Source of the DNA: an uncultured Candidatus Saccharibacteria bacterium | GTDB taxonomy: Bacteria > Patescibacteriota > Minisyncoccia > Phycocordibacterales > UBA9973 | DNA length: 64,000 bases | NCBI GenBank assembly: GCA_964634365.1 | Contig: CAZWJU010000002.1 | Location: forward strand, 32,069-96,068 | Direction: 5' to 3' | Shown here: piece after piece, positions 1-64,000 of the stretch | Layout of the letters: the number at the start of each line of letters is the position of its first letter | Numbering within the stretch: position 1 is the first letter of the stretch | Position numbers and translations under genes: made by a program | Notes under the pieces: model-generated | The model's database searches: none | Seen by the model: only the letters and a program-made list of their open reading frames with translations | Told to the model about the DNA's origin: nothing

Positions 1-1323
1 ATACAAACCAAAGAAAAAGAATACTTGCCATCTGATAACGCTATTATAATCAGTGTAGAAAGTGGAATGTCTAGTCAGTTTAGTAAAGATTTAGCGAAAG
101 CAGTAAAGAGTGGCATTGATAAAAAAATTATTAAAGGGCTAGCTCCAGTATTGGCTCCTCTTGGATACTTAAATACTAAACACGAAGTTCGTGGTGAAAA
201 TTACATAATCAAAGACCCTGAACGATTTGAACTTATTAAGAGAGCGTGGAATATGATGCTAACTGGAGAATATACAATTCCTAAACTTCTAAAAATAATG
301 AATGATGATTGGGGTATGCGTACACGAACCACACGACATCGTGGAGGTGGAAAAATAAATAAAAGTACTATGTATAATATCTTAACCAATATATTTTATA
401 CTGGTCTTTTTATCTACAATGGAGAAGTTGGGAATGGTAAACACGAACCAATGATCACAATGGATGAGTTTGATATTGTTCAAAAGATGTTAGGGAGATA
501 TGGGAAACCAAGAGCCAAGAGTCATATATTTACGTACACTGGCACAATGATATGTGGTGAATGCGGTAGCTCTGTTACAGCTTGTACAAAGACGAAACTA
601 GTAAAAACTAAAAATGAATTAAAGGACTATACATTTTACTATTGTTCACACCGAAAGAAAGGAACAGAAAATTGCTCTCAAAGAGCTTTCATTCCATTGA
701 AAAATATGGAAGATATGATAAAGGAAGAAATAGACAAGTATACGATTTCAGAAAAGTTTAGAGATTGGGCATTAAGAATACTTGCAGAAGAACACTCTGA
801 TGAAGTTCGAGAGAGGGAGCTAATTTATAAAACACAATTAGGTGATATTGAGGCATCTCAAAGAGAGTTAGATAATTTAATAACAATGCGTATGCGTGAT
901 CTCATAAATGATGAACAATACGGTTCAAGGAAAAACGAGTTAACCGAGAAAATTGCAATCTTAAAGCAGAAAATCAATGAAACTGAAAGCCGAGCATTGA
1001 ACTGGTTACAATATACCGAACAAGTATTCAACTTTGCACAAGTAGCAAAAACCAAGTTTGAAGACCCTGAAACTACGATAGAAGATAAGAAAAGTATATT
1101 TACTGCACTTGGTTGGAACTATATAGTAAAAGACCAAAAACTCTTTATTTTACCGAATGATTGGCTAGAGCCAATAGATAAGAAGCGAAAAGCTGTAGAA
1201 AGTGAAATAAATCGGTTGGAACTGGAAAAAACCTTTGCTATAAAAGGACAAAACACCCGTTTAGGGGTGCTTTGTCCAATACTGCGCGACCGACCGGACT
1301 TGAACCGGCAACCTCCCGCGTGA
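1..1323 (+). CDS. Large serine recombinase (integrase-type), 5'-truncated at window edge; recombinase domain, zinc beta-ribbon and coiled-coil present
   Basis: Frame 1 is open from nt 1; the ORF track begins at TTG 25. It has a CX2C...YYCSH...C zinc-ribbon (CGECGSS...YYCSHRKKGTENC) followed by a long heptad-rich coiled-coil, as in C-terminal halves of large serine recombinases. The catalytic Ser domain would lie upstream of the window. The last ~13 codons overlap tRNA-Asp. Confidence 0.7.
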   Translation: MQTKEKEYLPSDNAIIISVESGMSSQFSKDLAKAVKSGIDKKIIKGLAPVLAPLGYLNTKHEVRGENYIIKDPERFELIKRAWNMMLTGEYTIPKLLKIMNDDWGMRTRTTRHRGGGKINKSTMYNILTNIFYTGLFIYNGEVGNGKHEPMITMDEFDIVQKMLGRYGKPRAKSHIFTYTGTMICGECGSSVTACTKTKLVKTKNELKDYTFYYCSHRKKGTENCSQRAFIPLKNMEDMIKEEIDKYTISEKFRDWALRILAEEHSDEVRERELIYKTQLGDIEASQRELDNLITMRMRDLINDEQYGSRKNELTEKIAILKQKINETESRALNWLQYTEQVFNFAQVAKTKFEDPETTIEDKKSIFTALGWNYIVKDQKLFILPNDWLEPIDKKRKAVESEINRLELEKTFAIKGQNTRLGVLCPILRDRPDLNRQPPA

Positions 1324-1358
1324 CAGGCGGGTGCTCTAACCAGTTGAGCTACGATCGC
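1285..1358 (-). tRNA. tRNA-Asp (anticodon GUC)
   Basis: Reverse complement folds as a cloverleaf: acceptor GCGATCG/CGGTCGC (one G-U pair), D-arm AGCTCAACTGGTTAGAGC, anticodon stem CCCGC/GCGGG with loop CTGTCAC, T-arm GCCGGTTCAAGTCCGGT, discriminator G; CCA not encoded. Confidence 0.85.
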
Positions 1359-1393
1359 ATATTATTTTCCGAACACAAATACAAATGTCCGTG

Positions 1394-1466
1394 TGTCGGA
1401 GGTGGGGATCGAACCCACGACCCCAGGCTTATGAGTCCTGTGCTCTACCGACTGAGCTACCCCGAC
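1394..1466 (-). tRNA. tRNA with CAU anticodon (Met elongator, or Ile2 if lysidinylated)
   Basis: Reverse complement: GTCGGGG-TA-GCTCAGTCGGTAGAGC...loop CTCATAA...GTGGGTTCGATCCCCAC-CTCCGAC-A. The anticodon stem has one A-G mismatch at 31-39. Confidence 0.7.
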
Positions 1467-1495
1467 AAAAAGCAAACTTCTTTGCTTTTTGTCGG
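1462..1495. repeat. Perfect 15-bp inverted repeat (CCGACAAAAAGCAAA cttc TTTGCTTTTTGTCGG) overlapping the 5' end of tRNA-CAT
   Basis: Read directly; palindromic hairpin whose left arm begins inside the tRNA acceptor stem. Confidence 0.6.
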
Positions 1496-1608
1496 TGGGT
1501 ATACCACCTGGTAAAGCAGTGCGATGTTGTGAGGCTTTTGCCGAACCATCGCTATCAAACAAGCTTGCCATTATTCGACATAGAGACATTGTGTCGCTTG
1601 CCGAAGTG

Positions 1609-1680
1609 TTGCGGGGGGACGATTCGAACGTCCGTCTTCAGGTTATGAGCCTGATGAGATAACCACTTCTCTACCCCGCT
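1609..1680 (-). tRNA. Second tRNA with CAU anticodon (initiator-like or Ile2/Met; A1-A72 mismatch or 6-bp acceptor)
   Basis: Reverse complement: (A)GCGGGG-TA-GAGA AGTGGTTA TCTC A TCAGG CTCATAA CCTGA AGAC GGACG TTCGAAT CGTCC CCCCGC A. The anticodon stem is perfect, the T-arm is canonical, and pairing at 1-72 is unusual. Confidence 0.65.
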
Positions 1681-1771
1681 ATATAAAAAATCGCCTTTTC
1701 TAAGACAAAGGTATTGTACCTAAATATGGTATTTTTGCAACCTTATAAATTATGACAAATACATGGTTGTA

Positions 1772-1800
1772 TTGACTTATCTATATTTTCATAGTATTAT
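1772..1800 (+). promoter_or_regulatory. Near-consensus sigma70-type promoter (TTGACT - 17 nt - TATTAT) for the downstream unknown gene
   Basis: TTGACT at 1772-1777, 17-nt spacer, TATTAT at 1795-1800. The first plausible start ATG (1817) is only ~10 nt beyond the expected TSS. Confidence 0.5.
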
Positions 1801-1816
1801 ATGCAAAAATCGACAG

Positions 1817-2680
1817 ATGAATAAAGAAAACGTATTGAACAAAACAGTCAGCCACACAGCTGCAATATTCCCTATTTTGATGGCTTTAAAAAAGTTTGAG
1901 GAAAAGGGGATCTATTTTACCGAAAGAACAACTGTTCAAAAAGACATCATGAGTTTACTCAGAGAAGCGGACCAAGTTAAGTATTCGGAAAATGAGATCA
2001 GGAGCTTCGTCGCAGACAATGCACCTGAGCTGAACAAAATCCTCCGTGATAATGGATTCGACATTCAGCTGGATGAAAAAGCACCATTCGACTTGGGAGT
2101 TGTTACGATCATGGACCTTGTAGCGAAATGGATCGCAAAAGCAAATTCTGCGATTGTAAACTATGAAGGTACTGAATACCCTGCTGCATTGATTAAGCAT
2201 GGTGCAAGTATCGTAAATAATGATTATGGTGAACGCACACTTATTATTCGTACAACGACGGGGTTATGTGTGTTTATCCAAATCGCCGATGAAGAAAAAT
2301 CTGGATTGGATTTATTTTGTCACATATTTGAACAAGCAAGGAAGATGACACACTCCGAAACACCGTGCGACGCGATTATCCCACTGGTAGACCTGAATGA
2401 ACAACCAGATATTAGCTGGCTTATCGGCATGAGCTGTGAATCGCCAAGATTTACAATCAACCAAGCACTGCAACAAAATCGCTTGAAAATTACCCTGGAT
2501 GGTATTCATGCTGAGAGCGCAGTAGCACTTGGAGCAGCAAGAGGTATCGGGCTGGAAAGACCAAGATTCGTAGTTGACCGACCGTTCAATATTTGGCTGG
2601 CTTACGGAAATCCGGAATTACAGTATTTCCCAATTTTCTGCGCATACGTTGCGCCGGATACTTGGAAAGAATCAAAATAA
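1817..2680 (+). CDS. Hypothetical protein (287 aa from ATG 1817; the ORF-track start 1763 lies inside the promoter), no recognisable motif, visibly higher GC than surrounding genes
   Basis: Long ORF with high-complexity composition; a promoter and a terminator bracket it; no family recognised from sequence. Confidence 0.5.
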   Translation: MNKENVLNKTVSHTAAIFPILMALKKFEEKGIYFTERTTVQKDIMSLLREADQVKYSENEIRSFVADNAPELNKILRDNGFDIQLDEKAPFDLGVVTIMDLVAKWIAKANSAIVNYEGTEYPAALIKHGASIVNNDYGERTLIIRTTTGLCVFIQIADEEKSGLDLFCHIFEQARKMTHSETPCDAIIPLVDLNEQPDISWLIGMSCESPRFTINQALQQNRLKITLDGIHAESAVALGAARGIGLERPRFVVDRPFNIWLAYGNPELQYFPIFCAYVAPDTWKESK

Positions 2681-2683
2681 TAA

Positions 2684-2708
2684 AAATCCCTCACACTGTG
2701 AGGGATTT
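2684..2708. terminator. Bidirectional intrinsic terminator (AAATCCCTCAC act GTGAGGGATTT) shared by convergent genes
   Basis: GC-rich perfect hairpin flanked by A-run and T-run on both strands. Confidence 0.7.
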
Positions 2709-2713
2709 AATTT

Positions 2714-3409
2714 TTATATATACTCAAATTCTTTAAATACAGACTTATAGAGTTCTATTACTCTTTTTGCCTCATGACGAGACAGTGTGTATTCTGAACC
2801 ATCGTGCGCGATACGATTGCGCACTTTGTGTGCTTCCCAAGCATTTTGCAAAGTTTTAAAATCACTTGCTTCTACGTTCTTCAATCTCTCGCCTAAGTTT
2901 TCACCCTTGTATCCCATACGCTCTACCATCTCATCGAGTATGATATCGGCTTCAAGTATTGCCTGACGCCAATCATTTTCATTTTCTGTATCCATATGTC
3001 GCTCGATAGATTCCCAACGCTCATTTTGTTTTTGTACTACAGGCTCAGGTTCTATTCCCTCTTTTTCTAGTTCATGATGTTTATCGTCTTCAATCTCTTT
3101 GATACGTAAATATGTATACGCAATCAAAACTGCCATGAGTACTCCTATGATCCCTAAAATTATTGAAAATATTCTAAAAAGACCGCCATTTACAATCAGA
3201 TTCCATATAGCCTCTAGCAATTGAACAACTCTGTAAAAAAGAAATTCTACGTTTAGATATGTCGGAAAAGCAGAACCTTCATTTACTCTGACACCTTGTC
3301 CCAAAAATACTATAACTGCCAATATGCCCAATACAGAAATAATAACCCAAGGTATCGGACCTATTCCACTTCCACCTCCGGCTTTTGGTTTTGGTTTTGG
3401 AGCTGCCAT
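2714..3409 (-). CDS. Membrane-anchored protein with C-terminal HEPN-like domain (two N-terminal TM helices, acidic linker, Rx4H motif VRNRIAHDG)
   Basis: TM1 PWVIISVLGILAVIVFLG and TM2 FRIFSIILGIIGVLMAVLIAYTY. The C-terminal ~120 aa contain ...AWEAHKVRNRIAHDGSEY..., matching the R-x4-6-H signature of HEPN RNase domains (DUF4145-like context). Confidence 0.5.
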   Translation of the reverse strand: MAAPKPKPKAGGGSGIGPIPWVIISVLGILAVIVFLGQGVRVNEGSAFPTYLNVEFLFYRVVQLLEAIWNLIVNGGLFRIFSIILGIIGVLMAVLIAYTYLRIKEIEDDKHHELEKEGIEPEPVVQKQNERWESIERHMDTENENDWRQAILEADIILDEMVERMGYKGENLGERLKNVEASDFKTLQNAWEAHKVRNRIAHDGSEYTLSRHEAKRVIELYKSVFKEFEYI

Positions 3410-3414
3410 AATAA

Positions 3415-4848
3415 CTATTCTATCACAGGGCGAATGAAGTTAACTTTGTTTTCAAACTTTTTAGCAACTTCAAAGAGTTCTTGTTCACTAAAATGTGGCC
3501 CCATAAATTGCATACCAATTGGTAAACCTTCAGTCGTAAATCCAGAAGGCACTGAAACAGCTGGGGTTCCAGCAATGTTTGCTGGAACTGTAAAAATATC
3601 TGATAAATACATAGAAACGGGATCAGATTTCTCCCCTATCTTGAATGCACCAGTCGCTGTTGTAGGTGTAAAAATAAAATCTACTTCTTTGAAAATATTT
3701 CTTAGTTCATTTGTAATCTCTTTTTGAAGTGCTAGGGCTTTGTTGTAGTACGCATCATAATATCCATGTGAAAGTACATATGTTCCAAGCAATATGCGAC
3801 GACGAGTTTCTTTACCAAAACCAACTCCGCGAGTCTTTGAATAAACTTCTTCTAGATTCTTACCTTCACTACGAAGGCCGAAGCGGACACCGTCAAAACG
3901 AGCCAAGTTAGAAGACGCTTCAGCTGGCTGGATAATATAGTACACAGCGAGCGAATATTTTATAAGCGGAAGTGACACATCGACAATCTCATAACCAAGA
4001 GATTTTAAATGTTCAATTGATTGATTGAAGTTGTCTTCTACTTCGGGGTTTAATCCAGTTAGAAAATCTCTAGGTATACCGATCTTTTTTGTATTAGCAA
4101 AGATAGATTTACGATTTGTTTTATCGACTGAAGTCGCTTCTAAAGCGTCCGATACATTTAGTGCATCAAACAATATCTTCGTATCGTCTATGTTTCGCGC
4201 AAATGGTCCAACCTGATCAAGCGAGCTCGCAAGTGCAATAATTCCGAAACGTGAAATTGTACTGTATGTAGGCTTTAGTCCGACAACTCCACAAAAAGCT
4301 GCTGGCTGACGAATTGATCCACCTGTGTCTGAACCGAGAGTAGCCAATGCCATATTTGCCGCTACAGCTGCAGATGATCCCCCAGAAGAACCTCCCGGAA
4401 CACGAGCTGTATCATATGGATTCTTTGGGACACCGTAAAAAGAAGTTTCAGATGAACTACCCATAGCAAACTCATCCATATTTGTACGTCCTAGTATAAC
4501 AGCTCCATTTTCTTTTAAAATCTTTGCAACAGTAGAATCGTAGCTAGCAACATAGCCACTCAGTATCTGTGATCCACATGTTGCAGATTTTCCACCAATT
4601 AGCATATTGTCTTTTAGCGCAACAGGAATCCCAGTTAAGAGAGTTGCAGAATTCGCCTTAAACATTTCATCTGCTCGGTCGGCTTGTTCTAATACATCAG
4701 AAAAAACTTCGATGTATATATTGAGCTCTTTGTTTTTTTTCTCGATTTGTTCTAGGTATGCATTTGCCAAATCACGAGCAGAGTACTCTCCTGCCTTCAT
4801 GGCATTGTGTGCTTTTTCTATTGAAAGTGAATTTAAATCTATTTTCAT
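3415..4848 (-). CDS. gatA: Glutamyl-tRNA(Gln)/aspartyl-tRNA(Asn) amidotransferase subunit A
   Basis: 477 aa; amidase signature GGSSGGSSAAVAA and conserved GatA blocks throughout. Confidence 0.9.
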   Translation of the reverse strand: MKIDLNSLSIEKAHNAMKAGEYSARDLANAYLEQIEKKNKELNIYIEVFSDVLEQADRADEMFKANSATLLTGIPVALKDNMLIGGKSATCGSQILSGYVASYDSTVAKILKENGAVILGRTNMDEFAMGSSSETSFYGVPKNPYDTARVPGGSSGGSSAAVAANMALATLGSDTGGSIRQPAAFCGVVGLKPTYSTISRFGIIALASSLDQVGPFARNIDDTKILFDALNVSDALEATSVDKTNRKSIFANTKKIGIPRDFLTGLNPEVEDNFNQSIEHLKSLGYEIVDVSLPLIKYSLAVYYIIQPAEASSNLARFDGVRFGLRSEGKNLEEVYSKTRGVGFGKETRRRILLGTYVLSHGYYDAYYNKALALQKEITNELRNIFKEVDFIFTPTTATGAFKIGEKSDPVSMYLSDIFTVPANIAGTPAVSVPSGFTTEGLPIGMQFMGPHFSEQELFEVAKKFENKVNFIRPVIE

Positions 4849-5171
4849 TATAAAATCTGTTTTACTTTCAAAAATCCATCTAAACTTTCTGGTAGATTTT
4901 CTGCTATTAAATCTAGAGTTTCATCTGAAGAAGAATCTACTATGTCTTCACGTACAACATTTTGAGTGATGTTCGGCTCTATGCTTGCACCTGAAATATT
5001 AACAGAACTTATCTGATCTATGTATTCGAGTATAGAAGCAAAATCTCCAAGAAGATTTTCCTTTTCTGCATCACTCATATCTAGGCGAGCCAATTGCGCC
5101 AATTTGTCTATATCTGCCTTTTGCATTTCCTGATTATAGCGTATTTTTTGGTTTTTTTCATTTATCGTCAA
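4848..5171 (-). CDS. gatC: Glu/Asp-tRNA amidotransferase subunit C
   Basis: 107 aa, acidic, GatC-like (..LARLDMSDAEKENL..); stop/start overlap with gatA. Confidence 0.75.
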   Translation of the reverse strand: MTINEKNQKIRYNQEMQKADIDKLAQLARLDMSDAEKENLLGDFASILEYIDQISSVNISGASIEPNITQNVVREDIVDSSSDETLDLIAENLPESLDGFLKVKQIL

Positions 5172-5185
5172 ATATCACCACAAAT

Positions 5186-5213
5186 TTGACATACGAGCAT
5201 TTTCTGGTAGATT
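5186..5213 (+). promoter_or_regulatory. Candidate promoter TTGACA - 16 nt - TAGATT
   Basis: Exact -35 hexamer at 5186-5191 and TAGATT at 5208-5213, upstream of the small plus-strand ORF. Confidence 0.35.
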
Positions 5214-5228
5214 TAAGAAAAATATCAG

Positions 5229-5534
5229 ATGTTTATAAAAAATGGAGATAATATAGATAGAATTAAGAACTTTATTTATAATGTAATTATTACTTCATTG
5301 TTCTGGCTAGTCTTTACTTGCATCATTTTTTTTGTTGAGGTAATGAGATTTTTGATCAAAGATCATGCCAACATACTAGCAAAATATGATTTTCAAGAAA
5401 GACATCCGATTCTTTGTGTTTTAAATCAGATATCAATTTTCCTTATAATTATCTCTTGTGTATTATTATGGATTTTAAGATTCCAAATAACTAAGAACAA
5501 AAATAAAGATATTCCAATCGATCAGGTTAATTAG
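5229..5534 (+). CDS. Small hypothetical membrane protein (2 predicted TM helices)
   Basis: 101-aa ORF between convergent core genes with hydrophobic segments; no homology recognised. Confidence 0.3.
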   Translation: MFIKNGDNIDRIKNFIYNVIITSLFWLVFTCIIFFVEVMRFLIKDHANILAKYDFQERHPILCVLNQISIFLIIISCVLLWILRFQITKNKNKDIPIDQVN

Positions 5535-5577
5535 TCCTGTGGCCAGTTTTTATTATCCCGCTATACAAAGTGGGATT

Positions 5578-7584
5578 TTATTTTACCATTTTCAAGAATT
5601 CAGACTCCTCTATTACAGAAACCCCAAGCTTCTTCGCTTCATTGAGTTTTGATCCAGCACTCTCCCCTGCAAGCACGAAGCCTGTCGCTTTTGATACAGA
5701 TCCAGAAACTTTACCACCATTTTCAATAATTATTTTCTTTGCTTCTTCGCGAGAAAGGGTCGGGAGTGTTCCTGTTAGAACAAAAGTTTTGCCTGTAAAC
5801 TTCCCTACTGCTTTTTTATATTCTTTTGGTTTTACACCATTATCCAATAGTTTTTGTATAAACTTCTGATGATATGAGTCAGACAAATATTCCAAAATAC
5901 TCTCGGTCACAGCTGGGCCAATATTTTCTATCTCGTCCAAATCAGATTCTTTTGCATTTAAAAACTTCTTGAGTGTGCCGAAGTGTCCTGCCAAGTCCCG
6001 TGCAGTTTCTTCTCCAACATGGATTATCCCAAGCGATACAATAAATCTATCAAGTGTCGGGTTTCTCCTCTCTTTTATATTACTCACAATATTACTTGCA
6101 GACTTATCTCCAAATCTCTCAAGCCCTGACAAGTCAGCTTCGGTGAGAATGAAGAGATCTGCTCCGTCAGTTATCAATCCCTCGTCCTGAAGTCGCTCTA
6201 TTATCTTTGGACCAACAGTATAGATATCGAACGCATTTACGAAGTGAACAAGACCCCGGGAACTCTTGGCCTCACAGCGTTTGTTTGTACAGTAAAACGC
6301 CACACTTTTTCCACCCTGACCTTCTTTCTTCTCTACTTCCCCTCCACAGATAGGACACACACTCGGCATCTTAAAACTTTTTTCTTTTCCTGTGCGTAGA
6401 CTTTTCAATACTTCTACAACTTCGGGTATAACATCCCCTGCTTTTTGTATAACAACAGTGTCACCTATTTTTATATCGAGTCTTTCTATCTGATCCATGT
6501 TGTGAAGAGTCGACTTGGAAACAGTCGAACCAGAAACAAGAGTCGGTTCAAAATGTGCAAGTGGTGTCAAAACTCCTGTGCGTCCCACCTGAACTGTTAT
6601 GTCGAGAACCTTTGTGGTGGCGCGTTCTGCTGGATATTTAAATGCACACATATAGCGTGGGGCTTTGCCGACTATACCTAATCTCTCTTGCAAATCTGTC
6701 TCATCAATAGATATAACTATACCGTCTGTTCCAAAAGGTAATTTTTCTCTTATCTTTTTTATTTCTTCGATAAAAGATTCTACTTCTTTTAAGTTTTTGC
6801 ATTTCTTCTCATGAACTGAAACTGGAAAACCGAGCGAGACAAGTAGTCTATGTTCGTCTGAATGTTTTTTTATATTTTTTTCATAATCTGCCGATAGTTC
6901 TGCTATGTCATATGCAAAAAAAGATAGGTGACGCTCCTTTACTACACTAGGATCAAGCTGACGAACTGAACCAGCAGAAGCGTTGCGAGTGTTTGCAAAC
7001 TTGGGTAGGCCGAGCTTTTCATTTTGTTTGTTTAACTTTTCGAGAACGTCTTTTGACATAACTATCTCTCCGCGAACTTCTATCTTTTTAGGAGAATCTT
7101 TTGGGAGAGTAAGTGGTATGTCAGTTATCATTTTTATATTTTCTGTTATGTTTTCTCCGACAAATCCATCTCCTCGAGTTCCTCCATAAACAAGTTTTCC
7201 ATTTTCATAAAGCAAAGTAACAGCTAGACCGTCGAACTTTAGCTCGGCAAAATATGTGGGAGTTTTTCCAGGAATAAGTTTTAGTGCCCTTTTTTCCCAA
7301 TCAGCGAGTTCTTCATAAGAAAAAACATCTGCTAGTGAGGTCATGCGAGAGCTGTGAGTTATCTTTTCAAACTTGGGAAGAGGAGCGCCTGCTACACGAG
7401 AAAGCGGGTCATCTTTTACACGAAACTCTGGGAATTTGTCTTCTAGAAGTCTAAGCTCTCTGGTTAGAGAATCATAAACATCGTCAGTTACAGAAGGGTC
7501 GTTTTCTACATGATAGCGAAAACGGAGACTTTGTATCTCCTCGCGCAACTTTTCTATTCTGTTTTTTGCTTCTTTTTTATCCAT
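5578..7584 (-). CDS. ligA: NAD-dependent DNA ligase
   Basis: Adenylation-domain motifs, a CPICGGEV zinc finger, HhH region and C-terminal BRCT. The likely start is the ATG at 7584 (MDKKEAK...), because the ORF-track extension to 7605 runs into a terminator hairpin. Confidence 0.9.
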   Translation of the reverse strand: MDKKEAKNRIEKLREEIQSLRFRYHVENDPSVTDDVYDSLTRELRLLEDKFPEFRVKDDPLSRVAGAPLPKFEKITHSSRMTSLADVFSYEELADWEKRALKLIPGKTPTYFAELKFDGLAVTLLYENGKLVYGGTRGDGFVGENITENIKMITDIPLTLPKDSPKKIEVRGEIVMSKDVLEKLNKQNEKLGLPKFANTRNASAGSVRQLDPSVVKERHLSFFAYDIAELSADYEKNIKKHSDEHRLLVSLGFPVSVHEKKCKNLKEVESFIEEIKKIREKLPFGTDGIVISIDETDLQERLGIVGKAPRYMCAFKYPAERATTKVLDITVQVGRTGVLTPLAHFEPTLVSGSTVSKSTLHNMDQIERLDIKIGDTVVIQKAGDVIPEVVEVLKSLRTGKEKSFKMPSVCPICGGEVEKKEGQGGKSVAFYCTNKRCEAKSSRGLVHFVNAFDIYTVGPKIIERLQDEGLITDGADLFILTEADLSGLERFGDKSASNIVSNIKERRNPTLDRFIVSLGIIHVGEETARDLAGHFGTLKKFLNAKESDLDEIENIGPAVTESILEYLSDSYHQKFIQKLLDNGVKPKEYKKAVGKFTGKTFVLTGTLPTLSREEAKKIIIENGGKVSGSVSKATGFVLAGESAGSKLNEAKKLGVSVIEESEFLKMVK

Positions 7585-7593
7585 AATGGAAAA

Positions 7594-7614
7594 GTACAGG
7601 AACATATCCTGTAC
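7594..7614 (-). terminator. Intrinsic terminator hairpin (GTACAGGA acata TCCTGTAC) after the pilus gene block
   Basis: 8-bp perfect stem followed by a T-run on the minus strand, immediately downstream of the PilX-like gene stop. Confidence 0.5.
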
Positions 7615-7679
7615 TTATGAGTATACCCTATTATATACCGACACGAGAAATATTCACTCAAAAAAGCGAACCAGCATAT

Positions 7680-8279
7680 TTACAGAGCGCCGGTGCCGGT
7701 ACCATCTCCTTCAGCACCTCCTTCTGGTGGAGGAACCTCGCCTCCACCCGCATCACCTCCTCCGTCTACTGCAACAGCCACTGGGTTTGGATATTTTACT
7801 TCGAGCAATCTTTCGACAATGCGATTTGTATCGAAAGAATCAAGCTGTGCACAATCTATATTGTAACCCTGAGATATTATACGTGTGTAGCTAGTACCGT
7901 CTATATCAAAATTTTTATTTACCTCAACAGTCGCACAACTACGAGGAGACAGATCAAATTCAAATGTAAACAAGGTTGGAGAAATATCTTCAAAATTAGC
8001 GACCATACCATCTCTACACTCTGGGACTATTGGAGAAACTGGATTGAAAGCATTTTGTTTTAAATCATAATACAAAGCACATTCACTACCAGCGTCTGCT
8101 GCATAAAAAGCTAAGTTAGATTCTTTTGCTGAAACAGTAAGCTCGGTTTCTTTTAAGGCTATATTGAATATACCTGTTGCAAGCACTAGTACGATAACAG
8201 ATATCAAAACTGTAAAAAGCACAACAAAACCATCTTGCTTGCTACCTGTCTTTTTTATTTGTTCGATAAATATTTTCAT
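7680..8279 (-). CDS. Pilus minor component, PilX-like (N-terminal hydrophobic helix, Gly/Pro/Glu-rich C-terminus)
   Basis: N-terminal QDGFVVLFTVLISVIVLVLATG resembles a pilin-like helix without canonical Glu5; last gene of the pseudopilin block. Confidence 0.45.
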   Translation of the reverse strand: MKIFIEQIKKTGSKQDGFVVLFTVLISVIVLVLATGIFNIALKETELTVSAKESNLAFYAADAGSECALYYDLKQNAFNPVSPIVPECRDGMVANFEDISPTLFTFEFDLSPRSCATVEVNKNFDIDGTSYTRIISQGYNIDCAQLDSFDTNRIVERLLEVKYPNPVAVAVDGGGDAGGGEVPPPEGGAEGDGTGTGAL

Positions 8280-8282
8280 ATT

Positions 8283-8894
8283 TTATATTGCACTTACATG
8301 TGGCTGCCAATCCATCAAAATATTTTGATAAGTAATAGTCTGCTCTGACAAACCTTCGTACCAAGTTACTTTACTAGTAACCAAAACATCGTCTGCTAAA
8401 GTTTCATTAATCGGCAAAACAAATATTGTTCTAGTAAAAGGTGAGGCTACTGATCCACTAGGAAGATCACATGCATCACTCTGGTCGTATCCAAAATATC
8501 CAGAAGTCTCTGAGTACGGAATATTGCAAGTAGACCCAGTACATGCGCATACATCTAAAGTAGACGGGTCTATGTTGCAACCAGCTGTCCCACTACAAGT
8601 ATTAATATTTGATAAGAAAATATCCCATCCGGCACCAGAAGGGTCGGATATAACTGAAGTATCTCTAATATTACGAACTGTCTCTACACCCTCTTGGGCT
8701 AGATACGAAGCTGTAAGTCTAGACTTTGCTAGAGTTGTGTTTGATACACCACCACTTGCGACAACTATCAGAAAAACAATCGATGAAGAAAATATAGCCA
8801 AGGCCACAAGAGTTTCTACTATTGTAAAACCAGAATTTTTACTTGCTATTTTATTTATTTTAAAAAGTTTGTTTTGCATATATTTAAAAATCAA
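8283..8894 (-). CDS. Type IV pseudopilin (prepilin-type N-terminal cleavage/methylation domain)
   Basis: SGFTIVETLVALAIF class III signal (G/FTxxE). Confidence 0.7.
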   Translation of the reverse strand: MIFKYMQNKLFKINKIASKNSGFTIVETLVALAIFSSSIVFLIVVASGGVSNTTLAKSRLTASYLAQEGVETVRNIRDTSVISDPSGAGWDIFLSNINTCSGTAGCNIDPSTLDVCACTGSTCNIPYSETSGYFGYDQSDACDLPSGSVASPFTRTIFVLPINETLADDVLVTSKVTWYEGLSEQTITYQNILMDWQPHVSAI

Positions 8895-9543
8895 TTTGTC
8901 TTTGGGATATAGTAGTCTGAACAGAAAAAGGAGTAGATATATCTTGATAAACTATATCTCCTGCCAATCTAATAGTAACTTTCGGCTGCACACCATCGCC
9001 TAGCATAGGATTTGGATTTTCAGCATTCTCAATATTGAACCCAGATTTATTTGGATCTAAATGCACAGAGTATGGGGTCAAATCTAAACACCCACTACCT
9101 GTAGGCGATGTAGCACAAGTAATACCAGCACCTTTTACAAGCTTGTAAATTCCAGTACCTGAGATTTCTACAATTCTGTACACAACCTGGTCTCCATCGT
9201 CAGAAATATTACCGTTAACTTTTTCGAAAGCCATAGACTGATATGGTGTTATACCCTCTTCAAAAGGACAATCCTCTGCCTCACCCAATCCACCAATAGA
9301 TGCTCTACAGTTATATAAACTTCCTAGGCGAATATTTCTAGACATGTCTTCTAAAACAAAGTGCATACTATCTATCGCCTGTCTAGAATCTGATGTCTTT
9401 TTATGAATTTGATTTACTCTCAAAACCGCTCCGATACCTATTATCATCACAACAGTAAAAAGCCCGACCGCTATAACAATCTCTATAACTGTAAAACCAG
9501 ATTTTTTGTTTTTATGATTTTTGTATTTCATATTGTTTAACAA
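8884..9543 (-). CDS. Type IV pseudopilin
   Basis: KKSGFTVIEIVIAVGLF prepilin motif. Confidence 0.7.
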   Translation of the reverse strand: MLNNMKYKNHKNKKSGFTVIEIVIAVGLFTVVMIIGIGAVLRVNQIHKKTSDSRQAIDSMHFVLEDMSRNIRLGSLYNCRASIGGLGEAEDCPFEEGITPYQSMAFEKVNGNISDDGDQVVYRIVEISGTGIYKLVKGAGITCATSPTGSGCLDLTPYSVHLDPNKSGFNIENAENPNPMLGDGVQPKVTIRLAGDIVYQDISTPFSVQTTISQRQIDF

Positions 9544-10184
9544 GCAAAACCACCTCCATCACAAGCATCAACTGGTCCGTCAGATACACTGATCTGGCCA
9601 GTAGGCCATATGGAAATATTCATATTGGCACCTTTTGGAGAAACTATTTCTATTTTTGCACCCGATGATAATTCATATAAAGTATCAAATTTTGTGCCGT
9701 ATATTTTAGGTTCTGGAAAAGGTCTGACATAGGTAACAGACAAATCTTCGTACCCACAAGAACCATCATGAGTACAGATATCAGATATCGCATCACCTGA
9801 TTGAATTGTTGTTGTAGACAGACATTCAATACCAAGCTCCCCTGGTGTGTCGCAATCACCATCAAAAAGAAAATTTCTAGGAGAACCTAAGTCTCTAAAA
9901 TAAATAAACGACTCTGGTGTATCCATATCAAAATAAATTCCGTATGAAGGTGGCTGACCACTATCTAAACCTCCAGTAAGTCTTCCAGATATAGCGTTTG
10001 TCTGAGCTTTTTTAATATGCAAAGCTATGTCTTGAGATAGATTTTGAAGTGAAGCTTTTGTAGAAAAATCTGAAAAGTTAAAAAGTGTGACACTAGATAT
10101 AATACCAACTATAGACAAAACCACTATGAGCTCTATAAAAGTCATCCCCTTTTTGTATTTATAATTTTCTTTAAAAATTTTCAT
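9537..10184 (-). CDS. Type IV pseudopilin (Cys-rich C-terminus)
   Basis: KGMTFIELIVVLSIVGI prepilin motif. Confidence 0.7.
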   Translation of the reverse strand: MKIFKENYKYKKGMTFIELIVVLSIVGIISSVTLFNFSDFSTKASLQNLSQDIALHIKKAQTNAISGRLTGGLDSGQPPSYGIYFDMDTPESFIYFRDLGSPRNFLFDGDCDTPGELGIECLSTTTIQSGDAISDICTHDGSCGYEDLSVTYVRPFPEPKIYGTKFDTLYELSSGAKIEIVSPKGANMNISIWPTGQISVSDGPVDACDGGGFAC

Positions 10185-10991
10185 TTAGAAAAATAAACTA
10201 CTTAAAAATCTAGAGAGTGATTCGAAAGATGTTCCGAAAATATATACAAACAATGTTCCAAATACTAAAAACGGACCAAAAGGAATCTCACTTTTCATAG
10301 TATATCTAGAATGCCTAGCTATTAGAAGTATTATAGAAACGATTGCACCCACCCAAAAAGAAATCATGAGAGCCGCAATCCCGTGAGATAGACCGAGGAA
10401 AAATCCCATACCCATCATGAGCTTTAGATCGCCAAAACCCATCAGTCTACCTTTTGATAAAAGCCAGAGTATATAAAAAGGTAGTGGTATGAGTATCCCT
10501 GCAAAAGCATCTATAGGATCTGGGGTAATAATCCCATAAGCATTTGAAAACATTCCCAAGAAACTAACCAAAATAAAAGTGTAGACTAAGGCGTTTGGAA
10601 TAATCTTGTGACGAATGTCGTATACAGCTATCACTATAAGCAATGAAGCCATAAACATAGAATATATAAGTGGAGCAACAGTAACGAAAGAAACTGTTTC
10701 AGAAGATAAGAACTTATTGGCTAGAAATACAAAGATAAAAGCTGTAGATATTTCAACAAGTGGGTATTGGATAGAGATTTTTGATTTACAAACTGAACAC
10801 TTACCACGTAAAAATATGTAACTGAAAATCGGAAAAAGTTCATACCAATGAAGAGTCTTGCCACAAGACAGACACATGGATCTACCACCTAGTCCCCAAC
10901 CAGTCTGGTAACGGTATATAACAACATTCAAGAAACTTCCGATAAAGAGTCCTAGGATAAATATTATAAATATTGGTAAAAAAGTATTCAT
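10185..10991 (-). CDS. pilD: Prepilin peptidase (A24 family)
   Basis: N-terminal CxxC...CxxC zinc tetracysteine, multi-TM, conserved Asp-containing GFGDLKL block. Confidence 0.85.
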   Translation of the reverse strand: MNTFLPIFIIFILGLFIGSFLNVVIYRYQTGWGLGGRSMCLSCGKTLHWYELFPIFSYIFLRGKCSVCKSKISIQYPLVEISTAFIFVFLANKFLSSETVSFVTVAPLIYSMFMASLLIVIAVYDIRHKIIPNALVYTFILVSFLGMFSNAYGIITPDPIDAFAGILIPLPFYILWLLSKGRLMGFGDLKLMMGMGFFLGLSHGIAALMISFWVGAIVSIILLIARHSRYTMKSEIPFGPFLVFGTLFVYIFGTSFESLSRFLSSLFF

Positions 10992-10998
10992 TTATATT

Positions 10999-11511
10999 TT
11001 ATGGTACTAGGTCGTAACATTTTCCACCAGCAGGCTCTATAGCAGTACCCTTGCAAGACTGTGTATCATCGCCACGAATAGAGTCGGAATTTAAGCCGTT
11101 TAGGTTATCACATAGGTTTAGACCAGTCCCTATTAAACCTGTATTTGTAGATGTAAGGTCACGATCAGTTTGCAATACGTTATTATTTTTTTCTAAAGAA
11201 GTACCAATATGATATGAAGAACATTGACCACCAGACCCACCCAAGCCTATGTAATATACTCCAGTTGGAAGTGAGGGTATGTATGTTGGAGAGAGAGTTG
11301 CTGCTGTCTGAGGATAGTAACCATTTGCGCTGAAATATAAATTCAACGCATTGACCACAGATTTTAATTCTGTAATTTTTTTTGTATCGCGACCACCGGC
11401 ACGTGCTGATGAAACCGAAGCGAATATTACAGAAGCTATAATTCCGATTATAGCAATAACGATAAGGAGTTCCAAAAGAGTAAAACCTTTAAAGTTTTTA
11501 TATTTTTTCAT
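10999..11511 (-). CDS. Type IV pilin
   Basis: KGFTLLELLIVIAIIGIIA class III signal; 170 aa. Confidence 0.75.
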   Translation of the reverse strand: MKKYKNFKGFTLLELLIVIAIIGIIASVIFASVSSARAGGRDTKKITELKSVVNALNLYFSANGYYPQTAATLSPTYIPSLPTGVYYIGLGGSGGQCSSYHIGTSLEKNNNVLQTDRDLTSTNTGLIGTGLNLCDNLNGLNSDSIRGDDTQSCKGTAIEPAGGKCYDLVP

Positions 11512-11579
11512 GAAAAATTACCTTAATAACAATAAATTAAGTATACCATGTAGTATTCTATGGTGTAACGAATGCTGAT

Positions 11580-11619
11580 GTGCAAAACAAAAACCGCGAA
11601 AGCGGTTTTTGTTTTGCAC
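11580..11619 (-). terminator. Strong intrinsic terminator (18-bp perfect stem GTGCAAAACAAAAACCGC gaaa GCGGTTTTTGTTTTGCAC)
   Basis: Directly downstream of the major pilin gene stop; perfect palindrome. Confidence 0.7.
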
Positions 11620-11632
11620 ATTCATTACCAGA

Positions 11633-12088
11633 TTAAGAACAAGTAGTTCCAGATGCTGCCAAGAAGTTACTAGTAACTATAGCCGCACCAGTGTTATCTA
11701 CACAGAAAGACACACCTGTGTTAAGAGGAACCTGAGCTGCCCAACCTGTTGATGAGTCGTGGCATACTGGAACAGTCGCAGTTGCTACAGTTGCATCAGC
11801 TGCTGTAAATGTTGAAGTAGAACCATTCTTAGCTTTCCATGCTGCAAGTACACTGTCTCCAATAACGTTTGTTCCTGTCGCTGCACAAACCAGATCGTAT
11901 GTTCCTGCTGTATCATAGAATAATTCTGCCTCTGCACGAGCATTAGACAAGTTTGCCTTAACAGCAGCATCTGCACCCTTTGTACGTGCTGTGTTAAGTG
12001 AAGCCAAAACTACTGAAGCTAGGATACCGATGATTGCGATAACAACCAAGAGTTCTATAAGTGTGAAACCTTTGTTTTTTTGTGACAT
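11633..12088 (-). CDS. Type IV pilin, probable major pilin (PilA-like)
   Basis: KGFTLIELLVVIAIIGILASV signal; 151 aa; followed by a very strong terminator, consistent with high expression. Confidence 0.75.
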   Translation of the reverse strand: MSQKNKGFTLIELLVVIAIIGILASVVLASLNTARTKGADAAVKANLSNARAEAELFYDTAGTYDLVCAATGTNVIGDSVLAAWKAKNGSTSTFTAADATVATATVPVCHDSSTGWAAQVPLNTGVSFCVDNTGAAIVTSNFLAASGTTCS

Positions 12089-12283
12089 ATAAAATAAAAC
12101 TTTTTTTAAAATTTGTCGCTTTCATTAACCGATTGCGACGCGACCTATTTATAATACCTAAAGTATACCACGAAAGCGTTTTTACTAAGTAAACCCCCTA
12201 GGTGTGGATAAATAAGTGTTATTTGTGGCCTTATTTTATTATAAAATTAAAGATATTTTCTTTAACAAAAAAATAACGAAAAA

Positions 12284-15193
12284 ATGAAAAAGATTACTCT
12301 AACATTTTTACTGATACTTTTGATAGTATCTGCATGCCTATCACAAACAGTGGTAGATGGATTTCAATATATTCTAGGCGACAAAGGTATCGACAGTATT
12401 ACAAATACAGAATACCAAGTTGCAGAACAAATTAATCCAGCAACATACACCGTCGTTGGCTATGCTGATATTGAGATTAATGAAATGTATCCATATTTCA
12501 TAAGCTCAACACCAAACAGAGGGTCGGTGACTATATCAGACAGACATAACGACAGTGATGATGGCGACTGGTCCCCTGGTGGAATACATCCGGGGGAAGA
12601 TTGGAACTATGGAAGTGTGGGTGAAGATATTGGAATGCCTATATACGCTACAGCAAATGGAGTTATACACGATTTTCGAATGCTGTCATATCCAATCAAT
12701 AAGTCTGGGTGGTGCATGGTAATAAAACACTTCATGCCCGATGGTTCATATGTGTATAGTTTTTATATGCATATAACAAATATCGCAAATACCGACGGCG
12801 CAATATGTCTAAATGAAAGTGATTTTGGTTTTTCTATAGGCGAAGAAGTAACAAGAGGTCAAATGATTGCACGAATAGGAAATGTAACTAGTTTTGGTAG
12901 TCATTGCCATTTTGAAATCAGAAGCTTGTATGACCAAGAGTTGGACCTGTGGCCAAATGGACCAGGTGGGCGTTATCCTGAATATTCCAATTCATACAAA
13001 TATGCAATTGATATAGAAAATGTAGCTCTTGCTTACTATGAAATGCAATTAGATGGAATTTTAGATGCATCAGATTTTATTGACACACATAGACCGAGTG
13101 AATTTATTGAAACTGAACCAGTCTGTATAGACCCAGAGATTGAATGGCAAAATACTATTGGAGGAATAAGCAATGATGAACTGTATGTGGTAAAAAAAGT
13201 TTCTAATGGCTACATATTGGGAGGTAATTCTAATTCTGATATATCTATAGACAAAATAGAAATATCAAATGGCGGGATTGATTACTGGATAATAAAGACA
13301 GATGATACGGGTATGATTCAATGGCAGAATACTATTGGAGGAAGTGGCGATGATAGATTATGTTATATTAGCCAGACTACAGATAATGGTTATATATTAG
13401 GAGGATGCTCAAATTCTGGTATTTCAGGAGATAAAAATGAATCATCTTATGGTGCACAAGATTTATGGATAGTAAAAATAGACTCTATCGGGAATATACA
13501 GTGGCAGAATACTATTGGAGGAAGTGGCGATGATATATTGTCGTCTATAAAACAAACCGTAGACGGAGGTTATATACTAGGAAGTTATTCAAATTCTAAT
13601 ATATCAGGAGATAAAGCTGAAGCTAGTTTGGGCGGGATTGATTACTGGATACTTAAATTAGATTTTTCAGGTAATGTACAGTGGCAGAATACTATTGGAG
13701 GAAGTGATGGAGATTACTTGTACGATATTATTCAAACATCCGATAATCAGTATTTACTTGGTGGCTATTCAAATTCTAGTATTTCGGTAGATAAAACTGA
13801 AGCAACCAATGGCAATAATGATTATTGGATAATCAAGATAGATGATTTTGGTGATATACAATGGCAAAATACTATTGGAGGAAGTGGCGATGATATATTA
13901 TTTTCAATACAAGAAATACCAAGTAGCGGTTATTTAATAGGTGGTAAATCTGGATCTAATATTTCAGGAGATAAAAGTGAAAATAGTCTAGGATACCTTG
14001 ATTACTGGATACTTAAATTAGATTTTTCAGGTAATGTACAGTGGCAGAATACTATTGGAGGAAATTTAGACGACAATTTAACAAGTATTTCAAAAACTGG
14101 CGATAATGGAGTGCTCATTTCTGGCTACTCAAATTCTGGTATTTCAGGAGATAAAAATGAAGCTCTAATTGGAATATATGATGGGTGGATAGTAAAAATA
14201 GACTCTATCGGGAATATACAGTGGCAGAATACTATTGGAGGAACCGGATATGATTTTTTATATTGCACTCAAGAAATATCCAGTGGTGAATATATTCTGG
14301 GATTCACTTCAGGATCTACTATTTCCGGAGATAAAGATGAAGATAATCTGGGAAACTATGATTATTGGGTAATTAAATTATTTGGTACCTGTAACCCATC
14401 CACTGAAATTTGCAATACTTTCGATGACGATTGTGATGGACTTATCGACGAAGACCTGGAACCATCTATATCAATCGAAGCATTGGGGTCTACAACCTTC
14501 TGCCAAGGAAGTAGTGTCGTGCTTACAGCAACCCATACCGGAACATCAGTACAGTGGTATAAAAATGGATCAATAATTTCTGGCGCAACTTACGATTTTA
14601 TAACCGTATCTGCGACCGGAAACTATACATGCATAAGCTCCAATGAATGTGCAAGTACAACTTCAAACTCTGTAATTGTAAACGTAAATAAAAATCCATC
14701 TGCAAATATAACAGCGGGCGGTCCAACTAGTTTCTGTTTTGGAGGAAGTGTCACACTTACAGCAAACACTGGGGCTTCACTATCCTACCAATGGTACAAA
14801 GGTGCAACAGCCATCGCTGGAGCAACTAGTATAAATTACGTAGCTACAACTTCTGGAAACTACAAATGTAGAGTAACCAAAACTGCCACAGGGTGTTACA
14901 AGAATTCAAATACTATAACAGTATCTGTAACCTGCCGAGAAGGTGTATCGATAGATCAAATACTTAGCCCAAATCCAGCGAGCAATATCTTGTATGTGGA
15001 TTTGATGGATTTTGAAAGTGACGCTTTGGATATATACATGATCAACAATATAGGTCAAAAAGTCCTTGCCAAAAAAACCGAAGGAGGACACCTGATTGAT
15101 CTTGATATATCTTCCCTGCCAAAAGGGCTGTACTCATTTTTCATAATGAAAGAAGGTTTTATTATTTACTCAGAAAAATTTATCGTCGAGTAG
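12284..15193 (+). CDS. Secreted multidomain protein: signal peptide, M23 (LytM-type) metallopeptidase domain, seven tandem ~60-aa SBBP beta-propeller repeats, CxxxDDDCDG motif, three Ig-like repeats and a T9SS-type C-terminal sorting domain
   Basis: M23 motifs HPGED and GSHCHFE (HxxxD and HxH). Seven repeats of ..IQWQNTIGGSGDD...YILGG.SNS.ISGDK.E...G..DYWI.K.D. FC.GGSVTLTA...YQWYKNG...GNYTC repeats. C-terminus SPNPASNILYVDL...IYMINNIGQKV...IDLDISSLPKGLYSF matches the Por-secretion CTD pattern. Confidence 0.65.
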   Translation: MKKITLTFLLILLIVSACLSQTVVDGFQYILGDKGIDSITNTEYQVAEQINPATYTVVGYADIEINEMYPYFISSTPNRGSVTISDRHNDSDDGDWSPGGIHPGEDWNYGSVGEDIGMPIYATANGVIHDFRMLSYPINKSGWCMVIKHFMPDGSYVYSFYMHITNIANTDGAICLNESDFGFSIGEEVTRGQMIARIGNVTSFGSHCHFEIRSLYDQELDLWPNGPGGRYPEYSNSYKYAIDIENVALAYYEMQLDGILDASDFIDTHRPSEFIETEPVCIDPEIEWQNTIGGISNDELYVVKKVSNGYILGGNSNSDISIDKIEISNGGIDYWIIKTDDTGMIQWQNTIGGSGDDRLCYISQTTDNGYILGGCSNSGISGDKNESSYGAQDLWIVKIDSIGNIQWQNTIGGSGDDILSSIKQTVDGGYILGSYSNSNISGDKAEASLGGIDYWILKLDFSGNVQWQNTIGGSDGDYLYDIIQTSDNQYLLGGYSNSSISVDKTEATNGNNDYWIIKIDDFGDIQWQNTIGGSGDDILFSIQEIPSSGYLIGGKSGSNISGDKSENSLGYLDYWILKLDFSGNVQWQNTIGGNLDDNLTSISKTGDNGVLISGYSNSGISGDKNEALIGIYDGWIVKIDSIGNIQWQNTIGGTGYDFLYCTQEISSGEYILGFTSGSTISGDKDEDNLGNYDYWVIKLFGTCNPSTEICNTFDDDCDGLIDEDLEPSISIEALGSTTFCQGSSVVLTATHTGTSVQWYKNGSIISGATYDFITVSATGNYTCISSNECASTTSNSVIVNVNKNPSANITAGGPTSFCFGGSVTLTANTGASLSYQWYKGATAIAGATSINYVATTSGNYKCRVTKTATGCYKNSNTITVSVTCREGVSIDQILSPNPASNILYVDLMDFESDALDIYMINNIGQKVLAKKTEGGHLIDLDISSLPKGLYSFFIMKEGFIIYSEKFIVE
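13138..14400 (+). repeat. Seven tandem 180-bp intragenic repeats (propeller blades) with stretches of 57-66 nt of perfect nucleotide identity between non-adjacent units
   Basis: 13638-13704 is identical to 13998-14064, and 13467-13524 is identical to 14187-14244; read directly. Confidence 0.8.
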
Positions 15194-15202
15194 ATATAAA
15201 CT

Positions 15203-15230
15203 AAAAACTCTGCAAATTTGCAGAGTTTTT
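15203..15230 (+). terminator. Intrinsic terminator (AAAACTCTGCAAA TTTGCAGAGTTTT)
   Basis: Perfect palindrome plus T-run after the 969-aa gene. Confidence 0.65.
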
Positions 15231-15274
15231 TATATAAATAAAAGCTTTTAAATTTTGGTGATATAATTGTTGAT

Positions 15275-15853
15275 ATGAAAAACCAAAAGAACTTACTTGT
15301 GTCAATCTTAGTTATTTTACTTGTTTTTGTTTGTATATATTTACTCATAAAAGATACACACAAAGACAGCACTGTCGTTTCAAATGATTCTGAAATACAG
15401 ACAGATTACTACGCAGGTCCTTTTAGTTGCACTGCTGGAGGATACAATCAAACAGGAGAAGGTATACTCGATACTTATACTGTAAAATCAGGAGATTCTC
15501 TTCTCTCTATATCTAAAAACATATACGGAGATTCTTCTCGTATTTCAGACTTAGTTTTTCTGAACAAGCATACTTACAACTCACTTTCTACAGACTCTCC
15601 ATTTATTGAAATCGGATGGACTCTCTTACTGCCAGAAAAAGATATCAGAATCGACAGCAGAGGAATGACCGTAAGTAGTGGTCAGGTAATAAAATTAGAT
15701 ACCGATCAAATCATAATAAAAACAAGCGATTATTCAGCTTCATACCACTTCTACTCAGATCATACCTCCCTTTCACTACCAGATATAAAACCAGGTGATT
15801 GTATACATGTCTACAATTCTGGCTCTCATATATATAAAATAGAAATGCAATAA
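15275..15853 (+). CDS. Membrane-anchored LysM domain protein
   Basis: N-terminal TM helix; LysM-like block YTVKSGDSLLSISKNIYGDSSRISDLVFLN. Confidence 0.55.
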   Translation: MKNQKNLLVSILVILLVFVCIYLLIKDTHKDSTVVSNDSEIQTDYYAGPFSCTAGGYNQTGEGILDTYTVKSGDSLLSISKNIYGDSSRISDLVFLNKHTYNSLSTDSPFIEIGWTLLLPEKDIRIDSRGMTVSSGQVIKLDTDQIIIKTSDYSASYHFYSDHTSLSLPDIKPGDCIHVYNSGSHIYKIEMQ

Positions 15854-15857
15854 AATT

Positions 15858-15889
15858 AAAAACATTCTAGATAAATCTAGAATGTTTTT
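15858..15889. terminator. Bidirectional terminator (AAAAACATTCTAGAT aaa TCTAGAATGTTTTT)
   Basis: Perfect hairpin between convergent genes. Confidence 0.65.
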
Positions 15890-15903
15890 AATTAATTTAT
15901 CTT

Positions 15904-17106
15904 TTACTGTATCCCCCCTGCGATGTTGTAGATAGGCACAAGTACTGATGCGAGAAGCACACCGACGCCGAGACCCAGTGCCACGATCATGATAGGTTCG
16001 ATAAGTGAGACGAGTGTATCCACTGCATCATCAACTTCACGCTTGTAGAACTTTGCAAGAGTTTTCAGAATTGATCCTAAAGATCCAGTCTCCTCACCCA
16101 CCTTCACCATCTGCACCAAAATCGGTGGGATTGGTTCATGTTTTGCAAATGCATCAGATAGTGATGACCCACCTTTTACATCTTCTTCGGCCTTTTTTAA
16201 AATATCAGAGTAAACACGATTTCCTACAACATCCCCTGTGATTTCTATAGAACGCACGATTGATATACCAGAGGAAAGCATTGTATCTAAGTTGTCAGCA
16301 ATACGAGCAAGGTAAAGTTTCTTGAAAAGTTTACCTATGATTGGAAAAGAGATTTTTAGCCCATCTAAATATTGCTTGCCAGAATCAGTTCTAGAAAGAT
16401 GCCAAACATATACTCCTGCTATGACAAAAAATATCAATATAAACAATCCATAGTTTACAAAGAAATCACTTGCTCCGATCACCGCTTTTGTATAAAGAGG
16501 TATATCCTGACCACTCTCAGTAATAATAGAAGAAAGCTTCGGTATAACTATAGTAAACATGAGCCCCATCACAACAAAGAAAGTAAATATAACAAAAGCT
16601 GGATATATAAGAGCGTTGCGAGTTTTTGATGTAAGAGAGTAGTTTCGATCTAGATAGTCAGCTAGAAAATTAAATGTATCATTTAGTTTTCCAGATTCTT
16701 CTCCTGCTTTTACCATGTTTACATAGAAAGTTGAAAACACATCTGGGTGCTTCGCCAGAGCTCCTGAAATCGAGTACCCTGCCTGCAGGTCGTCCACTAT
16801 TTGGTTTAGATTTCTTGAAAGCAATGGGTTCTCTACGTTTGAAGCAAGAAGTGAAAAAGCTTTCAGTGCAGATACTTGGGCTTCGAAAAGAGTCGCAATT
16901 TGTCGTGAAAGTATAACCACGTCTTTTGCTGGAACATGTTCGAACACTGACATCTGCAAAAGACTTTTATCTTCCTCGCCTTTTATAGACACAACTATAA
17001 AACCACGACGCTGAAGTGCCGCGATAGCCAAGTCTTTTGTTTGAGCATCGATTGAACCTTCTTTTTGCTCGCCTGTATTTGAAACAACTTTGTATTTGAA
17101 AGTCAT
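15904..17106 (-). CDS. pilC: Type IV pilus inner-membrane platform protein (GspF family)
   Basis: 400 aa, two GspF-type repeats, 3 TM segments. Confidence 0.85.
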   Translation of the reverse strand: MTFKYKVVSNTGEQKEGSIDAQTKDLAIAALQRRGFIVVSIKGEEDKSLLQMSVFEHVPAKDVVILSRQIATLFEAQVSALKAFSLLASNVENPLLSRNLNQIVDDLQAGYSISGALAKHPDVFSTFYVNMVKAGEESGKLNDTFNFLADYLDRNYSLTSKTRNALIYPAFVIFTFFVVMGLMFTIVIPKLSSIITESGQDIPLYTKAVIGASDFFVNYGLFILIFFVIAGVYVWHLSRTDSGKQYLDGLKISFPIIGKLFKKLYLARIADNLDTMLSSGISIVRSIEITGDVVGNRVYSDILKKAEEDVKGGSSLSDAFAKHEPIPPILVQMVKVGEETGSLGSILKTLAKFYKREVDDAVDTLVSLIEPIMIVALGLGVGVLLASVLVPIYNIAGGIQ

Positions 17107-17116
17107 GGTTTAAAAA

Positions 17117-18175
17117 TTAAAGTAATCGCTCTAAAGCTTTTGGGTTAAGTGAATATAGGTAAGCGTTGTCCATAGTGATCTGTCCTGCACGCACAAGCTC
17201 AACAAGAGAGCGGTTCATATCTATCATGCCATGTTCATATCCAGTTTCTATTACTACATCTATCTCGTGAGTTCGCTTTTCACGAATTAGATTTTGTACT
17301 GCATTGTTGTTCACAAGAAGCTCATAAGCTGGGACGAGTCCACCAGTTATACAAGGTATAAGTCTCTGAGAAAATATTCCAATCAAACTCGAAGCAAGTT
17401 GTATACGAATCTGATCTTGCTGACCAGGTGGAAATGCGTCGATTATACGATCAATAGTCTGAGAAGCATTGTTTGTGTGTAGAGTAGAAAAAACCAAGTG
17501 ACCAGTCTCAGCAGCTGTAACAGCAGTAGATATAGTTTCGGCGTTGCGCATCTCACCTATCAGTATTACATTTACATCTTCACGGAATACAGATTTTAAA
17601 GCTGAGTTGAAATCTTTTGTATCTATACCAACTTCACGTTGATCTATAATAGAGTGTTTTGGTGTATACATATATTCTATCGGGTCTTCGATAGTAACTA
17701 TGTGTTCTGCGCGTTCGTTGTTTATGAGATTCACCATAGAAGCGAGTGTTGTAGACTTACCCTGACCAACCGGTCCTACTACTAGGAAGAATCCTTGTTT
17801 CTTTCTGCAAAAAGTTTCGATGATTGGTGGAAGTCTAAGTTCAGCAAGAGTTTTAACTTGTGGTATAAGTCTTAGAGCAATCCCTGCTATACCTTTTGAA
17901 AAGAAAGCGTTACCGCGAAGTCTCGCCTCCCCTTTGAAGTCGTATGAAAAATCAATCTCCTGATCTTCTAAAAATTTCTTGTATTTAACGTCATCCAATA
18001 ACTCTTTTAGGATTCCTAGTGAGTCTTCTTTTGTGTATACACTATGTTTAACTAAAAAGTTCAATTGTCCTGAAACACGTATCGCAGGATAACGCATCCC
18101 AGCAATATGAAGATCGGACCCGCCTTCGCGGATTAGGGTAGTCAATAAATCTTCGAGTTCTTTTGCGTAATCCAT
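17117..18175 (-). CDS. pilT: Type IV pilus retraction ATPase
   Basis: 352 aa; Walker A GPVGQGKST; PilT-length hexameric ATPase. Confidence 0.85.
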   Translation of the reverse strand: MDYAKELEDLLTTLIREGGSDLHIAGMRYPAIRVSGQLNFLVKHSVYTKEDSLGILKELLDDVKYKKFLEDQEIDFSYDFKGEARLRGNAFFSKGIAGIALRLIPQVKTLAELRLPPIIETFCRKKQGFFLVVGPVGQGKSTTLASMVNLINNERAEHIVTIEDPIEYMYTPKHSIIDQREVGIDTKDFNSALKSVFREDVNVILIGEMRNAETISTAVTAAETGHLVFSTLHTNNASQTIDRIIDAFPPGQQDQIRIQLASSLIGIFSQRLIPCITGGLVPAYELLVNNNAVQNLIREKRTHEIDVVIETGYEHGMIDMNRSLVELVRAGQITMDNAYLYSLNPKALERLL

Positions 18176-18177
18176 AA

Positions 18178-18579
18178 TTATCTTGGTAGTTGTTTTGTAA
18201 CAATTTCAGTTACCTTAGTAATAACTTCACTTGGTGTACTAGAAGCCTTAACAATATAACCAGCTACTCCCAAGGTGGCACCGCGTTCTATATCAGATTG
18301 CTGACCACGATTTGAAAGTATTATTTTCATTACACCCTCGGCAATTTTTTCATCTCGCAACTTTTCAAGCAGCTCAAATCCGTCCATCCCAGGCATAACA
18401 ACGTCCATCAACATAACATCCGGAGAAGCACCTGCTTTTAGTTTTTCATAAGCAGCCATAGAGCCGAGTGCAGTGTCTACAGAAAACTTAGGCTCCTGAG
18501 AAAATTTCATCGCATACATATCGAGTAGAAAATTGTCGTCGTCGATAATTAAGATTTTGTATTTTTTACTGTCGTCCAT
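18178..18579 (-). CDS. Stand-alone response-regulator receiver domain protein (PilH/CheY-like)
   Basis: REC fold with DDD...D...T...K positions (ILIIDDD...LMDVVMPGMDG...); sits between pilB and pilT. Confidence 0.7.
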   Translation of the reverse strand: MDDSKKYKILIIDDDNFLLDMYAMKFSQEPKFSVDTALGSMAAYEKLKAGASPDVMLMDVVMPGMDGFELLEKLRDEKIAEGVMKIILSNRGQQSDIERGATLGVAGYIVKASSTPSEVITKVTEIVTKQLPR

Positions 18580-18622
18580 AATTGCTTCTAATTATACTAT
18601 AAAGCCACTTACTTTTACCAAT

Positions 18623-20359
18623 TTATAAATCATTGTAAATCTCCTGGAAAGGCAGCTCCCCTCTCAGACTCTTTATAATCGCATCTTCTTTCATGGTAAG
18701 CATGCCGTTTGCTCTAGCAACTTTGTATATCTCTGCTTCTACTGGATTAGTCAGGATTACGTGTTGCATTTCTTTGTTTACTTCAAACATTTCAAATACC
18801 GCCATGCGACCACGAGTTCCGTTTGGACATTCGGCAGAAGGCACAACTTCATACATTTTGTCTTGTTTAGGTAGCTGTGCTCTGTATTTTTCAGGAAGAT
18901 CTTTGAACTGCTTGTCTAGAAGTTCTTTCATTGCTTCATCCATAGGAACTTCTTTGCGTGAGTCTTCACACACAACACGCGCAAGACGTTGAGCTATAGA
19001 GAGTATGAGTGTTGGCGCAATCAAGTATGGATCAACTCCCATATCTACTAGACGAGGGACTACACCAACAGCAGAGTTTGTGTGTAGAGTAGACAAAACC
19101 AAGTGTCCAGTAAGAGCCGCCTGTATCGCGAGCTGAGCTGTTTCTTTGTCGCGTATTTCCCCCACCATTATTATGTTCGGATCTTGACGCAATATTGAAC
19201 GTAAACCTGAAGCAAAAGAGTATCCGATCTCTGGCATAACCTGAGACTGGTTCACATCTGGAATCTGATATTCAACTGGATCTTCTAGAGATACTACGTT
19301 TGATTTTTCTTTATCGAGTTCGTTTAACATCGAGTATACAGTTGTAGACTTACCGGAACCTGTTGGACCCGTCATAAGTATAAGACCGTATGGTTTTGCC
19401 AATGCATCTTTTATGAGCTTGTAGTTGTGTTCGGACAAGCCTAGTTCTGAAAGTTTCTTCACACCACGAGAAGAATCGAGGATTCTCATTACCACTTTTT
19501 CACCATAGTAGGCTGGAAATGTAGATACACGAAATTCTACTTTTCTACCAGCAATCTTTGTAGCAAAGCTTCCGTCTTGTGGCTTGCGTTTTTCGTCTAG
19601 ACGTAGTTTTGCCATTATCTTTATGCGAGCAACTATACCTGCATATACGTTCAAAGGCAGAACTAGACTTGTGTGCAGTACGCCGTCTACACGAAAGCGA
19701 ACCTTGACCTTATATCCAGTATTTTCAATGTGTATATCAGAAGCGTTCCCTTCTGTTGCGTGGCGCAATATAACCGCTACGACTTTTATAATCGGAGCAT
19801 CTTCAACTATGCGCTCTTCTTCACCTGGTTTTAATTTTGCTTGAATATTTCTATCTTCTATTACAATATCGCCAGTATTTACAGACTCCATCTCTTTATC
19901 GATTTCAGATATTGCTTCGTCGACTTCTCCGGTTAGGCCTTCGTAATTTTTCAAAATACCTTCAAATGCCTTATTTGATATCAAAAATATCTTATAAGGA
20001 ATATTCATTTTTGAAGTTATAAATTGTATAGCATCTATCGCACCTATATTATCAGGATTTACTATACCCACCTCAAGCACTCCGTCTCTTATACCAAGAG
20101 GTACAAACATATAATGCTTTGCTGAATCTTCTGGAATATATTTCAAAGTTTCAGAAGTGATTTGTTTTATATCAACATCTTTTGTAGGAATTTTGAAAAA
20201 GCCACCTTTCATTTCCAAAAGCTTTTTTTCATCTAAACCTAGCTCCACAAGCATGTCGTCGATGTTGCCGCCGTGTTTTTCATCGGCTAGTCTAACTACC
20301 TCACTTATTTGATTGTCTGTAATAATACCCTGACCTGCAAGGTGTTCTAAAAAAGTCAT
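18623..20359 (-). CDS. pilB: Type IV pilus assembly ATPase (GspE family)
   Basis: 578 aa; Walker A GPTGSGKSTT; GspE N-domain. Confidence 0.9.
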   Translation of the reverse strand: MTFLEHLAGQGIITDNQISEVVRLADEKHGGNIDDMLVELGLDEKKLLEMKGGFFKIPTKDVDIKQITSETLKYIPEDSAKHYMFVPLGIRDGVLEVGIVNPDNIGAIDAIQFITSKMNIPYKIFLISNKAFEGILKNYEGLTGEVDEAISEIDKEMESVNTGDIVIEDRNIQAKLKPGEEERIVEDAPIIKVVAVILRHATEGNASDIHIENTGYKVKVRFRVDGVLHTSLVLPLNVYAGIVARIKIMAKLRLDEKRKPQDGSFATKIAGRKVEFRVSTFPAYYGEKVVMRILDSSRGVKKLSELGLSEHNYKLIKDALAKPYGLILMTGPTGSGKSTTVYSMLNELDKEKSNVVSLEDPVEYQIPDVNQSQVMPEIGYSFASGLRSILRQDPNIIMVGEIRDKETAQLAIQAALTGHLVLSTLHTNSAVGVVPRLVDMGVDPYLIAPTLILSIAQRLARVVCEDSRKEVPMDEAMKELLDKQFKDLPEKYRAQLPKQDKMYEVVPSAECPNGTRGRMAVFEMFEVNKEMQHVILTNPVEAEIYKVARANGMLTMKEDAIIKSLRGELPFQEIYNDL

Positions 20360-20379
20360 ATAAAAATTTGAACAAACAA

Positions 20380-21000
20380 CTAATTACTTGTACCTAGAGT
20401 CTTCCAAGATACAACTGAACCGTAGACAGTCTGTCCATTGATTTTAGCGGCAGCTTTATAGAAATATGTTGTATTCGCAGTAAGACCAGAAATTGTAGCA
20501 GTATAAGGACTTGTACTGCCTAGCAATTTTGTTGTACTAGCACCAAGAGATTCTGTTAGACCCCATTCAAACCATCTCTCAGTAGCTACAGTTCCAGCAA
20601 GCAAAGCTCCTTGGAGAACTGTGCTAGAAGTAGATATAGACGTAGGTGTGTTTGTTATGACACTAGGACTTGAGACAACACTTGTAGGAGACAGGTCTGA
20701 GCCTATAGGAGCAAAAGGATTCGGACGACCTTGATTGCCAAGCTGAACAAGAGTTATAGAAAAATCTTGTAGACCTGTGAACGTATTTGCATTGAAAATA
20801 TCTCCATCGAGTTTTAGCACTTGAAGGTTCAATAGAGTAGCTAGAAACTCGTCACCCACTTCGTTTGTAGAGTCTGTATTTGCGCCGACAGTAGATAGAG
20901 TTTGATCACCTTGTTTTTTATTTGATACTAGAGAATAACCGATTGCGATTAGTGCAACCACCACTGCTACTGTTATTAGACGTTTAATAATCTTACTCAT
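20380..21000 (-). CDS. Membrane-anchored pilus-operon protein with FN3/Ig-like C-terminal domain (occupies the PilP position)
   Basis: Single N-terminal TM helix, GRPNPFAP motif, beta-rich C-terminus ending ...YFYKAAAKINGQTVYGSVVSWKT. Confidence 0.35.
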   Translation of the reverse strand: MSKIIKRLITVAVVVALIAIGYSLVSNKKQGDQTLSTVGANTDSTNEVGDEFLATLLNLQVLKLDGDIFNANTFTGLQDFSITLVQLGNQGRPNPFAPIGSDLSPTSVVSSPSVITNTPTSISTSSTVLQGALLAGTVATERWFEWGLTESLGASTTKLLGSTSPYTATISGLTANTTYFYKAAAKINGQTVYGSVVSWKTLGTSN

Positions 21001-21004
21001 ATAT

Positions 21005-21586
21005 CTAATTCTTTAACCAATATGTTTTAATCTTAATATTGTACTTGTAAAAATCTTTACCTTCTGAAGCAGTCGAATCAAAAGTGATACCCTGGATATC
21101 AACAATACGCAGACTACTTTCCAAGTCAGCCAAAAATTTTTGAAAATTATCATAAGAAGCTTGTGTAGAGAAACTCAAATCAAAAGTTCCAATATCTCTA
21201 TTTGTCATATTTAGACTAGCCCCACCTTCGGCTATAGCGTTTTCTGCACCCGCTGCTTCTTTGTTGTCGACATCAAAAGCTACGTTCGTAACTGACATAC
21301 CGTATCTAGAAGCTATATAATCAATCTCTAAAATCAATCGGATATTGTCTACGTTGTCTGGCAAAAGCTTGCGTAATCGCTCAACATCACTTGGAGCAAA
21401 TTCGTTGTACTTGGCTACTAACTCATCTCTTCTCTCTTCAAGTTGTTTTGAGTTTGCCAAAGCTTCAGTGTAAGTTGCTACTTCAGCTTTAAGTTCTTTT
21501 GTAGTTTTAAATATAGGATTTGTAAAACCCAAAAACAATCCTATGGAAGCTACAAACAAAATAATTGGAAAAATAAATCTCATCAT
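21005..21586 (-). CDS. pilO: Type IV pilus assembly protein PilO-like
   Basis: N-terminal TM plus coiled-coil, 193 aa, position after pilN. Confidence 0.55.
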   Translation of the reverse strand: MMRFIFPIILFVASIGLFLGFTNPIFKTTKELKAEVATYTEALANSKQLEERRDELVAKYNEFAPSDVERLRKLLPDNVDNIRLILEIDYIASRYGMSVTNVAFDVDNKEAAGAENAIAEGGASLNMTNRDIGTFDLSFSTQASYDNFQKFLADLESSLRIVDIQGITFDSTASEGKDFYKYNIKIKTYWLKN

Positions 21587-21590
21587 AAAA

Positions 21591-22283
21591 TTATGGGTTT
21601 AATTGGGTGCTATTAGTAGTACCTGCAGGCAATGTTGTATCTACTGTTTCTAGGTCGACCGTTGCACTTTCTGATGAATCGGACACAGCAGATCTGTTTA
21701 CGAATTCTGTATATGAAAGATATGTAGGATCAACTGTAAATTCTAAATCGAAATTTACCTTACCGCTCGCGTCAACCAACAAATTTGAAAAGATAGGATC
21801 TTTTATGTATTTATTTTGCAAAAACATATCGGATTGTAGAGCTATAGGTGTATACCCGCTTGAAGATTGGCCTCGAAGTTTTATATTTACCACTCCTCCG
21901 TTTTCTTTGTCGATTTCATAATCCATACTTGTATAGCGAATAGTCTTCAGAGTAAGTGTCTCAAGTGTTTCAAATATTGGACTTATAACTGTGTGACTAG
22001 ATATAACACTCTCGGCTGCAGACAATCTACGATCTAGATTTTCAAGATCAGTGATAAGTGAAGGCTCAAAACGAGCCTTAGCTTTATCTAGCTGACTAGA
22101 CATACTGTCTACTTGCTTTATGAGTGAAGCTCTATAAAAATACACACCTGCTGCAGAAGCTAGAGATGCAAAAAAAACTAGTGTTGCAAAAAACACAAGT
22201 AAACTCGCAGGTCTACGTGTGGTAACACGCTCTTCTGCAAGAGATTTCTTAGGTATAAAAGATGTTTGAAAGTCTTTATCCAT
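21591..22283 (-). CDS. pilN: Type IV pilus assembly protein PilN-like
   Basis: Short cytoplasmic N-terminus, single TM, coiled-coil; follows pilM. Confidence 0.55.
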   Translation of the reverse strand: MDKDFQTSFIPKKSLAEERVTTRRPASLLVFFATLVFFASLASAAGVYFYRASLIKQVDSMSSQLDKAKARFEPSLITDLENLDRRLSAAESVISSHTVISPIFETLETLTLKTIRYTSMDYEIDKENGGVVNIKLRGQSSSGYTPIALQSDMFLQNKYIKDPIFSNLLVDASGKVNFDLEFTVDPTYLSYTEFVNRSAVSDSSESATVDLETVDTTLPAGTTNSTQLNP

Positions 22284-22365
22284 TTACATAAACGAAGCAC
22301 AAGCTTCTAACATTCTTATATTGTAATACGAACTAGCTAGTATGTATAGAAAATAATGTGTAAAA

Positions 22366-23511
22366 CTATGCAGATTCTTGTAAGCGACGCAGAGCAAGTC
22401 CTGCTGCAACAGCAAACTCAGGTCCAGCAGTCTCAAGTACATTGTCTAAAAATGCAGGTGCTTCTACTTTATCAAAAGGCTTAGCCATCACAACCTCTGA
22501 TCTCAATTGTTCTGTTGCTCTCTCTTTGAAACCTTTCAACAAAACTCCCCCGCCAGTTAGTATCACCTTGCTTATAGTTTTACCGTATTGTCTTTCGTAA
22601 TTTAAAATAGCGCTATTTGTTTCACTCAATATATAGTCTACAGACAGAGAAATAATTTCTGGCATACTCTGATCTTTTTGATTGCCAAACATTCCAAACT
22701 CTCTTTTCATTTGCTCTGCTTGCAAAAAAGTTACACCCAAAGATTTAGACAGTGCATTTGTTATGTCTTGACTTCCTCTGTCTATACTGTGGAACTTTCT
22801 TACAATCCCGTACTCTATGATAGATAATTTGGTTTTTAGTGCACCCATATCGATTATGAGAACAGTTGAAAGCTCTCTACCAAAACTACTTCGTATACTA
22901 GAAAAAAGTTCGATTTCAAAAAAATCTACTGATAGATTTGTCTTTGCGATTATATCTCTATATTTTTGTATAGTGTCATTGTGAATAGCAGCGACCAAGA
23001 CTTCTGTTTTTGGAGACTCTTTTATAGGCTTACCGTCTGGTCCAACAGCTCCATCTAACGCAGAATCTTTTTTAGGAATCGGCCACCAATCAAGTGAAAC
23101 TTCAGATATTGGAACTGGAATATATTTTCTAGCTTCAGTCGGTATAATAGAAGCTAACTGACTTTCATCTATAACTGCAGGTAGTTCAATCAAAAAAACT
23201 AAACTAGAAGAAGCAGGTATAGAAACTGCACCCTGTTTTGTAGTTATACCAGCCTCGCGCATAACATCTGTAAGTGCCTGGGCAACTTTCTCTATAGGTA
23301 GGTTTGTTGTCTGTCCCACTACGCCACCTTCTAAGTATGGACCGAGCGAAAGAGCGCCGTATGTCTCCAGTACTGCCTTTGCGCCTTTTTTCTTTAGCTG
23401 GACAACCTTGATAGCCGATGATCCAATATCAATACCAACAACACTGTCAGTAGAGCTCTTTTTGAAGACTGCTAGGCTATCGCTTAATATCTTTGAAAAT
23501 GGGTTTGCCAT
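22366..23511 (-). CDS. pilM: Type IV pilus assembly ATPase-fold protein PilM (actin-like)
   Basis: 382 aa from ATG 23511 (MANPFSKIL...GIDIGSSAIKVVQL). The ORF-track extension to 23847 overlaps comFC and is not coding. Confidence 0.8.
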   Translation of the reverse strand: MANPFSKILSDSLAVFKKSSTDSVVGIDIGSSAIKVVQLKKKGAKAVLETYGALSLGPYLEGGVVGQTTNLPIEKVAQALTDVMREAGITTKQGAVSIPASSSLVFLIELPAVIDESQLASIIPTEARKYIPVPISEVSLDWWPIPKKDSALDGAVGPDGKPIKESPKTEVLVAAIHNDTIQKYRDIIAKTNLSVDFFEIELFSSIRSSFGRELSTVLIIDMGALKTKLSIIEYGIVRKFHSIDRGSQDITNALSKSLGVTFLQAEQMKREFGMFGNQKDQSMPEIISLSVDYILSETNSAILNYERQYGKTISKVILTGGGVLLKGFKERATEQLRSEVVMAKPFDKVEAPAFLDNVLETAGPEFAVAAGLALRRLQESA

Positions 23512-23557
23512 ATATAAAATTAGTGTCTGTATTATATCATATATACATATTTTAGTT

Positions 23558-24208
23558 ATGAATATACTATCATCGATACTTGAATACGTATTCCCCACCA
23601 AATGCATAGGGTGTAAAAACATAGGCGACATATTGTGCGAGCAGTGCCTACAAAAAATCCCCGAGCCTAAACATCCTGTAGATAGTTTTATACACGCATG
23701 TTTTTCATATAAAAACGGAACAGTGAAGTACGCACTCTGGCTTCTAAAATACCACGGCAAGTTTCCTATTGCGAAGATATTTGGCAATACACTGTATGAA
23801 TACAATATAGACATATTAAGTGAAAAAAATATGTTCGACTCTGGCAAGGAAACTTTAGTTGTACCTATACCAATTACAAAAAATCGTAAACGTGTGCGCG
23901 GATATAATCAATCAGCTCTACTCGCAAGAGCTTTTGTAGAAAATCTTGGAGAAAAAGAATTCAAATATGGAGGAGATATCATAGAAAAAATTCGTGACAC
24001 AATCGCTCAGGCAAAAATTCGCAACCGTACAGAAAGATTGAAAAACTTGCAGGGTGCTTACAAGATTAAATCTAATGCAATTGTAAAAGGAAAAAATATA
24101 ATTTTAATCGACGATGTTTCAACTACCGGAGCAACATTAAAAGAAGCTCGCAGAGTTCTGCGTGAAGCTGGTGCAAGGAACGTAATCGCACTGGTCGTAG
24201 CGCATTAG
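23558..24208 (+). CDS. comFC: ComF-family phosphoribosyltransferase (competence protein ComFC)
   Basis: 216 aa from ATG 23558; N-terminal CxxC...CxxC zinc finger and PRTase motif ILIDDVSTTGAT. Divergent from pilM with a 46-bp intergenic region. Confidence 0.75.
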   Translation: MNILSSILEYVFPTKCIGCKNIGDILCEQCLQKIPEPKHPVDSFIHACFSYKNGTVKYALWLLKYHGKFPIAKIFGNTLYEYNIDILSEKNMFDSGKETLVVPIPITKNRKRVRGYNQSALLARAFVENLGEKEFKYGGDIIEKIRDTIAQAKIRNRTERLKNLQGAYKIKSNAIVKGKNIILIDDVSTTGATLKEARRVLREAGARNVIALVVAH

Positions 24209-24255
24209 AAAATGCTAGAAAAAACAGCTTTATTATGCTATTCTCATTTCGATAT

Positions 24256-24342
24256 GGAGACGTGTCTGAGTGGTTTAAGGTACCTCCTTGCTAAGGAGGC
24301 GAGCTGTAAAAAGCTCCGTGAGTTCGAATCTCACCGTCTCCG
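24256..24342 (+). tRNA. tRNA-Ser (anticodon GCU), type II with long variable arm
   Basis: GGAGACG...anticodon loop TTGCTAA...variable arm CGAGCTGTAAAAAGCTCCG...T-arm GTGAGTTCGAATCTCAC...CGTCTCC-G. Confidence 0.85.
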
Positions 24343-24362
24343 CCGTTTCCGTTTCAATATAT

Positions 24363-24449
24363 GGAGGATTGGGTGAGTGGTTGAAACCAGCAGTTTACTA
24401 AACTGCCGACCTGTAAAAAGGTCCGTGAGTTCGAATCTCACATCCTCCG
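24363..24449 (+). tRNA. Type II Ser-like tRNA with unusual anticodon loop TTACTAA (apparent anticodon ACU)
   Basis: GGAGGAT acceptor, 3-bp D-stem, anticodon stem GCAGT/ACTGC, long variable arm, T-arm identical to tRNA-Ser(GCU), discriminator G. Confidence 0.6.
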
Positions 24450-24453
24450 CAAA
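24432..24453 (+). repeat. att-like direct repeat copy 1 (tRNA 3' end, cgaatctcacatcctccgcaaa)
   Basis: 22-nt sequence repeated exactly at 24573-24594 and with one deletion at 26275-26293. An inverted 11-mer TGCGGAGGATG lies at 24473-24483. Confidence 0.7.
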
Positions 24454-24572
24454 TTTGAACGTAGTGAAAAACTGCGGAGGATGAACGAGTAAACTGCTTT
24501 GCTCGTGTTGAGATTCGAAAGTTTTTTCCGTACGAGTGAAACGAGGTGGAAAAATACCAGCCGTAGTATCGG

Positions 24573-24594
24573 CGAATCTCACATCCTCCGCAAA
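24573..24594 (+). repeat. att-like direct repeat copy 2 (exact 22-nt duplicate of tRNA 3' end, without the 5' half of the tRNA)
   Basis: Read directly. Confidence 0.7.
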
Positions 24595-24721
24595 GACATT
24601 TTATCATGGGAGTAAATACGTTTTCATACAGTAAATGTGCGACCCGGGTGCATAAATTGTGAACAAAAATACACGAATTATTCGTGTATTTTTGTTTGTA
24701 TCAAAATGGTAAAATATAGTC

Positions 24722-25687
24722 ATGAGAAAAGTCGGATCAGTTAAAAATGAATTACTTCAAAAATCCAGAGAATCTATGCTGGCTGCTGTCCAAATTTTTA
24801 ATAATCCAAATGTGAATTTCAAATCTGAATCATTTATAGTTTTGGCTATTATTTCGTGGACTTATCTACTACATGCTTACTATAGAGAGAAAAAGATTGA
24901 ATATCGTTACTTTGATCAGAAAGAACAAAGAAAGAGGTTTCATTTAACAAAAAATGGGGCTTATAAATATTGGGAATTAGAACGTTGTTTAAATGAAAAG
25001 AAATGTCCCATTGATAAGACTACAGTAGCAAACTTATTATTTCTGATTGGATTAAGACATGAGATTGAACATCAGATGACTACTCGAATTGATGATCTTC
25101 TTAGTGCAAGATTTCAAGCTTGTTGTTTAAACTATAATAAATATCTCAAATCACTTTTTCCACAACAAGATAGTATTGAAAAATACCTCTCTTTTAGTTT
25201 ACAGTTCTCATCTTTAAGTGAAAAACAAGTTGATCAATTAAATGATTATAAGGATTTACCTAAAAACATATCTCTATTTATTGAACAATACGATGAGAGT
25301 TTAACATAGGATGTTTTTAATGATAGTAAATTTTCCTATAGAGTTTTATTTGTTCCTAAAACAGCAAATAGAAAAGGTCAGGCTGACAAAGTAATTGAGT
25401 TTGTTGATCCAAAGTCAGAAATAGCAAAAGGTTTGAGTAAGGAGTATTGGGCTATTAAAGACCGAGAAAGACCAAAGTATCTACCTAGTAGTCTTTGTAA
25501 AGAAATACAAAAGCTTGGATATAAAAAATTTAGCATGCCACAACATACAAAATTATGGCAATCTCAAGATGCAAAAAATCCAACAAAGGGTTTCGGGGTT
25601 CAACTAGAAAAAACATGGTATTGGTATGAAAATTGGTTTGAGTTTGTAAAGAAGCATTGCGAAGATAATAAGGCTATGTACTCTTAA
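24722..25687 (+). pseudogene. DUF3644-like (Abi/HEPN-associated-type) gene split by a single in-frame TAG at 25307-25309
   Basis: The ORFs 24722-25309 and 25433-25687 are in the same frame; translation across the TAG is continuous (..EQYDESLT*DVFNDSKFSYRVLFVPKTANRKG..). N-terminal block MLAAVQIFNNPNVNFKSESFIVLAIISWTYLLHAYY. Confidence 0.55.
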
Positions 25688-26274
25688 TCAGGAAGAGTTA
25701 GTTTTTTATCTTATCTATAGCGATTGTGAATGAGTAGGTATAGCTTATACCTATGATACTTTGTATACTTACTAAGTACATATGTAGCTACCCCTGGCTA
25801 GAGGGATAACTACAAGATTCATCTTAAAGAGGAATCTTGCGAACTTCACGAACACATAGATTTGGATACCTATTTGCATAGGCTTCTGTTACTATTTGTC
25901 CATTATCGACACGACGATAAATTATCTGTGTGCGATATTTACTTTGTTTAGGCATATTAAATATGATTAACTTAGTTCTAATAATTCGACCTTTACGGCT
26001 GTAATTTACAGCCAGTTTTCATCTGTGTTACAAGACCATAAAGGGAGTGCCTTTCGCTAGAGATAGCTGCACATATACTTAGTTGTAAAAGATCTACTTA
26101 ATACTCTTAATATATCAAATTACAATACCTTTTGATACAAAACAGCGTAGGTGTCTCATTTTTTACAAAATACCTTTATTTTCAAATACAGTGACCCCGA
26201 ATCACTTACCTAAATGAGACACTCTAAAAAGTGCCGTAATAGTCCTATCAACATTAAGAGCGTAAGTACTTAAA

Positions 26275-26293
26275 TCACACCTCCGCAAATTTT
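26275..26293 (+). repeat. att-like direct repeat copy 3 (tcacacctccgcaaatttt; 1-nt deletion relative to tRNA 3' end)
   Basis: Read directly; abuts the kinase promoter. Confidence 0.6.
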
Positions 26294-26319
26294 GTAGTAC
26301 ATACCTCACAAGGTATAAT
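26292..26319 (+). promoter_or_regulatory. Promoter TTGTAG - 16 nt - TATAAT; the -10 ends 6 nt before the ATG (probable leaderless mRNA)
   Basis: TATAAT at 26314-26319, ATG at 26326. Confidence 0.45.
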
Positions 26320-26325
26320 GCTTTC

Positions 26326-27078
26326 ATGACCGAATCTGAACAAATCGAACAACTTAAAAAAGAGAACGAGGAACTCAAGCAACAAAACGCACTAAAAAGT
26401 AATTGGATTTCGATATCTGCTCACCAACTCCGCACTACCCTATCTGCTGTAAAGTGGATTTTGCGAATGTTTTTAGATAAAGATTTTGGCGAACTTACAC
26501 CAGAACAAGCAGATTTTATGAAACGCGCTAGCGATTCGAACGACCGTATGCTCGCACTTGTAAATGAAATGCTGTCACTAAACCACGCAGACACAACATC
26601 TCTAACCTACAACTTCGAAGAAGTAGATATGGTTAAACTTATAGATGAAACTTTGTTTGATTTTTCTAGTGAAGCTTTCAAAAAAGGTATCGAGACAATC
26701 TTCTTGAAGCCAGAAATTTCAATAGAAGAGATAACCTGCGACAAAGAAAAAATAAGAGTTGTTATCCAAAACTTAATCGAGAATGCAATAAAATACAGTA
26801 ACCCAAAAGACAAGGTGCTTATATCTATCCACGCAAATGAAAAAGAGGTGGGGGTTTCAATAAAAGATACAGGAATAGGAATACCTACAAGCGAACAGGA
26901 GCAAATCTTTGGAAAATTCTACAGAGCGACGAATGCAAAGGTAAAAGATTCTATTGGATCAGGATTGGGGCTATATACAATCAAACATATTATTGAGCAT
27001 CATGGGGGTAAAATAAGTTTCAAGTCCGTAGAAAATGAAGGCACAACATTCACATTTTCAATACCCTTGCACAGATAA
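26326..27078 (+). CDS. Cytoplasmic sensor histidine kinase (HisKA + HATPase_c, N-terminal coiled-coil, no TM)
   Basis: H-box ISAHQLRTTLSAV, N-box NLIENAIKYS, G-boxes DTGIGIP and GSGLGLYTIK. Confidence 0.85.
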   Translation: MTESEQIEQLKKENEELKQQNALKSNWISISAHQLRTTLSAVKWILRMFLDKDFGELTPEQADFMKRASDSNDRMLALVNEMLSLNHADTTSLTYNFEEVDMVKLIDETLFDFSSEAFKKGIETIFLKPEISIEEITCDKEKIRVVIQNLIENAIKYSNPKDKVLISIHANEKEVGVSIKDTGIGIPTSEQEQIFGKFYRATNAKVKDSIGSGLGLYTIKHIIEHHGGKISFKSVENEGTTFTFSIPLHR

Positions 27079-27102
27079 GAAGTCGCGAGTACAATACAAC
27101 AT

Positions 27103-27471
27103 ATGCCAAAGAAAATTCTTATAATTGAAGACGATTCATTCCTTCAGGGACTTGCAGCAGGCAAGCTTTCAAAAGATGGATTCCAAGTGCTTACTGCTTC
27201 CACAGGAGAAGATGCAGTAAAAATTGCTGATAGTGAAAATCCTGATTTTATACTATTGGACTTGGTCCTCCCTACTATGGACGGTTTTACTGTATTAGAA
27301 AAAATCCGTTCCAATGCAGCTCTAGCAAAGACACCAGTGATAGTTTTTTCTAATCTATCAGAAGACAAAGACATCTCACGCGCCCGTGAACTAGGTGCAA
27401 ATGACTTCATGATCAAATCGAACTTCACACTAGACGAATTGTCAGACAAGATTAAAGCTATAATCGGATAA
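27103..27471 (+). CDS. Single-domain response regulator (CheY-like receiver)
   Basis: KILIIEDD...LLDLVLPTMDG...KTPVIVFS...K receiver signature; 122 aa. Confidence 0.85.
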   Translation: MPKKILIIEDDSFLQGLAAGKLSKDGFQVLTASTGEDAVKIADSENPDFILLDLVLPTMDGFTVLEKIRSNAALAKTPVIVFSNLSEDKDISRARELGANDFMIKSNFTLDELSDKIKAIIG

Positions 27472-27498
27472 CAAAACAGGCTAGAAGCCTGTTTTGTT
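27470..27498 (+). terminator. Intrinsic terminator (AACAAAACAGGC tagaa GCCTGTTTTGTT)
   Basis: Hairpin plus T-rich tail after the receiver gene. Confidence 0.65.
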
Positions 27499-27542
27499 AT
27501 TGTTTATGTAAATTATTAGTTATAAAAAATTAATTAAAATAT

Positions 27543-28031
27543 ATGAGTAAAACATCTGCAATATTAGGATTGATCGCACTTATCGCGGTTGGTGGGTTTA
27601 TTATATTTGAAGAAGAAAAAAATATTGAGACAAACGAAATTGAAACTGAAAACTTAGCAGCAGAAAACTCTATTGAAAATAGTAGTACTGAATCTTCATC
27701 AACCAACACAGAAAAAGAAGAAGTCTCTGGTGAAGAAACCATAGTGAATCAAACTACAGTGGTTACATATATGTCGTCAGGCTTTAGCCCAAATATATTA
27801 AATATAAACATAGGAGATACTGTAAAATTTATAAACGACTCATCGGGCAATATGTGGGTCGCTTCAAATCCACATCCGCAACACACAGAATATTCAGATT
27901 TTGATGCACAGAGAAATTACACTAGCGGAGAGTCCTACTCGTTCACTTTTACTGAAAGTGGAACTTATGAATACCACAATCACGTAAACCCTAGTATGCG
28001 CGGAACGATTGTAGTTTTAGGAGATAAGTAA
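27543..28031 (+). CDS. Membrane-anchored or secreted cupredoxin-like domain protein (Cys ligand replaced; Ser/Thr/Glu-rich linker)
   Basis: N-terminal hydrophobic helix; C-terminal ..IGDTVKFINDSSGNMW..HPQH..GTYEYHNHVNPSMRGTIVV resembles a plastocyanin/EfeO-type beta-sandwich but with YHNH instead of the Cys-containing loop. Confidence 0.4.
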   Translation: MSKTSAILGLIALIAVGGFIIFEEEKNIETNEIETENLAAENSIENSSTESSSTNTEKEEVSGEETIVNQTTVVTYMSSGFSPNILNINIGDTVKFINDSSGNMWVASNPHPQHTEYSDFDAQRNYTSGESYSFTFTESGTYEYHNHVNPSMRGTIVVLGDK

Positions 28032-28041
28032 AATCAATAAA

Positions 28042-28067
28042 AATCCCCTATGTAATTAGGGGATTTT
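28042..28067 (+). terminator. Intrinsic terminator (AATCCCCT atgtaatt AGGGGATT)
   Basis: Hairpin plus T-run. Confidence 0.65.
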
Positions 28068-28098
28068 TATTATTGCTCTAAAAAGTTACAATGCTTAG

Positions 28099-30279
28099 AT
28101 GCAGACTACCGATCCGTTAAAAAAACACTTCAAACTACAAGCAACAGAAGAGAAGGCGCTCGCGCGTCTTGGTATAAATACAGTTCATGACCTGCTATAC
28201 CACTTCCCGTCGCGCTATAGCGACATATCCGAACTGCATTTTATCCGTGATTTAAATCCTGGTGAGATTGCCACAATCCACGGCACTATCACGCGTGCAA
28301 AAACAAAAAAATCTTTTCGCACAAAAGTACCCATGGGCGAAGCGACAGTCGAAGACCAGACTGGGACGATTGGTATAGTCTGGTTCAATCAGGCATACCT
28401 CGCAAAAATGTTTCAAGTTGGAGACAGTGTAAAAGTAACCGGCAAAGTTAGTCAGACAAAAAACGGACTCACTATTACCAATCCTGAAATAGAAAAAACA
28501 CCTACCCTTCCAATCGATATACATGACACACTCTTTGTAAAAGACGGCGAGGTTAATTCAGGAATTAGATATCCTATATACCCCGAGAGTCGTGGAGTAA
28601 CATCCCGATTTATATTTCATGCAATTGATAAAATATTTAAGTCTGGAATTCAAAACTCCATAATTGACCCTATACCTAACGGAATTTTAAAAAAATATAA
28701 CCTCCCAAAGCTTGGCACCGCACTAGTCTGGATACACACTCCGCGAAATGAAAATGACGCAGAGGCTGCGAGAAAGCGTTTTGCTTTTGAAGAAGTCTTC
28801 TTGATTCAATTGAAAAAACAACAAGACCGCCATATATTCAAAAGCTCTTATGCGTATGAAATAAAAATTGAAAAAGAAGACTTACTCGAGTTTACAAACC
28901 GATTCCCTTTCCCTCTTACAGAAGGCCAGAAAAATGCAATCGAAGGAATCCGAACTGACATAACCAAAGATCATCCGATGGCGAGACTACTCGAAGGAGA
29001 TGTCGGTAGTGGAAAAACTGCCGTCGCTGCGAGCGCAAGCTTCGGGATTATTACAAACAGGCCTGCTAAACAAACTTTTGGATCACTTCAAGTTGCATAC
29101 ATGGCGCCAACTGAGATACTAGCGACTCAACTTTTTGAAAACTTCATATCTTTTTTTGAACACACAGGTATAAATATAGGACTTATCACAGGAAGTGGAT
29201 GTAGAAAGTTCCCATCTAAAGTTGCTTCAAATGTTGGCAATTGGACCAACATATCTCGTACACAACTACTAAAATGGGTGGAAAATGGTGAGATACCAAT
29301 ACTTATAGGCACGCACGCACTAATTCAAAAATCTGTAAAATTTAAACACTTGGCTTTGGCTATCATAGACGAACAACATAGATTTGGAACAATACAGAGA
29401 AGTAAACTAGCTCACAAAGAATCAAATGGAAAAGTAATCGCTCCACACCTTTTGTCTATGACAGCAACACCTATACCTAGAACACTTGCTCTAACAATAT
29501 ATGGAGATCTAGATCTAACTGTACTAGATCAAATGCCGGCTGGTAGAAAACCAATCCATACTGAAATTATCCCTTCAAACAAGCGTGATGATGCTTATGA
29601 AAAAATCCGCCAAGAACTAAAGAGTGGGAGACAAGTATATATCATATGTCCACGTATCGATGAACCTGATCCAGAAAAAGAAATGGCAGTAATCGCAAAA
29701 TCTGTAACAGAAGAAGCCAAACGTTTGAAAAAAGAGGTGTTCAAAGAATACGAAATCGGTATATTGCATTCTAAAATGACGAAACAAAAAAAAGAGGAGG
29801 TTATGGAATCTTTCGGAAACCACGAAATAGATATACTTTGCGCAACTTCAGTAGTTGAAGTTGGCGTAAATGTACCGAACGCAACCGTGATAGTAATCGA
29901 GGGTGCTGAGCGTTTTGGACTAGCTCAGCTCCACCAGCTCCGAGGACGCGTGATCAGATCAAACCACCAAGCATACTGCTACTTGTTTGCTGACGCAAAA
30001 TCTGAAAAAACAAGAGATCGACTGAAGGCGCTTGTTAGTGCGAAAAGCGGTTTTGAACTTGCTGAACTAGACCTGAGCCTACGCGGAGCCGGAGAACTAG
30101 GCGGAGGAAAACAGTGGGGCATAACAGATCTTGGCATGGAAGCCATACGAAATATAAAAATGGTTGAGGCAGCACGCAACGAAGCAAAAGCTATAATAGA
30201 AAAAGATTGCGCACTGAGAGACTACCCTACTCTCGTTGAAACTATACGAGAAAAATATAACGATCTACATTTTGAGTAA
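28099..30279 (+). CDS. recG: ATP-dependent DNA helicase RecG
   Basis: 726 aa; N-terminal wedge/OB region, Walker A DVGSGKTAVAA, DEQHRFG box, helicase C motifs. Confidence 0.9.
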   Translation: MQTTDPLKKHFKLQATEEKALARLGINTVHDLLYHFPSRYSDISELHFIRDLNPGEIATIHGTITRAKTKKSFRTKVPMGEATVEDQTGTIGIVWFNQAYLAKMFQVGDSVKVTGKVSQTKNGLTITNPEIEKTPTLPIDIHDTLFVKDGEVNSGIRYPIYPESRGVTSRFIFHAIDKIFKSGIQNSIIDPIPNGILKKYNLPKLGTALVWIHTPRNENDAEAARKRFAFEEVFLIQLKKQQDRHIFKSSYAYEIKIEKEDLLEFTNRFPFPLTEGQKNAIEGIRTDITKDHPMARLLEGDVGSGKTAVAASASFGIITNRPAKQTFGSLQVAYMAPTEILATQLFENFISFFEHTGINIGLITGSGCRKFPSKVASNVGNWTNISRTQLLKWVENGEIPILIGTHALIQKSVKFKHLALAIIDEQHRFGTIQRSKLAHKESNGKVIAPHLLSMTATPIPRTLALTIYGDLDLTVLDQMPAGRKPIHTEIIPSNKRDDAYEKIRQELKSGRQVYIICPRIDEPDPEKEMAVIAKSVTEEAKRLKKEVFKEYEIGILHSKMTKQKKEEVMESFGNHEIDILCATSVVEVGVNVPNATVIVIEGAERFGLAQLHQLRGRVIRSNHQAYCYLFADAKSEKTRDRLKALVSAKSGFELAELDLSLRGAGELGGGKQWGITDLGMEAIRNIKMVEAARNEAKAIIEKDCALRDYPTLVETIREKYNDLHFE

Positions 30280-30283
30280 AATT

Positions 30284-30309
30284 AAATCCCTCGCAATTGC
30301 GAGGGATTT
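30284..30309. terminator. Bidirectional terminator (AAATCCCTCGCAATTGCGAGGGATTT)
   Basis: Perfect palindrome between convergent recG and the hydroxylase gene. Confidence 0.7.
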
Positions 30310-30313
30310 TTTA

Positions 30314-31204
30314 TTATTTAGAAACACTGTCGCTGTGAGACACTATTTCTTCAGCAACTTTCGGCAGATACTTGGTTATCATCTTGTAGTAAAGATCGAA
30401 ACTCTCTACCTGAAAGTACTCAATCTGGAGTTTCGTAATATCATACTCTGTATACATCGCTTGGCGAATAAAATTCTTCATCGCAAGCGGACTATCTCCA
30501 CACGAGTGTATCGTAGGCTTCGAACTTGTCGCTGCATAAAGCGTTTCGCCAACCGAAGAAAGGATACCCGGGCCAGCAATACGACGATCACCATGACCAC
30601 GAACAAGTATGAATTCCACCAAAAACCAAAATGCGGGTGGAAGCAACTTCATAACTTCTGGTGAGAAATTATATCTCTTTGCGACAATACCAAACATCTG
30701 AAGACATTCTCCATATTTCTTGAGAGTGAGCATCGGTAGATGCCCAAAAACTTCATGAAACATGTCTGGAGCTGGTGTGTATTGCCAGTCCTTCAGACTA
30801 CGAAAAAAGTTTGTAACCGGAAACATCTTTTTCATGAGTCCGTAATACAAAATATCGTCATCGAGAGTTCCGTCGCAGATATATATCTGCCACCCGGTAA
30901 GTTTTTTTAGACGACGATTGATTTCTGAAAATACCGGGATCTTGTCCCCTGTAATACCAAGCTTCTTCAAACCTTTGAAGAAAGCTCTGTGTGCAATATA
31001 CTCCAACTGCCTAGTTTGATTCTCCCAAAGGAGCCTCCAGGTTTTTTGGTCATCTTCGGTGTATTTTTCGTACTGCTGAACCTCATCGAGATTTCGACGA
31101 GCAAGTTTATTGAAACGCGACTTAACGCTCTCTTCTAAGGCTTTTTTCATTGTGCTATTTTTCATCACTCTACACTGAAAAAGAGATAGTGGCAAGTGTG
31201 CCAA
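30314..31204 (-). CDS. phhA: Aromatic amino acid (phenylalanine-4-) hydroxylase-like, biopterin/iron dependent
   Basis: Iron-binding block PDMFHEVFGHLPML (H-x4-H) and downstream GPGILSSVGE (GAGLLSSxGE-like), characteristic of PAH/TyrOH catalytic domains. True start is probably an internal Met (MKNSTMKK.. or MKKALEES..). Confidence 0.6.
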   Translation of the reverse strand: MAHLPLSLFQCRVMKNSTMKKALEESVKSRFNKLARRNLDEVQQYEKYTEDDQKTWRLLWENQTRQLEYIAHRAFFKGLKKLGITGDKIPVFSEINRRLKKLTGWQIYICDGTLDDDILYYGLMKKMFPVTNFFRSLKDWQYTPAPDMFHEVFGHLPMLTLKKYGECLQMFGIVAKRYNFSPEVMKLLPPAFWFLVEFILVRGHGDRRIAGPGILSSVGETLYAATSSKPTIHSCGDSPLAMKNFIRQAMYTEYDITKLQIEYFQVESFDLYYKMITKYLPKVAEEIVSHSDSVSK

Positions 31205-31257
31205 AAACTTTGAAAAAATTCTCTAAATAAGCTAATATCAAAGTCTAGCCGATATAT

Positions 31258-31331
31258 CCACCCTTAGCTCAGTTGGTTAGAGCACAGAGCTTATACCTCT
31301 GGGGTCCTTGGTTCGAATCCAAGAGGGTGGA
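31258..31331 (+). tRNA. tRNA-Ile with UAU anticodon
   Basis: CCACCCT-TA-GCTC AGTTGGTTA GAGC A CAGAG CTTATAC CTCTG GGGTC CTTGG TTCGAAT CCAAG AGGGTGG A; perfect cloverleaf. Confidence 0.8.
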
Positions 31332-31339
31332 CATGACAG

Positions 31340-31366
31340 AAAAATGCCAACTGCTTGGCATTTTTT
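31340..31366 (+). terminator. Intrinsic terminator (AAAAATGCCAA ctgc TTGGCATTTTT) nested inside an outer GGACATG/CATGTCC inverted repeat
   Basis: Read directly after the tRNA-Ile. Confidence 0.65.
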
Positions 31367-31453
31367 GGTACATGTCCAAGGCGCAGTGATGTTTTGCGAG
31401 CACGCAAAACCACGAGCCGGGCGATCAGCAGATTCGTGCCGTGAGGCTTCGCG

Positions 31454-31513
31454 GAAAAATACGACCCAGTAGGTCAATGTGCTCATTGAGCGACGGCGAG
31501 TATTTTATCCGTG
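31454..31513 (+). ncRNA. Conserved ~60-nt structured intergenic element, copy A (candidate small RNA or cis-regulatory element)
   Basis: 55/60 identical to 36417-36476. Contains the hairpin GTCAATG tgct CATTGAG, whose single mismatch sits at a different position in the two copies. Confidence 0.4.
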
Positions 31514-31569
31514 ACGACAAACAATATGCTAATATGTTTATATATTTATAAAATAATTTATTTAAACCT

Positions 31570-32040
31570 ATGAACGAATTTGGAGCTAAAAAATTAGGAG
31601 AAGTACTAGCGTTTGCAATCGTGGGTGAAGAAACAATAGAAAAAGGAAGAGGGGTGCTATCCCCTGTTTTAGGCGAAAACGAAATCGCAGACATCCTAGA
31701 GAAAAATCGTATTTATGGAGACGAGCTAAAAAAACTCGCGAGCGAACTTGGTGTAAGCGATATAGTAAATACTAAACTCGAAAAGACTGGTGCTAAGCTT
31801 CGAGAGATGCGAGAGCTCTATATCGGAGATCAGTGGGAGAACCCAACTGAAATACTCGAGTGGTCAGGATTCTTTGAGGGTGCAGCATTTGTACACTGGG
31901 GACTTGTAAAAGGTGTGGCAGAAACTTTAAATCACGAATTACTCATGTCACTTGCAAATGAATGCATGAACTTCCACCATGATCTACTAGACACAATATC
32001 TTCCGAACTACAATCAGTCGGACAAAATAAAGCAGAATAA
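31570..32040 (+). CDS. Hypothetical protein (156 aa)
   Basis: ORF with good coding character, preceded by copy A of the conserved element; no family recognised. Confidence 0.5.
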   Translation: MNEFGAKKLGEVLAFAIVGEETIEKGRGVLSPVLGENEIADILEKNRIYGDELKKLASELGVSDIVNTKLEKTGAKLREMRELYIGDQWENPTEILEWSGFFEGAAFVHWGLVKGVAETLNHELLMSLANECMNFHHDLLDTISSELQSVGQNKAE

Positions 32041-32042
32041 TA

Positions 32043-32065
32043 AAATCCCCCAGTCAGGGGGATTT
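32043..32065. terminator. Bidirectional terminator (ATCCCCC agtca GGGGGAT)
   Basis: Hairpin with flanking A/T runs. Confidence 0.65.
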
Positions 32066-32070
32066 TTGTT

Positions 32071-32508
32071 TTATTCAATGTAATATATTGCCAAAATTTC
32101 TAGCGTAGATTTATAAGCCTCTAATAATGAAAAATCTTCTAGATCATTTAGTGATTTTAGAGGAACAAAAGGAAATAGTTTCTGTCCTTCGGTATTTATT
32201 CCATATATTTGAGGAGAAAAAAACACCAAAAGATCATCTTCTAAACCATAAGGCAGAACCCAGACACCATGCATGTCTATATTGGATGGATCTATACAAT
32301 CATATGTACAAGCAAGACTATCAGGTAACCAATAATAAGCCAAAAAATTTCCAGTATTTGAAACTTCAACAAAAGAAGAGTCAGTTGGAGTCTTTATTTT
32401 TTTGAATTCTCCTTGTGTAGATATGATGTATGTTATTTCTGTTTGTGCAAAAACTATATTATTCGAAAATGAAAAGTACAAAACCAAGATGAAAAAAAAC
32501 TTCTTCAT
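32071..32508 (-). CDS. Secreted hypothetical protein (signal peptide MKKFFFILVLYFSFSNNIVFAQ)
   Basis: N-terminal signal peptide; 145 aa. Confidence 0.5.
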   Translation of the reverse strand: MKKFFFILVLYFSFSNNIVFAQTEITYIISTQGEFKKIKTPTDSSFVEVSNTGNFLAYYWLPDSLACTYDCIDPSNIDMHGVWVLPYGLEDDLLVFFSPQIYGINTEGQKLFPFVPLKSLNDLEDFSLLEAYKSTLEILAIYYIE

Positions 32509-32582
32509 AGTATATTTTTCTTCAACTTAACACACACCAAACAACAAAGCAAACAAAAACCATCCAATGGATGGTTTTTGTT

Positions 32583-33092
32583 TTATGTTGATTTTTGAGT
32601 AAAAATACCTGACGTTTTTACTTGCTTCCCTTTTTTAAAAAGAAGTACTAAACCAAATATAGAATTAGCAAGACCGATTAGTGCAATAGGCAAACCAAGC
32701 AATGCAATATTAGGACTTGTTAAACTCGATATATTTAAACCTCTGCTTGTAGGATTAATCAAGCTAAGCACAAGTCCAGATAAAGGTATGAGAAGCCAGT
32801 AAACAGCCTTTGGATTAAGCGTAATATCACGCAATCTTTTATATGCAACAACAATCTTTACAACACCAAGCAAAAGAAGAATTGGTAAAATCTCCAACAT
32901 CTTTTCATTGGATAAAATTGCTCTTCTGCTACCGCTTCCAAGTATTAAGTACATTGCACCCATGGCAACCACCCCAATAAAAATATTTGCTAAAAGATAG
33001 TCGAAACGCCCTATTGGTTTTGTGAAAATATCTGAGTGCATATTATAGAGGCTTATTTGTGTTATTTTTATTATCAAGCGCCTGTGAAGCAA
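32583..33092 (-). CDS. Hypothetical integral membrane protein (4-5 TM)
   Basis: Hydrophobic profile; 169 aa. Confidence 0.45.
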   Translation of the reverse strand: MLHRRLIIKITQISLYNMHSDIFTKPIGRFDYLLANIFIGVVAMGAMYLILGSGSRRAILSNEKMLEILPILLLLGVVKIVVAYKRLRDITLNPKAVYWLLIPLSGLVLSLINPTSRGLNISSLTSPNIALLGLPIALIGLANSIFGLVLLFKKGKQVKTSGIFTQKST

Positions 33093-33255
33093 CCACTACT
33101 ATAAGAGATCCAAAAGCTACCACGCCAATAGTCGACAAAGACTTTCCGAGCACCTCCTTTGATAACACATCCCATATTGATAGAACTGCTATCAAGGTGA
33201 GGACTGCGACTGCGGTTACAAGTGTATATATTGCTATTTGTTTTAAATGTGACAT
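33043..33255 (-). CDS. Small hypothetical membrane protein (two TM helices; start probably at the internal Met MSHLKQ)
   Basis: Overlaps the downstream gene start; hydrophobic. Confidence 0.35.
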   Translation of the reverse strand: MSHLKQIAIYTLVTAVAVLTLIAVLSIWDVLSKEVLGKSLSTIGVVAFGSLIVVVASQALDNKNNTNKPL

Positions 33256-33300
33256 AAGTTTATTGACTAAAATACTAATACTTATATTATAACATGCAAC

Positions 33301-33328
33301 AAAAAAACCGGACATTCCGGTTTTTTTA
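33301..33328 (-). terminator. Intrinsic terminator (AAAAAAACCGGA catt CCGGTTTTTTT) after ftsH
   Basis: Read directly. Confidence 0.65.
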
Positions 33329-33329
33329 T

Positions 33330-35246
33330 CTATTTACTTTCTTCTGCTTTCTTTTTTAGACTTATTCCGTGAGCTTTAATAATCTCTTCGTATTCAGGCT
33401 GTTCTAGAGTTTCAACTTCTATAAGCTTGTCTGCGACAGCGTCTAGACACTTTCGATTTTCTGTTAATACCTTGCGAGCTTTTTCTAGAGATTCGTTCAT
33501 TATACGTTTTACCTCATCGTCAATTCTTGTAGACATAGTCTCAGAATATTCACGGTCTTCTACTCCGCGACCAAACATAGTTCGCCCTCCATCACTCTCT
33601 AGTGCTACAGGACCTATAAGATCACTCATACCCCAGCGTGTAACCATAGCACGAGCAAGAGAACTTGAAACTTGAAGATCGTTCGATGGACCGGTCGTAA
33701 TATCTCCAAATACCATCTCTTCAGCAACATATCCACCGAGAGACATGGCGATATCATCTAAAAATTCTTTACGTGATTGAAGCTTTCTATCTTCTAGTGG
33801 AAGTTTAAGTGTATAACCACCAGCTCTACCACGCGCAACTATGGAAACTTTGTGGACCGGGTCAGCATAAGGTAGAACACTTGCTACAACAGCATGACCT
33901 GCTTCGTGGTATGCAGTAATTTTCTTTTCGATTGGAGACAACAGATGACTCTTGCGTTCAGGACCCATCATGACCTTTTCTATTGAACGAATAAAATCAA
34001 ACTGAGCAACTTTCTTGCGATCTTCACGAGCAGCAAGTATCGCACCTTCGTTCATAAGTGAATATAGGTCAGCACCAGAAAATCCTGGCGTACGCTCTGC
34101 TATAACCTTCAAGTTAACATCTTCTGCGAGTGGCTTCCTGATTGCGTGAATAGCTAAAATCTCTTCTCGATCTGCTCTGTCTGGTAAATCTAAAACAACT
34201 CTTCTGTCGAAACGTCCTGGGCGCAATAGTGCAGGATCGAGCACATCAGAACGGTTTGTAGCAGCCATAACAATTACCTTCTCGTTTGGTTCAAACCCAT
34301 CCATCTCAACAAGAATTTGGTTTAATGTTTGCTCGCGTTCATCGTTTCCACCACCAACACCAGTACCACGGACACGTCCAACAGCATCTATCTCATCTAT
34401 AAATATAATTGACGGTGCTGTGCGTTTAGCAAGTTGGAAAAGATCACGCACACGTGAAGCACCAACACCCACAAACATCTCTACGAATTCTGAACCAGAT
34501 AAATGGAAAAATGGAACACCAGCCTCCCCTGCAACTGCGCGAGCAAGCAAAGTTTTACCTGTTCCTGGAACTCCAGTAAGTAAAACACCTTTTGGTATAC
34601 GTGCTCCTATATCAAGAAACTTTTTTGGATTGCGAAGAAAATCTACGATTTCTTTCAACTCCTCTTTTGCTTCTTTTGAACCAGCAACATCCTTGAAGGT
34701 TACACGATTGTTCTTGTCATTTGGATCAGTTATTTTTGCTTTTGATTGACCGAAAGAAAATGCTTGCATACCTGCGCCTTTTACTTGGCGAGACATAAAC
34801 CAAAAGAATAAAACTATAAAAGCAATCGGTATAAGTATAGGCAAGATTGTAACAAGCCAATATCCAAAACCTGTCTGACTCTTTATATTGATTGGAGTAG
34901 CAGAAATCTTATCGCTAGAAACGCCATAGTTTGCCAGAGTCTGAGAAAGAGAAGACTCTACTTCTTTCTTGGATTTCTTGAAAGTTCCATCGTTGAGCTC
35001 TATGTTTAAAACATCTCCTTCAACTTCAATATTTTTAACCTGACTTGTTTCAATCAGAGAAGCAACTTCAGATAAAGTAACTTCTTGTACTTCTTTTTTG
35101 TTTTCCTTGATAACAGTATATAGAGCTGAAATCAGCATAAATATCAAGAACGCAGTAATAATGTGGCTTCCAAAAGTAGTAGGTGCGCCACCTTGTTTTT
35201 TACCTTTCTGGTTAATATTTTTTAAGTTTTTTATTGGTGATTTCAT
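33330..35246 (-). CDS. ftsH: ATP-dependent zinc metalloprotease FtsH
   Basis: N-terminal TM pair, AAA Walker [19 protein letters not shown] zinc site; 638 aa. Confidence 0.95.
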
Positions 35247-35499
35247 ATATTTAAGTGTACTTTACTATACACTAATAAATTTCACTCGTCTATAATTCTC
35301 TGGAGATCGCTGGGTGGTTAGACGAGTGAAATTATTTTTGAGAACCTCTCGGTTCTCAACGTTTCACTGCTCTCCTCTACGGTGAAAACTAAAGTTTTCC
35401 CCGACCCCCTTTCCTCGCCCAATCATTCTAAAATCAAGAAAAATTTAAGATATTCTGGGCTAGAAAAAACACAGAAAATAAATGTGCTACAATCTCCGT

Positions 35500-35943
35500 A
35501 TGGCAACTTTTGCAGAAAACCGAAAAGCACATTTTAACTACGAATTCCTAGAAAAAATAGAAGCCGGAATCGAGCTTTTTGGTCTTGAAGTTAAAGCTAT
35601 ACGAACAGGTAAAGCCACTCTCGAAGGGGCGAGAATAATAATACGCGGAGGTGAAGCTTATGTGCTAGGTATGAGCATATCTCCATATCAACCCAACAAC
35701 ACAAAAGATGAGTACGATCCGCTCAGAACAAGACGCCTCCTCCTAAAGAAAAAAGAAATCGAAACTCTAGCAAAAACTGAATCTACTAAAGGTTTGACAT
35801 TAATCCCTATATCGTTGTATAATAAGGGTCCTAAAATAAAGGTTTCTGTTGCGGTCGCACGTGGTAAGAAAAAATTTGATAAACGTGAGACAATCAAAAA
35901 ACGTGACTTAGATCGTGAAATAGGCAGAACATTGAAAAAATAA
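35500..35943 (+). CDS. smpB: SsrA-binding protein SmpB
   Basis: MATFAENRKAHFNYEFLEKIEAGIELFGLEVKAIR... canonical SmpB; probable start at 35500. Confidence 0.85.
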   Translation: MATFAENRKAHFNYEFLEKIEAGIELFGLEVKAIRTGKATLEGARIIIRGGEAYVLGMSISPYQPNNTKDEYDPLRTRRLLLKKKEIETLAKTESTKGLTLIPISLYNKGPKIKVSVAVARGKKKFDKRETIKKRDLDREIGRTLKK

Positions 35944-35946
35944 AAT

Positions 35947-36330
35947 GGGAATGTAAGGCATCGACAAGGAATCAGTTTTGTACAGTGCGTGCCGAGCTCG
36001 CGCGAAACGCTCGTAAAACATCGCGCAAAACTCAAATGCAAAAACATTTGGTAAGGTAACATCACCATACTTCGGTATGGCTGATCTTGCTCTCGCTCGA
36101 GCTTAAGCTCGCGAGTGTCTCTGTGTTCGACTTCCGATAAAATACAGAGGCAACATATATCGGGATAGAAAAATATCACGTCTCAGATAATTTTCGAAAC
36201 AATTGAGAATCGAGTAAATATTATTTTGTTCATTTTATAGATACCTACTCTAAACAAATAAAATAAACTATGCATGTAGATTCTATATGAAACCTTCTTT
36301 GCACGGGGGTTCAACTCCCCCCATTTCCAC
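35947..36330 (+). ncRNA. ssrA: tmRNA (ssrA)
   Basis: Starts 4 nt after the smpB stop. 5' GGGAATG pairs with 3' CATTTCC; conserved GTGCGTGCCGAG...CTCGTAAAACATCGCGCAAAA near the resume region; 3' tRNA-like end GCACGGGGGTTCAACTCCCCCCATTTCCA. Predicted tag frame ends ..GMADLALARA-TAA (36104-36106). Confidence 0.85.
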
Positions 36331-36343
36331 TAGTAAAATATTT

Positions 36344-36370
36344 GCGCCCAAAAGGCGCTTTTATTTTTTT
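36344..36370 (+). terminator. Intrinsic terminator (GCGCC caaaa GGCGC + T-run) within a long hairpin that includes the tmRNA 3' end and an inverted copy TAGTGGAAATG at 36371-36381
   Basis: Read directly. Confidence 0.6.
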
Positions 36371-36416
36371 AGTGGAAATGAGTGAAGTGTCTGCACACTT
36401 CAGAGGAAGAAGTGAA

Positions 36417-36476
36417 GAAAAATATGACCCAGTAGTTCAATATGCTCATTGAACGACGGCGAGTATTTTATCTGTG
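36417..36476 (+). ncRNA. Conserved ~60-nt structured intergenic element, copy B
   Basis: 92% identical to 31454-31513; located after the tmRNA terminator and ~68 nt upstream of an unrelated small gene. Confidence 0.4.
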
Positions 36477-36543
36477 GCCAACTCCCTCAAATCCCCTTTG
36501 ACACTCCCCTCTTTTTATGATTAAATAAAAAAAATGTTAAAAT

Positions 36544-36963
36544 ATGATACTCGAACACACTTTAAAAACCCTAATAGAAAAAAAGGAAGGGAGTGAAATT
36601 ATTTTAGAATTTTGGCATAAAGGAAAAGTTTTTCGTGCCTGTCTTGAACAGTGTCATATGGAAAGAAAAACAAAGATAGTATTTTTAAAATTCAAAGATG
36701 CTATCTTTTATGAGAAGCAGCGAAAAGAGTGGGTGCAAGCGGGGCGAGATATGTTTTCCTGTATGTGTTTCAATACAGAAGAAGATACATGTGAGATCGC
36801 AAAAAGCGGCACGGTGAATTTAAACTCAAAAATTTTTGGGAAGGTTACAATATTCCCAAATGGGCAAATTCACAACAAAGATGTCTCTGGTGGGTACTAC
36901 CGACAAAAAAGCACAAACCAGCAAATACTGGCAGAGACAACAAAAAACCTCTGTCAAAACTAA
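36544..36963 (+). CDS. Hypothetical Cys/His-containing protein (139 aa)
   Basis: ORF preceded by copy B of the conserved element; no family recognised. Confidence 0.45.
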   Translation: MILEHTLKTLIEKKEGSEIILEFWHKGKVFRACLEQCHMERKTKIVFLKFKDAIFYEKQRKEWVQAGRDMFSCMCFNTEEDTCEIAKSGTVNLNSKIFGKVTIFPNGQIHNKDVSGGYYRQKSTNQQILAETTKNLCQN

Positions 36964-36989
36964 CAAAAAGCGCAAAATATTTTGCGCTT

Positions 36990-37733
36990 TTATATTTTAT
37001 AGTCCCCTACGGTCGTGCGCTTGAGTGAATACACAACTGCACCAGTTTTAAATTTACGACCTATATCATCGACAAAAGTACGAACATAGAACCCAGAGCC
37101 AACTTTTATAGAAAATGTAACCAACGTAAAATTCCCCCAATTTTTTAAAATATTTCTCCAGGCTAAAAGTGTCTCGGCTTGTCTAAAATCTCCCTTAACT
37201 AACTTGCATATCTCCTCTACTCTATCGGCAATCTCTATGCTTGATACTTTTTTTATAGATTTCAAATCTCCTTCATACAATTCAACTTTATGTCTCGGGC
37301 GGATAATTTTTGCACCAGCTCTGGCTAAAGTTATGAGGGATTTACCTTTTATTGTTTTTGAAGAAAAGATTGGATACTTTTGGTTTATGGTTATTGGCGT
37401 ATTTTGAAATATTTTATCCAACTCCTGTTTTATAAAAACATCATCTATTGGGGCTTTATTTTTACCAGCACTAGGAATACCCAAAAGGTCGTATGTGTCA
37501 GTGGTAAAACCCAAAAGCATAGAAACCTCGTATGTTTTAGGGAGTTTGGTATACACCTCCTTTTCCTTGCACAATTCACCACCCAAGAGCACCAAAAGCC
37601 CCTCGGCTGCTGGATCAAGCCTACCCGCATAAGTCATGGGTATATTCTTGTAGAGTGGGTTTATAAGCCTAAAGCGCTCTATGGCCTCAAGCGGGGTTTC
37701 CCCTAGCCTTTTTTGGAAAAGTATTGGTCCCAT
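36990..37733 (-). CDS. truB: tRNA pseudouridine(55) synthase TruB-like
   Basis: Catalytic Asp motif context YAGRLDPAAEGLLVLLGG. Confidence 0.7.
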   Translation of the reverse strand: MGPILFQKRLGETPLEAIERFRLINPLYKNIPMTYAGRLDPAAEGLLVLLGGELCKEKEVYTKLPKTYEVSMLLGFTTDTYDLLGIPSAGKNKAPIDDVFIKQELDKIFQNTPITINQKYPIFSSKTIKGKSLITLARAGAKIIRPRHKVELYEGDLKSIKKVSSIEIADRVEEICKLVKGDFRQAETLLAWRNILKNWGNFTLVTFSIKVGSGFYVRTFVDDIGRKFKTGAVVYSLKRTTVGDYKI

Positions 37734-37854
37734 ATATTGAATAGATTAGCACGAGACAGGGCCAAGTCATTTATTGACTTTTCATATATAAAAGGCTATT
37801 ATATGGACCAAGGTATTCGAACTAAATTACCTATTTCTTAACAATACTGAACGC

Positions 37855-38373
37855 TTGCGAGAACGCATAAACAACCAAATAAGGGCTAAAGAACTAAGAG
37901 TCATAGATAGTGAAAATGGCAATTTGGGTGTACTCTCGTTCAAAGAAGCTCTAGATATGGCGATAGAACGCGGTATGGACCTGATTGAAATATCTCCAAA
38001 CGCCAATCCCCCAGTCGCAAAGATAATGGACTTTGGGAAGTATCAGTATGAACAGAACAAGAAACAGAAGAAGGCAAAAGCAGGGGCGAAACCTACAGAA
38101 ACAAAATCAATACAGGTTAAAATAGCCACCGGCGAACATGATCTAGAGCTAAAAGCTAAACAAGCTTCAAACTGGCTAAAAGAAGGTCACCGTATAAAAG
38201 TTGAACTATTCCTATCTGGTAGAGCAAAGTTCATGGCCGATGCATTTCTAAGAGAGAGATTGGACCGAGTACTACACTTGATAACCGAAGAATACAAAGT
38301 TAGCGAATCTTACAAAAGAGGCCCTAAGGGTATCACAATAACAATCGAACGTGATACTAAAAAAACAATTTAA
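37855..38373 (+). CDS. infC: Translation initiation factor IF-3
   Basis: RINNQIRAKELRVIDSENGNLGV...PPVAKIMDFGKYQYE...; classic infC-rpmI-rplT operon. Confidence 0.9.
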   Translation: MRERINNQIRAKELRVIDSENGNLGVLSFKEALDMAIERGMDLIEISPNANPPVAKIMDFGKYQYEQNKKQKKAKAGAKPTETKSIQVKIATGEHDLELKAKQASNWLKEGHRIKVELFLSGRAKFMADAFLRERLDRVLHLITEEYKVSESYKRGPKGITITIERDTKKTI

Positions 38374-38403
38374 CCATTACAAGCAAAAATATTTAAAAAG
38401 ACT

Positions 38404-38592
38404 ATGATAAAAACAAACAAATCATACGCAAAGCGTTTGAAAAAGACAAAAAGCGGAAAACTTTTGGCTCGAAAGCCTGGGTTCAACCATTTTAATGCAA
38501 AACAAAGTCGCACAGAACAACTTGCAGGCCGAAAGATGAAAGAGTTTATTATGAAAAATAAAATAAGAAGCCAAATGCTTCCAAATATGTAA
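38404..38592 (+). CDS. rpmI: 50S ribosomal protein L35
   Basis: 62 aa, basic, MIKTNKSYAKRLKKTKSGKLLARK. Confidence 0.85.
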   Translation: MIKTNKSYAKRLKKTKSGKLLARKPGFNHFNAKQSRTEQLAGRKMKEFIMKNKIRSQMLPNM

Positions 38593-38593
38593 T

Positions 38594-38938
38594 ATGTCAC
38601 GAGTAAAAAGAGGAGTAATAAAAAATAAGCGTCGTAAAAATGTACTTTCTAAAACTAAAGGTTACCGTTTTGGAAGAAGTACAAAAGAAGCTCAAGCAAA
38701 AGAAGCTATTGCACACGCTGGAACACATGCTTTTGCACACAGAAAAGATAAAAAAGCAGATCGCAGAGCAAGTTGGCAAGTAGATATCAATGCTGCAACT
38801 AGAGAGCTTGGAATGTCATACAGTAAATTCATAGACAAACTAAAGAAAAAGAATATCGGTTTGGATAGAAAAGTTTTATCTCAAATCGCAATAGAAAATC
38901 CTGAAAGTTTTGAAAAAATATTCAAACAGGTAGCATAA
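38594..38938 (+). CDS. rplT: 50S ribosomal protein L20
   Basis: MSRVKRGVIKNKRRKNVLSKTKGYRFGRS... canonical L20. Confidence 0.9.
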   Translation: MSRVKRGVIKNKRRKNVLSKTKGYRFGRSTKEAQAKEAIAHAGTHAFAHRKDKKADRRASWQVDINAATRELGMSYSKFIDKLKKKNIGLDRKVLSQIAIENPESFEKIFKQVA

Positions 38939-38940
38939 TA

Positions 38941-38964
38941 AAATCCCCCACTCGGGGGATTTTA
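38941..38964. terminator. Bidirectional terminator (AAATCCCCCACTCGGGGGATTT)
   Basis: Read directly. Confidence 0.7.
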
Positions 38965-39600
38965 TTATGCTAGCGGGTCAGATTTTAATTTAAATTCCTG
39001 CACCTTGTCTTCTTGGACCAATTTCATAACCTTCCTTACTAGCTCTTTAGGATCAGAATCAAAAACAATTTTCGCGTTTGGTCTATGGCCGTCTTCAAGT
39101 AGTTTCTTGATGTCTTTCGCCGTATCCCAATCCCCTTCAAGTATTCCAATAGGCTTGTTATCTTCAAAAGCAATAGTAAACTCGTGGATTGTACCTATAC
39201 GACCACAACCTATAAACACAGCATCGCAAGTTCTAGTAAACAACAGATCTCGTCCAGGATAACCAAAACCTGTATAGATAATCAAATCCATATAATCTAA
39301 AGGCAACCTATAAGTATCTACATGCTCTCGCTCATTTACTGCTGGAGATAAACCAATAGACATCCCCTTCTCTTCTTTTGTTCCCATTGCACTCCAAAGA
39401 GGAAAACCGGTTGTTGCTCCGGTGACTAAAATACCACCCTGCCTAACTATCTCCTTTCCAAGCTCTTTTGCCTTGTCTAGAGCATCAACACCACAGTGAC
39501 CAGTTTCTGCTGCACCAGATACACCAAGCTTAACTTTTAAATGATTGTGTTTGTCTCCATTCCCAATCGGACCGTTGTAACATAAATATTCAGTACCCAT
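38965..39600 (-). CDS. LOG/SLOG-family Rossmann-fold protein (TIGR00725-like)
   Basis: GGILVTGATTGFPLWSAMG and GCGRIGTIHEF blocks resemble the GGGxGxMG / PGGxGTxxE motifs of LOG-type proteins. Confidence 0.5.
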   Translation of the reverse strand: MGTEYLCYNGPIGNGDKHNHLKVKLGVSGAAETGHCGVDALDKAKELGKEIVRQGGILVTGATTGFPLWSAMGTKEEKGMSIGLSPAVNEREHVDTYRLPLDYMDLIIYTGFGYPGRDLLFTRTCDAVFIGCGRIGTIHEFTIAFEDNKPIGILEGDWDTAKDIKKLLEDGHRPNAKIVFDSDPKELVRKVMKLVQEDKVQEFKLKSDPLA

Positions 39601-39610
39601 ATGATATATA

Positions 39611-40978
39611 TTAACACGCTAAGATCACGCTCTCTCCTGGTTTCGGCACAACTGCATCGATACCAAAATTATCGCGTAATTTTTGAACTAAAAATAATGA
39701 CGACTTCGGCTCTCCCATAACTACATAAACTCTTCTGACTGTTTCCTGTGTATCTGAAACGAAATTGATCAAATTGTCAGAATCTTTGTGTCCAGAATAT
39801 CCACTAATCTTTTCTATATGAGCCCTTACTGGTACATCTTCGCCAAATATCTTAACTGTCTTTGCACCGTCTTCTATAGCGCGCCCCATTGTACCGGAAG
39901 ACTGATATCCTATTAAAAGCAGTGTGTTGTTCTCGTCTGGAAGATAATTTTTCTCATGATGAACAATTCTTCCTCCATTAGACATACCACTTCCTGCAAT
40001 TATTATTTTAGGATCTGGAGTATTTAATATCATTTTAGATTCTTCTGTCTTTAGAGTTGCGTGCAGACCCTTAAACATAAATATATCGTCTCCATGATCT
40101 ATGTGTGAAAGTGCGTCTTTGTTTAAAAGTTTTTCGTAACTTCTATATATCTTTGTAAGCTTTATGGCCAAAGGTGAATCAAAAAATATAGGCATCTTTG
40201 GTATACGCTCATTTTCTACCATGTCATTTATTTCAAAAAGTAATTCCTGGGAACGTTCAAGAGAAAAAGTTGGGATTATGAGTGTACCATTACGCTTGAA
40301 GTTGTCTTGGATAATTGCCTGCAATCTCTGCTTGCGCTCCCCTCTAGATTCATGGTTTCTATCTCCATAGACAGATTCCATAATCATATAATCGGCGTCA
40401 TCAATTTTTTCAGTATCTAAAAGTATAGGCGAAGGAGAATTGCCTAAGTCACCGGTAAAAACTATGTTCTTACCATTGTATTTTATATAAAGCATACCAG
40501 ATCCAAGTATGTGACCGGCGTCTTTGTAGAAAATAGATAAATTCTCGAATTCTTTTATCTCCTCATGATAATCAACCCCTTTCCATAATTTCATTATCTC
40601 GGCCACTGCTTCTGCGGTATATATTTCGTCTAGTTTGTGTTCTACATCTCTTCCAAGTATGACTGTAGTATCCAAAAGCATTGGTAGTGCTAAATCTTTG
40701 GTAGCGTTTGTAGAATATATAACTCCTCTAAAACCATCTTTAAAAAGCTTTGGTATACGACCTATATGGTCGATATGTGCGTGTGTTATAAACAGGGCGT
40801 CAATCTGTTTTGGATCATATGAAAAATCTTTCCAGTTTATTTCATCTGCTAGCTTAGTAGATTGTAGTAGTCCACAATCGATTAGTATTTTGTGATTTTC
40901 TGCTTCAAAAAGAAAATTAGCACCAGTAACAGTGCCTGCGCCAGAGCAAAAAGTTACAACAGCTTCTTTTTTATCCAT
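39611..40978 (-). CDS. MBL-fold beta-CASP family ribonuclease (RNase J / CPSF-like)
   Basis: Metallo-beta-lactamase HxHxDH (ITHAHIDHIG) with downstream beta-CASP motifs; 455 aa. Confidence 0.65.
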   Translation of the reverse strand: MDKKEAVVTFCSGAGTVTGANFLFEAENHKILIDCGLLQSTKLADEINWKDFSYDPKQIDALFITHAHIDHIGRIPKLFKDGFRGVIYSTNATKDLALPMLLDTTVILGRDVEHKLDEIYTAEAVAEIMKLWKGVDYHEEIKEFENLSIFYKDAGHILGSGMLYIKYNGKNIVFTGDLGNSPSPILLDTEKIDDADYMIMESVYGDRNHESRGERKQRLQAIIQDNFKRNGTLIIPTFSLERSQELLFEINDMVENERIPKMPIFFDSPLAIKLTKIYRSYEKLLNKDALSHIDHGDDIFMFKGLHATLKTEESKMILNTPDPKIIIAGSGMSNGGRIVHHEKNYLPDENNTLLLIGYQSSGTMGRAIEDGAKTVKIFGEDVPVRAHIEKISGYSGHKDSDNLINFVSDTQETVRRVYVVMGEPKSSLFLVQKLRDNFGIDAVVPKPGESVILAC

Positions 40979-40986
40979 CCCGTATA

Positions 40987-41439
40987 TTATATATTATTAT
41001 TTTTATTTGCCCATATATTTCTCAAAACTAAAACATATGCGAGTAAACCTCCGGATATATCAAAAAATAAATCACTTACAGAATCTAGTGGTGTACCCAA
41101 ATCTCCAAAAGTTATGCGAGCAACTCCAAATTCATACAACTCCCAAGCAAAACCCACTGCAAAAACAAACAGGACAAACCTTATAACACTAGATCTAGAC
41201 AATATGTCTGACGGCAATGTAAAAAAACTAGATTTTATAATATGACCAAGACCAATATACAAAAAACCCAAGAACACTCCACCTAAAAAGTGCATTGGCA
41301 TATCAAACCACCAGATACTTAGATACCAAAAAAACTTCATTGCCAGCAAATTGGTAAATAAGATAAACAAAATAAGTACTAAAAGCCTGATTCTGATATA
41401 TTTTGTGGTTGTCATAGGTATATTATACTTTAAAACCAT
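40987..41439 (-). CDS. Hypothetical integral membrane protein (4 TM)
   Basis: Hydrophobic 150-aa ORF; preceded by a long structured leader. Confidence 0.5.
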   Translation of the reverse strand: MVLKYNIPMTTTKYIRIRLLVLILFILFTNLLAMKFFWYLSIWWFDMPMHFLGGVFLGFLYIGLGHIIKSSFFTLPSDILSRSSVIRFVLFVFAVGFAWELYEFGVARITFGDLGTPLDSVSDLFFDISGGLLAYVLVLRNIWANKNNNI

Positions 41440-41702
41440 AAAAAAATCCCTGCTTTGTAGCAGAGAGGCTTTTTAGGACTACCCAGAGTTATTACCGTAG
41501 CGTATTTTATGCTACGTGGGTCTCCTCGATGTAGTGTATCGGTCACCTTGCGGCTCCACCAACATTACAAAAGTTTGGAATCCCATAAACTCAAATGTTC
41601 TCGGTAATACTTATAAGTAATCCTACGGATATTATAGACTAGCGAATATTATTGCACAATCTAGACGAAATTTTTATTTGTTTTAAAACTTTTAAATAAA
41701 AC
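41440..41702 (-). promoter_or_regulatory. Long structured 5' leader with a terminator-like hairpin (CUCUGCU acaa AGCAGGG + U7) abutting the start codon; candidate riboswitch/attenuator
   Basis: ~260-nt non-coding region upstream of a minus-strand membrane-protein gene. It contains several stable hairpins (e.g. CGTAGC..GCTACG) and an intrinsic-terminator-like stem immediately 5' of the ATG. Confidence 0.35.
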
Positions 41703-41726
41703 AAAAACCCATGATCATGGGTTTTT
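41703..41726 (-). terminator. Intrinsic terminator (AAAACCCATGA TCATGGGTTTT) after ndk
   Basis: Perfect palindrome directly downstream of the ndk stop. Confidence 0.7.
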
Positions 41727-41735
41727 GTCAAAAGA

Positions 41736-42212
41736 TTAATCTTTATGTTCAGAGTAAATCAGATCTGTGTCAATTTTTGCATAAGAGAACAGCTCATCGG
41801 ATTTAAAAAATCTTTTTATTTCATTTTCTCCAGCTTCTACAGAATCAGAAGCGTGAACTAGATTTGACTGAGAGCTCATAGAAAAATCTCCTCTTATGCT
41901 TCCAGCATCTGCTTCATATCCTCGTGTTGGCCCCACAATTAGTCTTATTGCTGATACAGCATTTATGCCTGAAACTGCCATAACTATAACAGGACATGTT
42001 TTCATATAGTTCAAAATACCAGGGAAAAATGGTTTGTCGGCAATGTGTGCATAGTGTTCTTTCAATATAGTATCCTCTACTGTCATCATCTTCATGCCGA
42101 TTATTTTTAAACCCTTTCTTTCAAAACGGCTTATGATTTCACCCACAAGATTACGCTGAAGTGTGTCCGGCTTGATTATTATTAGTGATTTTTCTTCGTT
42201 TGGTCGTGCCAT
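41736..42212 (-). CDS. ndk: Nucleoside diphosphate kinase
   Basis: Active-site NLVHASDS, 158 aa. Confidence 0.9.
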   Translation of the reverse strand: MARPNEEKSLIIIKPDTLQRNLVGEIISRFERKGLKIIGMKMMTVEDTILKEHYAHIADKPFFPGILNYMKTCPVIVMAVSGINAVSAIRLIVGPTRGYEADAGSIRGDFSMSSQSNLVHASDSVEAGENEIKRFFKSDELFSYAKIDTDLIYSEHKD

Positions 42213-42275
42213 ATATTCTTTATATTAATACTAAAGTGCCCTCATAATACCTGAGAGTAGTACTTAAAGCAAGAT

Positions 42276-45005
42276 TTATTGTTGAGCTTTTTTGAACTTA
42301 GCAAAAACTTCTTCTTCGACTTCTACTCGATCACGTCCGTATTTTAGATATGAGATTTGTTTCAATTTTTCTACTATCTCTACGTTTCCTTTTCGTGGTG
42401 CCAGCGTCTCTATATTGAACGGCTTGAGTGCTGGGGCTCCGTTTATAATCATACTCATGTATGCATTGTAGTTGTCGAGTCTTGAGATATCTTGAGCTGT
42501 AAATGTTGGAGAAAATTTTGGCTCCAAGAAACTTGCGTCTTCAGGACTTATGCGGAAGACAGCCATAGACCCAACGTTACCAAATACCGCATTTTTAATA
42601 TCATCTGGAAGTTGTGATATGTATTGGTGGGCAACGTTTAGAGAAAGTCTGTACTTACGAGCCTCAGACAAAATAGATGCTATAGCCGGAGTAGTAACGT
42701 TCTGGAATTCGTCTATATAAAGATAGAAATCTGACATTTGTTTTCCATAAGAATCAACACGAGAAAGTGCCGCCATTTGAAACTTCATAACAATAAGCAT
42801 ACCGATCAAGTTTGCATTGAGTTCACCTAGTCTACCTTTTGAAAGATTCACAAGAAGAATCTTTTTGTTGTCCATAATATCTCTAAAATTCAAAGCAGAA
42901 GTCTCCTGGAGTACAACCGGGCGAGTAAATTCATTTGAAATAAATACATCGAACTTTGAAGTGATATAAGGCACAAAGTTCGCAAGCCCCTGATCCCCTG
43001 TAGTAGCCTCAGCAGACGCCCAAAATTGCTTCACTATTGGGTTTTTGCAATGCTCTAGCTTCATATCACGAAAAGCTTTATCGGCAAGCACTCGAGTGAT
43101 TTCAAGTAAAGTAGAGCCACTTTCTGGATGATCCATCACCAAATATGCACCGTTTTTAAAGTACTGTTCGAACATCGGACCCATAGATTCTTTTGAGAAC
43201 AGTTGGTTAAATATCATCATCAAGGTGTCTATAACCATAGTCTTCTGCTCTGGGTATCGTGGGTCGAACTCAAGCATATTGAGCGCCATCGGGCGAGGAA
43301 TATAAGCTGGATCAAAATATATAACATCATCTATTCTCTCTGGTGGAACATAAGACAAGATATCTTGTATGTCAGTTCCGTGAGGGTCAATAAAACAGCA
43401 CCCGTCACCATTTGCAATATCTTGAGCAATCATATTTTTCAAAATCACAGTCTTACCAGTACCAGTCTGACCAATAACATAAAAGTGTCGCATTCGGTCT
43501 TCGCGCTTCATGTGCACAGGAGTCTCCATCCCTCTGTATTTATTTATACCAAGCAATATACCATCACGAGACATCTCAAGTGGTGCTGGAGCGATACCAG
43601 CCTTGGCTTCTTTCAACTGAGGATTCCCTACTCCTACTGGGAAATGAAATATTGTCGAAAGCTCTCTTAGATTGAGAGGTAGATTTTCTGATTCATTTAT
43701 AAGTCTATAAGAATACTCATGAAATAATTCGGGTAATTTCTTTTCTGGAATTTTATTGAAAACAAATCTATTACTTCCAGGATCGTTGAATTGGTTGAAG
43801 GCACTTTCTAGTTCAGTTAAGATATCATCTGCTCTATTTTTTGTTTCAGCAGAAGAAATAAAGCGCACACTGACTTCTAAAATAGAACTTTTGATTTTCT
43901 CACTTATGTTACTTATTGCGTTGTCGTCAATTTTTTTCTCTTTATCTTTTTCTTTACCAGAACCAAACAATAGGTTTTTCGAAGCACTGATCAAGGCTTG
44001 CCCAACTTTGTATTTTTCATTGGCCTCTTTAACAGAAAGACCGTCTTTTACATCTTTTAAAATACTAGTAAAACGCTTTATAAAAGTATCTCCAGCTGGA
44101 ATAATCGTAAACTGTATAGCAGCGCCCTCGCCTTCACGTTTCATTTTAGAAAAAACATTTAAAATAGCCTGCATAGGATCATGCTCGAGTGCGTCATGAG
44201 TTTTTATAGGCATAATAGGATTCTCGGACAGGCTCGCATACGCACCAGAAGACGCACCGCCTACAGAAAAAATATTGTAGTCATCGCTAACTTCTCTGAC
44301 TTTTGCATCTGTATAGAAGGCAAGAACTTGTTTCTCAAACAACTGACCTTTATTTTTTGGAACAGCAGCATAAATAACGACTTCGTTACTAGAGCTAGAT
44401 AGTGATATTTCGAGTGTATAGTATTCTTTTGTCTTATTGTTTACATCTCCTGCAACAGACTGCATGCCTGCATAAAACTGCTCCATCGCACCCAAAAGCT
44501 CTTTGAAACCCTTTTCGTTGCCTGTTGTAGATGGAGGTAGAGTAATTTCAAATAAAGACATATTGAGCCCTTTGAACACTGGAGTGCCCTCTTTTAGTCC
44601 AGGTATATTTTGAGCTGATACAAGATACTGAACCAAAAATCTATGGAAGTCATCGTCTATATGTGGATTTTTAAACCCAGAAGCCATCTCCATAGCGGCT
44701 TTTATTCCTCTGGAAATCAAAATACCCAAAAGCTCTTCCATTTTGGAATCGTGAGCTTCTGGTTTTAGTCTTAAAACAAACTGACCTGCCTCTGATTCAG
44801 AAACTTTGTTTTTATCCGACAAAACTTGCTCTTGGGGTATATTTTTATATACATCTAGAGTTTCTTTTGCAATATTTTGTATTTCAGGTTTTGCGCCTGA
44901 CTCAACTAACTCTTGCTCTCTCTTGGCTATATGCTCTCGCAAAAATTTCAATTCCTCTTCGGGGGATTGAAATTTTGGTAGTTCCTTGAAAAAGTTTGGT
45001 TCCAT
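42276..45005 (-). CDS. TraD/TraG/VirD4-family (TrwB-like) P-loop ATPase with ~450-aa N-terminal region of unknown function
   Basis: Walker A GQTGTGKT, Walker B YIDEFQNV, C-terminal SEARKYRLSLNVAHQYISQL block typical of type IV coupling-protein / FtsK-HerA superfamily ATPases; 909 aa. Confidence 0.5.
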   Translation of the reverse strand: MEPNFFKELPKFQSPEEELKFLREHIAKREQELVESGAKPEIQNIAKETLDVYKNIPQEQVLSDKNKVSESEAGQFVLRLKPEAHDSKMEELLGILISRGIKAAMEMASGFKNPHIDDDFHRFLVQYLVSAQNIPGLKEGTPVFKGLNMSLFEITLPPSTTGNEKGFKELLGAMEQFYAGMQSVAGDVNNKTKEYYTLEISLSSSSNEVVIYAAVPKNKGQLFEKQVLAFYTDAKVREVSDDYNIFSVGGASSGAYASLSENPIMPIKTHDALEHDPMQAILNVFSKMKREGEGAAIQFTIIPAGDTFIKRFTSILKDVKDGLSVKEANEKYKVGQALISASKNLLFGSGKEKDKEKKIDDNAISNISEKIKSSILEVSVRFISSAETKNRADDILTELESAFNQFNDPGSNRFVFNKIPEKKLPELFHEYSYRLINESENLPLNLRELSTIFHFPVGVGNPQLKEAKAGIAPAPLEMSRDGILLGINKYRGMETPVHMKREDRMRHFYVIGQTGTGKTVILKNMIAQDIANGDGCCFIDPHGTDIQDILSYVPPERIDDVIYFDPAYIPRPMALNMLEFDPRYPEQKTMVIDTLMMIFNQLFSKESMGPMFEQYFKNGAYLVMDHPESGSTLLEITRVLADKAFRDMKLEHCKNPIVKQFWASAEATTGDQGLANFVPYITSKFDVFISNEFTRPVVLQETSALNFRDIMDNKKILLVNLSKGRLGELNANLIGMLIVMKFQMAALSRVDSYGKQMSDFYLYIDEFQNVTTPAIASILSEARKYRLSLNVAHQYISQLPDDIKNAVFGNVGSMAVFRISPEDASFLEPKFSPTFTAQDISRLDNYNAYMSMIINGAPALKPFNIETLAPRKGNVEIVEKLKQISYLKYGRDRVEVEEEVFAKFKKAQQ

Positions 45006-45023
45006 TAGTTTCTATTATACAGT

Positions 45024-45620
45024 ATGAAAAATAGATGGTATAGTAGCCATATGGATAAAATAAACAATTTTGATCATGCTAAGCCTCTTGAGGATATGGA
45101 TCCGAAAGAAAGCATCATATCTAATGCTGGGGGTGTGACCCAACAAAAAGCCGAGGAAATCACTCACCCTGCAGAACTAGAATACAATCAAAGAGATATT
45201 GATTATATTATTTCAACTAAACTAAAAGAAGAATTTGATAAATTAGATACATTTCAAAAATCTGTATTTAATAAATACGGACTGGATCTAAACAAAGAAA
45301 TTGATAGCAAGATATTTGACTTAATGTCTGAGCAAATGTTATTAGAAAGATTGAAAGTACTCGAAGCAACTATAGTTTTAGCAATAAATTCAAAAGAAAA
45401 AACAGAGGAAAGTAGAAGATACTACGAAAAACTACTAAAAGAATACAATGATGAAGTAATACGCTACAAGGATAGATACAAAAAAGAGCACGAACCAATA
45501 CAAAATACAGACCCAAAAGAAGCAGAGGAAATAATACTAAACTTCTTAAATCCAGAAAATAAAGAGCATCAGAAAAAAGAATTAAAACCGGAACAAGTAC
45601 TAGAAGAACAAATGTACTAA
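45024..45620 (+). CDS. Hypothetical charged coiled-coil protein
   Basis: 198-aa Lys/Glu-rich ORF; no family recognised. Confidence 0.4.
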   Translation: MKNRWYSSHMDKINNFDHAKPLEDMDPKESIISNAGGVTQQKAEEITHPAELEYNQRDIDYIISTKLKEEFDKLDTFQKSVFNKYGLDLNKEIDSKIFDLMSEQMLLERLKVLEATIVLAINSKEKTEESRRYYEKLLKEYNDEVIRYKDRYKKEHEPIQNTDPKEAEEIILNFLNPENKEHQKKELKPEQVLEEQMY

Positions 45621-45621
45621 A

Positions 45622-45650
45622 AAACACACCACGAGAGTGGTGTGTTTTTT
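45622..45650. terminator. Bidirectional terminator (AAAAACACACCAC gaga GTGGTGTGTTTTT)
   Basis: Read directly. Confidence 0.7.
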
Positions 45651-46413
45651 AGATTTTGGTTAATATTTCAGGCTCTCCATCTGTTATCAAAACTGTATGT
45701 TCAAAGTGTGCGCTTTTCTTTTTATCTCTTGTAGAAACTGTATAACCATCATCTTCAAAAATAACTGCGTCACCGCCTTCATTTACCATAGGCTCAATCG
45801 CAACAACCATACCCGCTACCAACTTTTCTCCTTTACCGAGCTTGCCGAAATTTGGTATATATGGATCTTCGTGAATCGCACGCCCTACCCCGTGTCCCGC
45901 AAGTTCACGCACGATACCGTATTTGTATGGTTTTAAAAAACTTTCTATAGCGTGCCCTATATCTCCAGTTGTGTTACCCTCGATAGCTTTTTCTATTCCA
46001 ACATAAAGTGACTGTTCGGCAACAGAAAGTAATTTTTTAGATTTTAAATTAATCTTACCTACACCCACAGTACGAGCATGGTCAGTAAACATACCTTTGT
46101 AGTTCAGGCCTAGATCTAGAGAAACAACATCGCCCTCTTTTAAAACTCTACTACTTGGAATACCGTGAACTATTTCATCATTTACTGAAATACAGATTGT
46201 CGCAGGATATGGATAAGGCGCTCCGTCAGGCTGATAGTTCAAAAAAGCAGGTTTGCCACCGGCCTTTTTGATTAGTTCATACGCATATGTATCCAATTCA
46301 TCTGTGGTAACCCCTGGCTTTACTTTCTTGATGACAGAATCCAAGATCTTACCCAAAATCTTTCCACCTTCACGTAGAATTTCTATTTCTTTTTTTGTCT
46401 TAATTATTATCAC
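45649..46413 (-). CDS. map: Methionine aminopeptidase type I
   Basis: Conserved metal-ligand blocks (D..D..H..E..E) of the pita-bread fold; 254 aa. Confidence 0.9.
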   Translation of the reverse strand: MIIIKTKKEIEILREGGKILGKILDSVIKKVKPGVTTDELDTYAYELIKKAGGKPAFLNYQPDGAPYPYPATICISVNDEIVHGIPSSRVLKEGDVVSLDLGLNYKGMFTDHARTVGVGKINLKSKKLLSVAEQSLYVGIEKAIEGNTTGDIGHAIESFLKPYKYGIVRELAGHGVGRAIHEDPYIPNFGKLGKGEKLVAGMVVAIEPMVNEGGDAVIFEDDGYTVSTRDKKKSAHFEHTVLITDGEPEILTKI

Positions 46414-47002
46414 CTTTTAAAACTGAAATCTTTTTAACTAAATCTTCGTGGACCTTTTCAATAGGTTGCTCTCCATGAACATCTATAAAATGATATCCCG
46501 AATGATTTCTAAAATACTCTATAGCTGGCAAAACATCTCTGTCGTACCAATCGAGACGAGATTCTATGTACTCTTCTGTATCGTCACTTCTACCACGACT
46601 CATCATACGTTCCTTTGACCAATTCCTAGATACATTTATAGATATTACATAAGGTCTTTCCCTTTTATAAAAAGAAATCGCAGAATCAAGTACTGGTGCT
46701 TCTGAGGCACGACGAGCTAGACCGTCTAGTATCAAATCCTCTGTTCCACCAAACTGCTCTATCAGTGAGTCTGCCCAGATCCATACAGGTAAAAAAGGTG
46801 GTAGTAATCCCCCGTCTTTCATAACCTCTTTTGTCAGATTGGCTGTATAGTTATCTTTCTGGATAAAATCTCTAAACTTTTCGCCTGTTTCAAGGTAAAT
46901 AACCTTGCGATTTTTACCTTCTAAAAGCTCTTTTAATAGTTTTGCTTGTGTTCCCTTGCCAGATCCAGATCTACCAAAGAATATAAATGTTTGTGGGGGC
47001 AT
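46400..47002 (-). CDS. adk: Adenylate kinase
   Basis: P-loop FFGRSGSGKGTQ, position between secY and map. Confidence 0.8.
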   Translation of the reverse strand: MPPQTFIFFGRSGSGKGTQAKLLKELLEGKNRKVIYLETGEKFRDFIQKDNYTANLTKEVMKDGGLLPPFLPVWIWADSLIEQFGGTEDLILDGLARRASEAPVLDSAISFYKRERPYVISINVSRNWSKERMMSRGRSDDTEEYIESRLDWYDRDVLPAIEYFRNHSGYHFIDVHGEQPIEKVHEDLVKKISVLKGDNN

Positions 47003-47087
47003 AGTCGCATCGTATCATAAAAAACACTTTTATAAAAATAAAACCTAGAACTAAGTTCTAGGTTTTATTTTTCAAATTTTTATATAT

Positions 47088-48359
47088 TTAGTATTCTCTC
47101 ATTGAAAGCTGTGCATCAATTTTTTTGATTATGTCCAAAACAACCGAAACTACGATGAGTAGTGCTGTTCCTCCAATTGCAAGCTGTGTTATACCTGTAA
47201 CTTTCTGAATAACAAATGGAAATACTGCTACTAGACCTAAGAACAAAGCTCCTAGAAATGTTATACGAGTAACTATGTTACCTACATATTCTTCTGTTGC
47301 AGTTCCTGGTCTGATGCCTGGGATAAATGCTCCACCTTTTTGTAAGTTTGTAGCCATAGCATGTGGATCAAAAGTGACAGCCGTGTAAAAGTAAGTAAAC
47401 AAGAATACTAATACAAAGTAAGCAATTCCATACCATAGTGTTCCTCTAGAAAACAACAACATAAAGTCTGAAACTTTCAAAAGAAATCCTGATGTTGAAG
47501 TAGCTAAATAGTTACCTATAAGTTGAGGGAATAAAAGTATTGATAGAGCAAATATTATAGGAATAACTCCAGCTTGGTTTACGCGTAGTGGTATATAAGT
47601 AGAAGCTCCTTGTGTTACAGCATTACCTCTTGATTGTTTTGCATATGTAACAGGAATAGGTCTTTCAGCTTCAGTAATGTATATGACTCCGATAACCATC
47701 AAAATACCAGCTAGTATAAACAGTATATAAAATGGTATTTGAGACGGATCAAAAGAAAACAATATCTGACTGATTTCTGTAGGCACAGATGCTACTATAC
47801 CAGCAAAAATTATAACTGAAACACCATTACCTATACCGAATTCTGTGATAAGCTCACCAATCCACATCAAGAGCATAGACCCTGCAATAATCACAACTAT
47901 GCTAGTTATAAGATCAAATAATCCAAGTGTAGGCAAGACTCCTTGGCGAGCAAGTATTACCAAAAGACTAAAACCTTGTACAGCAGCAAGTGGAACTGTT
48001 AATAGTCTTGAATATTGAGTGAAGCGCTTTCTTCCAATCTCCCCCTCTTCTTGGTACATCTCTTTTAGTCGAGGGATCATCAGAGTAAGAAGTTGCATTA
48101 TTATGGATGCTGTAATATAAGGCCCGACACCAAGCATTATTATAGATAGATTTGAAAGACCTCCTCCAGAGAATATATTTATTATCCCCAAAAATTGGTT
48201 ATTTGCTAGCAAAGAAGCCAAGCGAGATGTATCTATTCCAGGAACTGGAATAGCAGCTAAAACTCTAAAAGCCGCCAGCATTAACACAGTAAACAATATT
48301 CGCTTTCTTAGTTGTTTATCAGTAAATATTTTATGTATTTTTTGCCAGAACTTTGTCAT
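47088..48359 (-). CDS. secY: Preprotein translocase SecY
   Basis: 10 TM, 423 aa, conserved SecY blocks. Confidence 0.95.
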   Translation of the reverse strand: MTKFWQKIHKIFTDKQLRKRILFTVLMLAAFRVLAAIPVPGIDTSRLASLLANNQFLGIINIFSGGGLSNLSIIMLGVGPYITASIIMQLLTLMIPRLKEMYQEEGEIGRKRFTQYSRLLTVPLAAVQGFSLLVILARQGVLPTLGLFDLITSIVVIIAGSMLLMWIGELITEFGIGNGVSVIIFAGIVASVPTEISQILFSFDPSQIPFYILFILAGILMVIGVIYITEAERPIPVTYAKQSRGNAVTQGASTYIPLRVNQAGVIPIIFALSILLFPQLIGNYLATSTSGFLLKVSDFMLLFSRGTLWYGIAYFVLVFLFTYFYTAVTFDPHAMATNLQKGGAFIPGIRPGTATEEYVGNIVTRITFLGALFLGLVAVFPFVIQKVTGITQLAIGGTALLIVVSVVLDIIKKIDAQLSMREY

Positions 48360-48364
48360 ATTTT

Positions 48365-48808
48365 TTATTTGCGGATCTCTCCTCCAGTTGCAGCTATCTT
48401 AGATTTTGCTGACTCTGAAACTAGTATTTTAGAAAAGATTATTTTCTTAGTTATTTCACCTGTACCTAATAGTTTAACTTTTGGTGTAACACCACGAATG
48501 CGTTTTACAAGTTTCTTTTCAAGCAGTATAGCTGGCGTAACAATATCTCCTGCTTTGAAATTTGCCTCGATCGCAGATAGATTTACAACTGCTGGTTTAA
48601 GCTCGAAACTAACGAAACTGTTCTTGCCACGACCACGAAGTTTAGGAAGTTTTTTTATGATATCTCGAATATGAGGGCGTCTTTTATTACCTGCGCGTGC
48701 TTTCTGACCCTTTGTTCCGCGTCCAGAAGTTTTACCACGAGTACCACCACGGCCAACTTGAGCGCTTTTCTTGTTTGGTGTATTTCTTTTTAGTTTGTGT
48801 ATTTGCAT
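48365..48808 (-). CDS. rplO: 50S ribosomal protein L15
   Basis: Gly/Arg/Lys-rich N-terminus, L15 family. Confidence 0.9.
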   Translation of the reverse strand: MQIHKLKRNTPNKKSAQVGRGGTRGKTSGRGTKGQKARAGNKRRPHIRDIIKKLPKLRGRGKNSFVSFELKPAVVNLSAIEANFKAGDIVTPAILLEKKLVKRIRGVTPKVKLLGTGEITKKIIFSKILVSESAKSKIAATGGEIRK

Positions 48809-48819
48809 AAAGTTTTAAA

Positions 48820-49461
48820 TTATTGCTGTACGTATGATTGAACTTCTTCTACAGGAGCAACACGTTTCTTTGTAGCAATAAGTGACAAAGCTTTTAAAGT
48901 AGCTTGCGCGTTGTTTAATCTATTTTTACTTCCTGAATGAATTTTACCTGTAACATTCTTTAGGCCAGCTAATATTACGATATCACGAACAGTACTACCT
49001 GCAACTATTCCGTGTCTTTTGTTTGGAGAAACCTTAATTCTTGAACTTGCAAATTTAGCTTCAACTTCATGAGGGATAGACATTTCTTTAGTTGTCTTGA
49101 TTGTGATCATGTTCTTTCTAGCATTCTTTAGAGCTTTAGATATAGCAAGTGCTGTATCTGTAGCCTTTCCTGTACCAAAGCCCACTGAGCCTTTTTTGTC
49201 TCCTATAACCATAGCTACAGAAAAACTCATACGACGCCCTCCTGCTACCACACGAGTAACACGACGAATATCAATAATCTTTTGATCAAATTCTGGTTTT
49301 GGTCTAGAAAAACCTCCACTTCTTCCACCAGAGCGATTACCTCCGCGACCTCTTGGTGCTCCACGAGATCCGCCTTCCCTTTTTTGAGGAACAACAGCTT
49401 CTTTGACAGATTCTGTTGTTACAACTTCAGGTGTTATGTTTTTGTTATCTTCTGTATCCAT
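48820..49461 (-). CDS. rpsE: 30S ribosomal protein S5 (with Gly/Arg-rich N-terminal extension)
   Basis: RVTRVVAGGRRMSFSVAMVIGDKKGSVGFGTGKA core. Confidence 0.9.
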   Translation of the reverse strand: MDTEDNKNITPEVVTTESVKEAVVPQKREGGSRGAPRGRGGNRSGGRSGGFSRPKPEFDQKIIDIRRVTRVVAGGRRMSFSVAMVIGDKKGSVGFGTGKATDTALAISKALKNARKNMITIKTTKEMSIPHEVEAKFASSRIKVSPNKRHGIVAGSTVRDIVILAGLKNVTGKIHSGSKNRLNNAQATLKALSLIATKKRVAPVEEVQSYVQQ

Positions 49462-49470
49462 ATAATTAGT

Positions 49471-49821
49471 TTAAAAAATTAATCCTCCTTCTCGAGCTTT
49501 ATCAGCAAGAAGTTTTACGCGCCCAGTATATTTAAATCCATTTCTATCAAAAACAACAGTTTTTATACCCTTTTCGATAGCGATTTTAGCAATCTCTTTT
49601 CCAACATTTATTGCTCTTTCGTTCTTTGTACCCTTTTCTATTTTTACATCAGAAAAAGAAGCTAGAGTTGTGCCTTTTGTATCATCAATAAGCTGCGCAT
49701 AGATAAACTTGTTTGAACGAAAAACCGACAAGCGTGGACGTTCTGCTGTACCACTTATCTTGATTTTGATCTTTCGCTTTATGCGATTTCTCTTTTCTGT
49801 TTTTTTGTTTACTGTTTTCAT
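49471..49821 (-). CDS. rplR: 50S ribosomal protein L18
   Basis: Canonical L18, 116 aa. Confidence 0.9.
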
Positions 49822-49826
49822 ATATT

Positions 49827-50360
49827 TTATGCAGATTTCTTACCTTGTTTTCGGCGAATAGTTTCTGTGTCATAGCGGAATCCTTTACCCTTATATGGTT
49901 CAGGTTTTTTCATCATGCGAATTTTAGCTGTAAATTGACCTACGAGCTCTTTGTCTATTCCAGATACAGTAATAACATTTTTTTCAGCAGTAATAGTGAG
50001 ACCTGTTGGTATTGGAACAACTACAGGATGAGAGAATCCTAGTGCTAGGTTTAGATTTTGACCAGATACTTCTGATTTAAATCCAACTCCTTCCAGGATC
50101 AATTTCTTTGAAAACATTTCTGTCACACCAATAATCATATTCTCAACATGAGAAGCATATGTTCCCCATAATGCTCTACTGAATACCGTATCTTTTCTTG
50201 GAGAAAAAGTTATTACTCCGTCTTCGATCTTTATTTCTATATCATCTCTGAAATTTTTTGTGATAGTTCCTTTTGGACCTGTAACTGTGCAAAGACCATC
50301 AACGCAATTGACTGTTACTCCAGATACGATTTTAAGTTGTTTTTTTCCTACGCGTGACAT
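49827..50360 (-). CDS. rplF: 50S ribosomal protein L6
   Basis: [11 protein letters not shown]... start at 50360 (ORF-track extension overlaps rpsH). Confidence 0.9.
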
Positions 50361-50373
50361 AAATCTTTTGTTA

Positions 50374-50760
50374 TTACCACATTTTAAATAACACTTCTCC
50401 TCCGACCAATTGTTTCTTTGCATTTACTCCAGACAATATACCTTTTGGAGTTGATAGAACAACGATTCCAAAACCATTCTTTATTGGTCTGATATCTTTT
50501 GATCCCATATACATTCTGCGAGAAGGCTTTGAAATTCTAGAAACATCACTTATACGAGGAGAACCATCTCTGTAAGAAAGCTCTATTTCAAGAGTTGGGT
50601 GAGTTTTCTCAGTCTTCTTTGTAACTGATTTTATATACCCTTCATTAACCAAGCATTCTAAAATTGCTAGTTTTATTTGTGAAAAAGGAACACTAACACT
50701 CTCGTGCTCTGCACGATTAGCATTCTTTAACTTTATTAACATGTCTGCGATTGGATCCAT
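50374..50760 (-). CDS. rpsH: 30S ribosomal protein S8
   Basis: MDPIADMLIKLKNA... canonical S8. Confidence 0.9.
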   Translation of the reverse strand: MDPIADMLIKLKNANRAEHESVSVPFSQIKLAILECLVNEGYIKSVTKKTEKTHPTLEIELSYRDGSPRISDVSRISKPSRRMYMGSKDIRPIKNGFGIVVLSTPKGILSGVNAKKQLVGGEVLFKMW

Positions 50761-50786
50761 AGTGATTTTATTATTGAATTACTCTT

Positions 50787-50972
50787 CTACCAGCTAGATT
50801 TGCGGATACCTGGAATTTTACCTTCATTTGCAAGCTCTCTAAAGCAAATACGACAAACTCCGAAATCACCCATAAAACCTCTTGTACGACCACAACGAAA
50901 ACATCGATTTACTTTTCGAGTACTAAATTTTGGTTTTCTATTTGAGCGTGCGACTGTTGATTTTTTAGCCAT
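50787..50972 (-). CDS. rpsZ: 30S ribosomal protein S14 type Z (zinc-binding, 61 aa)
   Basis: CFRCGRTRG...CRICFRE zinc ribbon. Confidence 0.9.
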
Positions 50973-51164
50973 ATATATAAAAGCCTTAAATATAAGGGAA
51001 TATCTCGTGTCTTTTCTTAAATCAGCTCAAAAATGAGCAAACTCAAGGAGAAACACGGATTCACCAAATATCTATGGGCTTCGCCTATACTAGCAAAATA
51101 AAGATTTTGTGTCAAATAATATAAAATCCCACACGCTTTATGTAGGATTTTATATATTTTATAT

Positions 51165-51542
51165 TTATGCAGAAGCTAGATCTTTCTTTAGATCTTCGAT
51201 TTTGCCTTGCGTTACAGCATCATCAACCTCTTTAACTTGTGCCTCAAGAGCATTCATTTCTTCTTCAAAGAATTTAACGCTATTGTCTAAATCCTTTTCT
51301 ACTTCATCTATATCAGCCTCAGCCTTAGAAACAATTGATGCAACTTCAGGATTTTTTGGATCAGCGACTATTCCCGCCTCGGCAAAAGACTTATCGAGTT
51401 CACTATCAATTAACGCTTGAACCTCGTCGAGTACTGCCGGAGTAATAGCTCTTGATGTTAGCAGAGAGATTGCTTTTGCCTTTTGTTCTGGTGGAAGAAC
51501 ATCAGAATTTTTTATTTCATTTATATAATCATCTAGTGTCAT
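51165..51542 (-). CDS. Hypothetical acidic coiled-coil protein inserted in the ribosomal cluster
   Basis: 125 aa, highly acidic, heptad-rich; followed by its own terminator hairpin (51118-51150). Confidence 0.5.
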   Translation of the reverse strand: MTLDDYINEIKNSDVLPPEQKAKAISLLTSRAITPAVLDEVQALIDSELDKSFAEAGIVADPKNPEVASIVSKAEADIDEVEKDLDNSVKFFEEEMNALEAQVKEVDDAVTQGKIEDLKKDLASA

Positions 51543-51544
51543 AA

Positions 51545-52570
51545 TTATATAGCTACTTGTGAATTATTTGTTACTACGACTTTGCTTAGACCCTCTCTCA
51601 AAGAAACAAGTTTCTCAGCTTTTTCTTTTATTGCATTTAGTCTAGCCTGCTTAGCTTCTTCGAGGTTTCCTGCAACCATCGAATCTTTAGCAATTTCTTT
51701 GTCTAACTCTCTCATTTTGTAAGCTATAATCTCGTCTTTTAGTCTCATTTTTATTCTGTTAACTTCAGCGCTAGCAAAATTGCCTGCCTCAGTCATAAAA
51801 TTATTAAGTCTTCTAAACTGATTGAATATACTGTCCTGCATTCTCTCAAGCCCTTCTTTTGTTCTTTCTGCTTTATAAGCGGCAACTGAAGCTATCAAAA
51901 CAGCTTTCTCTTCTGTAAATCTCTTTGTTGCTTTTGCTTTTTCAGCAATCCAATTACCTAAACCAACTACACCACCCTCTATTTTATCAAAAGCTTTATC
52001 ATACATATTGTCTACAAAACCAATACCTTTATCTAGCTTATTTGATCCAGCAGTTAGCCCAGCTTCTATAATCTTGTCTGTAGACAAAACAGCAATGGAA
52101 ATATTTTTTGGTATTTCATATCCAAAATCTTTTATTTTTCTAAAGAAATTACCTAATTTGCTACCCACACTTGAAATACGAGTTTTTGCATTTTCTTTTA
52201 TACCGGAAATTTTCTGACTTATTATTTCATATCTTTTTTCGCCAACTGAAAGAATACTTTCTGTTTTATCTGTCGGCATAGTAGCAGATTCTAGGGCTGC
52301 ACTCGGTATTGGATTTTCTATATTTAAAGGTTCTTGAGCTTGTGTATACGCTTCTATATTTTTTGGTGACTCTTCTTCAGCCTTATTTTCGCTGATACTA
52401 GAAATGCGTTTATTTATATTTTCTAGATTTTGCTTTGCAATTAAAAGTTCGGACTCTTTTTGAGCAACTGCTTGTTCTGCGGCTGACTTCTCAGCCAAAA
52501 GAGCTTGTAGTTCAATAGGGCTAATATTTTCGTTTGTATCAACTGAATTAATATCCATATTTATATTCAT
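51545..52570 (-). CDS. Hypothetical long coiled-coil protein inserted in the ribosomal cluster
   Basis: ~340 aa from an internal Met (MNINMDIN..). The ORF-track N-terminus runs through the rplE terminator hairpin and is not coding. Confidence 0.5.
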   Translation of the reverse strand: MNINMDINSVDTNENISPIELQALLAEKSAAEQAVAQKESELLIAKQNLENINKRISSISENKAEEESPKNIEAYTQAQEPLNIENPIPSAALESATMPTDKTESILSVGEKRYEIISQKISGIKENAKTRISSVGSKLGNFFRKIKDFGYEIPKNISIAVLSTDKIIEAGLTAGSNKLDKGIGFVDNMYDKAFDKIEGGVVGLGNWIAEKAKATKRFTEEKAVLIASVAAYKAERTKEGLERMQDSIFNQFRRLNNFMTEAGNFASAEVNRIKMRLKDEIIAYKMRELDKEIAKDSMVAGNLEEAKQARLNAIKEKAEKLVSLREGLSKVVVTNNSQVAI

Positions 52571-52604
52571 AAGCAATATTGTATACCGTTTATGATATAA
52601 AACA

Positions 52605-52632
52605 AAATAGAAAAAATCCCCAGAGGGGATTT
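52605..52632 (-). terminator. Intrinsic terminator (AAAAATCCCC aga GGGGATTTTT) directly after rplE
   Basis: Read directly. Confidence 0.65.
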
Positions 52633-52649
52633 TTTCTTTCAAAATGTTT

Positions 52650-53189
52650 TTATTTCTTAAATGGAAAACCTAGGAGTGTAAAGAATTCTAGTGCTTCTTC
52701 TTTTGTTTTTGCACTTGTTACTATTGTAACAGCGAGACCAAAAACATCTTTTAGCTCTTCGTCCCCTGTTTCTGGGAAAATAGTGTGTTCACGTATTGGC
52801 AGAGTTAGATTTCCAATGCTGTCTACAATCTTTGTATCAACACCTCGAAAGTCTTTCATACGAGGAATAGCAACGTTTGTAAGCTTATCTAAAAATCCAT
52901 ACATGCGAGCTCCGCGTAGAGTAACCATAACTCCAACTGGATCACCTTGTCTAACTTTAAAACTAGCAATAGATTTCTTTGCGCTCTTTGTTGCAGGCTT
53001 TTGACCTGTGATCTTTGCAAGACGTCCGATTATAAATTCGTTACGATTTTTATCTTTTTTAATTCCACTACCTGTACCAGACGCAACTATAACTTTCAAT
53101 AGACGAGGTGATGCAAGGCGGTTTTTGTAACCACGCTTAGCTTTCATAATCTCGTATGCTTTTTCTTCTTTTATCTTTATTGGTTCCAT
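52650..53189 (-). CDS. rplE: 50S ribosomal protein L5
   Basis: Canonical L5, 179 aa. Confidence 0.9.
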   Translation of the reverse strand: MEPIKIKEEKAYEIMKAKRGYKNRLASPRLLKVIVASGTGSGIKKDKNRNEFIIGRLAKITGQKPATKSAKKSIASFKVRQGDPVGVMVTLRGARMYGFLDKLTNVAIPRMKDFRGVDTKIVDSIGNLTLPIREHTIFPETGDEELKDVFGLAVTIVTSAKTKEEALEFFTLLGFPFKK

Positions 53190-53191
53190 AA

Positions 53192-53443
53192 TTATTTTTT
53201 AGCTTTTTTAGGTTTTGCTACTGCATCACTCTTAAGCTTAACATTTGATGCATGTATTGGTAGAGAAATTTCGACTACTTGCCCTTTTGCACCTCTTGCA
53301 CGACTGCGGATATGTTTTTTCTTTTTGTTTATACCATCAACAACAACCTTGTTTTCACTAGGAATAACCTTCAAAACAGACCCGTTTTTGCCTTTGTCTT
53401 TACCTGTTAACACTATTACATTGTCTCCTTTCTTGATTTTCAT
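53192..53443 (-). CDS. rplX: 50S ribosomal protein L24
   Basis: MKIKKGDNVIVLTGKDKGK KOW motif. Confidence 0.9.
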   Translation of the reverse strand: MKIKKGDNVIVLTGKDKGKNGSVLKVIPSENKVVVDGINKKKKHIRSRARGAKGQVVEISLPIHASNVKLKSDAVAKPKKAKK

Positions 53444-53468
53444 AATTTTTTTTATTAAAAGATTCTTT

Positions 53469-53840
53469 TTATAGAACCTCTGGAGCTAGAGATATTATCT
53501 TCTGATAACCTCTCTCAGCCAATTCACGAGGTATTGGGCCGAATATACGCCCTGCTTTTGGTTCAAGCTTACCTTTTTCAAGGATTACAACTGCATTATC
53601 ATCAAATCTTATATATGAACCATCCTTTCTTCGAAATGCGTTAGTTGTACGCACTACTACAGCCTGGTGAACATCCTTTTTCTTTACAGCTTTGCGAGGT
53701 TCTGCGATTTTAACTGAGATAATCACAACATCCCCTATGCGAGCATAGCGTCTGTGTGAAGCACCGAGTACTTTGAAAATCTTCCCGATCTTTCCTCCGG
53801 CATTGTCTGTTATTTTTACAACTGATCCATCTTGAAGCAT
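53469..53840 (-). CDS. rplN: 50S ribosomal protein L14
   Basis: MLQDGSVVKITDNAGGK.. canonical. Confidence 0.9.
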   Translation of the reverse strand: MLQDGSVVKITDNAGGKIGKIFKVLGASHRRYARIGDVVIISVKIAEPRKAVKKKDVHQAVVVRTTNAFRRKDGSYIRFDDNAVVILEKGKLEPKAGRIFGPIPRELAERGYQKIISLAPEVL

Positions 53841-53866
53841 AAAATTATTTTAAAAAATTAAGGTTA

Positions 53867-54112
53867 TTATTTGATGATTTTAAAATGCTTATCCTTTGAA
53901 ATAGGAGAACATTCTTCAATCATTACTGTTGATCCGACCACAGCACTATTGTCTTCATCGTGTGCTTTATATTTTTTTGAAACTTTAATGTATTTCTGAT
54001 ATTTAGGGTGCTTATTGAAATTTGACACTGAAACAACCGCAGTTTTGTCCATTTTGTTTGATACAACTACGCCACTCAAAACCTTATTCTTTTTTTTGAT
54101 TTCTGTTTTCAT
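53867..54112 (-). CDS. rpsQ: 30S ribosomal protein S17
   Basis: 81 aa, S17 OB fold. Confidence 0.85.
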
Positions 54113-54117
54113 ATGGT

Positions 54118-54300
54118 TTATGACTTACGCAAGCGTAATTCTGTTAAAATACGTGCGATTTTTCTTCTTGTATTGCGACCTGCGCGAACATCTTTTGTCT
54201 TTGCGCCAGAAAGATTGAAATTGAAACTTGAAAGAGTCTCACGAGCATCTACGAGTTCTTTTTCAATATCTTCTGTTTTTATATCTTTCATCTTTTTCAT
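54118..54300 (-). CDS. rpmC: 50S ribosomal protein L29
   Basis: 60 aa helical, L29 family. Confidence 0.8.
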
Positions 54301-54305
54301 AAATT

Positions 54306-54728
54306 TTACAATTCGCGACTTACTACCTTAGTCTTCATAGGAAGCTTTGTTCCAGCCTTACGTAATGCTTCACGAGCAATTTTCTCATCAACACCGTCGA
54401 CTTCGAAAATAACACGTCCTGGTCTAACTTCAAAGCAGTATCCTTGCAAATCTCCCTTTCCTTTTCCCATACCCACTTCTGGTGGTTTTGCTGTTACAGG
54501 ACGATCAGGAAATATTCGGATCCATACACGACCAGTCTTACCAAGTGCACGAGTCATTGCCTTACGAGCAGATTCGATTTGGTTTGACATAACACGAGCA
54601 CTGCTTGTTGCCTTGATTCCATAAGAACCGAAGGACACAGAAGTACCTCTCGTATCACTTCCGAGCTTTGAGATATCTTTACGTGCACGTTGCCATTTTC
54701 GATGTTTTACTTTCTTTGGGACTAACAT
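54306..54728 (-). CDS. rplP: 50S ribosomal protein L16
   Basis: MLVPKKVKHRKWQR.. canonical. Confidence 0.9.
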   Translation of the reverse strand: MLVPKKVKHRKWQRARKDISKLGSDTRGTSVSFGSYGIKATSSARVMSNQIESARKAMTRALGKTGRVWIRIFPDRPVTAKPPEVGMGKGKGDLQGYCFEVRPGRVIFEVDGVDEKIAREALRKAGTKLPMKTKVVSREL

Positions 54729-54743
54729 AAATTTAAATTAAAA

Positions 54744-55409
54744 TTATTTCTTATCTTTTTGAAAAACTTGTCCGCGATAAATCCAAACCTTAATACCGAC
54801 ATCTCCATAAGGTAGATGTGCTTTTTCGCGCGCAAAATCAATATCAGCTCTGAAAGTTTGTAGTGGGATTGAACCACGCTTTATTTCTTCACTTCTAGCA
54901 ATTTCTGCTCCTCCTAATCTTCCCCCCACAACTATACGTGCTCCTTCAACACCTCTTACAGACATAACTTTTTCAATTGTCTGTTTCAATACACGTCTGT
55001 AAGGAAGTCTTTTTTCTAGACCTTCCGCAATCATATAAGCAACGATGGTTGCGTCTGCTTCTGGTTGAGCAACTTCAACTATATCAATCTTTATCTCTTC
55101 AGATGGTTTAATTCCTAGTTTGTTTATCTCTTTAATTATGTCTGCTTTTAGTTTTATTGAACCCTCTCCGTTTCTACCAATAAGCACACCAGGTCTAGAT
55201 GTTCGGATTATTATACGAAAAGCTTTTTGATTTCTCTCAACTTCGATAGATGAAACATAAGAACCGCGAAGTCTCTTTTCTAGGTATTCACGTATTAAAA
55301 CATCAACACGCAAGAAGTCTACATATTTCTTACCACTAGCAAACCAGCGAGATTTCCAATCTCTGAGTATTACTAGGCGATGTGCATATGGGTGGACAAT
55401 TTTTGACAT
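54744..55409 (-). CDS. rpsC: 30S ribosomal protein S3
   Basis: KH domain plus S3-C; 221 aa. Confidence 0.9.
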   Translation of the reverse strand: MSKIVHPYAHRLVILRDWKSRWFASGKKYVDFLRVDVLIREYLEKRLRGSYVSSIEVERNQKAFRIIIRTSRPGVLIGRNGEGSIKLKADIIKEINKLGIKPSEEIKIDIVEVAQPEADATIVAYMIAEGLEKRLPYRRVLKQTIEKVMSVRGVEGARIVVGGRLGGAEIARSEEIKRGSIPLQTFRADIDFAREKAHLPYGDVGIKVWIYRGQVFQKDKK

Positions 55410-55428
55410 AAATTATTATTTAAAAATA

Positions 55429-55830
55429 TTATTCAGTTACTTTTTTAGTCTTTTTTGATACTGCTTTCTTGACTACTGAAGTCTTAGCTTTCTTTACTTT
55501 CTCTGCCTTTTCAGATAATACAAGCAAAACGTGACTTGATCTCTTGTTTATACGAGAAGCAGAACCACGTGCACGAGGCATGAAGCGCTTCATAGTCACT
55601 CCTTTGTCTACTCTAATATCTGAAACTACAAGGTTTTCTTTTTTTATACCAGAATTCTGTGTTGCGTTTGCAATAGCTGAGCGCAATAAAACCAAAATTG
55701 GTGTTGCTGCGCGTTTAGGCAAAAAAGACAAAGCTAGTTCAGCATCTCCTACTTTTTTACCTTTAATCAAATCCGCAACTAGGCGAACCTTTCTAGGTGA
55801 TTGTCTGTAATTTGGGATTGAAGCCTTCAT
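55429..55830 (-). CDS. rplV: 50S ribosomal protein L22
   Basis: Canonical L22 with Lys-rich C-tail. Confidence 0.85.
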   Translation of the reverse strand: MKASIPNYRQSPRKVRLVADLIKGKKVGDAELALSFLPKRAATPILVLLRSAIANATQNSGIKKENLVVSDIRVDKGVTMKRFMPRARGSASRINKRSSHVLLVLSEKAEKVKKAKTSVVKKAVSKKTKKVTE

Positions 55831-55832
55831 AA

Positions 55833-56183
55833 TTATTTCTTAGTTGCTTTACTGTCTGAAGTAGCCTTTGCAGCTTTAGCCTGAGCGATTTCTGTCTCTT
55901 TTTGTTTCGCCTCAAGTTCCTTTTGCATCTTACCTCCGTGTCTAATAAACTTTCGAGTTGGAGAAAATTCACCTAATCTGTGACCAACCATATCTTCTGT
56001 AACGAGTACTTCTATGTGACTTTTACCATTATGTACACCAAAATTAAATCCAACCATCTCTGGAGATATCTGAGAAGCTCGTGACCAAGTCTTAATAACC
56101 CCTGTAGAAATAGGGTTTTTGCCCTCAATCTTCTTGAGGAGTCTTTCATCAACGTATGGTCCTTTTTTAAGTGATCGTGTCAT
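55833..56183 (-). CDS. rpsS: 30S ribosomal protein S19 (with Ala/Lys-rich C-terminal extension)
   Basis: [16 protein letters not shown]... canonical core. Confidence 0.9.
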
Positions 56184-56340
56184 GTGTTAGTAAAGAGTGA
56201 TTAGGCATAAAGGAATATGACACAGGTGTTTCCTGTTAACTATTCGCTTATTGCTACCCACTGTTCAATTAAAATAGCTCTCTAGGAGCGTTGAAACTAT
56301 ACTAGCAAATACGCCAAAAATGTCAAATTTTACATATTAA

Positions 56341-56366
56341 AATCCCCGAATTTGGGGATTTTACAA
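56341..56366 (-). terminator. Intrinsic terminator (AAAATCCCCGAATTTGGGGATTTT) after the inserted 103-aa gene
   Basis: Read directly. Confidence 0.65.
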
Positions 56367-56372
56367 GTTTAT

Positions 56373-56684
56373 TTAAATGAATTTTGCAAGATTGCTTATA
56401 TCTCCATCGAGATTTGGCAATAATTGTTCTTTGGAACTACTGTTGAAAAATAAGAAATTTGCACCTTTTTTGTTGGCCCAGGCCATCATATTTCTCACTT
56501 TATGCTCCAAATAAAGCAAGGGTTCATTGATGAAAATTATTATTTCGTCTTGATTTAAGTCACTATGACTCATGTTTTCTTCAAGATTCAACACTGCTAC
56601 AGAATGACCTTTTTGAATCAAATTCTCCTTGATTCTCTGAGTTACTTTTGACTCAACTTGTACCGGAACTAAGATTATCTTCAT
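56373..56684 (-). CDS. Hypothetical small alpha/beta (flavodoxin/Rossmann-like) protein inserted between rplB and rpsS
   Basis: 103 aa with alternating beta-alpha pattern (KIILVPV.., HSVAVLNL, EIIIFINEP, ANFLFFNSS); no family assigned. Confidence 0.45.
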   Translation of the reverse strand: MKIILVPVQVESKVTQRIKENLIQKGHSVAVLNLEENMSHSDLNQDEIIIFINEPLLYLEHKVRNMMAWANKKGANFLFFNSSSKEQLLPNLDGDISNLAKFI

Positions 56685-56746
56685 TTCGTTTAATTTTGCC
56701 TCAATCTAACACAAAACAAAATCCGGGGCAAACCCGGATTTTGTTT

Positions 56747-57592
56747 TTAACCTTTTCTATTTTTTCCTGTCTTACGACGAGATACGATGAGATGGTTTGA
56801 GTATTTTTTAGGTGTACGAGTCTTTCGTCCTCCTGTAACTTTACCCCACATAGTTTTTGGTCGGCGAGTTCCGCGTCCTTGGCGTCCTTCTCCTCCTCCG
56901 TATGGGTGATCAACTGGGTTCATCACAGATCCACGGACTGTTGGGCGAATACCCTTCCAGCGACTGCGTCCTGCTTTACCTATAGATTCTAGAGCGTGTT
57001 CACCATTTGAAACTTCCCCTATACAAGCGAAACATTCTTCTGAAACTTTACGAATTTCAGTTGAAGGCATCTTTAGGTGTGTTTGACCATCTGAGTTTGC
57101 AACTACTTGAGTAAACACTCCTGCGCCACGAGAAATTTTAGCACCACCTTTTGGTTTTAGTTCTATGTTGTAGACAAAAGTACCTACAGGTATTTTTCTC
57201 AAAGGCAGTCTGTTTCCGGTAGTTAAAGGAGCACTTTCAGATACAATAAAAGTATCTCCTACTTTCATGCTCTTTGGAGCAATAACATATCTTTTTTCTC
57301 CGTCTTTGTATACAGCAAGAGCGATAAAAGCTGTTCTGTTTGGATCGTACTCGATTGAAGCAATCTTAGCAGGAATATCAAATTTATTGTAAAGAAAATC
57401 TACATCTCTAAATAAACGTTTGTGACCTCCTCCTTTGTGGCGAGTTGTAATACGTCCTTGATTGTTTCTTCCAACAGAACGCTTGCGACCATATACGAGA
57501 GATTTTTCAGGCTTTGCGCCAGAAAGCAACTCACGATATGGAACCGTTGTCATGTGTCTGCGTGATGGAGTTGTTGGTTTATATGATTTCAT
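56747..57592 (-). CDS. rplB: 50S ribosomal protein L2
   Basis: 281 aa, canonical L2 blocks (GRNNQG, HKGGGHKR). Confidence 0.95.
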   Translation of the reverse strand: MKSYKPTTPSRRHMTTVPYRELLSGAKPEKSLVYGRKRSVGRNNQGRITTRHKGGGHKRLFRDVDFLYNKFDIPAKIASIEYDPNRTAFIALAVYKDGEKRYVIAPKSMKVGDTFIVSESAPLTTGNRLPLRKIPVGTFVYNIELKPKGGAKISRGAGVFTQVVANSDGQTHLKMPSTEIRKVSEECFACIGEVSNGEHALESIGKAGRSRWKGIRPTVRGSVMNPVDHPYGGGEGRQGRGTRRPKTMWGKVTGGRKTRTPKKYSNHLIVSRRKTGKNRKG

Positions 57593-57614
57593 ATTTAATA
57601 ATACTATTCCCTAT

Positions 57615-57914
57615 TTATATTAATTCTATACTATCGCCTTTTTTAAGATAAACATAAGCTTTCTTACCTCCACTTGTGGTTCCCTTCTTGCCTCGTACAG
57701 TAATTTTATTTTTTCTAATTGTAACTATACCCACTTTTATAGGAGTAACTTTATATTTAGCTACGATGTTCTTTATTATTTCAGGTTTAGTTGCATCAGG
57801 AGAAACATCGAAAGTGTATACATTTTTTGTAGATATAAATGCAGCCTTTTCACTTATGCGAGGTCGCTTTATGATACCCTCTTTTCCTTTTTTTGTTTTA
57901 TTTGTTGTAGCCAT
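57615..57914 (-). CDS. rplW: 50S ribosomal protein L23
   Basis: 99 aa L23; shares its first 9 codons with rplD. Confidence 0.85.
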   Translation of the reverse strand: MATTNKTKKGKEGIIKRPRISEKAAFISTKNVYTFDVSPDATKPEIIKNIVAKYKVTPIKVGIVTIRKNKITVRGKKGTTSGGKKAYVYLKKGDSIELI

Positions 57915-57918
57915 AAAA

Positions 57919-58659
57919 TTATTTTGAATTTACACGTTTTGTAAGCGCAGAAAGAGAAACTTCTGGATCAACGATAATAATGTATTTGTAGTTCAAAATT
58001 TGTGCTGGGTTTATATCCAAAACAGATTCTAGTCTAACTGCAGGAATATTTCCAAAAGGTCGTAGTGAGACTTCATCAACTTGTGGGAATATAAGTGCTG
58101 TATTTTTTCTTTTGTTTACTCCAATCTTTTCAAAACCACTGATAGATTTTAGAGCATTAATTACAGAAGCACCTTCTTTTGTCTTAGAACCAATTTTTAG
58201 ATTAGAAACAAACAACACTTGGCCACTTTTCCACTTTTCAGATAGAACAGTTGCTAGAGCTTTATTTCTCATCTTCTTATTGATCTTTCTCTTGTAGTTT
58301 TTGTCTGTAATTGGACCATGAGTAGTACCTCCACCAACCCATATTGGTGAACGACTTGAACCGTGACGAGATCGTCCTGTTCCTTTTTGCTTCCAAGGTT
58401 TGATACCTCCACCACGTACTTCACCACGATCTTTTGTGTCTGCAGTACCAGCACGCTTGTTTCCCAAGATACTTGTAACTACCTGATGAACCATGTCACC
58501 ATTCCATTTTACGCCAAAAACATTTTCTGGAAGCTTAATTGTCTCTCCAGCAACACCTTTTTGGTCATAGACAACTGCATCTAAAGAAACAGTTTTAGTC
58601 TTTGGGCCTGTTTCAGAAACTTTCTTTACAGATTTTTTTGTTTTATTTGTTGTAGCCAT
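57919..58659 (-). CDS. rplD: 50S ribosomal protein L4 (N-terminal extension)
   Basis: Core ..GGGIKPWKQKGTGRSRHGS.. canonical. Confidence 0.9.
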   Translation of the reverse strand: MATTNKTKKSVKKVSETGPKTKTVSLDAVVYDQKGVAGETIKLPENVFGVKWNGDMVHQVVTSILGNKRAGTADTKDRGEVRGGGIKPWKQKGTGRSRHGSSRSPIWVGGGTTHGPITDKNYKRKINKKMRNKALATVLSEKWKSGQVLFVSNLKIGSKTKEGASVINALKSISGFEKIGVNKRKNTALIFPQVDEVSLRPFGNIPAVRLESVLDINPAQILNYKYIIIVDPEVSLSALTKRVNSK

Positions 58660-58663
58660 AAAA

Positions 58664-59278
58664 TTATTTTGAAGTTACCTCAACAAGCGTACCACGACGA
58701 CCAGGTATGGCACCTTTTATAAATAAAGTATTTGTTTCAGGATCAATAGCAACAACAGTAAGATTCTCTACAGTGATAAAATCACTTCCCATTCTTCCCG
58801 CCATGCGCATTCCTTTAATAACACGTCCTCCAGCACGTCCTCCTCCTCCAATAGAACCTGGAGCGCGTTCTGAGTGCTTGCGTCCATGAGATCTCTTATC
58901 TCCATGGAAACCGTGACGCTTAACTACACCTTGAAAACCTTTACCTTTTGTAATACCACTAACACTTACGTTATCGCCTACTGCGAATTGATCTAAGTTT
59001 AGAGTGTCGCCACGTTTTAATGTTGGATTCTCCATTCTCCATTCACGCAAGAATCTAAAAGATCCTAAATCTTTTGTATGTCCAATTTCTGCTTTTGTTT
59101 TGCGTTCTGGCTTTTGAGTGCCGTAACCAACTTGAACAGCAGAATATCCGTCTTTGTCCTTTTCTTTAACCTGTGTAACAACAATTGGGCCTGTAGAAAC
59201 TAGAGTCACAGGAACAACCTTACCGTCTTCGGTAAAATAGTTTGCCATATGTTGTTTTGTTCCGAGAATAAATTTCAT
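58664..59278 (-). CDS. rplC: 50S ribosomal protein L3
   Basis: Canonical L3, 204 aa. Confidence 0.9.
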   Translation of the reverse strand: MKFILGTKQHMANYFTEDGKVVPVTLVSTGPIVVTQVKEKDKDGYSAVQVGYGTQKPERKTKAEIGHTKDLGSFRFLREWRMENPTLKRGDTLNLDQFAVGDNVSVSGITKGKGFQGVVKRHGFHGDKRSHGRKHSERAPGSIGGGGRAGGRVIKGMRMAGRMGSDFITVENLTVVAIDPETNTLFIKGAIPGRRGTLVEVTSK

Positions 59279-59371
59279 ATTAGTAATTTAAGTGATAAGG
59301 CAAAGAAAACAGTGAGAGTAAATTTCTTTACTCACTCTGCTTTACTTTGCGCCATTTATTATGCGCGCCTA

Positions 59372-59746
59372 TTAGAGCATCTTTACATCAATATCAACAC
59401 CAGAAGGAAGACTTAGATTCGTTAGCGCTTCGATAGTCTTTTGATTTGGATTCAATATATCGATAACACGCTTGTGAACACGCATTTCAAATTGTTCACG
59501 AGAATTTTTATATACGAATGAAGCACGGTTAACAGTATATTTCTTGATCTCTGTTGGAAGAGGTATTGGACCTACTACCGTAGCATCATAGCGCAACGCT
59601 GTGTCTATGATTTGCTTTACAGAAGCATCGAGAATCTTGTTCTCATACGCACGTACGCGTATGCGAAGCTTGATACTAGCATCGTCCTTCACTGCTTTTG
59701 TTGTCTTCTTGCGAGTTGCTTTTGGTTTTGTTGTTTTTGTTGTCAT
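59372..59746 (-). CDS. rpsJ: 30S ribosomal protein S10 (Thr/Lys-rich N-terminal extension)
   Basis: Core IRVRAYENKILDAS... canonical. Confidence 0.9.
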   Translation of the reverse strand: MTTKTTKPKATRKKTTKAVKDDASIKLRIRVRAYENKILDASVKQIIDTALRYDATVVGPIPLPTEIKKYTVNRASFVYKNSREQFEMRVHKRVIDILNPNQKTIEALTNLSLPSGVDIDVKML

Positions 59747-59787
59747 GAATGAACTTCTTTAAGTGCTTTCGCACAATAATCTTTCTG

Positions 59788-60984
59788 TTATGCAGTAATT
59801 TTAGTTACAACACCAGCTCCAACTGTCTTACCTCCTTCACGGATAGCAAAGCGCTGTTGTTCTTCTAGTGCAACTGGAGTAATAAGCTTAACTTTGAAAG
59901 TTATAGTATCTCCAGGCATAACCATTTCTACTCCATCTGGAAGTGTAACTTCTCCAGTAACGTCAGTTGTACGGATGTAGAATTGTGGCTTGTAACCCTT
60001 GAAAAATGGTGTGTGGCGACCTCCTTCTTCTTTCTTCAAGATGTAAACTTCACACTCAAATTGATCATGTGGAGTAACAGATCCAGTTTTTGCTAGAACT
60101 TGTCCACGAGTAATATCTTCTTTCTTTGTACCGCGAAGTAGAATACCAGCGTTGTCTCCAGCTTGTCCTTCGTTTAGGTTTTTGTTGAACATTTCAATAC
60201 CAGTAACAGTTGTTTTAGCTGTAGGTCTGATACCAACGATTTCAATTTCTTCTCCAACCTTTACGATTCCACGTTCGATTTTACCTGTAGCAACAGTTCC
60301 ACGTCCTTCGATAGAGAAGATGTCTTCAACTGCCATAAGGAAAGGCTTAGCTACGTCACGTTCTGGAACTGGGATGTATGTATCTAGAGCTTCTGTAAGT
60401 TCAAGAACTTTCTTTGCCCATTCATCTTCCATTGAAGTTGCTTCTAGAGCTTTTAGTCCTGATCCACGGATCACAGGAGCATTTGCACCATCAAAGCCTT
60501 GTTTTGTAAGGATTTCACGGATCTCTTCTTCAACTAGGTCGATAAGATCTTTGTCATCAACCATGTCGCACTTGTTTAGGAAAACAATGATCTTTGGAAC
60601 ACCAACTTGTTTTGCAAGAAGAACGTGTTCGCGAGTTTGTGGCATAGCACCATCAGTAGCTGCAACCACTAGGATTGCACCGTCCATCTGAGCTGCACCA
60701 GTAATCATGTTTTTGATGTAGTCAGCGTGACCTGGAGCATCAATGTGTGCATAGTGACGAGTAGGAGTTTCATACTCGTTGTGTGAAAGGTTAATAGTAA
60801 TACCACGAGCCTTTTCTTCAGGCGCAGAGTCAATAGCGTTAACGTCTTTTAGCTTAACTTTGTTACCCGCCATGTCCAAAACATGCAGTATTGCTGCAGT
60901 TAATGTTGTCTTTCCATGGTCTACGTGACCAATTGTTCCCACGTTTACGTGAGGCTTACTTCGATCGAATGCTTCTGTTGCCAT
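59788..60984 (-). CDS. tuf: Elongation factor Tu
   Basis: [19 protein letters not shown] GTPase motifs; 398 aa. Confidence 0.97.
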
Positions 60985-61186
60985 ATTTTTGAGATCACAG
61001 AGGAATAGACGAGCTATTCATGTGTAAAATTATGTAAATTAATAATACTGTTCAAATAAAAACAGCGCAAAATTGCGATGCCCTCATATTAGCAAATACT
61101 AAAATATTGTCAAATTAAAGCCTAAAAAATCAACTTTCTTGTAAAAAAACTATATAGTGGTAAAGTGGGTAAAAATCGTACAAATT

Positions 61187-61948
61187 ATGGAAAAAATCAA
61201 TCAATTTGAGCTTTTTGAAAAACACCAGAATGACCCATTGAGAATTCTATACGAACTTGGAGGGTTCTATGAGTGTCCAAAAGACAAAGAAGGAAAAAGG
61301 CTCGGCCCACTTGTTGGTTACGCAGGAAAATATACCGGAGAAGACGGCTCGGCAAGACAATATGTTGGTGATATATATGCAAATTTCTCTGTCCTTGAGC
61401 AATATCCGATATTGCTATACCGCCTAGCTAACATTATGACCATAAAAAACGACCCTATATTTTCAAAAACTGATCTTATCTGTGGTCCGCAAATGGGTGG
61501 TATTGCAATAGCACAAATGCTTGCGTATATAACAGGCAGTCGTTTTGCCTATATAGAGAAAAAAGTAACTCAACTCGCGACAGATAACATGCGCGAACAA
61601 GCAACTTTGAATTTCATCCGACATTCTATTTTCCCAGGGGAAAAAGTAATCATTGTGGAAGATGTTCTCAATAACTTCTCTACAACAAAAGAAACTATTG
61701 AAATGATAGAAGCAAGAGGCGGAGAAGTAGTCGCTATTGGTGGATTACTTAACCGCTCAGTCACGATAGATAATGAATATGATTTTAATAAAAGAAATAT
61801 TCCAGTATTTTCACTCGTGAAAAAACCTTTTGCAGAATACAAACAAGATGATCCTTTTGTGGCTTCAGATATCCAGACAGGCAATATTGTTCTCAAGCCA
61901 AAAAATGAATGGTCGAAACTTGCCTATGCAATGATTCAAAACAAATAA
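61187..61948 (+). CDS. Phosphoribosyltransferase-fold protein (OPRT/PyrE-like, degenerate PRPP loop)
   Basis: ..ICGPQMGGIAIAQMLAYITG.. and VIIVEDVLNNFSTTKET resemble type I PRTase blocks. Confidence 0.4.
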   Translation: MEKINQFELFEKHQNDPLRILYELGGFYECPKDKEGKRLGPLVGYAGKYTGEDGSARQYVGDIYANFSVLEQYPILLYRLANIMTIKNDPIFSKTDLICGPQMGGIAIAQMLAYITGSRFAYIEKKVTQLATDNMREQATLNFIRHSIFPGEKVIIVEDVLNNFSTTKETIEMIEARGGEVVAIGGLLNRSVTIDNEYDFNKRNIPVFSLVKKPFAEYKQDDPFVASDIQTGNIVLKPKNEWSKLAYAMIQNK

Positions 61949-61950
61949 AA

Positions 61951-61979
61951 ATTAAAACCGCCTACTTCTGAGGCGGTTT
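61951..61979. terminator. Bidirectional terminator (AAAACCGCCT acttctg AGGCGGTTTT)
   Basis: Read directly. Confidence 0.7.
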
Positions 61980-61981
61980 TT

Positions 61982-62707
61982 TTATTTTTCGATCATATCA
62001 AACATGTCTTTGGCTAAACTTTCAGGCTTTTGAGCGTCTTTATCCCAATCCACCTTTATTTTAGGCCTTCTGGTCTCGGTTTCATCGTTAAAATCAGCTC
62101 TCATTTTGGGAGTATCGATGATTTTCGGCTCAATAAGCAAGTATTCAAACTTTTCATCCTTATCCAAACCTCTTGAAACAGTCTGCTTTGAGAAATTCCT
62201 TTTTGAGAAGACATACCCCCACTCTGGCCAGGTAAGCAGATCTTTAAGCGGAAAAGAGGCAGCATGAGACGAAACATTCAAAATCTTCACCTTGTTTTCA
62301 GATTTGTAGCATTTTTTCATTGCATCTACGAAACGCATAGGAGCGAGAAAGTTTTGCTCCTCCAGGTCCTCGATAGCGTTCAATCTTTGCTCGTCTGTGG
62401 TCTCACCTGGATATTTGTAATCCCAGGCGAACTTGCCAGTCGAATTGATGACACAATCTACTTCATGCATCCGAGTAAATATTGTATTTAAAGCTTCTTC
62501 GATATTTATACTAGAACCAAGGTCTAGAGAAATAACATCAACACTATCTCCATGTTGATCTTTCAGGGCCTGAAGCTTTTCTTCATTTCTACCAAAAGCC
62601 ACTACTTTATAACCTCGACTCACCCCTTCGGCCACGACAAACTGACCTATCTCTCCTGTAGCCCCAGTGATAAAACATATTTTTTTATTTTCCATATTTG
62701 TGTTCAT
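61982..62707 (-). CDS. Short-chain dehydrogenase/reductase family oxidoreductase
   Basis: N-terminal ITGATGEIG Rossmann motif; catalytic YVFSK (YxxxK). Confidence 0.7.
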   Translation of the reverse strand: MNTNMENKKICFITGATGEIGQFVVAEGVSRGYKVVAFGRNEEKLQALKDQHGDSVDVISLDLGSSINIEEALNTIFTRMHEVDCVINSTGKFAWDYKYPGETTDEQRLNAIEDLEEQNFLAPMRFVDAMKKCYKSENKVKILNVSSHAASFPLKDLLTWPEWGYVFSKRNFSKQTVSRGLDKDEKFEYLLIEPKIIDTPKMRADFNDETETRRPKIKVDWDKDAQKPESLAKDMFDMIEK

Positions 62708-62791
62708 TTTTCCTAGTGTACCTTTTTATTTGTGAATATCAAATGAACAGAATGATTCCAAAAATAAAAACCCTCGCGCGGGGTTTTAAAA

Positions 62792-63229
62792 TCATCTGTT
62801 CAATTTTTGGTTCATATCCAAGTCATCACGAATCTCTTTTAAAATACTTAAGAGATTTCTCTTGTCTACTTCGTGAACCTCCGACCCCTTGAGGTCGATA
62901 TACTGCTTTACGAGATCAATCGCAAATTCTTTGTTGCGACTCTTGAAAACACCATCGAGAACACTGGTGAGTTGTATAACCCCCAAGTATTCAACATTTC
63001 TATCGATGCTTGCTGTGATACTTTTACTGGCTATTTCTTGCTTCCTCTCTGGTTTTGATTTTGAACTAGCCATCAAATCAAAAGCATAGTTCAACCTTTT
63101 GAGGTTCTCGCGACCGAGCATATACTGCTTGCCATTTACCAGTCTAATCAGTGCATTTATTGTATCTTTAGCTTTTTTATATCTATGAAAAGCTGCTGGT
63201 TTCTTGAATACTTCTATTTTTCTTTGCAT
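62792..63229 (-). CDS. Hypothetical protein (start probably at the internal Met MQRKIEVF)
   Basis: ORF with terminator hairpin downstream (62765-62790); no family recognised. Confidence 0.4.
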   Translation of the reverse strand: MQRKIEVFKKPAAFHRYKKAKDTINALIRLVNGKQYMLGRENLKRLNYAFDLMASSKSKPERKQEIASKSITASIDRNVEYLGVIQLTSVLDGVFKSRNKEFAIDLVKQYIDLKGSEVHEVDKRNLLSILKEIRDDLDMNQKLNR

Positions 63230-63319
63230 GTTACATTTATTTAAAATCAAAATACCACATAATACAAATATTGACAAGAGCGGGGTTTTAAACTAAAGTA
63301 TTTAAAAAGTTCACAAATT

Positions 63320-63895
63320 ATGGAAAGAAAAAATCTTTTTATGGTGCTGCTCGGATGCAAACCCGAAGGCAGAAATACAGAACAGCATGACATCTTTTTT
63401 GGTGTCGGAGAAAAATTATCTGATTTAAAACAACAGATGATTGATTTCTGGCCTGAAGCACAAACTACTGAAAAAAATACTCTGCATGTAGATGTATGGA
63501 AAGAAGTAAAATGTGTAAATGGATACAAAGTTGTCGCCTTCCCCTTAAGAGCTGGTGAAAAAATAAAGACAGCGAAAAATTTATACTTCATAAATTTTGG
63601 AGCCTATACTCCAAACGAATTCGAAGAAGACCATAAAAAAATATTGGTTGTTGCTGAGTCGATTGAGGTAGCAAAGGTAGAGGCACTGAAACACCCATTT
63701 TACAAAAATGGTCAAAAAGCACCTGCTGGAGCAAGATCACACGTAGACGACAAATTTGATATCGATGACGTGTTAAAAATCGAAATTCCTGGTTACAGAA
63801 TTGCTTTGGAAAAAATTTCAAAAATCCAAGCCGCTCATATGGAAATGGAAACACCTATAAATTCTGGGTATCTGCCATTGAAGCTCATAAAATAA
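63320..63895 (+). CDS. Hypothetical protein, DUF1543-like
   Basis: N-terminal ..LFMVLLGCKPEGRNTEQHDIFFGVGE.. resembles the DUF1543 opening block. Confidence 0.35.
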   Translation: MERKNLFMVLLGCKPEGRNTEQHDIFFGVGEKLSDLKQQMIDFWPEAQTTEKNTLHVDVWKEVKCVNGYKVVAFPLRAGEKIKTAKNLYFINFGAYTPNEFEEDHKKILVVAESIEVAKVEALKHPFYKNGQKAPAGARSHVDDKFDIDDVLKIEIPGYRIALEKISKIQAAHMEMETPINSGYLPLKLIK

Positions 63896-63900
63896 AGAAA

Positions 63901-63926
63901 CCCGTCCAACTGGACGGGTTTTTAAT
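63901..63926 (+). terminator. Intrinsic terminator (AAACCCGTCCA act GGACGGGTTT)
   Basis: Read directly; a second hairpin GTGGCTTAAGCCAC follows at ~63940. Confidence 0.65.
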
Positions 63927-64000
63927 TTTATTTTTTTTGTGGCTTAAGCCACTCTTTTTTAATCTTTCCCACAAGCCAAGGAGCGTTTTTGGGTTGATCT

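Follow-up and report, generated by a model that had tools for sequence, protein, structure and literature searches.

Organization of the locus

The window, which is the whole 64-kb stretch of DNA analyzed here, contains an ORF of 969 amino acids at 12284..15193 on the plus strand. Judging from the ORF list, Pfam, and NCBIfam, its product consists of a signal peptide, an M23 module, seven propeller-type repeats, a Cys-rich linker, two Ig domains, and a T9SS type A CTD. The product is identical to the NCBI protein P0001, which is encoded on a 231,850-bp contig. The GC content, GC3, and codon usage of the gene are all inside the range of the window.

The gene lies between the two parts of a type IV pilus (T4P) cluster, which bears out an earlier remark, made from the letters alone (hereafter the sequence-only reading), that the surrounding genome has T4P competence genes. 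The upstream flank (7680..12088, minus strand; ORF list and Pfam) encodes major and minor pilins (N_methyl) and the prepilin peptidase PilD. The downstream flank (15904..23847, minus strand; ORF list, Pfam, and synteny) encodes PilC, PilT, a response regulator, PilB, three small PilN/O-like ORFs, and PilM. Directly downstream of the target gene, a membrane-anchored LysM (peptidoglycan-binding) protein of 192 aa is encoded on the plus strand at 15275..15853, as assigned from Pfam LysM and the gene contexts. Only the window has this LysM gene; in other lineages the place is empty or taken by a pilin gene. A perfect 12-bp hairpin flanked by A/T runs, found by a consensus scan only, is located 10 nt past the stop codon (15203..15230) and may act like a terminator on either strand. 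The promoter scan gave fewer sites than were found in shuffled controls.

The CPR orthologues occupy the same slot, between pilins/PilD and PilC, in all orthologue loci recovered (L001-L012, L015, and L016), with the same gene order in the upstream flank. The slot is seen in at least nine independent assemblies (NCBI, ENA, JGI, and Logan), so the gene is not a chimera. One further relative, at locus L027, is frameshifted and lies outside a pilus cluster.

Domain architecture and the M23 module

The signal peptide (aa 1-21, 12284..12346, plus strand) was delimited from alignment A1, the N-termini of relatives, and the literature on the Q-rule cleavage site of Bacteroidota signal peptides (PMC5837995, PMC10653852). 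It ends in S20-Q21, which is invariant in all nine orthologues and resembles the Bacteroidota Q-rule site, suggesting the position of cleavage. A lipobox-like VSAC is found in the signal peptide of the window copy alone.

The M23 peptidoglycan endopeptidase module follows at aa 22-285 (12347..13138, plus strand), with its Pfam core at aa 115-214 (PF01551, 33.8 bits against a cut-off of 28.7). The assignment is based on Pfam, invariant columns, and similarity to the phage lytic endopeptidase LysTt72. The residues H102xxxD106, H163, and H207xH209 are all invariant in alignment A1, so that the active site is intact and the module is predicted to be active. The closest solved structure is LysTt72 (8s3m, E=2.9e-12 by sequence), which is also found by fold. 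In the AlphaFold2 model, the core (pLDDT 80-90) matches M23 structures; the fold comparison applies to this core only, the model being poor beyond it (pLDDT 58.7). A literature search for the PDB codes 8S3M, 8S3U, and 8S3W found no paper. The window module has the catalytic fold and the full HxxxD, H, and HxH set in common with lytic M23 endopeptidases (LysTt72, lysostaphin, and EnpA), whereas it is only ~27% identical to LysTt72. It also differs from these enzymes in that the N-terminal ~80 aa and a C-terminal helix motif, DGIIDPSDFIDxHRP, are peculiar to the window subfamily, and in that the module is joined to a large propeller-Ig-CTD cassette.

The remaining parts are all encoded on the plus strand. 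Seven SBBP-type repeats of ~60 aa (13139..14383) were located by a regular expression on the translation, with WQNTIGG at aa 288, 347, 407, 467, 527, 587, and 647. They correspond to the NCBIfam SBBP propeller and match the propeller domain of CylK in the PDB (E=1.6e-19), suggesting a seven-bladed β-propeller. The MopE-like Cys-rich linker (aa 701-724, 14384..14455), recognized by a weak Pfam match and in alignment A1, is missing from the orthologues P0026 and P0121. Pfam and BLAST per segment identify two Ig-like domains (Ig_2 / Ig_7 'CHU_C associated') at 14456..14938, which are 60-75% identical to Bacteroidota relatives in the BLAST comparison. A short linker and the T9SS type A CTD complete the protein at 14939..15190, as supported by Pfam, NCBIfam, AlphaFold2/Foldseek, and the alignment; the Pfam match covers aa 896-968, i.e. 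nt 14969-15187.

Identity and fold of the C-terminal domain

The sequence-only reading had placed a T9SS CTD at 14880-15193, a span that corresponds to aa 866-969 and the stop codon, and had quoted the strings SPNPASNILYVDL, IYMINNIGQKV, and IDLDISSLPKGLYSF, which are present in the translation of the ORF at 12284..15193. The claim is true, since the last ~75 aa pass curated HMMs and their predicted fold matches solved CTDs. When the domain was checked with the two models that the reading had named, both scored at or above their cut-offs, PF18962 on the whole protein and TIGR04183 on the isolated tail. PF18962 (Por_Secre_tail) covers aa 896-968 and scores 31.7 bits (E=1.8e-7), its gathering cut-off being 27; it also matches nine of the nine orthologues (best E=1.5e-11). 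On the isolated tail, TIGR04183 reaches 26.6 bits (E=4.2e-6) where 23 are required, and no match to it is listed for the whole-protein scan.

The AlphaFold2 model of the last 90 aa is an all-β sandwich with a pLDDT of 87.8. The best PDB match of this model in Foldseek is the CTD of mirolase (8qb1; TM 0.72/0.74, rmsd 1.9 Å), and the CTD of NucA in the SprA-PorV translocon (8glk_D) is also matched (TM 0.69/0.81). The protein opens with a signal peptide and closes with this domain, whose Pfam match stops 1 aa short of the stop codon. Among its motifs, P896, N897, P898, G924, and Y950 (GxY) are invariant, and a lysine is found in the terminal SEKFIVE. The domain is a genuine T9SS type A CTD.

What these motifs indicate should be noted. 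The T9SS exports proteins across the Bacteroidota outer membrane; the conserved CTD motifs set the fold, not the translocon contacts, and the CTD is recognized by its overall shape and by hydrophobic contacts (PMC10994853). The near-C-terminal lysine, the sole CTD residue tied to transport and not to the fold, is present in the window CTD, which thus has all the hallmarks of a working signal. It is kept in 9 of 12 CPR sequences versus 62 of 68 from Bacteroidota; counted as losses, this amounts to two of ~7 CPR lineages versus six of the 68 Bacteroidota relatives, a difference that is not significant and gives no demonstration of a relaxed T9SS-specific constraint in CPR. The CTD is under purifying selection (dN/dS 0.18) and is kept in every orthologue.

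The host genome and the search for T9SS components

The genome does look like that of a member of Patescibacteria (CPR), as far as can be told from the absence of L30 and from the nearest relatives. The sequence-only reading had made the same point from the lack of L30, and indeed the S5 and L15 genes are 11 nt apart with nothing between them. The flanking genes are 78-94% identical to those of locus L007, and the MAGs bearing orthologues are titled Ca. Paceibacterota or Nomurabacteria.

Likewise, the observation that no T9SS component is present in the window stands: none of SprA/Sov, PorV, PorU, or GldK/L/M/N was found in the 20 window ORFs scanned with Pfam, which include the largest one and all those of at least 364 aa. 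No gene of the size of SprA exists in the 64-kb window, where the longest ORF is the 969-aa one. The search for T9SS parts extended over these 64 kb, from a contig of 231,850 bp, and over flanking sequence from relatives. A CTD HMM built here finds one match in the window and one per CPR locus, versus four in L013 and at least eight in L014, two Bacteroidota loci of ~22 kb. Genomes with T9SS cargo have many CTD genes, often in arrays; the CPR loci have a single one each, in the part of each genome covered. A literature search for T9SS, Por_Secre_tail, PF18962, or TIGR04183 in connection with CPR/Parcubacteria found no relevant paper. The main text of the paper on activated-sludge CPR (PMC10031880) mentions neither the gene nor the MAG PATE-33.

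Origin of the gene

The C-terminal 70% of the protein is ~51% identical to T9SS cargo of Chitinophagales/Bacteroidetes, and P0139, which is encoded on a CTn-like Bacteroidota mobile element, has the full architecture with 45% identity end to end. That the gene as a whole, from signal peptide to CTD, came from Bacteroidota is strongly supported by this end-to-end match. The sequence-only reading had proposed horizontal acquisition of the CTD; the acquisition holds, but the CTD alone was not the unit, since the whole gene moved. The idea that the M23 module was inserted only after transfer to CPR, behind a Bacteroidota signal peptide and ahead of the propeller, was also considered and is ruled out by the complete architecture of P0139.

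M23-less paralogues have Bacteroidota surroundings in which CTD genes form arrays. The M23 module itself is followed by a CTD at the end of 18 of 150 representatives, many of which have Q-rule signal peptides, and two of these CTD-ending proteins are named Microscillaceae and Bacteroidota. In the tree of the M23 module, a neighbor-joining tree from a short alignment like the others used here, the propeller-type clade has 98% bootstrap support, P0139 groups with CPR subgroup A at a modest 71%, and monophyly of CPR sequences only receives 0-8%. The gene is a member of a Bacteroidota T9SS cargo family defined by a Q-rule signal peptide, this particular M23 module, a variable middle, and a CTD.

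The likeness to Bacteroidota T9SS type A cargo extends over the whole protein. The CTD HMMs, fold, and motifs are common to mirolase (8qb1), NucA (8glk), RemA (8gl6), and the window protein; the propeller-Ig-CTD body is ~51% identical to that of Chitinophagales proteins annotated as 'MopE-related / T9SS type A sorting domain'; and the cargo signal peptides have the same Q-rule-style end, P0139 having the complete architecture. Contrarily, the window gene resides in a CPR genome, reportedly of a cell with no outer membrane. In the stretch covered, no T9SS genes are seen and the window gene is the only one with a CTD instead of one among dozens; its place is among type IV pilus genes.

Variability and distribution

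The target gene is only 49% identical to its L007 copy, whereas its neighbors are 86-94% identical to those of the nearest relative, with PilC, PilT, and PilB at 90-94%. The divergence is mosaic. P0019 and P0057 share 38% identity in M23 and 100% in the CTD, while P0044 and P0057 share 91% in M23 and 39% in the CTD. Recombination breakpoints lie near domain borders and are sharp at the nucleotide level, with flanks 95-100% identical. Recombination at this locus exchanges cassettes of the size of domains, and the neighboring genes have diverged far less. A tree of the Ig region, which is unresolved and has no support values, was used only to notice the mosaicism.

The gene was found in at least 3 of 185,579 species representatives with one peptide pattern, and, in a search of 1.84 billion representatives, in at least about five clusters at 50% identity. 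With this narrow spread and with 49% versus 90-94% identity, it is not conserved together with its machine in the manner of VirB1/FlgJ-type hydrolases.

Discussion

We hold it quite probable that three things are true together: the CTD is real, the whole gene was transferred, and the CTD is not used in a canonical T9SS. The option raised in the sequence-only reading, that the CTD is 'used differently', appears most likely, because CPR are reported to be without an outer membrane and each locus has a single CTD protein. The reading that we favor, with some reserve, is that the protein is a Sec-exported lytic adhesin tied to the pilus and that its CTD survives as a folded module at the end of the chain rather than as a T9SS signal. 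That the lytic role is directed at a host is possible and is put forward more tentatively.

The steps may be pictured as follows. A narrow Paceibacteria/Nomurabacteria lineage would have captured the gene, probably more than once or through two-way traffic, and the captured gene would have settled among the type IV pilus genes, in the variable slot between pilins/PilD and PilC. The protein is presumably exported via Sec by its signal peptide. A T9SS step would be neither needed nor possible if, as reported, there is no outer membrane, and for the same reason the CTD would not be a translocation signal. The CTD may instead be kept as the folded terminal β-sandwich of a propeller-Ig-CTD cassette with a putative role in surface binding. 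The M23 module would cleave external peptidoglycan, most likely in the wall of the cell to which the pili attach, perhaps for access, nutrients, or DNA. The mosaic divergence pattern would fit a molecule whose outside partner itself varies, for instance the surface of a host. In cultivated CPR, type IV pili drive host association (PMC9894109, PMC11623550).

A comparable arrangement is described in Ca. Southlakia epibionticum, where peptidase and lysozyme genes adjoining virB4 are reported to be essential for epibiotic growth (cited in bioRxiv 10.1101/2025.01.22.634366). There, too, a CPR epibiont has a cell-wall hydrolase gene next to a surface machine. However, the machine is a T4SS rather than the T4P of the window, the organism belongs to another CPR class, and there is no Bacteroidota-type CTD; moreover, a role in growth was shown there, while the window gene is known from sequence alone.

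A more ordinary task is conceivable for the M23 module, namely housekeeping wall remodeling that opens the cell's own peptidoglycan for assembly of the type IV pilus, the Bacteroidota-derived part being a spacer. All CPR loci have the gene within the pilus cluster, its M23 active site is intact, a LysM protein gene follows it in the window, and specialized hydrolases adjoining secretion machines (VirB1, FlgJ, and EtgA) are well known and are, like the window gene, encoded in the gene cluster of their machine. These enzymes, however, are small and conserved with the machine, whereas the window gene is lineage-restricted and hypervariable beside a conserved pilus machine, and ~680 aa of its product form an adhesin-like cassette. 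Its spread is very narrow (at least 3 of 185,579 species representatives with one pattern, at least ~five clusters) although pilus clusters are widespread in CPR, and the closest structure is an exolytic phage lysin. We therefore regard wall remodeling as unlikely.

The CTD could also still be a working T9SS signal, used by a T9SS of the cell's own or for docking on a Bacteroidota host, either at its PorV/SprA translocon or at its layer of cargo. Such a function would agree with the retention of PNP, G, GxY, and the transport-linked lysine, with the purifying selection and the presence of the CTD in all orthologues, with an entire cassette that is host-phylum-like, and with recognition by overall shape and hydrophobic contacts (PMC10994853). 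It is nevertheless very improbable: the window ORFs scanned include no T9SS part, each locus has one CTD protein where Bacteroidota have arrays, CPR have been proposed to lack an outer membrane (bioRxiv 10.1101/2025.01.22.634366), the known T9SS binds the CTD from the periplasmic side and not from outside the cell, and CTDs may be incompatible even across Bacteroidota species (PMC11285876). As for a Bacteroidota gene misjoined to a CPR contig in assembly or binning, the top-scoring named matches are indeed from Bacteroidota, but the recurrence of the slot in at least nine independent assemblies, the composition typical for the window, and the continuation of both flanks into pilus genes make the chance of such an artefact negligible. 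A chimeric contig is ruled out by synteny and composition.

In a bolder reading, these Paceibacteria might be epibionts of Bacteroidota, e.g. of activated-sludge Chitinophagales, that employ a stolen copy of their host's T9SS cargo as a targeting device. This is a long shot. Were it true, the propeller-Ig-CTD cassette would recognize the host via the T9SS/PorV shuttle or a layer of paralogous cargo, the lysin would be brought to the site of pilus contact, and cassette swaps would track host variation. The CTD would then be an inter-species docking module, and the gene would predict which hosts an uncultured CPR lineage can use.

The lytic M23 domain with its intact active site, the fixed position in the pilus cluster, and the extreme allelic mosaicism had all escaped the sequence-only reading.

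T9SS sorting domains are taken as a signature of Bacteroidota and of outer-membrane secretion. Here, a lineage reportedly without an outer membrane passes on a CTD stably, and the domain is under selection. The domain can therefore outlast its machine, and the label 'T9SS type A sorting domain-containing protein' in CPR genomes is consequently no evidence of a T9SS. The gene is a testable candidate for how an uncultured Paceibacteria lineage attacks or attaches to a partner, one that combines a putative lysin with an intact active site, a Bacteroidota-derived surface cassette, a place in the pilus cluster, and strain-level shuffling, and it points to Bacteroidota as donors and possibly as hosts.

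Identity and fold of the C-terminal domain

A T9SS C-terminal sorting domain (CTD) had been claimed, from the sequence alone, for the last residues of the 969-aa protein encoded by ORF 12284..15193 (+), and the strings quoted in that sequence-only reading are all present in the translation. Pfam PF18962 (Por_Secre_tail), the type A domain, matches residues 896–968 at the 3′ end of the ORF with 31.7 bits (gathering score, 27; E = 1.8e-7). The tail taken alone also passes TIGR04183 (26.6 bits; cut-off, 23), a model absent from the listing of the whole-protein scan. The last 90 residues, modeled by AlphaFold2 from 44 aligned tails, form an all-β sandwich (pLDDT 87.8) that superposes on solved T9SS CTDs. 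The best PDB matches comprise the mirolase CTD (8qb1; TM 0.72/0.74, rmsd 1.9 Å), the NucA CTD within the SprA-PorV translocon (8glk_D; TM 0.69/0.81), the RemA CTD (8gl6_D), and DUF3244 proteins. The CTD match is confirmed as real and not a chance pattern hit. Databases already record such a hit, since the NCBI pipeline labels orthologues as 'T9SS type A sorting domain-containing protein [Candidatus Nomurabacteria bacterium]'. A literature search on T9SS CTDs in CPR found no paper discussing this case.

Domain architecture

The signal peptide (aa 1–21) ends in S20-Q21, which is invariant among orthologues, and is followed by an M23 module (aa 22–285), in which H102xxxD106, H163, and H207xH209 are all invariant. 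Seven 60-aa SBBP-type repeats (aa 286–700), suggesting a seven-bladed propeller from their count, a MopE-like Cys-rich linker (aa 701–724), and two Ig-like domains (aa 725–885) precede the CTD. The solved structure closest to the M23 module, both in sequence (E = 2.9e-12) and by fold, is the phage lytic endopeptidase LysTt72, with lysostaphin-type hydrolases ranking next; the M23 model is trustworthy in the catalytic core alone. A terminator-like hairpin (15203–15230) lies 3′ of the stop codon, and a LysM protein gene (15275..15853) comes after it.

The type IV pilus cluster and its surroundings

The CPR appearance of the genome holds, since the 11-nt gap between S5 (48820..49461) and L15 (48365..48808) leaves no L30. 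The type IV pilus (T4P) genes are likewise found, on both sides of the target gene: Pfam assigns three pilin genes and PilD to one flank, and PilC-PilT-response regulator-PilB-PilN/O-like-PilM to the other. An identical protein is present in NCBI (P0001, on a 231,850-bp contig), and full-length relatives, 46–55% identical, are encoded at this slot in other, independent assemblies. These are L001/L011 (GCA_020631955.1, 'Ca. Nomurabacteria'), L002 (GCA_041402165.1, 'Ca. Paceibacterota', a 643,671-bp contig), L003 and L004 (two ENA assemblies), L005 and L006 (JGI 3300056623/4), L007 (GCA_031972635.1), L008 (a Logan assembly), L010 (DALYDA010000008.1), L012 (DALYDX010000018.1), L015, L016, and L009, where the gene is inverted and its product is 1,460 aa long.

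Several other features of the window should be noted. PilM (22366–23847, −) has an N-terminal extension of ~135 aa ahead of PilM_2, and the PilM proteins of the relatives are 364–381 aa long. The 3′ end of a serine recombinase ORF (25–1323, +) overlaps a tRNA-Asp next to two tRNA-Met genes (1284–1680, −), and an integrated element may have its border here. In the ribosomal spc operon, two ORFs (51165–52642, −) of 364 aa (51545..52642; no Pfam match) and 125 aa (51165..51542) lie between L5 (52650..53189) and S8 (50374..50760). A tRNA-Ile has the anticodon TAT (31258–31332, +); such UAU tRNAs are uncommon in bacteria, where AUA is mostly read by a lysidine-modified CAU tRNA. Two adjoining tRNA-Ser genes (24256–24344 and 24363–24450, +) have the anticodons GCT and ACT. 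An A at position 34 is unusual for a Ser tRNA, and the pair may include a duplicated, mutated copy. A biopterin-dependent aromatic amino acid hydroxylase (30314–31204, −; Pfam E = 2e-31) is unexpected in a reduced CPR genome. A 908-aa VirD4/TrwB-like coupling ATPase (42276–45005, −; TrwB_AAD_bind, TraG-D_C) fits the T4SS of monoderm type that has been reported in Patescibacteria.

Variability of the locus

Compared with L007, the nearest CPR relative locus, the flanking genes are 78–94% identical (PilC 93%, PilT 94%, PilB 90%, and PilD 86%), whereas the target protein is only 49% identical. The gene is mosaic, and identities of the individual domains disagree within pairs of relatives. P0019 and P0057 are 38% identical in the M23 module, 82% in the propeller, and 100% in the CTD, and the values for P0044 and P0057 are 91, 49, and 39%, respectively. 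At the nucleotide level, the stretch of 100% identity between P0019 and P0123 begins 1.5 kb upstream and extends to around nt 1950 of the gene, beyond which identity is 67–75% over the Ig region and then returns to 83–93%. Much of both flanks of P0019 and P0057 is 95–100% identical, but the M23 modules are only 34–59% identical. These patterns show allelic replacement on the scale of domains, in genomes that are nearly identical elsewhere. The slot content varies as well: the window has a LysM gene, L001–L004 have an additional pilin, and L009 combines a GIY-YIG gene with the inverted orientation. The 1,460-aa gene of L009 (9643–14383) is on the pilus-gene strand with a 76-aa GIY-YIG ORF before it, which again points to insertion or rearrangement at the slot.

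Origin of the gene

The C-terminal 70% of the target is ~51% identical to ~1,230-aa Chitinophagales and Bacteroidetes proteins that are annotated either as 'MopE-related' or as 'T9SS type A sorting domain-containing protein'. M23-less relatives (L013 and L014) have a neighborhood typical of Bacteroidota, where TonB-dependent receptors and CTD genes in tandem arrays are encoded. Their signal peptides end in '...FSQ/AQ', and 'PEIEWQNTIGG' follows directly; in the CPR proteins, the signal peptide likewise ends in '...FSQT' and the M23 module then precedes 'APEIEWQNTIGG'. Such endings are in the Q-rule style of Bacteroidota (PMC5837995, PMC10653852). P0139 (990 aa) has the architecture of the target and aligns with it end to end (45% identity), and it is encoded on a Bacteroidota contig (L026, 10001–15228), which rules out that the M23 module was fused in CPR. 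The genes for P0139 and its adjoining M23-less paralogue P0085 directly follow a CTn-type integrase gene, and RteC and an excisionase-like gene are close by; the M23-propeller-Ig-CTD family thus moves on conjugative-transposon-like elements.

In an exhaustive M23-module profile search of 1.84 billion representatives, 96 reached E ≤ 1e-30; their architectures are diverse, and only about five clusters belong to the tight CPR-type group. A CTD ends 18 of the 150 best matches, many of them with a Q-rule signal peptide directly before M23; two such matches are named as Microscillaceae and Bacteroidota. A neighbor-joining tree of the module was computed from 36 sequences and 276 columns with 300 bootstraps. 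In it, the propeller-type proteins group together (98%), each of the two CPR subgroups has 100% support, and P0139 joins CPR subgroup A with 71%, while CPR-only monophyly receives 0–8%. As judged from these sequence relationships, the whole gene has crossed between the two phyla, probably repeatedly or both ways. Bacteroidota are indicated as the source by three features: the T9SS tag, the Q-rule signal peptide, and the expansion of paralogues. The horizontal acquisition proposed earlier is therefore upheld as inter-phylum transfer, but the end-to-end match of P0139 makes the unit the whole gene instead of the domain. A close relative in L027 (537–3483) is split by a frameshift into ORFs of 777 and 211 aa (the latter with Ig_7 and CTD) and adjoins a type III restriction-modification system instead of pilus genes.

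Role of the tail and alternative explanations

The window was also said to contain no T9SS component, and we found none among the 20 ORFs scanned by Pfam, the largest included; no ORF in the 64 kb approaches the size of SprA. An HMM of the CTD, built from alignment A2, has exactly one match in the window and a single match per CPR locus, in contrast to four in L013 and at least eight in L014, the positive controls. We infer that the genome lacks T9SS. T9SS export crosses the outer membrane of Bacteroidota (PMC10994853), and CPR are proposed to have no outer membrane (bioRxiv 10.1101/2025.01.22.634366). The tail is under purifying selection: all nine aligned orthologues match PF18962 with PNP, G, and Y kept, and dN/dS of the CTD is 0.18 where a suitably close pair exists, ruling out a decaying tail. 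The conserved CTD motifs set the fold, not translocon contacts, and transport has been linked to a single residue, a lysine near the C terminus (PMC10994853; also noted in PMC11285876). The last seven residues include a lysine in 62 of 68 Bacteroidota relatives and in 9 of 12 CPR sequences; the window keeps it, and the P0026 and P0005/P0018 lineages have lost it. Selection for a folded domain is evident in these data. That the CTD is a still-functional T9SS signal, docking to the T9SS of a host included, is improbable.

The target gene has GC 0.362, GC3 0.259, and codon usage inside the distribution of the window; this composition and the same slot in independent assemblies rule out a chimeric contig, and an artefactual presence of the gene in CPR is scarcely conceivable. 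The M23 enzyme might instead remodel the cell's own wall to serve pilus assembly, as its place among pilus genes would allow, but we regard this as unlikely. The host association of cultivated CPR depends on T4P (PMC9894109, PMC11623550), and in Ca. Southlakia, peptidase and lysozyme genes beside virB4 are reported to be essential (bioRxiv 10.1101/2025.01.22.634366); both are precedents for a pilus-associated lysin. A host-directed lytic role can be proposed tentatively.

Overall, the CTD is likely to be genuine, to have arrived by horizontal transfer together with the rest of the gene, and to lie outside canonical T9SS use. The target would be a lytic adhesin of Bacteroidota origin, exported by Sec and associated with the pilus, in which the type A CTD may persist as the terminal fold of a surface cassette instead of an outer-membrane export signal. 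The M23 domain would cut extracellular peptidoglycan, most likely in the wall of a pilus-contacted cell, and the cassette shuffling may reflect contact with a variable partner. The novelty lies in the setting: a lysin of the Bacteroidota T9SS-cargo type has become fixed in a CPR T4P cluster as a hypervariable mosaic locus.

Follow-up and report, generated by a model that had tools for sequence, protein, structure and literature searches.

Organization of the locus

The window, by which is meant the whole 64,000-nucleotide stretch of DNA that was analysed, contains two neighbouring tRNA-Ser genes followed by a short segment that had been described, from the sequence alone, as a mini-islet carrying a broken defence gene. 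Loci fetched for comparison are denoted by L numbers, LSR stands for large serine recombinase, and E2 is the name given here to a structured element adjoining the second tRNA gene. The features are as follows, with the source of each assignment in brackets.

24256–24344, plus strand: tRNA-Ser(GCU), a host gene beside the hotspot (ARAGORN; Rfam tRNA, 49.9 bits)
24363–24450, plus strand: tRNA-Ser(ACU), the proposed integration target, its 3′ end at 24432–24453 being repeat copy 1 (ARAGORN; Rfam, 54.5 bits)
24451–24594, plus strand: E2, a structured tRNA-like element of about 140 nt, its 3′ end at 24573–24594 being repeat copy 2 (nhmmer, RNA fold, covariation)
24595–24651, plus strand: putative degenerate left arm of an LSR island, GACATTTTATCATGGGAGT ... 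GACCCGGGTGC (alignment to the conserved arm GACAAYTWAGTATCGGWGTG ... GACCCGAGTAC)
24662–24696, no strand assigned: perfect 17-bp hairpin with A and T runs at its flanks, terminator-like in both directions (inverted-repeat search)
24707–24715, plus strand: extended −10 box TGGTAAAAT, a predicted promoter 6 nt before the ATG (read from the sequence)
24722–25306, plus strand: N-terminal 195 codons of the DUF3644/PDC-S19 gene, a complete HEPN domain with RHEIEH at residues 112–117 (Pfam)
25307–25309, plus strand: in-frame TAG, a nonsense codon where the two domains meet (codons of homologues)
25310–25687, plus strand: C-terminal 125 codons and stop, frame intact and conserved, predicted to be no longer reached by translation (homologues, dN/dS)
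25688–26149, no strand assigned: non-coding stretch at the site of the recombinase gene in L089 and L004 (no similarity)
26150–26293, plus strand: right-end module, GTGTCTCATTT, GTGACCCCGAAT and TAATAGTCCTATCAAC, then the displaced tRNA 3′ fragment 26275–26293 (shared motifs)

tRNA genes and direct repeats

ARAGORN and Rfam agreed on both anticodons, GCT at 24256–24344 and ACT at 24363–24450. ACU is a rare anticodon, and the tRNA-Ser that bears it is conserved in the host group. It was present in nine further loci, two of which (L163 and L164) are near-identical, and the eight sequences that were inspected had an invariant UUACUAA loop together with compensatory changes in all stems.

The 22-nt repeat CGAATCTCACATCCTCCGCAAA occurs as two exact copies in the 64 kb, at 24432–24453 and 24573–24594, where shuffled sequences lead one to expect none; the preliminary description had reported the same pair. 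A shorter sequence, CCTCCGCAAATTT, has two exact copies at 24444–24456 and 26280–26292 (expected number 0.09). The latter forms part of the third, partial repeat copy at 26275–26293, which also includes an upstream TCACA and, as had been stated, a 1-nt deletion. The repeats are real and non-random. The arrangement is that of a tRNA-integrated island, in which the intact tRNA (copy 1, 24432–24456) stands at one end and a displaced copy of its 3′ terminus (26275–26293) at the opposite end. All of the repeats had been taken as the footprint of site-specific integration. This holds for the outer copies, which mark an insertion at the tRNA 3′ end, but not for the inner copy, which is no boundary of the islet and is instead the 3′ end of E2.

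Variable islands upstream of the histidine-kinase operon

Three different contents were found upstream of the same histidine-kinase (HK) operon, in the window, L003 and L196. L196, with an HK that is 86% identical, has another island, 8 kb or more in length, ahead of this HK gene, with SMODS, bacHORMA, an S24 peptidase and a methylase as cargo. Its homology with the window begins exactly at 26280, inside the third repeat and adjoining ATCCTCCGCA; L196 reads ATCCTCCGCAGATTTTGTA there, which is the acceptor 3′ strand of tRNA-Ser(ACU). The displaced tRNA fragment is retained at the same place in L196. L003, the third version, has E2 between the tRNA-Ser and the HK gene, together with a DUF3644 gene that is intact and an ORF of 181 aa. 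A 12.8-kb island with a DUF3644 gene inside it is flanked by two tRNA-Ser genes in L090. The 1.85-kb segment, for which a comparison with relatives had been proposed, is thus not universally conserved, since L196 and L003 carry other island versions. These comparisons indicate that the tRNA-Ser(ACU) 3′ end is an island hotspot directly upstream of the HK operon. The corresponding empty site would be tRNA-Ser(ACU) directly abutting ATTTTGTAGTAC and the HK gene.

Downstream of the DUF3644 gene, 25700–26150 showed no DNA or protein similarity to any locus fetched. The 43-aa ORF noted on the minus strand (25824–25955) does exist; it had no Pfam match and is probably spurious. Its derivation from the 181-aa protein of L003 was considered and found to be unsupported. 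Also present is the 11-bp inverted repeat, at 26151–26161 and 26212–26222. The final 600 bp or so had been called AT-rich, which is true to a mild degree only, with 33–35% G+C at 25688–26293 against 37% in the window.

Island ends and the missing recombinase

A conserved arm, GACAAYTWAGTATCGGWGTG ... GACCCGAGTAC, was found directly 3′ of tRNA-Ser ends in L089, L004, L003 and 82 metagenome loci, and in nearly all of these 82 it was preceded by a tRNA-Ser end or a tRNA-like fragment. The putative arm in the window agrees with the 20-nt core at about 13 of 20 positions (by eye), is in the right position and is continuous with sequence homologous to L003 and L089. Matches to the arm motif in the viral collection lay inside genes and were attributed to chance. 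The 17-bp hairpin upstream of the cargo gene is kept in L003, L089, L004 and L198; a terminator scan that needs at least three G–C pairs did not call it at 24662–24696. The −10 box is the same in these four loci, and the transcript of the DUF3644 gene is probably leaderless.

At the other end, the three motifs of the right-end module were found in the same order at the right ends of the L003, L116 and L157 islands. A local-alignment shuffle test of homology to L003 was not significant, with 35 of 300 shuffles scoring as high. Support for the right end therefore comes from the shared ordered motifs, the weak nhmmer match to L116 (E 0.003) and the L196 boundary, and not from the L003 test.

No recombinase ORF or significant remnant was found between 24451 and 26293 by the ORF list, similarity or the LSR profile, so the earlier statement that no integrase remains was correct. 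A tblastn match to the C-terminus of an LSR at 25693–25788 (E ~0.3) was at the expected position, yet it was not recovered by the LSR profile and was rejected. The closest copies of the gene have an LSR immediately after them. In L089 (protein 94% identical), the order is tRNA-Ser(TGA), arm, DUF3644 gene and a convergent LSR, and in L004–L006 (88%) the DUF3644 gene and the LSR are again adjacent. An LSR match was present in 23 of the 82 arm loci, mostly 80–85% identical to the LSR of L089, and 21 of these 23 were encoded beyond the arm, in the downstream direction, on the strand opposite to it. Other contigs, too, have LSR homologues that are convergent with a tRNA gene close by. The LSR of the relatives contains Resolvase, Recombinase and zinc-ribbon domains. 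The window itself encodes another LSR, 32% identical, at 1–1323, adjoining a tRNA-Asp. LSR homologues were also present in the viral collection, where the neighbours sampled were defence genes. Based on these gene orders, the missing integrase is predicted to be a serine recombinase and not of the tyrosine type, which is the usual integrase of tRNA islands.

LSRs exchange strands at a 2-bp core, and direct repeats of 13–22 nt are not expected from them; the outer repeat was therefore probably left by another integration event or enzyme. The attP of the L089 LSR, as reconstructed, would read ...GTTGGTAACT at the right end joined to GACAACTTAGTATCGG.... L003 likewise lacks an LSR and shares 21–33 nt of homology with the window past the stop codon, which argues that the recombinase was probably lost before the nonsense mutation arose.

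The cargo gene

The ORF at 24722–25306 matched Pfam DUF3644 with E 3.1e-59 and 200 bits (cut-off 27.6) over profile positions 1–182 of 183, which confirms the family suggested from the translation. HEPN domains are generally RNases. DUF3644 has been assigned to HEPN (PMC3710099), and the Rx4-6H motif, as defined there and in the HEC-08 preprint, is present as R112-H-E-I-E-H117, of which R112, E114 and H117 were invariant in 54 homologues. A defence role of DUF3644 proteins is known from the literature. The protein P0001, 97% identical to the window frame, matched the PADLOC model PDC-S19 with E 9.5e-162 over model positions 6–322 of 325; in the window the frame is not intact, the TAG being at codon 196. 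The gene is accordingly classed, by profile match, as a HEPN-type single-gene defence candidate (PADLOC PDC-S19).

The AlphaFold model had a mean pLDDT of 67.5. Residues 5–155 were helical and mostly confident, residues 250–321 were confident, with helices and two short strands, and 157–249 were unreliable. The best Foldseek matches were to HEPN proteins (2hsb, HepT and SO_3166) and were weak (E 0.17–2); a sequence search among solved structures gave no match. Homologues of 321–325 aa span both halves, the normal length being 321 aa. Family members are 58–88% identical across bacterial phyla and archaea. This wide spread, together with a G+C content of 30% against 36–37% in the flanking genes, points to a foreign origin of the gene.

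The in-frame TAG and selection on the gene

The frame from 25310 to the stop at 25685–25687 is continuous with the first half, so that the two halves are indeed split only by the TAG at 25307–25309. At this position the codon is GAA in L003, L089 and L004 and GAT in L090, and the residue was Glu or Asp in a 14-protein alignment. The TAG was also found in Logan SRR12487045 and SRR12486993, both of which align with the window at 100% identity (over 6.9 and 4.3 kb, respectively); they could belong to the window's own project and so may not be independent of it. A sequencing or assembly error would account for one bad codon in an otherwise perfect frame, but a base-call error is unlikely, and an artefact of either kind was given almost no weight: the three assemblies are identical base for base, and the TAG is two positions away from the GAA of the nearest relatives.

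Values of dN/dS were 0.005–0.03 in both halves, with dS saturated, and 0.026 for the C-terminal half compared with L003. Changes assigned to the window's own lineage comprised 30 synonymous and no replacement changes before the stop, and 21 synonymous and three (conservative) replacement changes after it. Because purifying selection has been strong before and after the stop alike, the TAG would have arisen very recently. GAA to TAG requires two base changes, however, so that a very recent event fits only if GAA had gone to GAG first. The pattern suggests that the gene was probably kept by selection after the recombinase was lost.

Two ways of explaining an intact downstream frame had been offered, very recent inactivation and stop-codon readthrough. 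The selection pattern and the single in-frame TAG favour recent inactivation. Decoding of the TAG, whether through readthrough or through a suppressor gene at another place in the genome, would still yield the full 321-aa protein. It would fit the 125 intact codons past the TAG and their unrelaxed constraint, and an unusual tRNA-Ser with the letters CUA in its anticodon loop lies 860 nt upstream. That tRNA, rejected as a suppressor, has anticodon ACU in a regular 7-nt UUACUAA loop and is conserved in genomes where the gene has no TAG. A scan of the 64-kb window for further in-frame TAGs returned only this one with at least 100 open codons on each side; TAG terminates six other long ORFs in the window, and no CUA anticodon was present among its seven tRNA and tmRNA genes. 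No sign of TAG recoding was seen in the window. Recoding of AGA to Ser was also judged unlikely, as the AGA codons of RecG align with Arg in 10 of 12 cases. Nearly all of the best 120 homologues listed are 319–334 aa long. The 195-aa product turned up on no contigs other than the window's own two, which speaks against a recurrent stop at this site. With the changes in the window's lineage fitting a very young lesion equally well, decoding of the TAG is considered very improbable.

The truncation could instead be adaptive: the free HEPN domain might be maintained as a working nuclease under altered regulation, or persist as an inactive relic by which toxicity is avoided. The stop coincides with the domain boundary, as the Pfam match runs to residue 193 out of 195; the predicted promoter and the start codon are undamaged; and the N-terminal half has no replacement change in the window's lineage. 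Nevertheless, the close homologues listed all keep the two domains fused (297–398 aa, mostly 319–334 aa), the truncated product was seen in the window's population only, and the lack of replacements is equally predicted by a very recent event. Adaptive truncation is accordingly thought improbable, though somewhat less so than decoding, and the TAG is read as an ordinary stop of very recent origin.

E2, a structured tRNA-like element

E2 consists of a leader, TTGAACGTAGTGAAA, and a 5′ strand, TGCGGAGGATG, paired with the terminal CATCCTCCGCA; a hairpin occupies 24485–24505. Further inside, TGAGATTCG is paired with CGAATCTCA, and there is an inner hairpin. The profile, built from an alignment that includes the window copy, matched the window with an nhmmer E of 4e-21. 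Ten copies were found in nine loci, every one on the tRNA strand, with two copies in tandem in L126. The E2 core was found nowhere in the viral collection.

The window copy folds as RNA with −50.7 kcal/mol (z −4.7), and the same structure was adopted individually by each of the eight copies folded. Paired cells amounted to 91.6%, compared with 77.2% in shuffles and 28–51% in slid controls, and 21 of 39 pairs were changed on both sides against 8.5 expected, a number reached by none of 500 shuffles; the eight sequences used in this test are also those that gave the structure. By our own tally, G-U pairs outnumbered A-C pairs, with about 17 and 6 cells, respectively, which points to the plus strand. 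The internal 5′ strands of E2 covary with the T stem and acceptor stem of the neighbouring tRNA. An interpretation of 24468–24520 as inverted tRNA pieces, antisense or T-box-like, was discarded; the region is better described as E2's own 5′ strands, equal to the 5′ acceptor and T-stem strands of the tRNA.

These properties raise the possibility that E2 is a functional RNA gene derived from tRNA-Ser, co-transcribed with the tRNA and evolving in concert with it, and that the inner repeat pair is no integration scar. An acceptor-like stem, a long arm and a CCA encoded in most copies would belong to such a gene, and the number of copies on the one strand, their common fold with pairing and two-sided changes above shuffles, the G-U excess, the covariation with the tRNA stems and the G-CCA end of most copies all agree with it. 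On the other hand, E2 cannot decode, because the 7-nt anticodon loop, the D arm and a closed T loop are all missing, and the window copy reads CAA instead of CCA. ARAGORN made no call across E2, and Rfam gave no tRNA or other match for 24451–24594 of the window or 124–276 of L138, even at E up to 1–10. L121 resembles a site lacking E2 and L138 a site occupied by it, 21 nt or more of the tRNA end being duplicated; this and the tandem in L126 fit an inserted element, and the pairing test is not independent of the sequences that gave the structure. A functional RNA gene is therefore a tentative reading, held at well below even chances. It touches only repeat copies 1 and 2 and is compatible with an islet elsewhere.

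With similar reserve, E2 may represent an undescribed class of tRNA-Ser-derived structured RNA, or a single-stranded DNA site, whose 3′ strand is held identical to the neighbouring tRNA and whose internal strands follow by compensatory change. It might work as a landing pad or as a tRNA-Ser mimic. As a landing pad it would be self-renewing, recreating the tRNA-end target for the next island; as a mimic it would address tRNA-processing enzymes or seryl-tRNA synthetase.

Proposed history of the islet

Taken together, the islet is likely to be the stranded remnant of an LSR-type mobile defence island at the 3′ end of tRNA-Ser(ACU), which lost its recombinase, was retained through selection on its gene and was then very recently stopped by the TAG. 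The host would be a low-G+C, Paceibacterota-like genome in which this tRNA end serves as a hotspot for site-specific integration. The 1.85 kb from the tRNA to the displaced fragment 26275–26293 would be leftover integrated DNA in three layers. The first would be the 140-nt E2, its 3′ end duplicating the tRNA end; the second, the tRNA-proximal end of an LSR island with its degenerate attachment arm, hairpin, promoter before the ATG and one cargo gene; and the third, the conserved right-end module.

The cargo would have been a protein of 321 aa in which HEPN (DUF3644, Rx4H) forms the N-terminal domain, followed by a C-terminal domain of about 125 aa, and which, by analogy, would cleave RNA upon infection or plasmid entry. 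Loss of the recombinase gene would have left the islet immobile, with the gene under strong purifying selection thereafter. Very recently, the Glu codon would have become TAG exactly at the domain boundary, so that only the HEPN domain could now be made.

The islet itself is an ordinary decaying islet, as first proposed, and the less ordinary by-products of the analysis are E2 and the conserved tRNA-Ser(ACU). If the history is right, the islet exemplifies in textbook fashion a mobile defence island that lost its recombinase and became fixed, and whose gene was maintained by selection until a single mutation knocked it out; it would record, with a date, how defence genes turn over in a reduced genome of the candidate phyla radiation. 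It also points to a family of LSR islands targeting the 3′ ends of tRNAs in these bacteria, whose common features are a conserved arm, about 41 nt long, and a promoter module, likewise conserved, that would drive interchangeable defence cargo. E2 would add a structured tRNA-like element that is new relative to Rfam.

Comparison with known systems

The locus resembles the tRNA-gene islands catalogued in Islander and the tycheposons of Prochlorococcus in its site-specific insertion at a tRNA 3′ end, flanked by the intact tRNA and, at the far end, by a partial tRNA that has been displaced. Further shared features are serial insertions with partial tRNA copies between them, cargo that varies among close relatives, and degenerate remnants without an integrase. 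It differs in that the host is a bacterium of the candidate phyla radiation, that E2 lies between the tRNA and the island arm, and that the islet has no recombinase. The recombinase linked to the present cargo is moreover an LSR, a type that is a minority among tycheposons (27 of 937).

With the phiC31 and Bxb1 class of LSR integrases, the relatives' enzymes share the Resolvase, Recombinase and zinc-ribbon domains and a position at the end of the element adjoining the attachment site. Here, in contrast, a tRNA gene is targeted at its 3′ end, the adjacent tRNA species varies among more diverged homologues, and the neighbours sampled in L198 and L206 were defence genes and not phage structural genes.

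As a tRNA-like RNA, E2 would have its nearest counterparts in the tRNA-like domain of tmRNA, the bacterial Y-RNA-like YrlA and acceptor/T-arm minihelices. Its likeness to tRNA-like RNAs would lie in an acceptor-like helix with a G discriminator and mostly CCA, stacked on a T-stem-like helix. It differs in that the T-loop sequence is base-paired, the 3′ strand is shared with the neighbouring tRNA and no Rfam model matches.

The gene, finally, shares with HEC-08, Ishtar and PDC-S19 an N-terminal DUF3644 HEPN domain with the Rx4-6H motif, and its match to PDC-S19 is full-length. In HEC-08, mutation of the motif histidine abolishes defence (HEC-08 preprint), and the C-terminal domains are zinc fingers, unlike those considered here. 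Ishtar, likened here by its domain description, joins a HEPN domain (DUF4145 or DUF3644) to an alpha/beta domain of 5–7 strands and three helices, as yet uncharacterised, at the C-terminus, and causes plasmid loss. The window copy differs from all three in being interrupted by a stop codon.

Direct repeats and the contents of the tRNA-Ser hotspot

Two adjacent tRNA genes were called beside the islet, in a window of 37% G+C overall:

24256-24344, tRNA-Ser(GCT)
24363-24450, tRNA-Ser(ACT)

The 22-mer CGAATCTCACATCCTCCGCAAA, which spans from the T loop to 4 nt beyond the second tRNA, occurred exactly twice in the window (24432-24453 and 24573-24594), with no occurrence expected by chance. A further exact match, the second occurrence of CCTCCGCAAATTT, was located at 26280-26292 (0.09 expected) and, together with the preceding TCACA, forms the third copy with a 1-nt deletion. 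Both the exact 22-nt repeat and the imperfect third copy of the preliminary description were therefore confirmed. In two Logan assemblies (SRR12487045 and SRR12486993), the region was 100% identical to the window and the contigs ended inside the repeat, at window positions 24422 and 24427, as a true repeat would predict.

The anticodon ACU, with A at the wobble position, is rare in bacteria. It was found in the tRNA-Ser at 24363-24450 and in the fetched loci L114, L121, L138, L149, L163/L164, L183, L189 and L206, often directly after tRNA-Ser(GCU). In the eight sequences inspected, the UUACUAA loop was invariant and all four stems showed compensatory changes. There was no sign of AGA-to-Ser recoding, as 10 of the 12 RecG AGA codons aligned with Arg in relatives.

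The content between the repeats varied among relatives. For L003 (GCA_964513855.1), the order was tRNA-Ser(GCT), a 150-nt element, an intact DUF3644 gene, a 181-aa ORF and an ATP-grasp gene, followed by the histidine kinase (HK), response regulator and RecG genes as in the window. In L196 (HK identity 86%), the HK is preceded by 8 kb or more of different defence genes, among them SMODS, bacHORMA, S24 peptidase and methylase genes; homology to the window started at 26280, where L196 reads ATCCTCCGCAGATTTTGTA. Based on this starting point and the differing island contents, the third repeat is the displaced original tRNA 3' end, bounding a segment of variable content, and the integration footprint proposed earlier was upheld. 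The 140 nt before the third repeat contained, in order, GTGTCTCATTT, GACCCGA, a TAGAATACCCTTACAA-like motif and then ...CCGC, an order common to the island right ends of L003, L116 and L157; the nhmmer match to L116 was weak (E 0.003).

In L197, the closest relative found (HK 91% identical), tRNA-Ser(GCT) was inverted directly upstream of the HK, with positions 1-90 corresponding to window 24209-24280, the tRNA-Ser(GCU) and its upstream region. This arrangement suggests that the hotspot was a breakpoint of an inversion or rearrangement.

The DUF3644 gene and its TAG codon

The ORF at 24722-25306 matched Pfam DUF3644 (E 3e-59), and the same frame remained open to 25687 with the TAG at 25307-25309 as its sole interruption, in agreement with the DUF3644-like identity and the two in-frame halves first described. 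The joined frame had 4951 homologues at E ≤ 1e-5; the best 120 of these were nearly always 319-334 aa long and covered both halves. Among the matches listed, the closest were 97, 94 and 88% identical, and the PADLOC PDC-S19 model matched the 97% identical protein over its whole length (E 9.5e-162). At the TAG position, the homologues aligned Glu or Asp, the codon being GAA in L003, L089 and L004 and GAT in L090.

Anantharaman et al. 2013 (PMC3710099) placed DUF3644 in the HEPN superfamily. In the motif RHEIEH, R112, E114 and H117 were invariant across 54 homologues; for HEC-08, a DUF3644 protein, the motif histidine is required for defence. In the ‘Ishtar’ proteins, which cause plasmid loss, a HEPN domain (DUF4145 or DUF3644) is joined to an uncharacterised C-terminal domain. 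The structure model was moderately confident (pLDDT 67.5) and its top Foldseek matches were HEPN proteins, with weak E-values. With the end of the Pfam domain at residue 193, the stop falls on the border between two domains. Family members with 58-88% identity occurred across many bacterial phyla and also in archaea; the G+C of the gene was 30% compared with 36-37% in its neighbours, and together these observations argue that the gene is horizontally mobile.

The 65 long ORFs of the window ended in TAA (56), TAG (7, six of them other than this gene) or TGA (2). TGA is hardly used as a stop, and one of its two cases is a large serine recombinase (LSR) frame running into tRNA-Asp. The preliminary description had left a choice between recent inactivation and readthrough of the TAG. 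When the window was scanned for in-frame TAGs flanked on both sides by 100 or more open codons, only 25307-25309 was found, and no CUA anticodon was present among the tRNAs of the window. Pairwise dN/dS was 0.005-0.03 in both halves, with dS saturated. Changes on the window lineage, polarised with L003 and L089, comprised 30 synonymous and no replacement changes before the stop, and 21 synonymous and three conservative replacement changes after it; intact relatives had similar or higher replacement counts. The low dN/dS and few replacements after the stop indicate that the downstream half was under constraint for almost all of its history. Nothing in these data supports readthrough, and the simplest reading is that the TAG would be a very young nonsense mutation.

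The E2 element

The segment at 24451-24594 belongs to a conserved family of structured tRNA-like elements, designated E2 (nhmmer E 4e-21, the window copy itself being part of the alignment behind the profile). Further copies were found in L003, L126 (two in tandem), L138, L149, L155, L169 (two) and L206. Wherever the upstream junction was readable, E2 began directly after a tRNA-Ser or tRNA-like end, and the junction was ...CCGCA followed by GTGAACGTAGTGAAC. In all copies, the 3' end of E2 is a copy of the T loop, T-stem and acceptor 3' strand of the neighbouring tRNA (22/22 bases in the window, at least 21 identical bases in L138 and L149). Of the two repeats ascribed to integration at the tRNA end, the outer one stands as a displaced tRNA end; the inner one is instead the 3' end of this separate element.

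Each of eight copies folded singly gave the same shape: an outer acceptor-like helix, a hairpin with a different sequence in every locus, a helix in which T-stem-5'+A+TTCGAA pairs with TTCGAA+T-stem-3', and an inner long hairpin. The window fold had a z of -4.7. In the alignment, 91.6% of cells paired compared with 77.2% in shuffles and 28-51% in slid controls, and both-sided changes were seen at 21 of 39 pairs (8.5 expected). The excess of G-U over A-C pairs points to the plus strand. An Rfam search of E2 returned no family matches.

L121 has the tRNA followed by the island arm, and L138 has the tRNA, E2 and then the same arm; this looks like a locus without and a locus with E2, the tRNA end having been duplicated. 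E2 may act as a landing pad, encode an RNA or represent a miniature integrative element. Tandem duplicates were also observed, of a tRNA-3'-like fragment plus arm in L004 (6745-6900) and of E2 head to tail in L126 (736-1035, minus strand). These duplicates suggest repeated insertion at a target recreated each time.

LSR-type islands

For locus L089, the order was tRNA-Ser(TGA), GACAACTTAGTATCGGAGTG..., the DUF3644 gene and a convergent 441-aa LSR. In L004-L006, the DUF3644 gene adjoins the recombinase within a larger island that contains three arm motifs, all of them following a tRNA-Ser end or tRNA-like fragment. A metagenome scan with the arm motif yielded 82 loci with a conserved block of ~41 nt, CtCCGCCAAgAnAAcTaAGTATCGGAGTGACCCGAgTaCct. 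In nearly all of them the arm follows a tRNA-Ser (GCT, TGA, GGA, CGA or ACT) or a tRNA-3'-like end, and the cargo after it is unrelated. An LSR match was present in 23 loci, mostly 80-85% identical to the L089 LSR, and in 21 of these it lay past the arm at a distance of 0.1-3.3 kb or 11-12 kb, on the opposite strand; the far side of the LSR was conserved as far as ...GTTGGTAACT.

In a viral-contig collection (L198-L230), about a dozen of 33 LSR homologues were convergent with a nearby tRNA. For homologues at 58-86% identity this was tRNA-Ser; the more distant ones had tRNA-Asp, Glu, Trp, Gln or Asn. These contigs are filed as viral, yet in the two that were sampled the neighbours encode defence functions (restriction-modification of types I and III, ThsB-TIR, helicases) and not phage structural proteins.

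An LSR profile search of the islet revealed no demonstrable remnant, consistent with the earlier statement that no integrase remains. The window and L003 both lack the LSR and share homology 21-33 nt beyond the stop codon, so loss of the LSR probably predates the nonsense mutation.

A second LSR gene (1-1323, plus strand, running off the left window end) shares 32% identity with the cassette LSR and is convergent with tRNA-Asp (1284-1358, minus strand), whose 3' end it apparently overlaps. This same layout, a tRNA then an opposed LSR, probably marks another LSR-type island.

Putative promoter module and non-coding features

The following features lie between E2 and the cargo gene:

24595-24651, probable degenerate arm of the window
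24662-24696, conserved hairpin after the arm
within 24707-24721, -10 box TGGTAAAAT, six bases before the cargo gene ATG

The same hairpin and TGGTAAAAT module precedes a different cargo gene in viral-collection locus L198. The -10 box of the host HK gene, GGTATAAT (within 26312-26325), also ends 6 nt before the ATG. Neither gene has a Shine-Dalgarno sequence, and the organism may commonly use leaderless transcripts.

An imperfect 34-nt inverted repeat (25771-25804 and 26050-26083, 76% complementary) brackets 245 nt containing the 43-aa ORF and a terminator-like hairpin (25997-26013, GGCTGTAATTTACAGCC) with a T-rich tail, AGTTTTCATC. Nothing similar to this segment was present in any fetched locus.

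Origin of the islet

On the best-supported account, site-specific insertions at tRNA-Ser(ACU) left the islet behind as a fixed remnant. Three parts would make up this remnant: E2, an LSR-type defence island represented by its tRNA-proximal end with one HEPN gene, and a right-end module containing the displaced tRNA fragment. Loss of the recombinase probably came earlier, the cargo gene would then have been kept by selection, and the last step would be the very recent truncation at the domain boundary. The proposal of a decaying defence islet fits the absent recombinase and the recently truncated HEPN defence candidate. An LSR by itself would not account for direct repeats of 13-22 nt, so the site has probably also been used by at least one further integration mechanism. 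Among known systems, tRNA-integrated islands and tycheposons come closest to this locus, whose interest lies chiefly in E2, the family of LSR islands and the conservation of tRNA-Ser(ACU).

Follow-up and report, generated by a model that had tools for sequence, protein, structure and literature searches.

The 60-nt repeat that occurs twice in the 64-kb stretch of DNA analyzed here (hereafter, the window) is not self-contained: it makes up the greater part of a long hairpin, P3, which in copy A belongs to an element of ~147 nt. Related units were found in a subset of Patescibacteria, in Paceibacteria-like genomes, where they are located 3' of highly expressed genes, and the element is rare and dispensable, close relatives having empty sites. 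Such an element belongs either with the intergenic mosaic hairpin elements or with the orphan structured RNA motifs. The interpretation that we favor, with somewhat less than even confidence, is that very highly expressed genes carry it in the 3' trailer or 3' UTR, where it would be transcribed as a modular RNA structure that acts in cis to protect, process, or insulate the 3' end and evolves by gain, loss, and exchange of modules.

Two copies of a repeat downstream of stable-RNA genes

Copies A (31454-31513) and B (36417-36476) are both on the + strand and are identical at 55 of 60 positions without gaps, and their likeness ends at these borders, which are those originally drawn. A degenerate 47-mer matched the window at these two copies only, with no match expected from 100 shuffles, confirming the two copies of 92% identity from which the work started. 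No third copy was found in the 64-kb window by blastn-short, nhmmer, or a covariance model (CM).

Copy A follows the gene for tRNA-Ile with anticodon UAU (31258-31332, + strand; ARAGORN; Rfam tRNA, 69 bits), ahead of which a promoter scan reported a promoter-like TTGAAA-17-TAATAT at 31210-31238. The tRNA terminator (31340-31366, + strand) was recognized by eye as an A-run, the hairpin GCCAA-CTGC-TTGGC (31346-31359), and a T-run to 31366; the hairpin at 31346-31359 was not among the sites listed by an automatic terminator scan. Around this terminator lies a longer inverted repeat, GGACATG (31327-31333) with CATGTCC (31370-31376), which covaries, reading ATG/CAT in the window, TAG/CTA in the related locus L126, and AAG/CTT in L163. 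Copy B follows the tmRNA gene (35947-36330, + strand; ARAGORN; Rfam, 137.5 bits). The segment between them at 36344-36381 (+ strand) consists of a terminator identified by the scan, GCGCC-CAAAA-GGCGC with a T-run to 36370, and then the 11-mer TAGTGGAAATG (36371-36381), which is the reverse complement of the tmRNA 3' end CATTTCCACTA. The tmRNA 3' end and its inverted post-terminator copy recur in locus L034, with covariation (CGGTTCCACTG / CAGTGGAACCG).

Each copy is also located ahead of a small gene, as the original prediction stated: ORF156 (156 aa) begins at 31570, 56 nt past copy A, and ORF139 (139 aa) begins at 36544, 67 nt past copy B. The two encoded proteins gave no BLASTP match to each other, in agreement with the earlier view that the flanking genes are unrelated and that the element is not part of a duplicated gene. 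The genes ftsH and smpB are located between copies A and B, and the window also encodes recG, truB, infC-rpmI-rplT, and a biopterin hydroxylase. Judged from its gene content, its 37% G+C, and its nearest protein relatives, the window can be placed in a Paceibacteria-like member of the Patescibacteria.

Anatomy of the complete element

Folding and comparison of the units resulted in a common plan for a complete unit, which consists of a closing stem P1, a helix P2, a G-rich joiner, and the hairpin P3. In P2, a conserved asymmetric internal loop (5' GGA / 3' GA) separates a 3-bp closing helix from an inner helix, and the tip varies. The joiner includes two additional small hairpins in copy A and L034. 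P3 has about 15 bp and begins GUCG.../...UGAC; its lower stem, (G)UCGNGG/CCNUGA(C), contains a G·U pair, its upper stem is A/U-rich, and it carries a bulged A in the 3' strand and a variable tip.

Full element A occupies 31373-31519 on the + strand (~147 nt; MFE -55.5 kcal/mol, z = -3.4) and is homologous from end to end, over ~147 nt rather than 60, with positions 6709-6856 of L034. At 54% G+C against 37% for the genome it is a G+C-rich island, and such islands are typical of structured RNAs in A+T-rich genomes. On the + strand within 31373-31519, it is closed by the stem TGTC/GACA. P2 (31380-31418, + strand), assigned from the parse and from covariation, reads GGC-GCA-GTG ... CAC-GA-GCC and carries an AGCA-capped hairpin at 31391-31410. 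The two small hairpins, GATC-AGCA-GATT around 31423-31434 and GCC-GTGA-GGC at 31438-31447, follow on the same strand. P3 (31449-31515, + strand) was delimited by a pair-counted alignment, by RNAalifold, and by a match to the covariance model R1 at 31443-31519 (63 bits); its 5' strand is TCGCGGAAAAATAC (31449-31462), its 3' strand is GTATTTT-A-TCCGTGA (31500-31514), the conserved G·U is G31451·T31512, the bulged A is 31507, and the tip is 31463-31499. Copy A corresponds to the upper two thirds of P3 plus the tip. The proposal of a structured element of ~60 nt therefore stands as far as the repeat and its being structured are concerned, but the unit is larger: the repeat belongs to a longer hairpin and, in the case of copy A, to the ~147-nt element. 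For annotation, the functional object is the whole P1-P2-P3 element, not the 60-nt repeat.

The inner hairpin TCAATG-TGCT-CATTGA (31474-31489 in copy A) is preceded by CAGTAG and has one imperfection in each copy, at a different position (G·G in A, A·C in B), just as had been noticed. Perfect 6-bp hairpins capped by AGCA or TGCT were found, across all loci examined, solely inside these elements, and they are absent from related loci that have no element; the AGCA-capped hairpins are a signature of the family. Kissing of the AGCA loops with the TGCT loop was considered and rejected, as the loops do not covary, reading TAGT in L034 and ACCA in L069.

Element B (36411-36477, + strand) is a reduced unit that has P3 only and no P2, and matches R1 at 36405-36482 (56 bits). 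Its P3 has a weak lower stem, an upper stem AAAATAT/GTATTTT with a U·G pair, a bulged A at 36470, and a full tip at 36426-36462. Between the tmRNA terminator and element B lies the hairpin H1 (36383-36402, + strand; TGAAGTGT-CTGC-ACACTTCA), whose position after the tmRNA terminator is conserved: L034 has a hairpin in the matching place with the same loop and another stem (CGAAACAC-CTGC-GTGTTTCG), and the same holds for L126. In place of the reduced element B, the tmRNA site carries P1, P2, and P3 in L126, L163, and L034. Between element B and the ORF at 36544, a TTGACA box (36497-36502, + strand) was recognized by eye as a probable -35 box, where the promoter scan called no promoter. The box is conserved in L126, L128, and L132, that is, in relatives with and without the element, and L034 has TTGATT-16-TATAAT.

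A protein-coding origin of the repeat was examined and ruled out. Copies A and B can both accommodate a short ORF ([A/G]TG CTC ATT GAR CGA CGG CGA...), the differences between them being start-to-start or synonymous, but this ORF fails elsewhere, as it has no start codon in L034, varies in length, and is deleted in L126. The three open translations of the core gave no candidate in a collection of 5.8 billion proteins.

Relatives and genomic sites

Species-representative genomes were scanned with the pattern GACCCAGTAG-N(14-26)-CGACGGCGAG, which requires the full tip. This search resulted in at least three real homologs (L034, L069, and L096), and most of its matches were chance matches in high-G+C genomes. 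A stricter full-tip pattern applied to JGI metagenomes gave one real match, L125, which is the same sequence as L069, together with chance matches. Phages gave no match, plasmids gave one 23-nt chance match, and two patterns run against viral contigs gave chance matches only. L034 is from a Ca. Nomurabacteria MAG, L069 is from a Patescibacteria MAG, and L096 is from a MAG labelled Saccharibacteria, whose RplL groups with proteins named Pacebacteria and Taylorbacteria. Homologs of SmpB and RplL gave access to further loci, with flanks of at most 20 kb, which were searched with the P3 covariance model. The search for further copies that had been advised at the outset thus led to related units in other Patescibacteria, and to none beyond the two in the 64-kb window.

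Units were found 3' of a gene at four independent sites. They follow tRNA-Ile(UAU) in the window, L126, and L163; tRNA-Ile(GAU) in L069; tmRNA in the window, L034, L126, and L163; and rplL, about 25-30 nt past the stop codon, in L096, L166, and L168-L170. At all four sites the unit is co-oriented with the upstream gene, and in about 300 kb of related DNA the covariance model found no unit beyond the tRNA-Ile, tmRNA, and rplL sites. Two relatives have empty sites. In L128 (SmpB 78% identical), the tmRNA gene is followed by its terminator and the TTGACA box and no unit, and in L165 (69% identical), tRNA-Ile(UAU) is followed after about 25 nt by an ortholog of ORF156 (45% identical).

The arrangement of genes and terminators around the units varies. 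There is no terminator between tRNA-Ile and the unit in L163, three tandem units are located between two terminators in L126, and at the rplL site the terminators are 3' of the unit (L096, L166, and L168). The genes downstream include ORF156, ORF139, a 145-aa ORF, and the atp operon. L096 and L126 have no co-oriented downstream gene: the next gene in L096 is convergent, and in L126 a terminator and then a gene on the opposite strand come after the element. Because L163 lacks an intervening terminator, the rplL units precede terminators, and the L126 units lie between terminators, the units are better read as part of the upstream transcript than as a leader of the next gene. The element would accordingly be expected on the + strand as a 3' trailer or 3' UTR, either by read-through of a terminator or directly where none intervenes. 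Because the element lies beyond a strong intrinsic terminator at each of the two window sites, it would be contained there in read-through transcripts only.

The same arrangement bears on two roles offered by the original prediction, the terminus of an islet and a shared leader; in the first the repeat would be the remnant of an attachment site or the boundary of an integrative islet, in the second a leader or riboswitch for the downstream small genes. Although tRNA and tmRNA genes are classical integration sites and both window copies are upstream of small ORFs on the same strand, we give these roles very little credence, and they are largely refuted. There is no integrase or recombinase near either copy and no second boundary, and housekeeping genes separate the copies. 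After each terminator the 3' end of the gene is repeated in inverted rather than direct orientation. ORF156 does not behave as islet cargo; it is an old neighbor of tRNA-Ile, to which it is adjacent in L165 with no element between them. The genes downstream of the units are unrelated and do not form a recurrent functional set, at the tmRNA site the next gene is separated from the element by a TTGACA box, the element in L096 and L126 is followed by terminators and a gene on the opposite strand, and no riboswitch family matched.

The Rfam search that had been advised was also run, and no family matches the element. Rfam 15 gave no match over either copy at gathering thresholds, none at E<=10 over 31200-31650, and none at E<=5 over the homologous units of L034, L163, L096, and L069. 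Nothing relevant was found in the literature on a described Patescibacteria motif of this kind.

Covariation and strand

In an alignment of 11 P3 units, 90.8% of cells pair, compared with 38-47% after a shift of the 3' partners by 1-3 columns, and both sides have changed in 9 of the 15 stem pairs. The covariation score was reached by none of 500 shuffles, a statistic that overstates independence, as the 11 units come from few lineages and several of them are orthologous. RNAalifold independently found the upper stem and the bulge, with compensatory changes in seven of its ten pairs. Among the outer stems of relatives, compensatory versions include AAAATAC/GTATTTT, AATTC/GAATT, TTTTGC/GCAAAA, and others, and the inner hairpin shows one compensatory pair, a G-C to T-A change in L096. 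These changes support the suggestion, first made from the shifted mismatch, of selection on structure. P2 varies in the same manner: the middle pair of its closing helix is G-C, C-G, or A-U among the units, its inner helix has six sequence versions, and the 3' GA of its internal loop is invariant in all eight units compared. Compared with L126, which is 92% related, two pairs of the hairpin at 31391-31410 have changed in a compensatory manner. Compensatory changes in a palindrome can also arise from template switching at the DNA level, with no selection on RNA.

Wobble pairs provide evidence on the strand. The alignment has 19 G·U cells on the + strand and 6 A·C cells, which would be G·U if read on the - strand, and an RNA from the - strand is less likely because the G·U pairs favor the + strand by 19 to 6. 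One G·U is kept in 9 of the 11 units; with that pair set aside the count is 10 against 6, which makes the evidence for the + strand modest.

Unpaired nucleotides in the tip and in the P2 loop are conserved across distant genomes, and the core is nearly identical in distant genomes although the stems differ. Conserved unpaired positions of this kind could be read as signs of an RNA that acts in trans, that is, a small RNA or a ribonucleoprotein scaffold or sponge released from the trailers of tRNA, tmRNA, and rplL and binding a protein through its AGCA-capped hairpins and a loop-E-like AGUA/GA(C) tip loop. Several hairpins with one loop type, in a number that varies per unit, would suit such an RNA, and the trailers of abundant transcripts would give it high expression with no promoter of its own. 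We nevertheless consider this improbable. The window sites show neither a promoter of the element's own nor a defined 3' end, close relatives lack the element altogether, the "conserved" tip is itself optional, and neither a candidate partner nor target complementarity emerged, all matches of the 60-mer in the window being 12 nt or shorter.

Turnover of modules

The 37-nt tip of the two copies can be divided into a short tip, GAGCGACGGCGA, and an optional 25-nt module, CCCAGTAGGTCAATGTGCTCATTGA (31465-31489 in copy A, + strand; 36428-36452 in copy B), which has GA on both sides. What remains of the copy A tip when the module is removed (GA...GCGACGGCGA) is the "short tip" of relatives. The P3 tips observed are CAGCAG, GAGCGACGGCGA, CAAGCGGCGGCGAA, and the 37-nt tip of copies A and B, and the core of the 60-nt repeat is one of several alternative P3 tips, namely the short tip with the optional 25-nt hairpin module added. 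The modular make-up, the additional sequence about 80 nt further 5' in copy A, and the optional nature of the 25-nt insert in the tip had escaped the original prediction.

The module varies in presence at two independent loci. It is present at the tRNA-Ile site of the window and absent from the orthologous unit 1 of L126, and at the rplL site it is present in L096 and absent from the orthologs L166 and L168-L170; its boundaries are identical at both loci. Whole units vary as well. Genomes with 85-92% protein identity differ at the tRNA-Ile site, where the window has a single complex unit, L163 a single simple one, and L126 three in tandem, and the tmRNA site has the reduced unit in the window as against complete units with other tips in L126 and L163. 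Copies A and B share their upper stem and tip, from which the L126 and L163 units at the site of copy B differ, and this points to exchange within one genome, possibly by gene conversion. Rapid turnover of parts by insertion, deletion, and exchange between copies in one genome would explain why copy A is closer to copy B than copy B is to its positional counterpart in a close relative.

Module turnover of this kind is also what might be seen if the element were a selfish, palindromic repeat acting at the DNA level, of the REP/BIME, BOX, or RPE kind, with modules spread or exchanged by a hairpin-recognizing enzyme (e.g. a RAYT/IS200-type Y1 transposase) or by recombination. The 25-nt module would then be a REP-like unit, with a GTAG head and a palindrome, inserted in the tip of another hairpin, and any effect on RNA would be a by-product. 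Much of the variation fits: some close relatives have an empty site, which makes the distribution patchy; genomes with 85-92% protein identity vary in how many modules they carry and of which kind, L126 having three units in tandem; copies A and B have an upper stem and tip in common, where the L126 and L163 units at the site of copy B have others; the module has been gained or lost with the same GA/GA boundaries at two unrelated loci; and distant genomes have almost the same core on stems that differ. Hairpins with a TGCT loop also occur in both orientations, as REPs do in BIMEs, with CAGTAG and a 6-7 bp palindrome on one strand and GTGG or GTAG on the opposite strand. The 25-nt module is an inverted-orientation hairpin of the AGCA/TGCT kind preceded by CAGTAG, reading CAGTAG and then GTCAATG-TGCT-CATTGAG; the opposite strand of the hairpin at 31391-31410 reads GTGG (GTAG in L126) and then a palindrome with a TGCT loop; and the other hairpins of the element have no such REP-type GTAG/GTGG head. 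Two independent Logan assemblies, both identical to the window, start at exactly 31424, inside element A, which suggests a branch in the assembly graph caused by another copy or by strain variants and would agree with either a repeat or variation in the population.

We regard a selfish repeat as the main rival reading, if a somewhat unlikely one, as several observations do not suit it. There are two sites in 64 kb and none additional in about 300 kb of related loci, and the units always adjoin tRNA-Ile, tmRNA, or rplL and are always co-oriented with it. The non-palindromic conserved features (the P2 loop, the G-rich joiner, the G·U, and the bulged A) exceed what a simple palindrome needs. There are no terminal inverted repeats or convincing target duplications, and the ORFs near the window copies and the genes of the fetched loci include no transposase; specifically, no RAYT/Y1 transposase was found among the Pfam matches of genes in the fetched loci or of the eight neighboring window ORFs that were scanned.

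Comparison with defined families of mobile and structured elements

A number of defined families were compared with the element and rejected. For a MITE, there is no clear terminal inverted repeat or target-site duplication when filled sites (window, L126, and L163) are compared with empty ones (L128 and L165), and the module is flanked by GA only. For an integron attC site, P3 ends in GTCGCGG...CCGTGAC, with no AAC/GTT cores on either strand, and there is no integrase; the tandem units of L126 have no ORFs between them, which does not fit an attC cassette array. TIGR arrays consist of short repeat-spacer units (36-nt tigRNAs) or of stem-loops with two spacers (8-12 nt), with an adjacent Tas gene that has a Nop domain (PMC12045711). 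TIGR-Tas systems are found in CPR, but the units described here are 70-150 nt long, have no spacer periodicity, and have no Tas among the neighboring genes, which encode a biopterin hydroxylase, ORF156, FtsH, SmpB, and TruB. As an intrinsic terminator on the + strand the element also fails, P3 being followed by GACGACAAAC in copy A or GCCAACTCCC in copy B rather than a U-tract. Within copy A, the sole entry of the terminator scan was a weak terminator-like site on the - strand, and both copies have their true terminators upstream. By eye and against known consensus features, hammerhead ribozymes, group II intron D5/D6, SRP domain IV, and K-turns each fail at an invariant position or in the order of elements and have no Rfam support, and the rrn boxA, the MS2-type ANYA hairpin, and attC each fail in the same respects.

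Possible roles in 3'-end biology

If the favored reading is correct, namely that the element is part of the 3' trailer or 3' UTR, it would act in cis at the level of RNA, with a compact structure, resistant to nucleases or bound by a protein, that defines or processes the 3' end of the upstream transcript or insulates it from the next gene. A bolder version of this reading, which we consider distinctly unlikely, is that the element represents a new, Patescibacteria-specific class of structured RNA, a junction of P1, P2 (GGA/GA), and P3 (G·U and bulged A) with AGCA-capped hairpins, which resides in the trailers of tRNA-Ile, tmRNA, and rplL and either recruits a processing or quality-control protein or cleaves itself so that the upstream RNA is set free; its 25-nt tip hairpin would be among the smallest mobile or exchangeable modules described.

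Patescibacteria have tiny genomes with little spare DNA, and to our knowledge almost nothing is known of their non-coding RNA. A G+C-rich, covarying, multi-helix element that is in no database is a concrete candidate for lineage-specific RNA biology, with possible roles in the formation, protection, or insulation of the 3' ends of very abundant transcripts. If it is instead a selfish repeat, it may be an unusually low-copy, position-specific relative of the REP/BOX-type repeats. The recurring presence or absence of one 25-nt hairpin on the tip of another provides a clean natural experiment on the movement of modules.

Relation to known systems

The REP/BIME elements of Enterobacteria and Pseudomonas, which are associated with RAYT, resemble the element in several respects. 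They are imperfect palindromes in transcribed 3' intergenic spacers, and a small set of hairpin types is combined in them into mosaics, arranged in tandem and in either orientation, that vary between close strains. The 25-nt module has what may be a REP-type GTAG head ahead of its palindrome, and REPs are stabilizers of RNA 3' ends, the role proposed here. REPs differ in being present in tens to hundreds of copies throughout a genome, whereas the element has two sites per 64 kb, 3' of tRNA-Ile, tmRNA, or rplL and co-oriented with these genes. Units of the element also have a multi-helix junction with conserved unpaired nucleotides, and no RAYT was seen among the neighboring window ORFs scanned or the genes of the fetched loci.

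BOX elements of Streptococcus pneumoniae and RPEs of Rickettsia are likewise modular (boxA-boxB(n)-boxC-like), their internal modules varying in number, and occur in host-associated or reduced genomes, where they are predicted to form stable RNA structures. RPEs have even been described within a tmRNA gene. They share no sequence similarity with the element, whose copy number is much lower, whose position is specific, and whose helix covariation between genomes is stronger than expected of recently spread selfish repeats.

RNAs derived from a tRNA 3'ETS or a 3' UTR, such as 3'ETS-leuZ of E. coli, are structured RNAs located 3' of a tRNA in the same primary transcript, as the element would be, and are bounded by terminators, as are the units in L126 and L096. 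Those known base-pair with sRNAs and are not modular repeats, whereas the element has no such complementarity in the window. Orphan motifs of the Breaker/Weinberg type in Rfam share with the element a G+C-rich island in an A+T-rich genome, covarying helices, conserved junction nucleotides, and variable tips. The element departs from them in its absence from Rfam 15, in being dispensable between close relatives, and in having several paralogous versions per genome.

Inverted repeats and neighbours of the two RNA genes

At both sites in the window, the 3′ end of the RNA gene recurs in inverted orientation directly past the terminator, the tmRNA end CATTTCCACTA as TAGTGGAAATG (36319–36381) and the tRNA-Ile end GGACATG as CATGTCC (31327–31376). 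Each terminator hairpin thus caps a stem far longer than itself, and the distal arm of this stem would be present in read-through transcripts only. The long-stem pairing covaries between genomes: at the tmRNA site it reads CGGTTCCACTG/CAGTGGAACCG in the Ca. Nomurabacteria MAG locus L034 (6495–6565), and at the tRNA-Ile site it reads TAG/CTA and AAG/CTT in the related Patescibacteria loci L126 and L163, respectively.

The tRNA-Ile itself, with anticodon UAU, is present in the lineage (31258–31332 in the window, 3417–3491 in L034, and also in L126, L163, and the related locus L165). Its conserved neighbour is a 156-amino acid ORF (31570–32040), which is 45–87% identical in L126, L163, and L165 and for which no Pfam match was found. 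Inside element A, the hairpin element that follows this tRNA (31373–31519), two contigs with 100% identity to the window start at exactly the same position (31424). These contigs (L003 and L004) come from two independent Logan assemblies (SRR12487045 and SRR12486993), and their shared start is suggestive of a repeat or of strain-level variation at this position. The terminator scan also returned a weak terminator-like site on the minus strand within copy A, the upper part of hairpin P3 (TGACCTACTGGGTCG then TATTTTTCC; 31462–31476), and no minus-strand gene ends there. Elsewhere in the window, directly beside a tRNA-Ser(GCT), ARAGORN called another serine tRNA (24363–24450), whose anticodon is ACT within the anticodon loop TTACTAA. 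A serine tRNA with A34 is unusual in bacteria.

Other elements and repeats in related genomes

One contig that carries the element after rplL (L096, CAZPHJ010000037.1) is titled Candidatus Saccharibacteria, but its RplL has its nearest named relatives in Pacebacteria, Taylorbacteria, or "Patescibacteria group". The element may therefore span a narrower taxonomic range than record titles imply. Approximately 3 kb downstream, this contig also contains the 5′ portion of a 23S rRNA gene. In a lineage with an RplL 88% identical to the L096 protein (L171, 4370–4510, and L172–L180), the rplL 3′ flank is occupied by a different element. A perfect, A/T-rich inverted repeat of approximately 35 bp surrounds its G+C-rich core of multiple hairpins, among them CCGCG-AGCA-CGCGG and GCGCC-GTAG-GGCGC. 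This element was not detected by CM R1, the covariance model of hairpin P3.

At locus L134 (10720–10900 and 11310–11440), from Ca. Nomurabacteria CP060230.1, tandem repeats of other kinds lie on both sides of the tmRNA gene, with three copies of a unit of approximately 65 nt upstream and four copies of a unit of approximately 32 nt downstream. Two small GIY-YIG genes lie close to the same tmRNA. In this group, the flanks of tmRNA genes thus appear to be hot spots for repeats.
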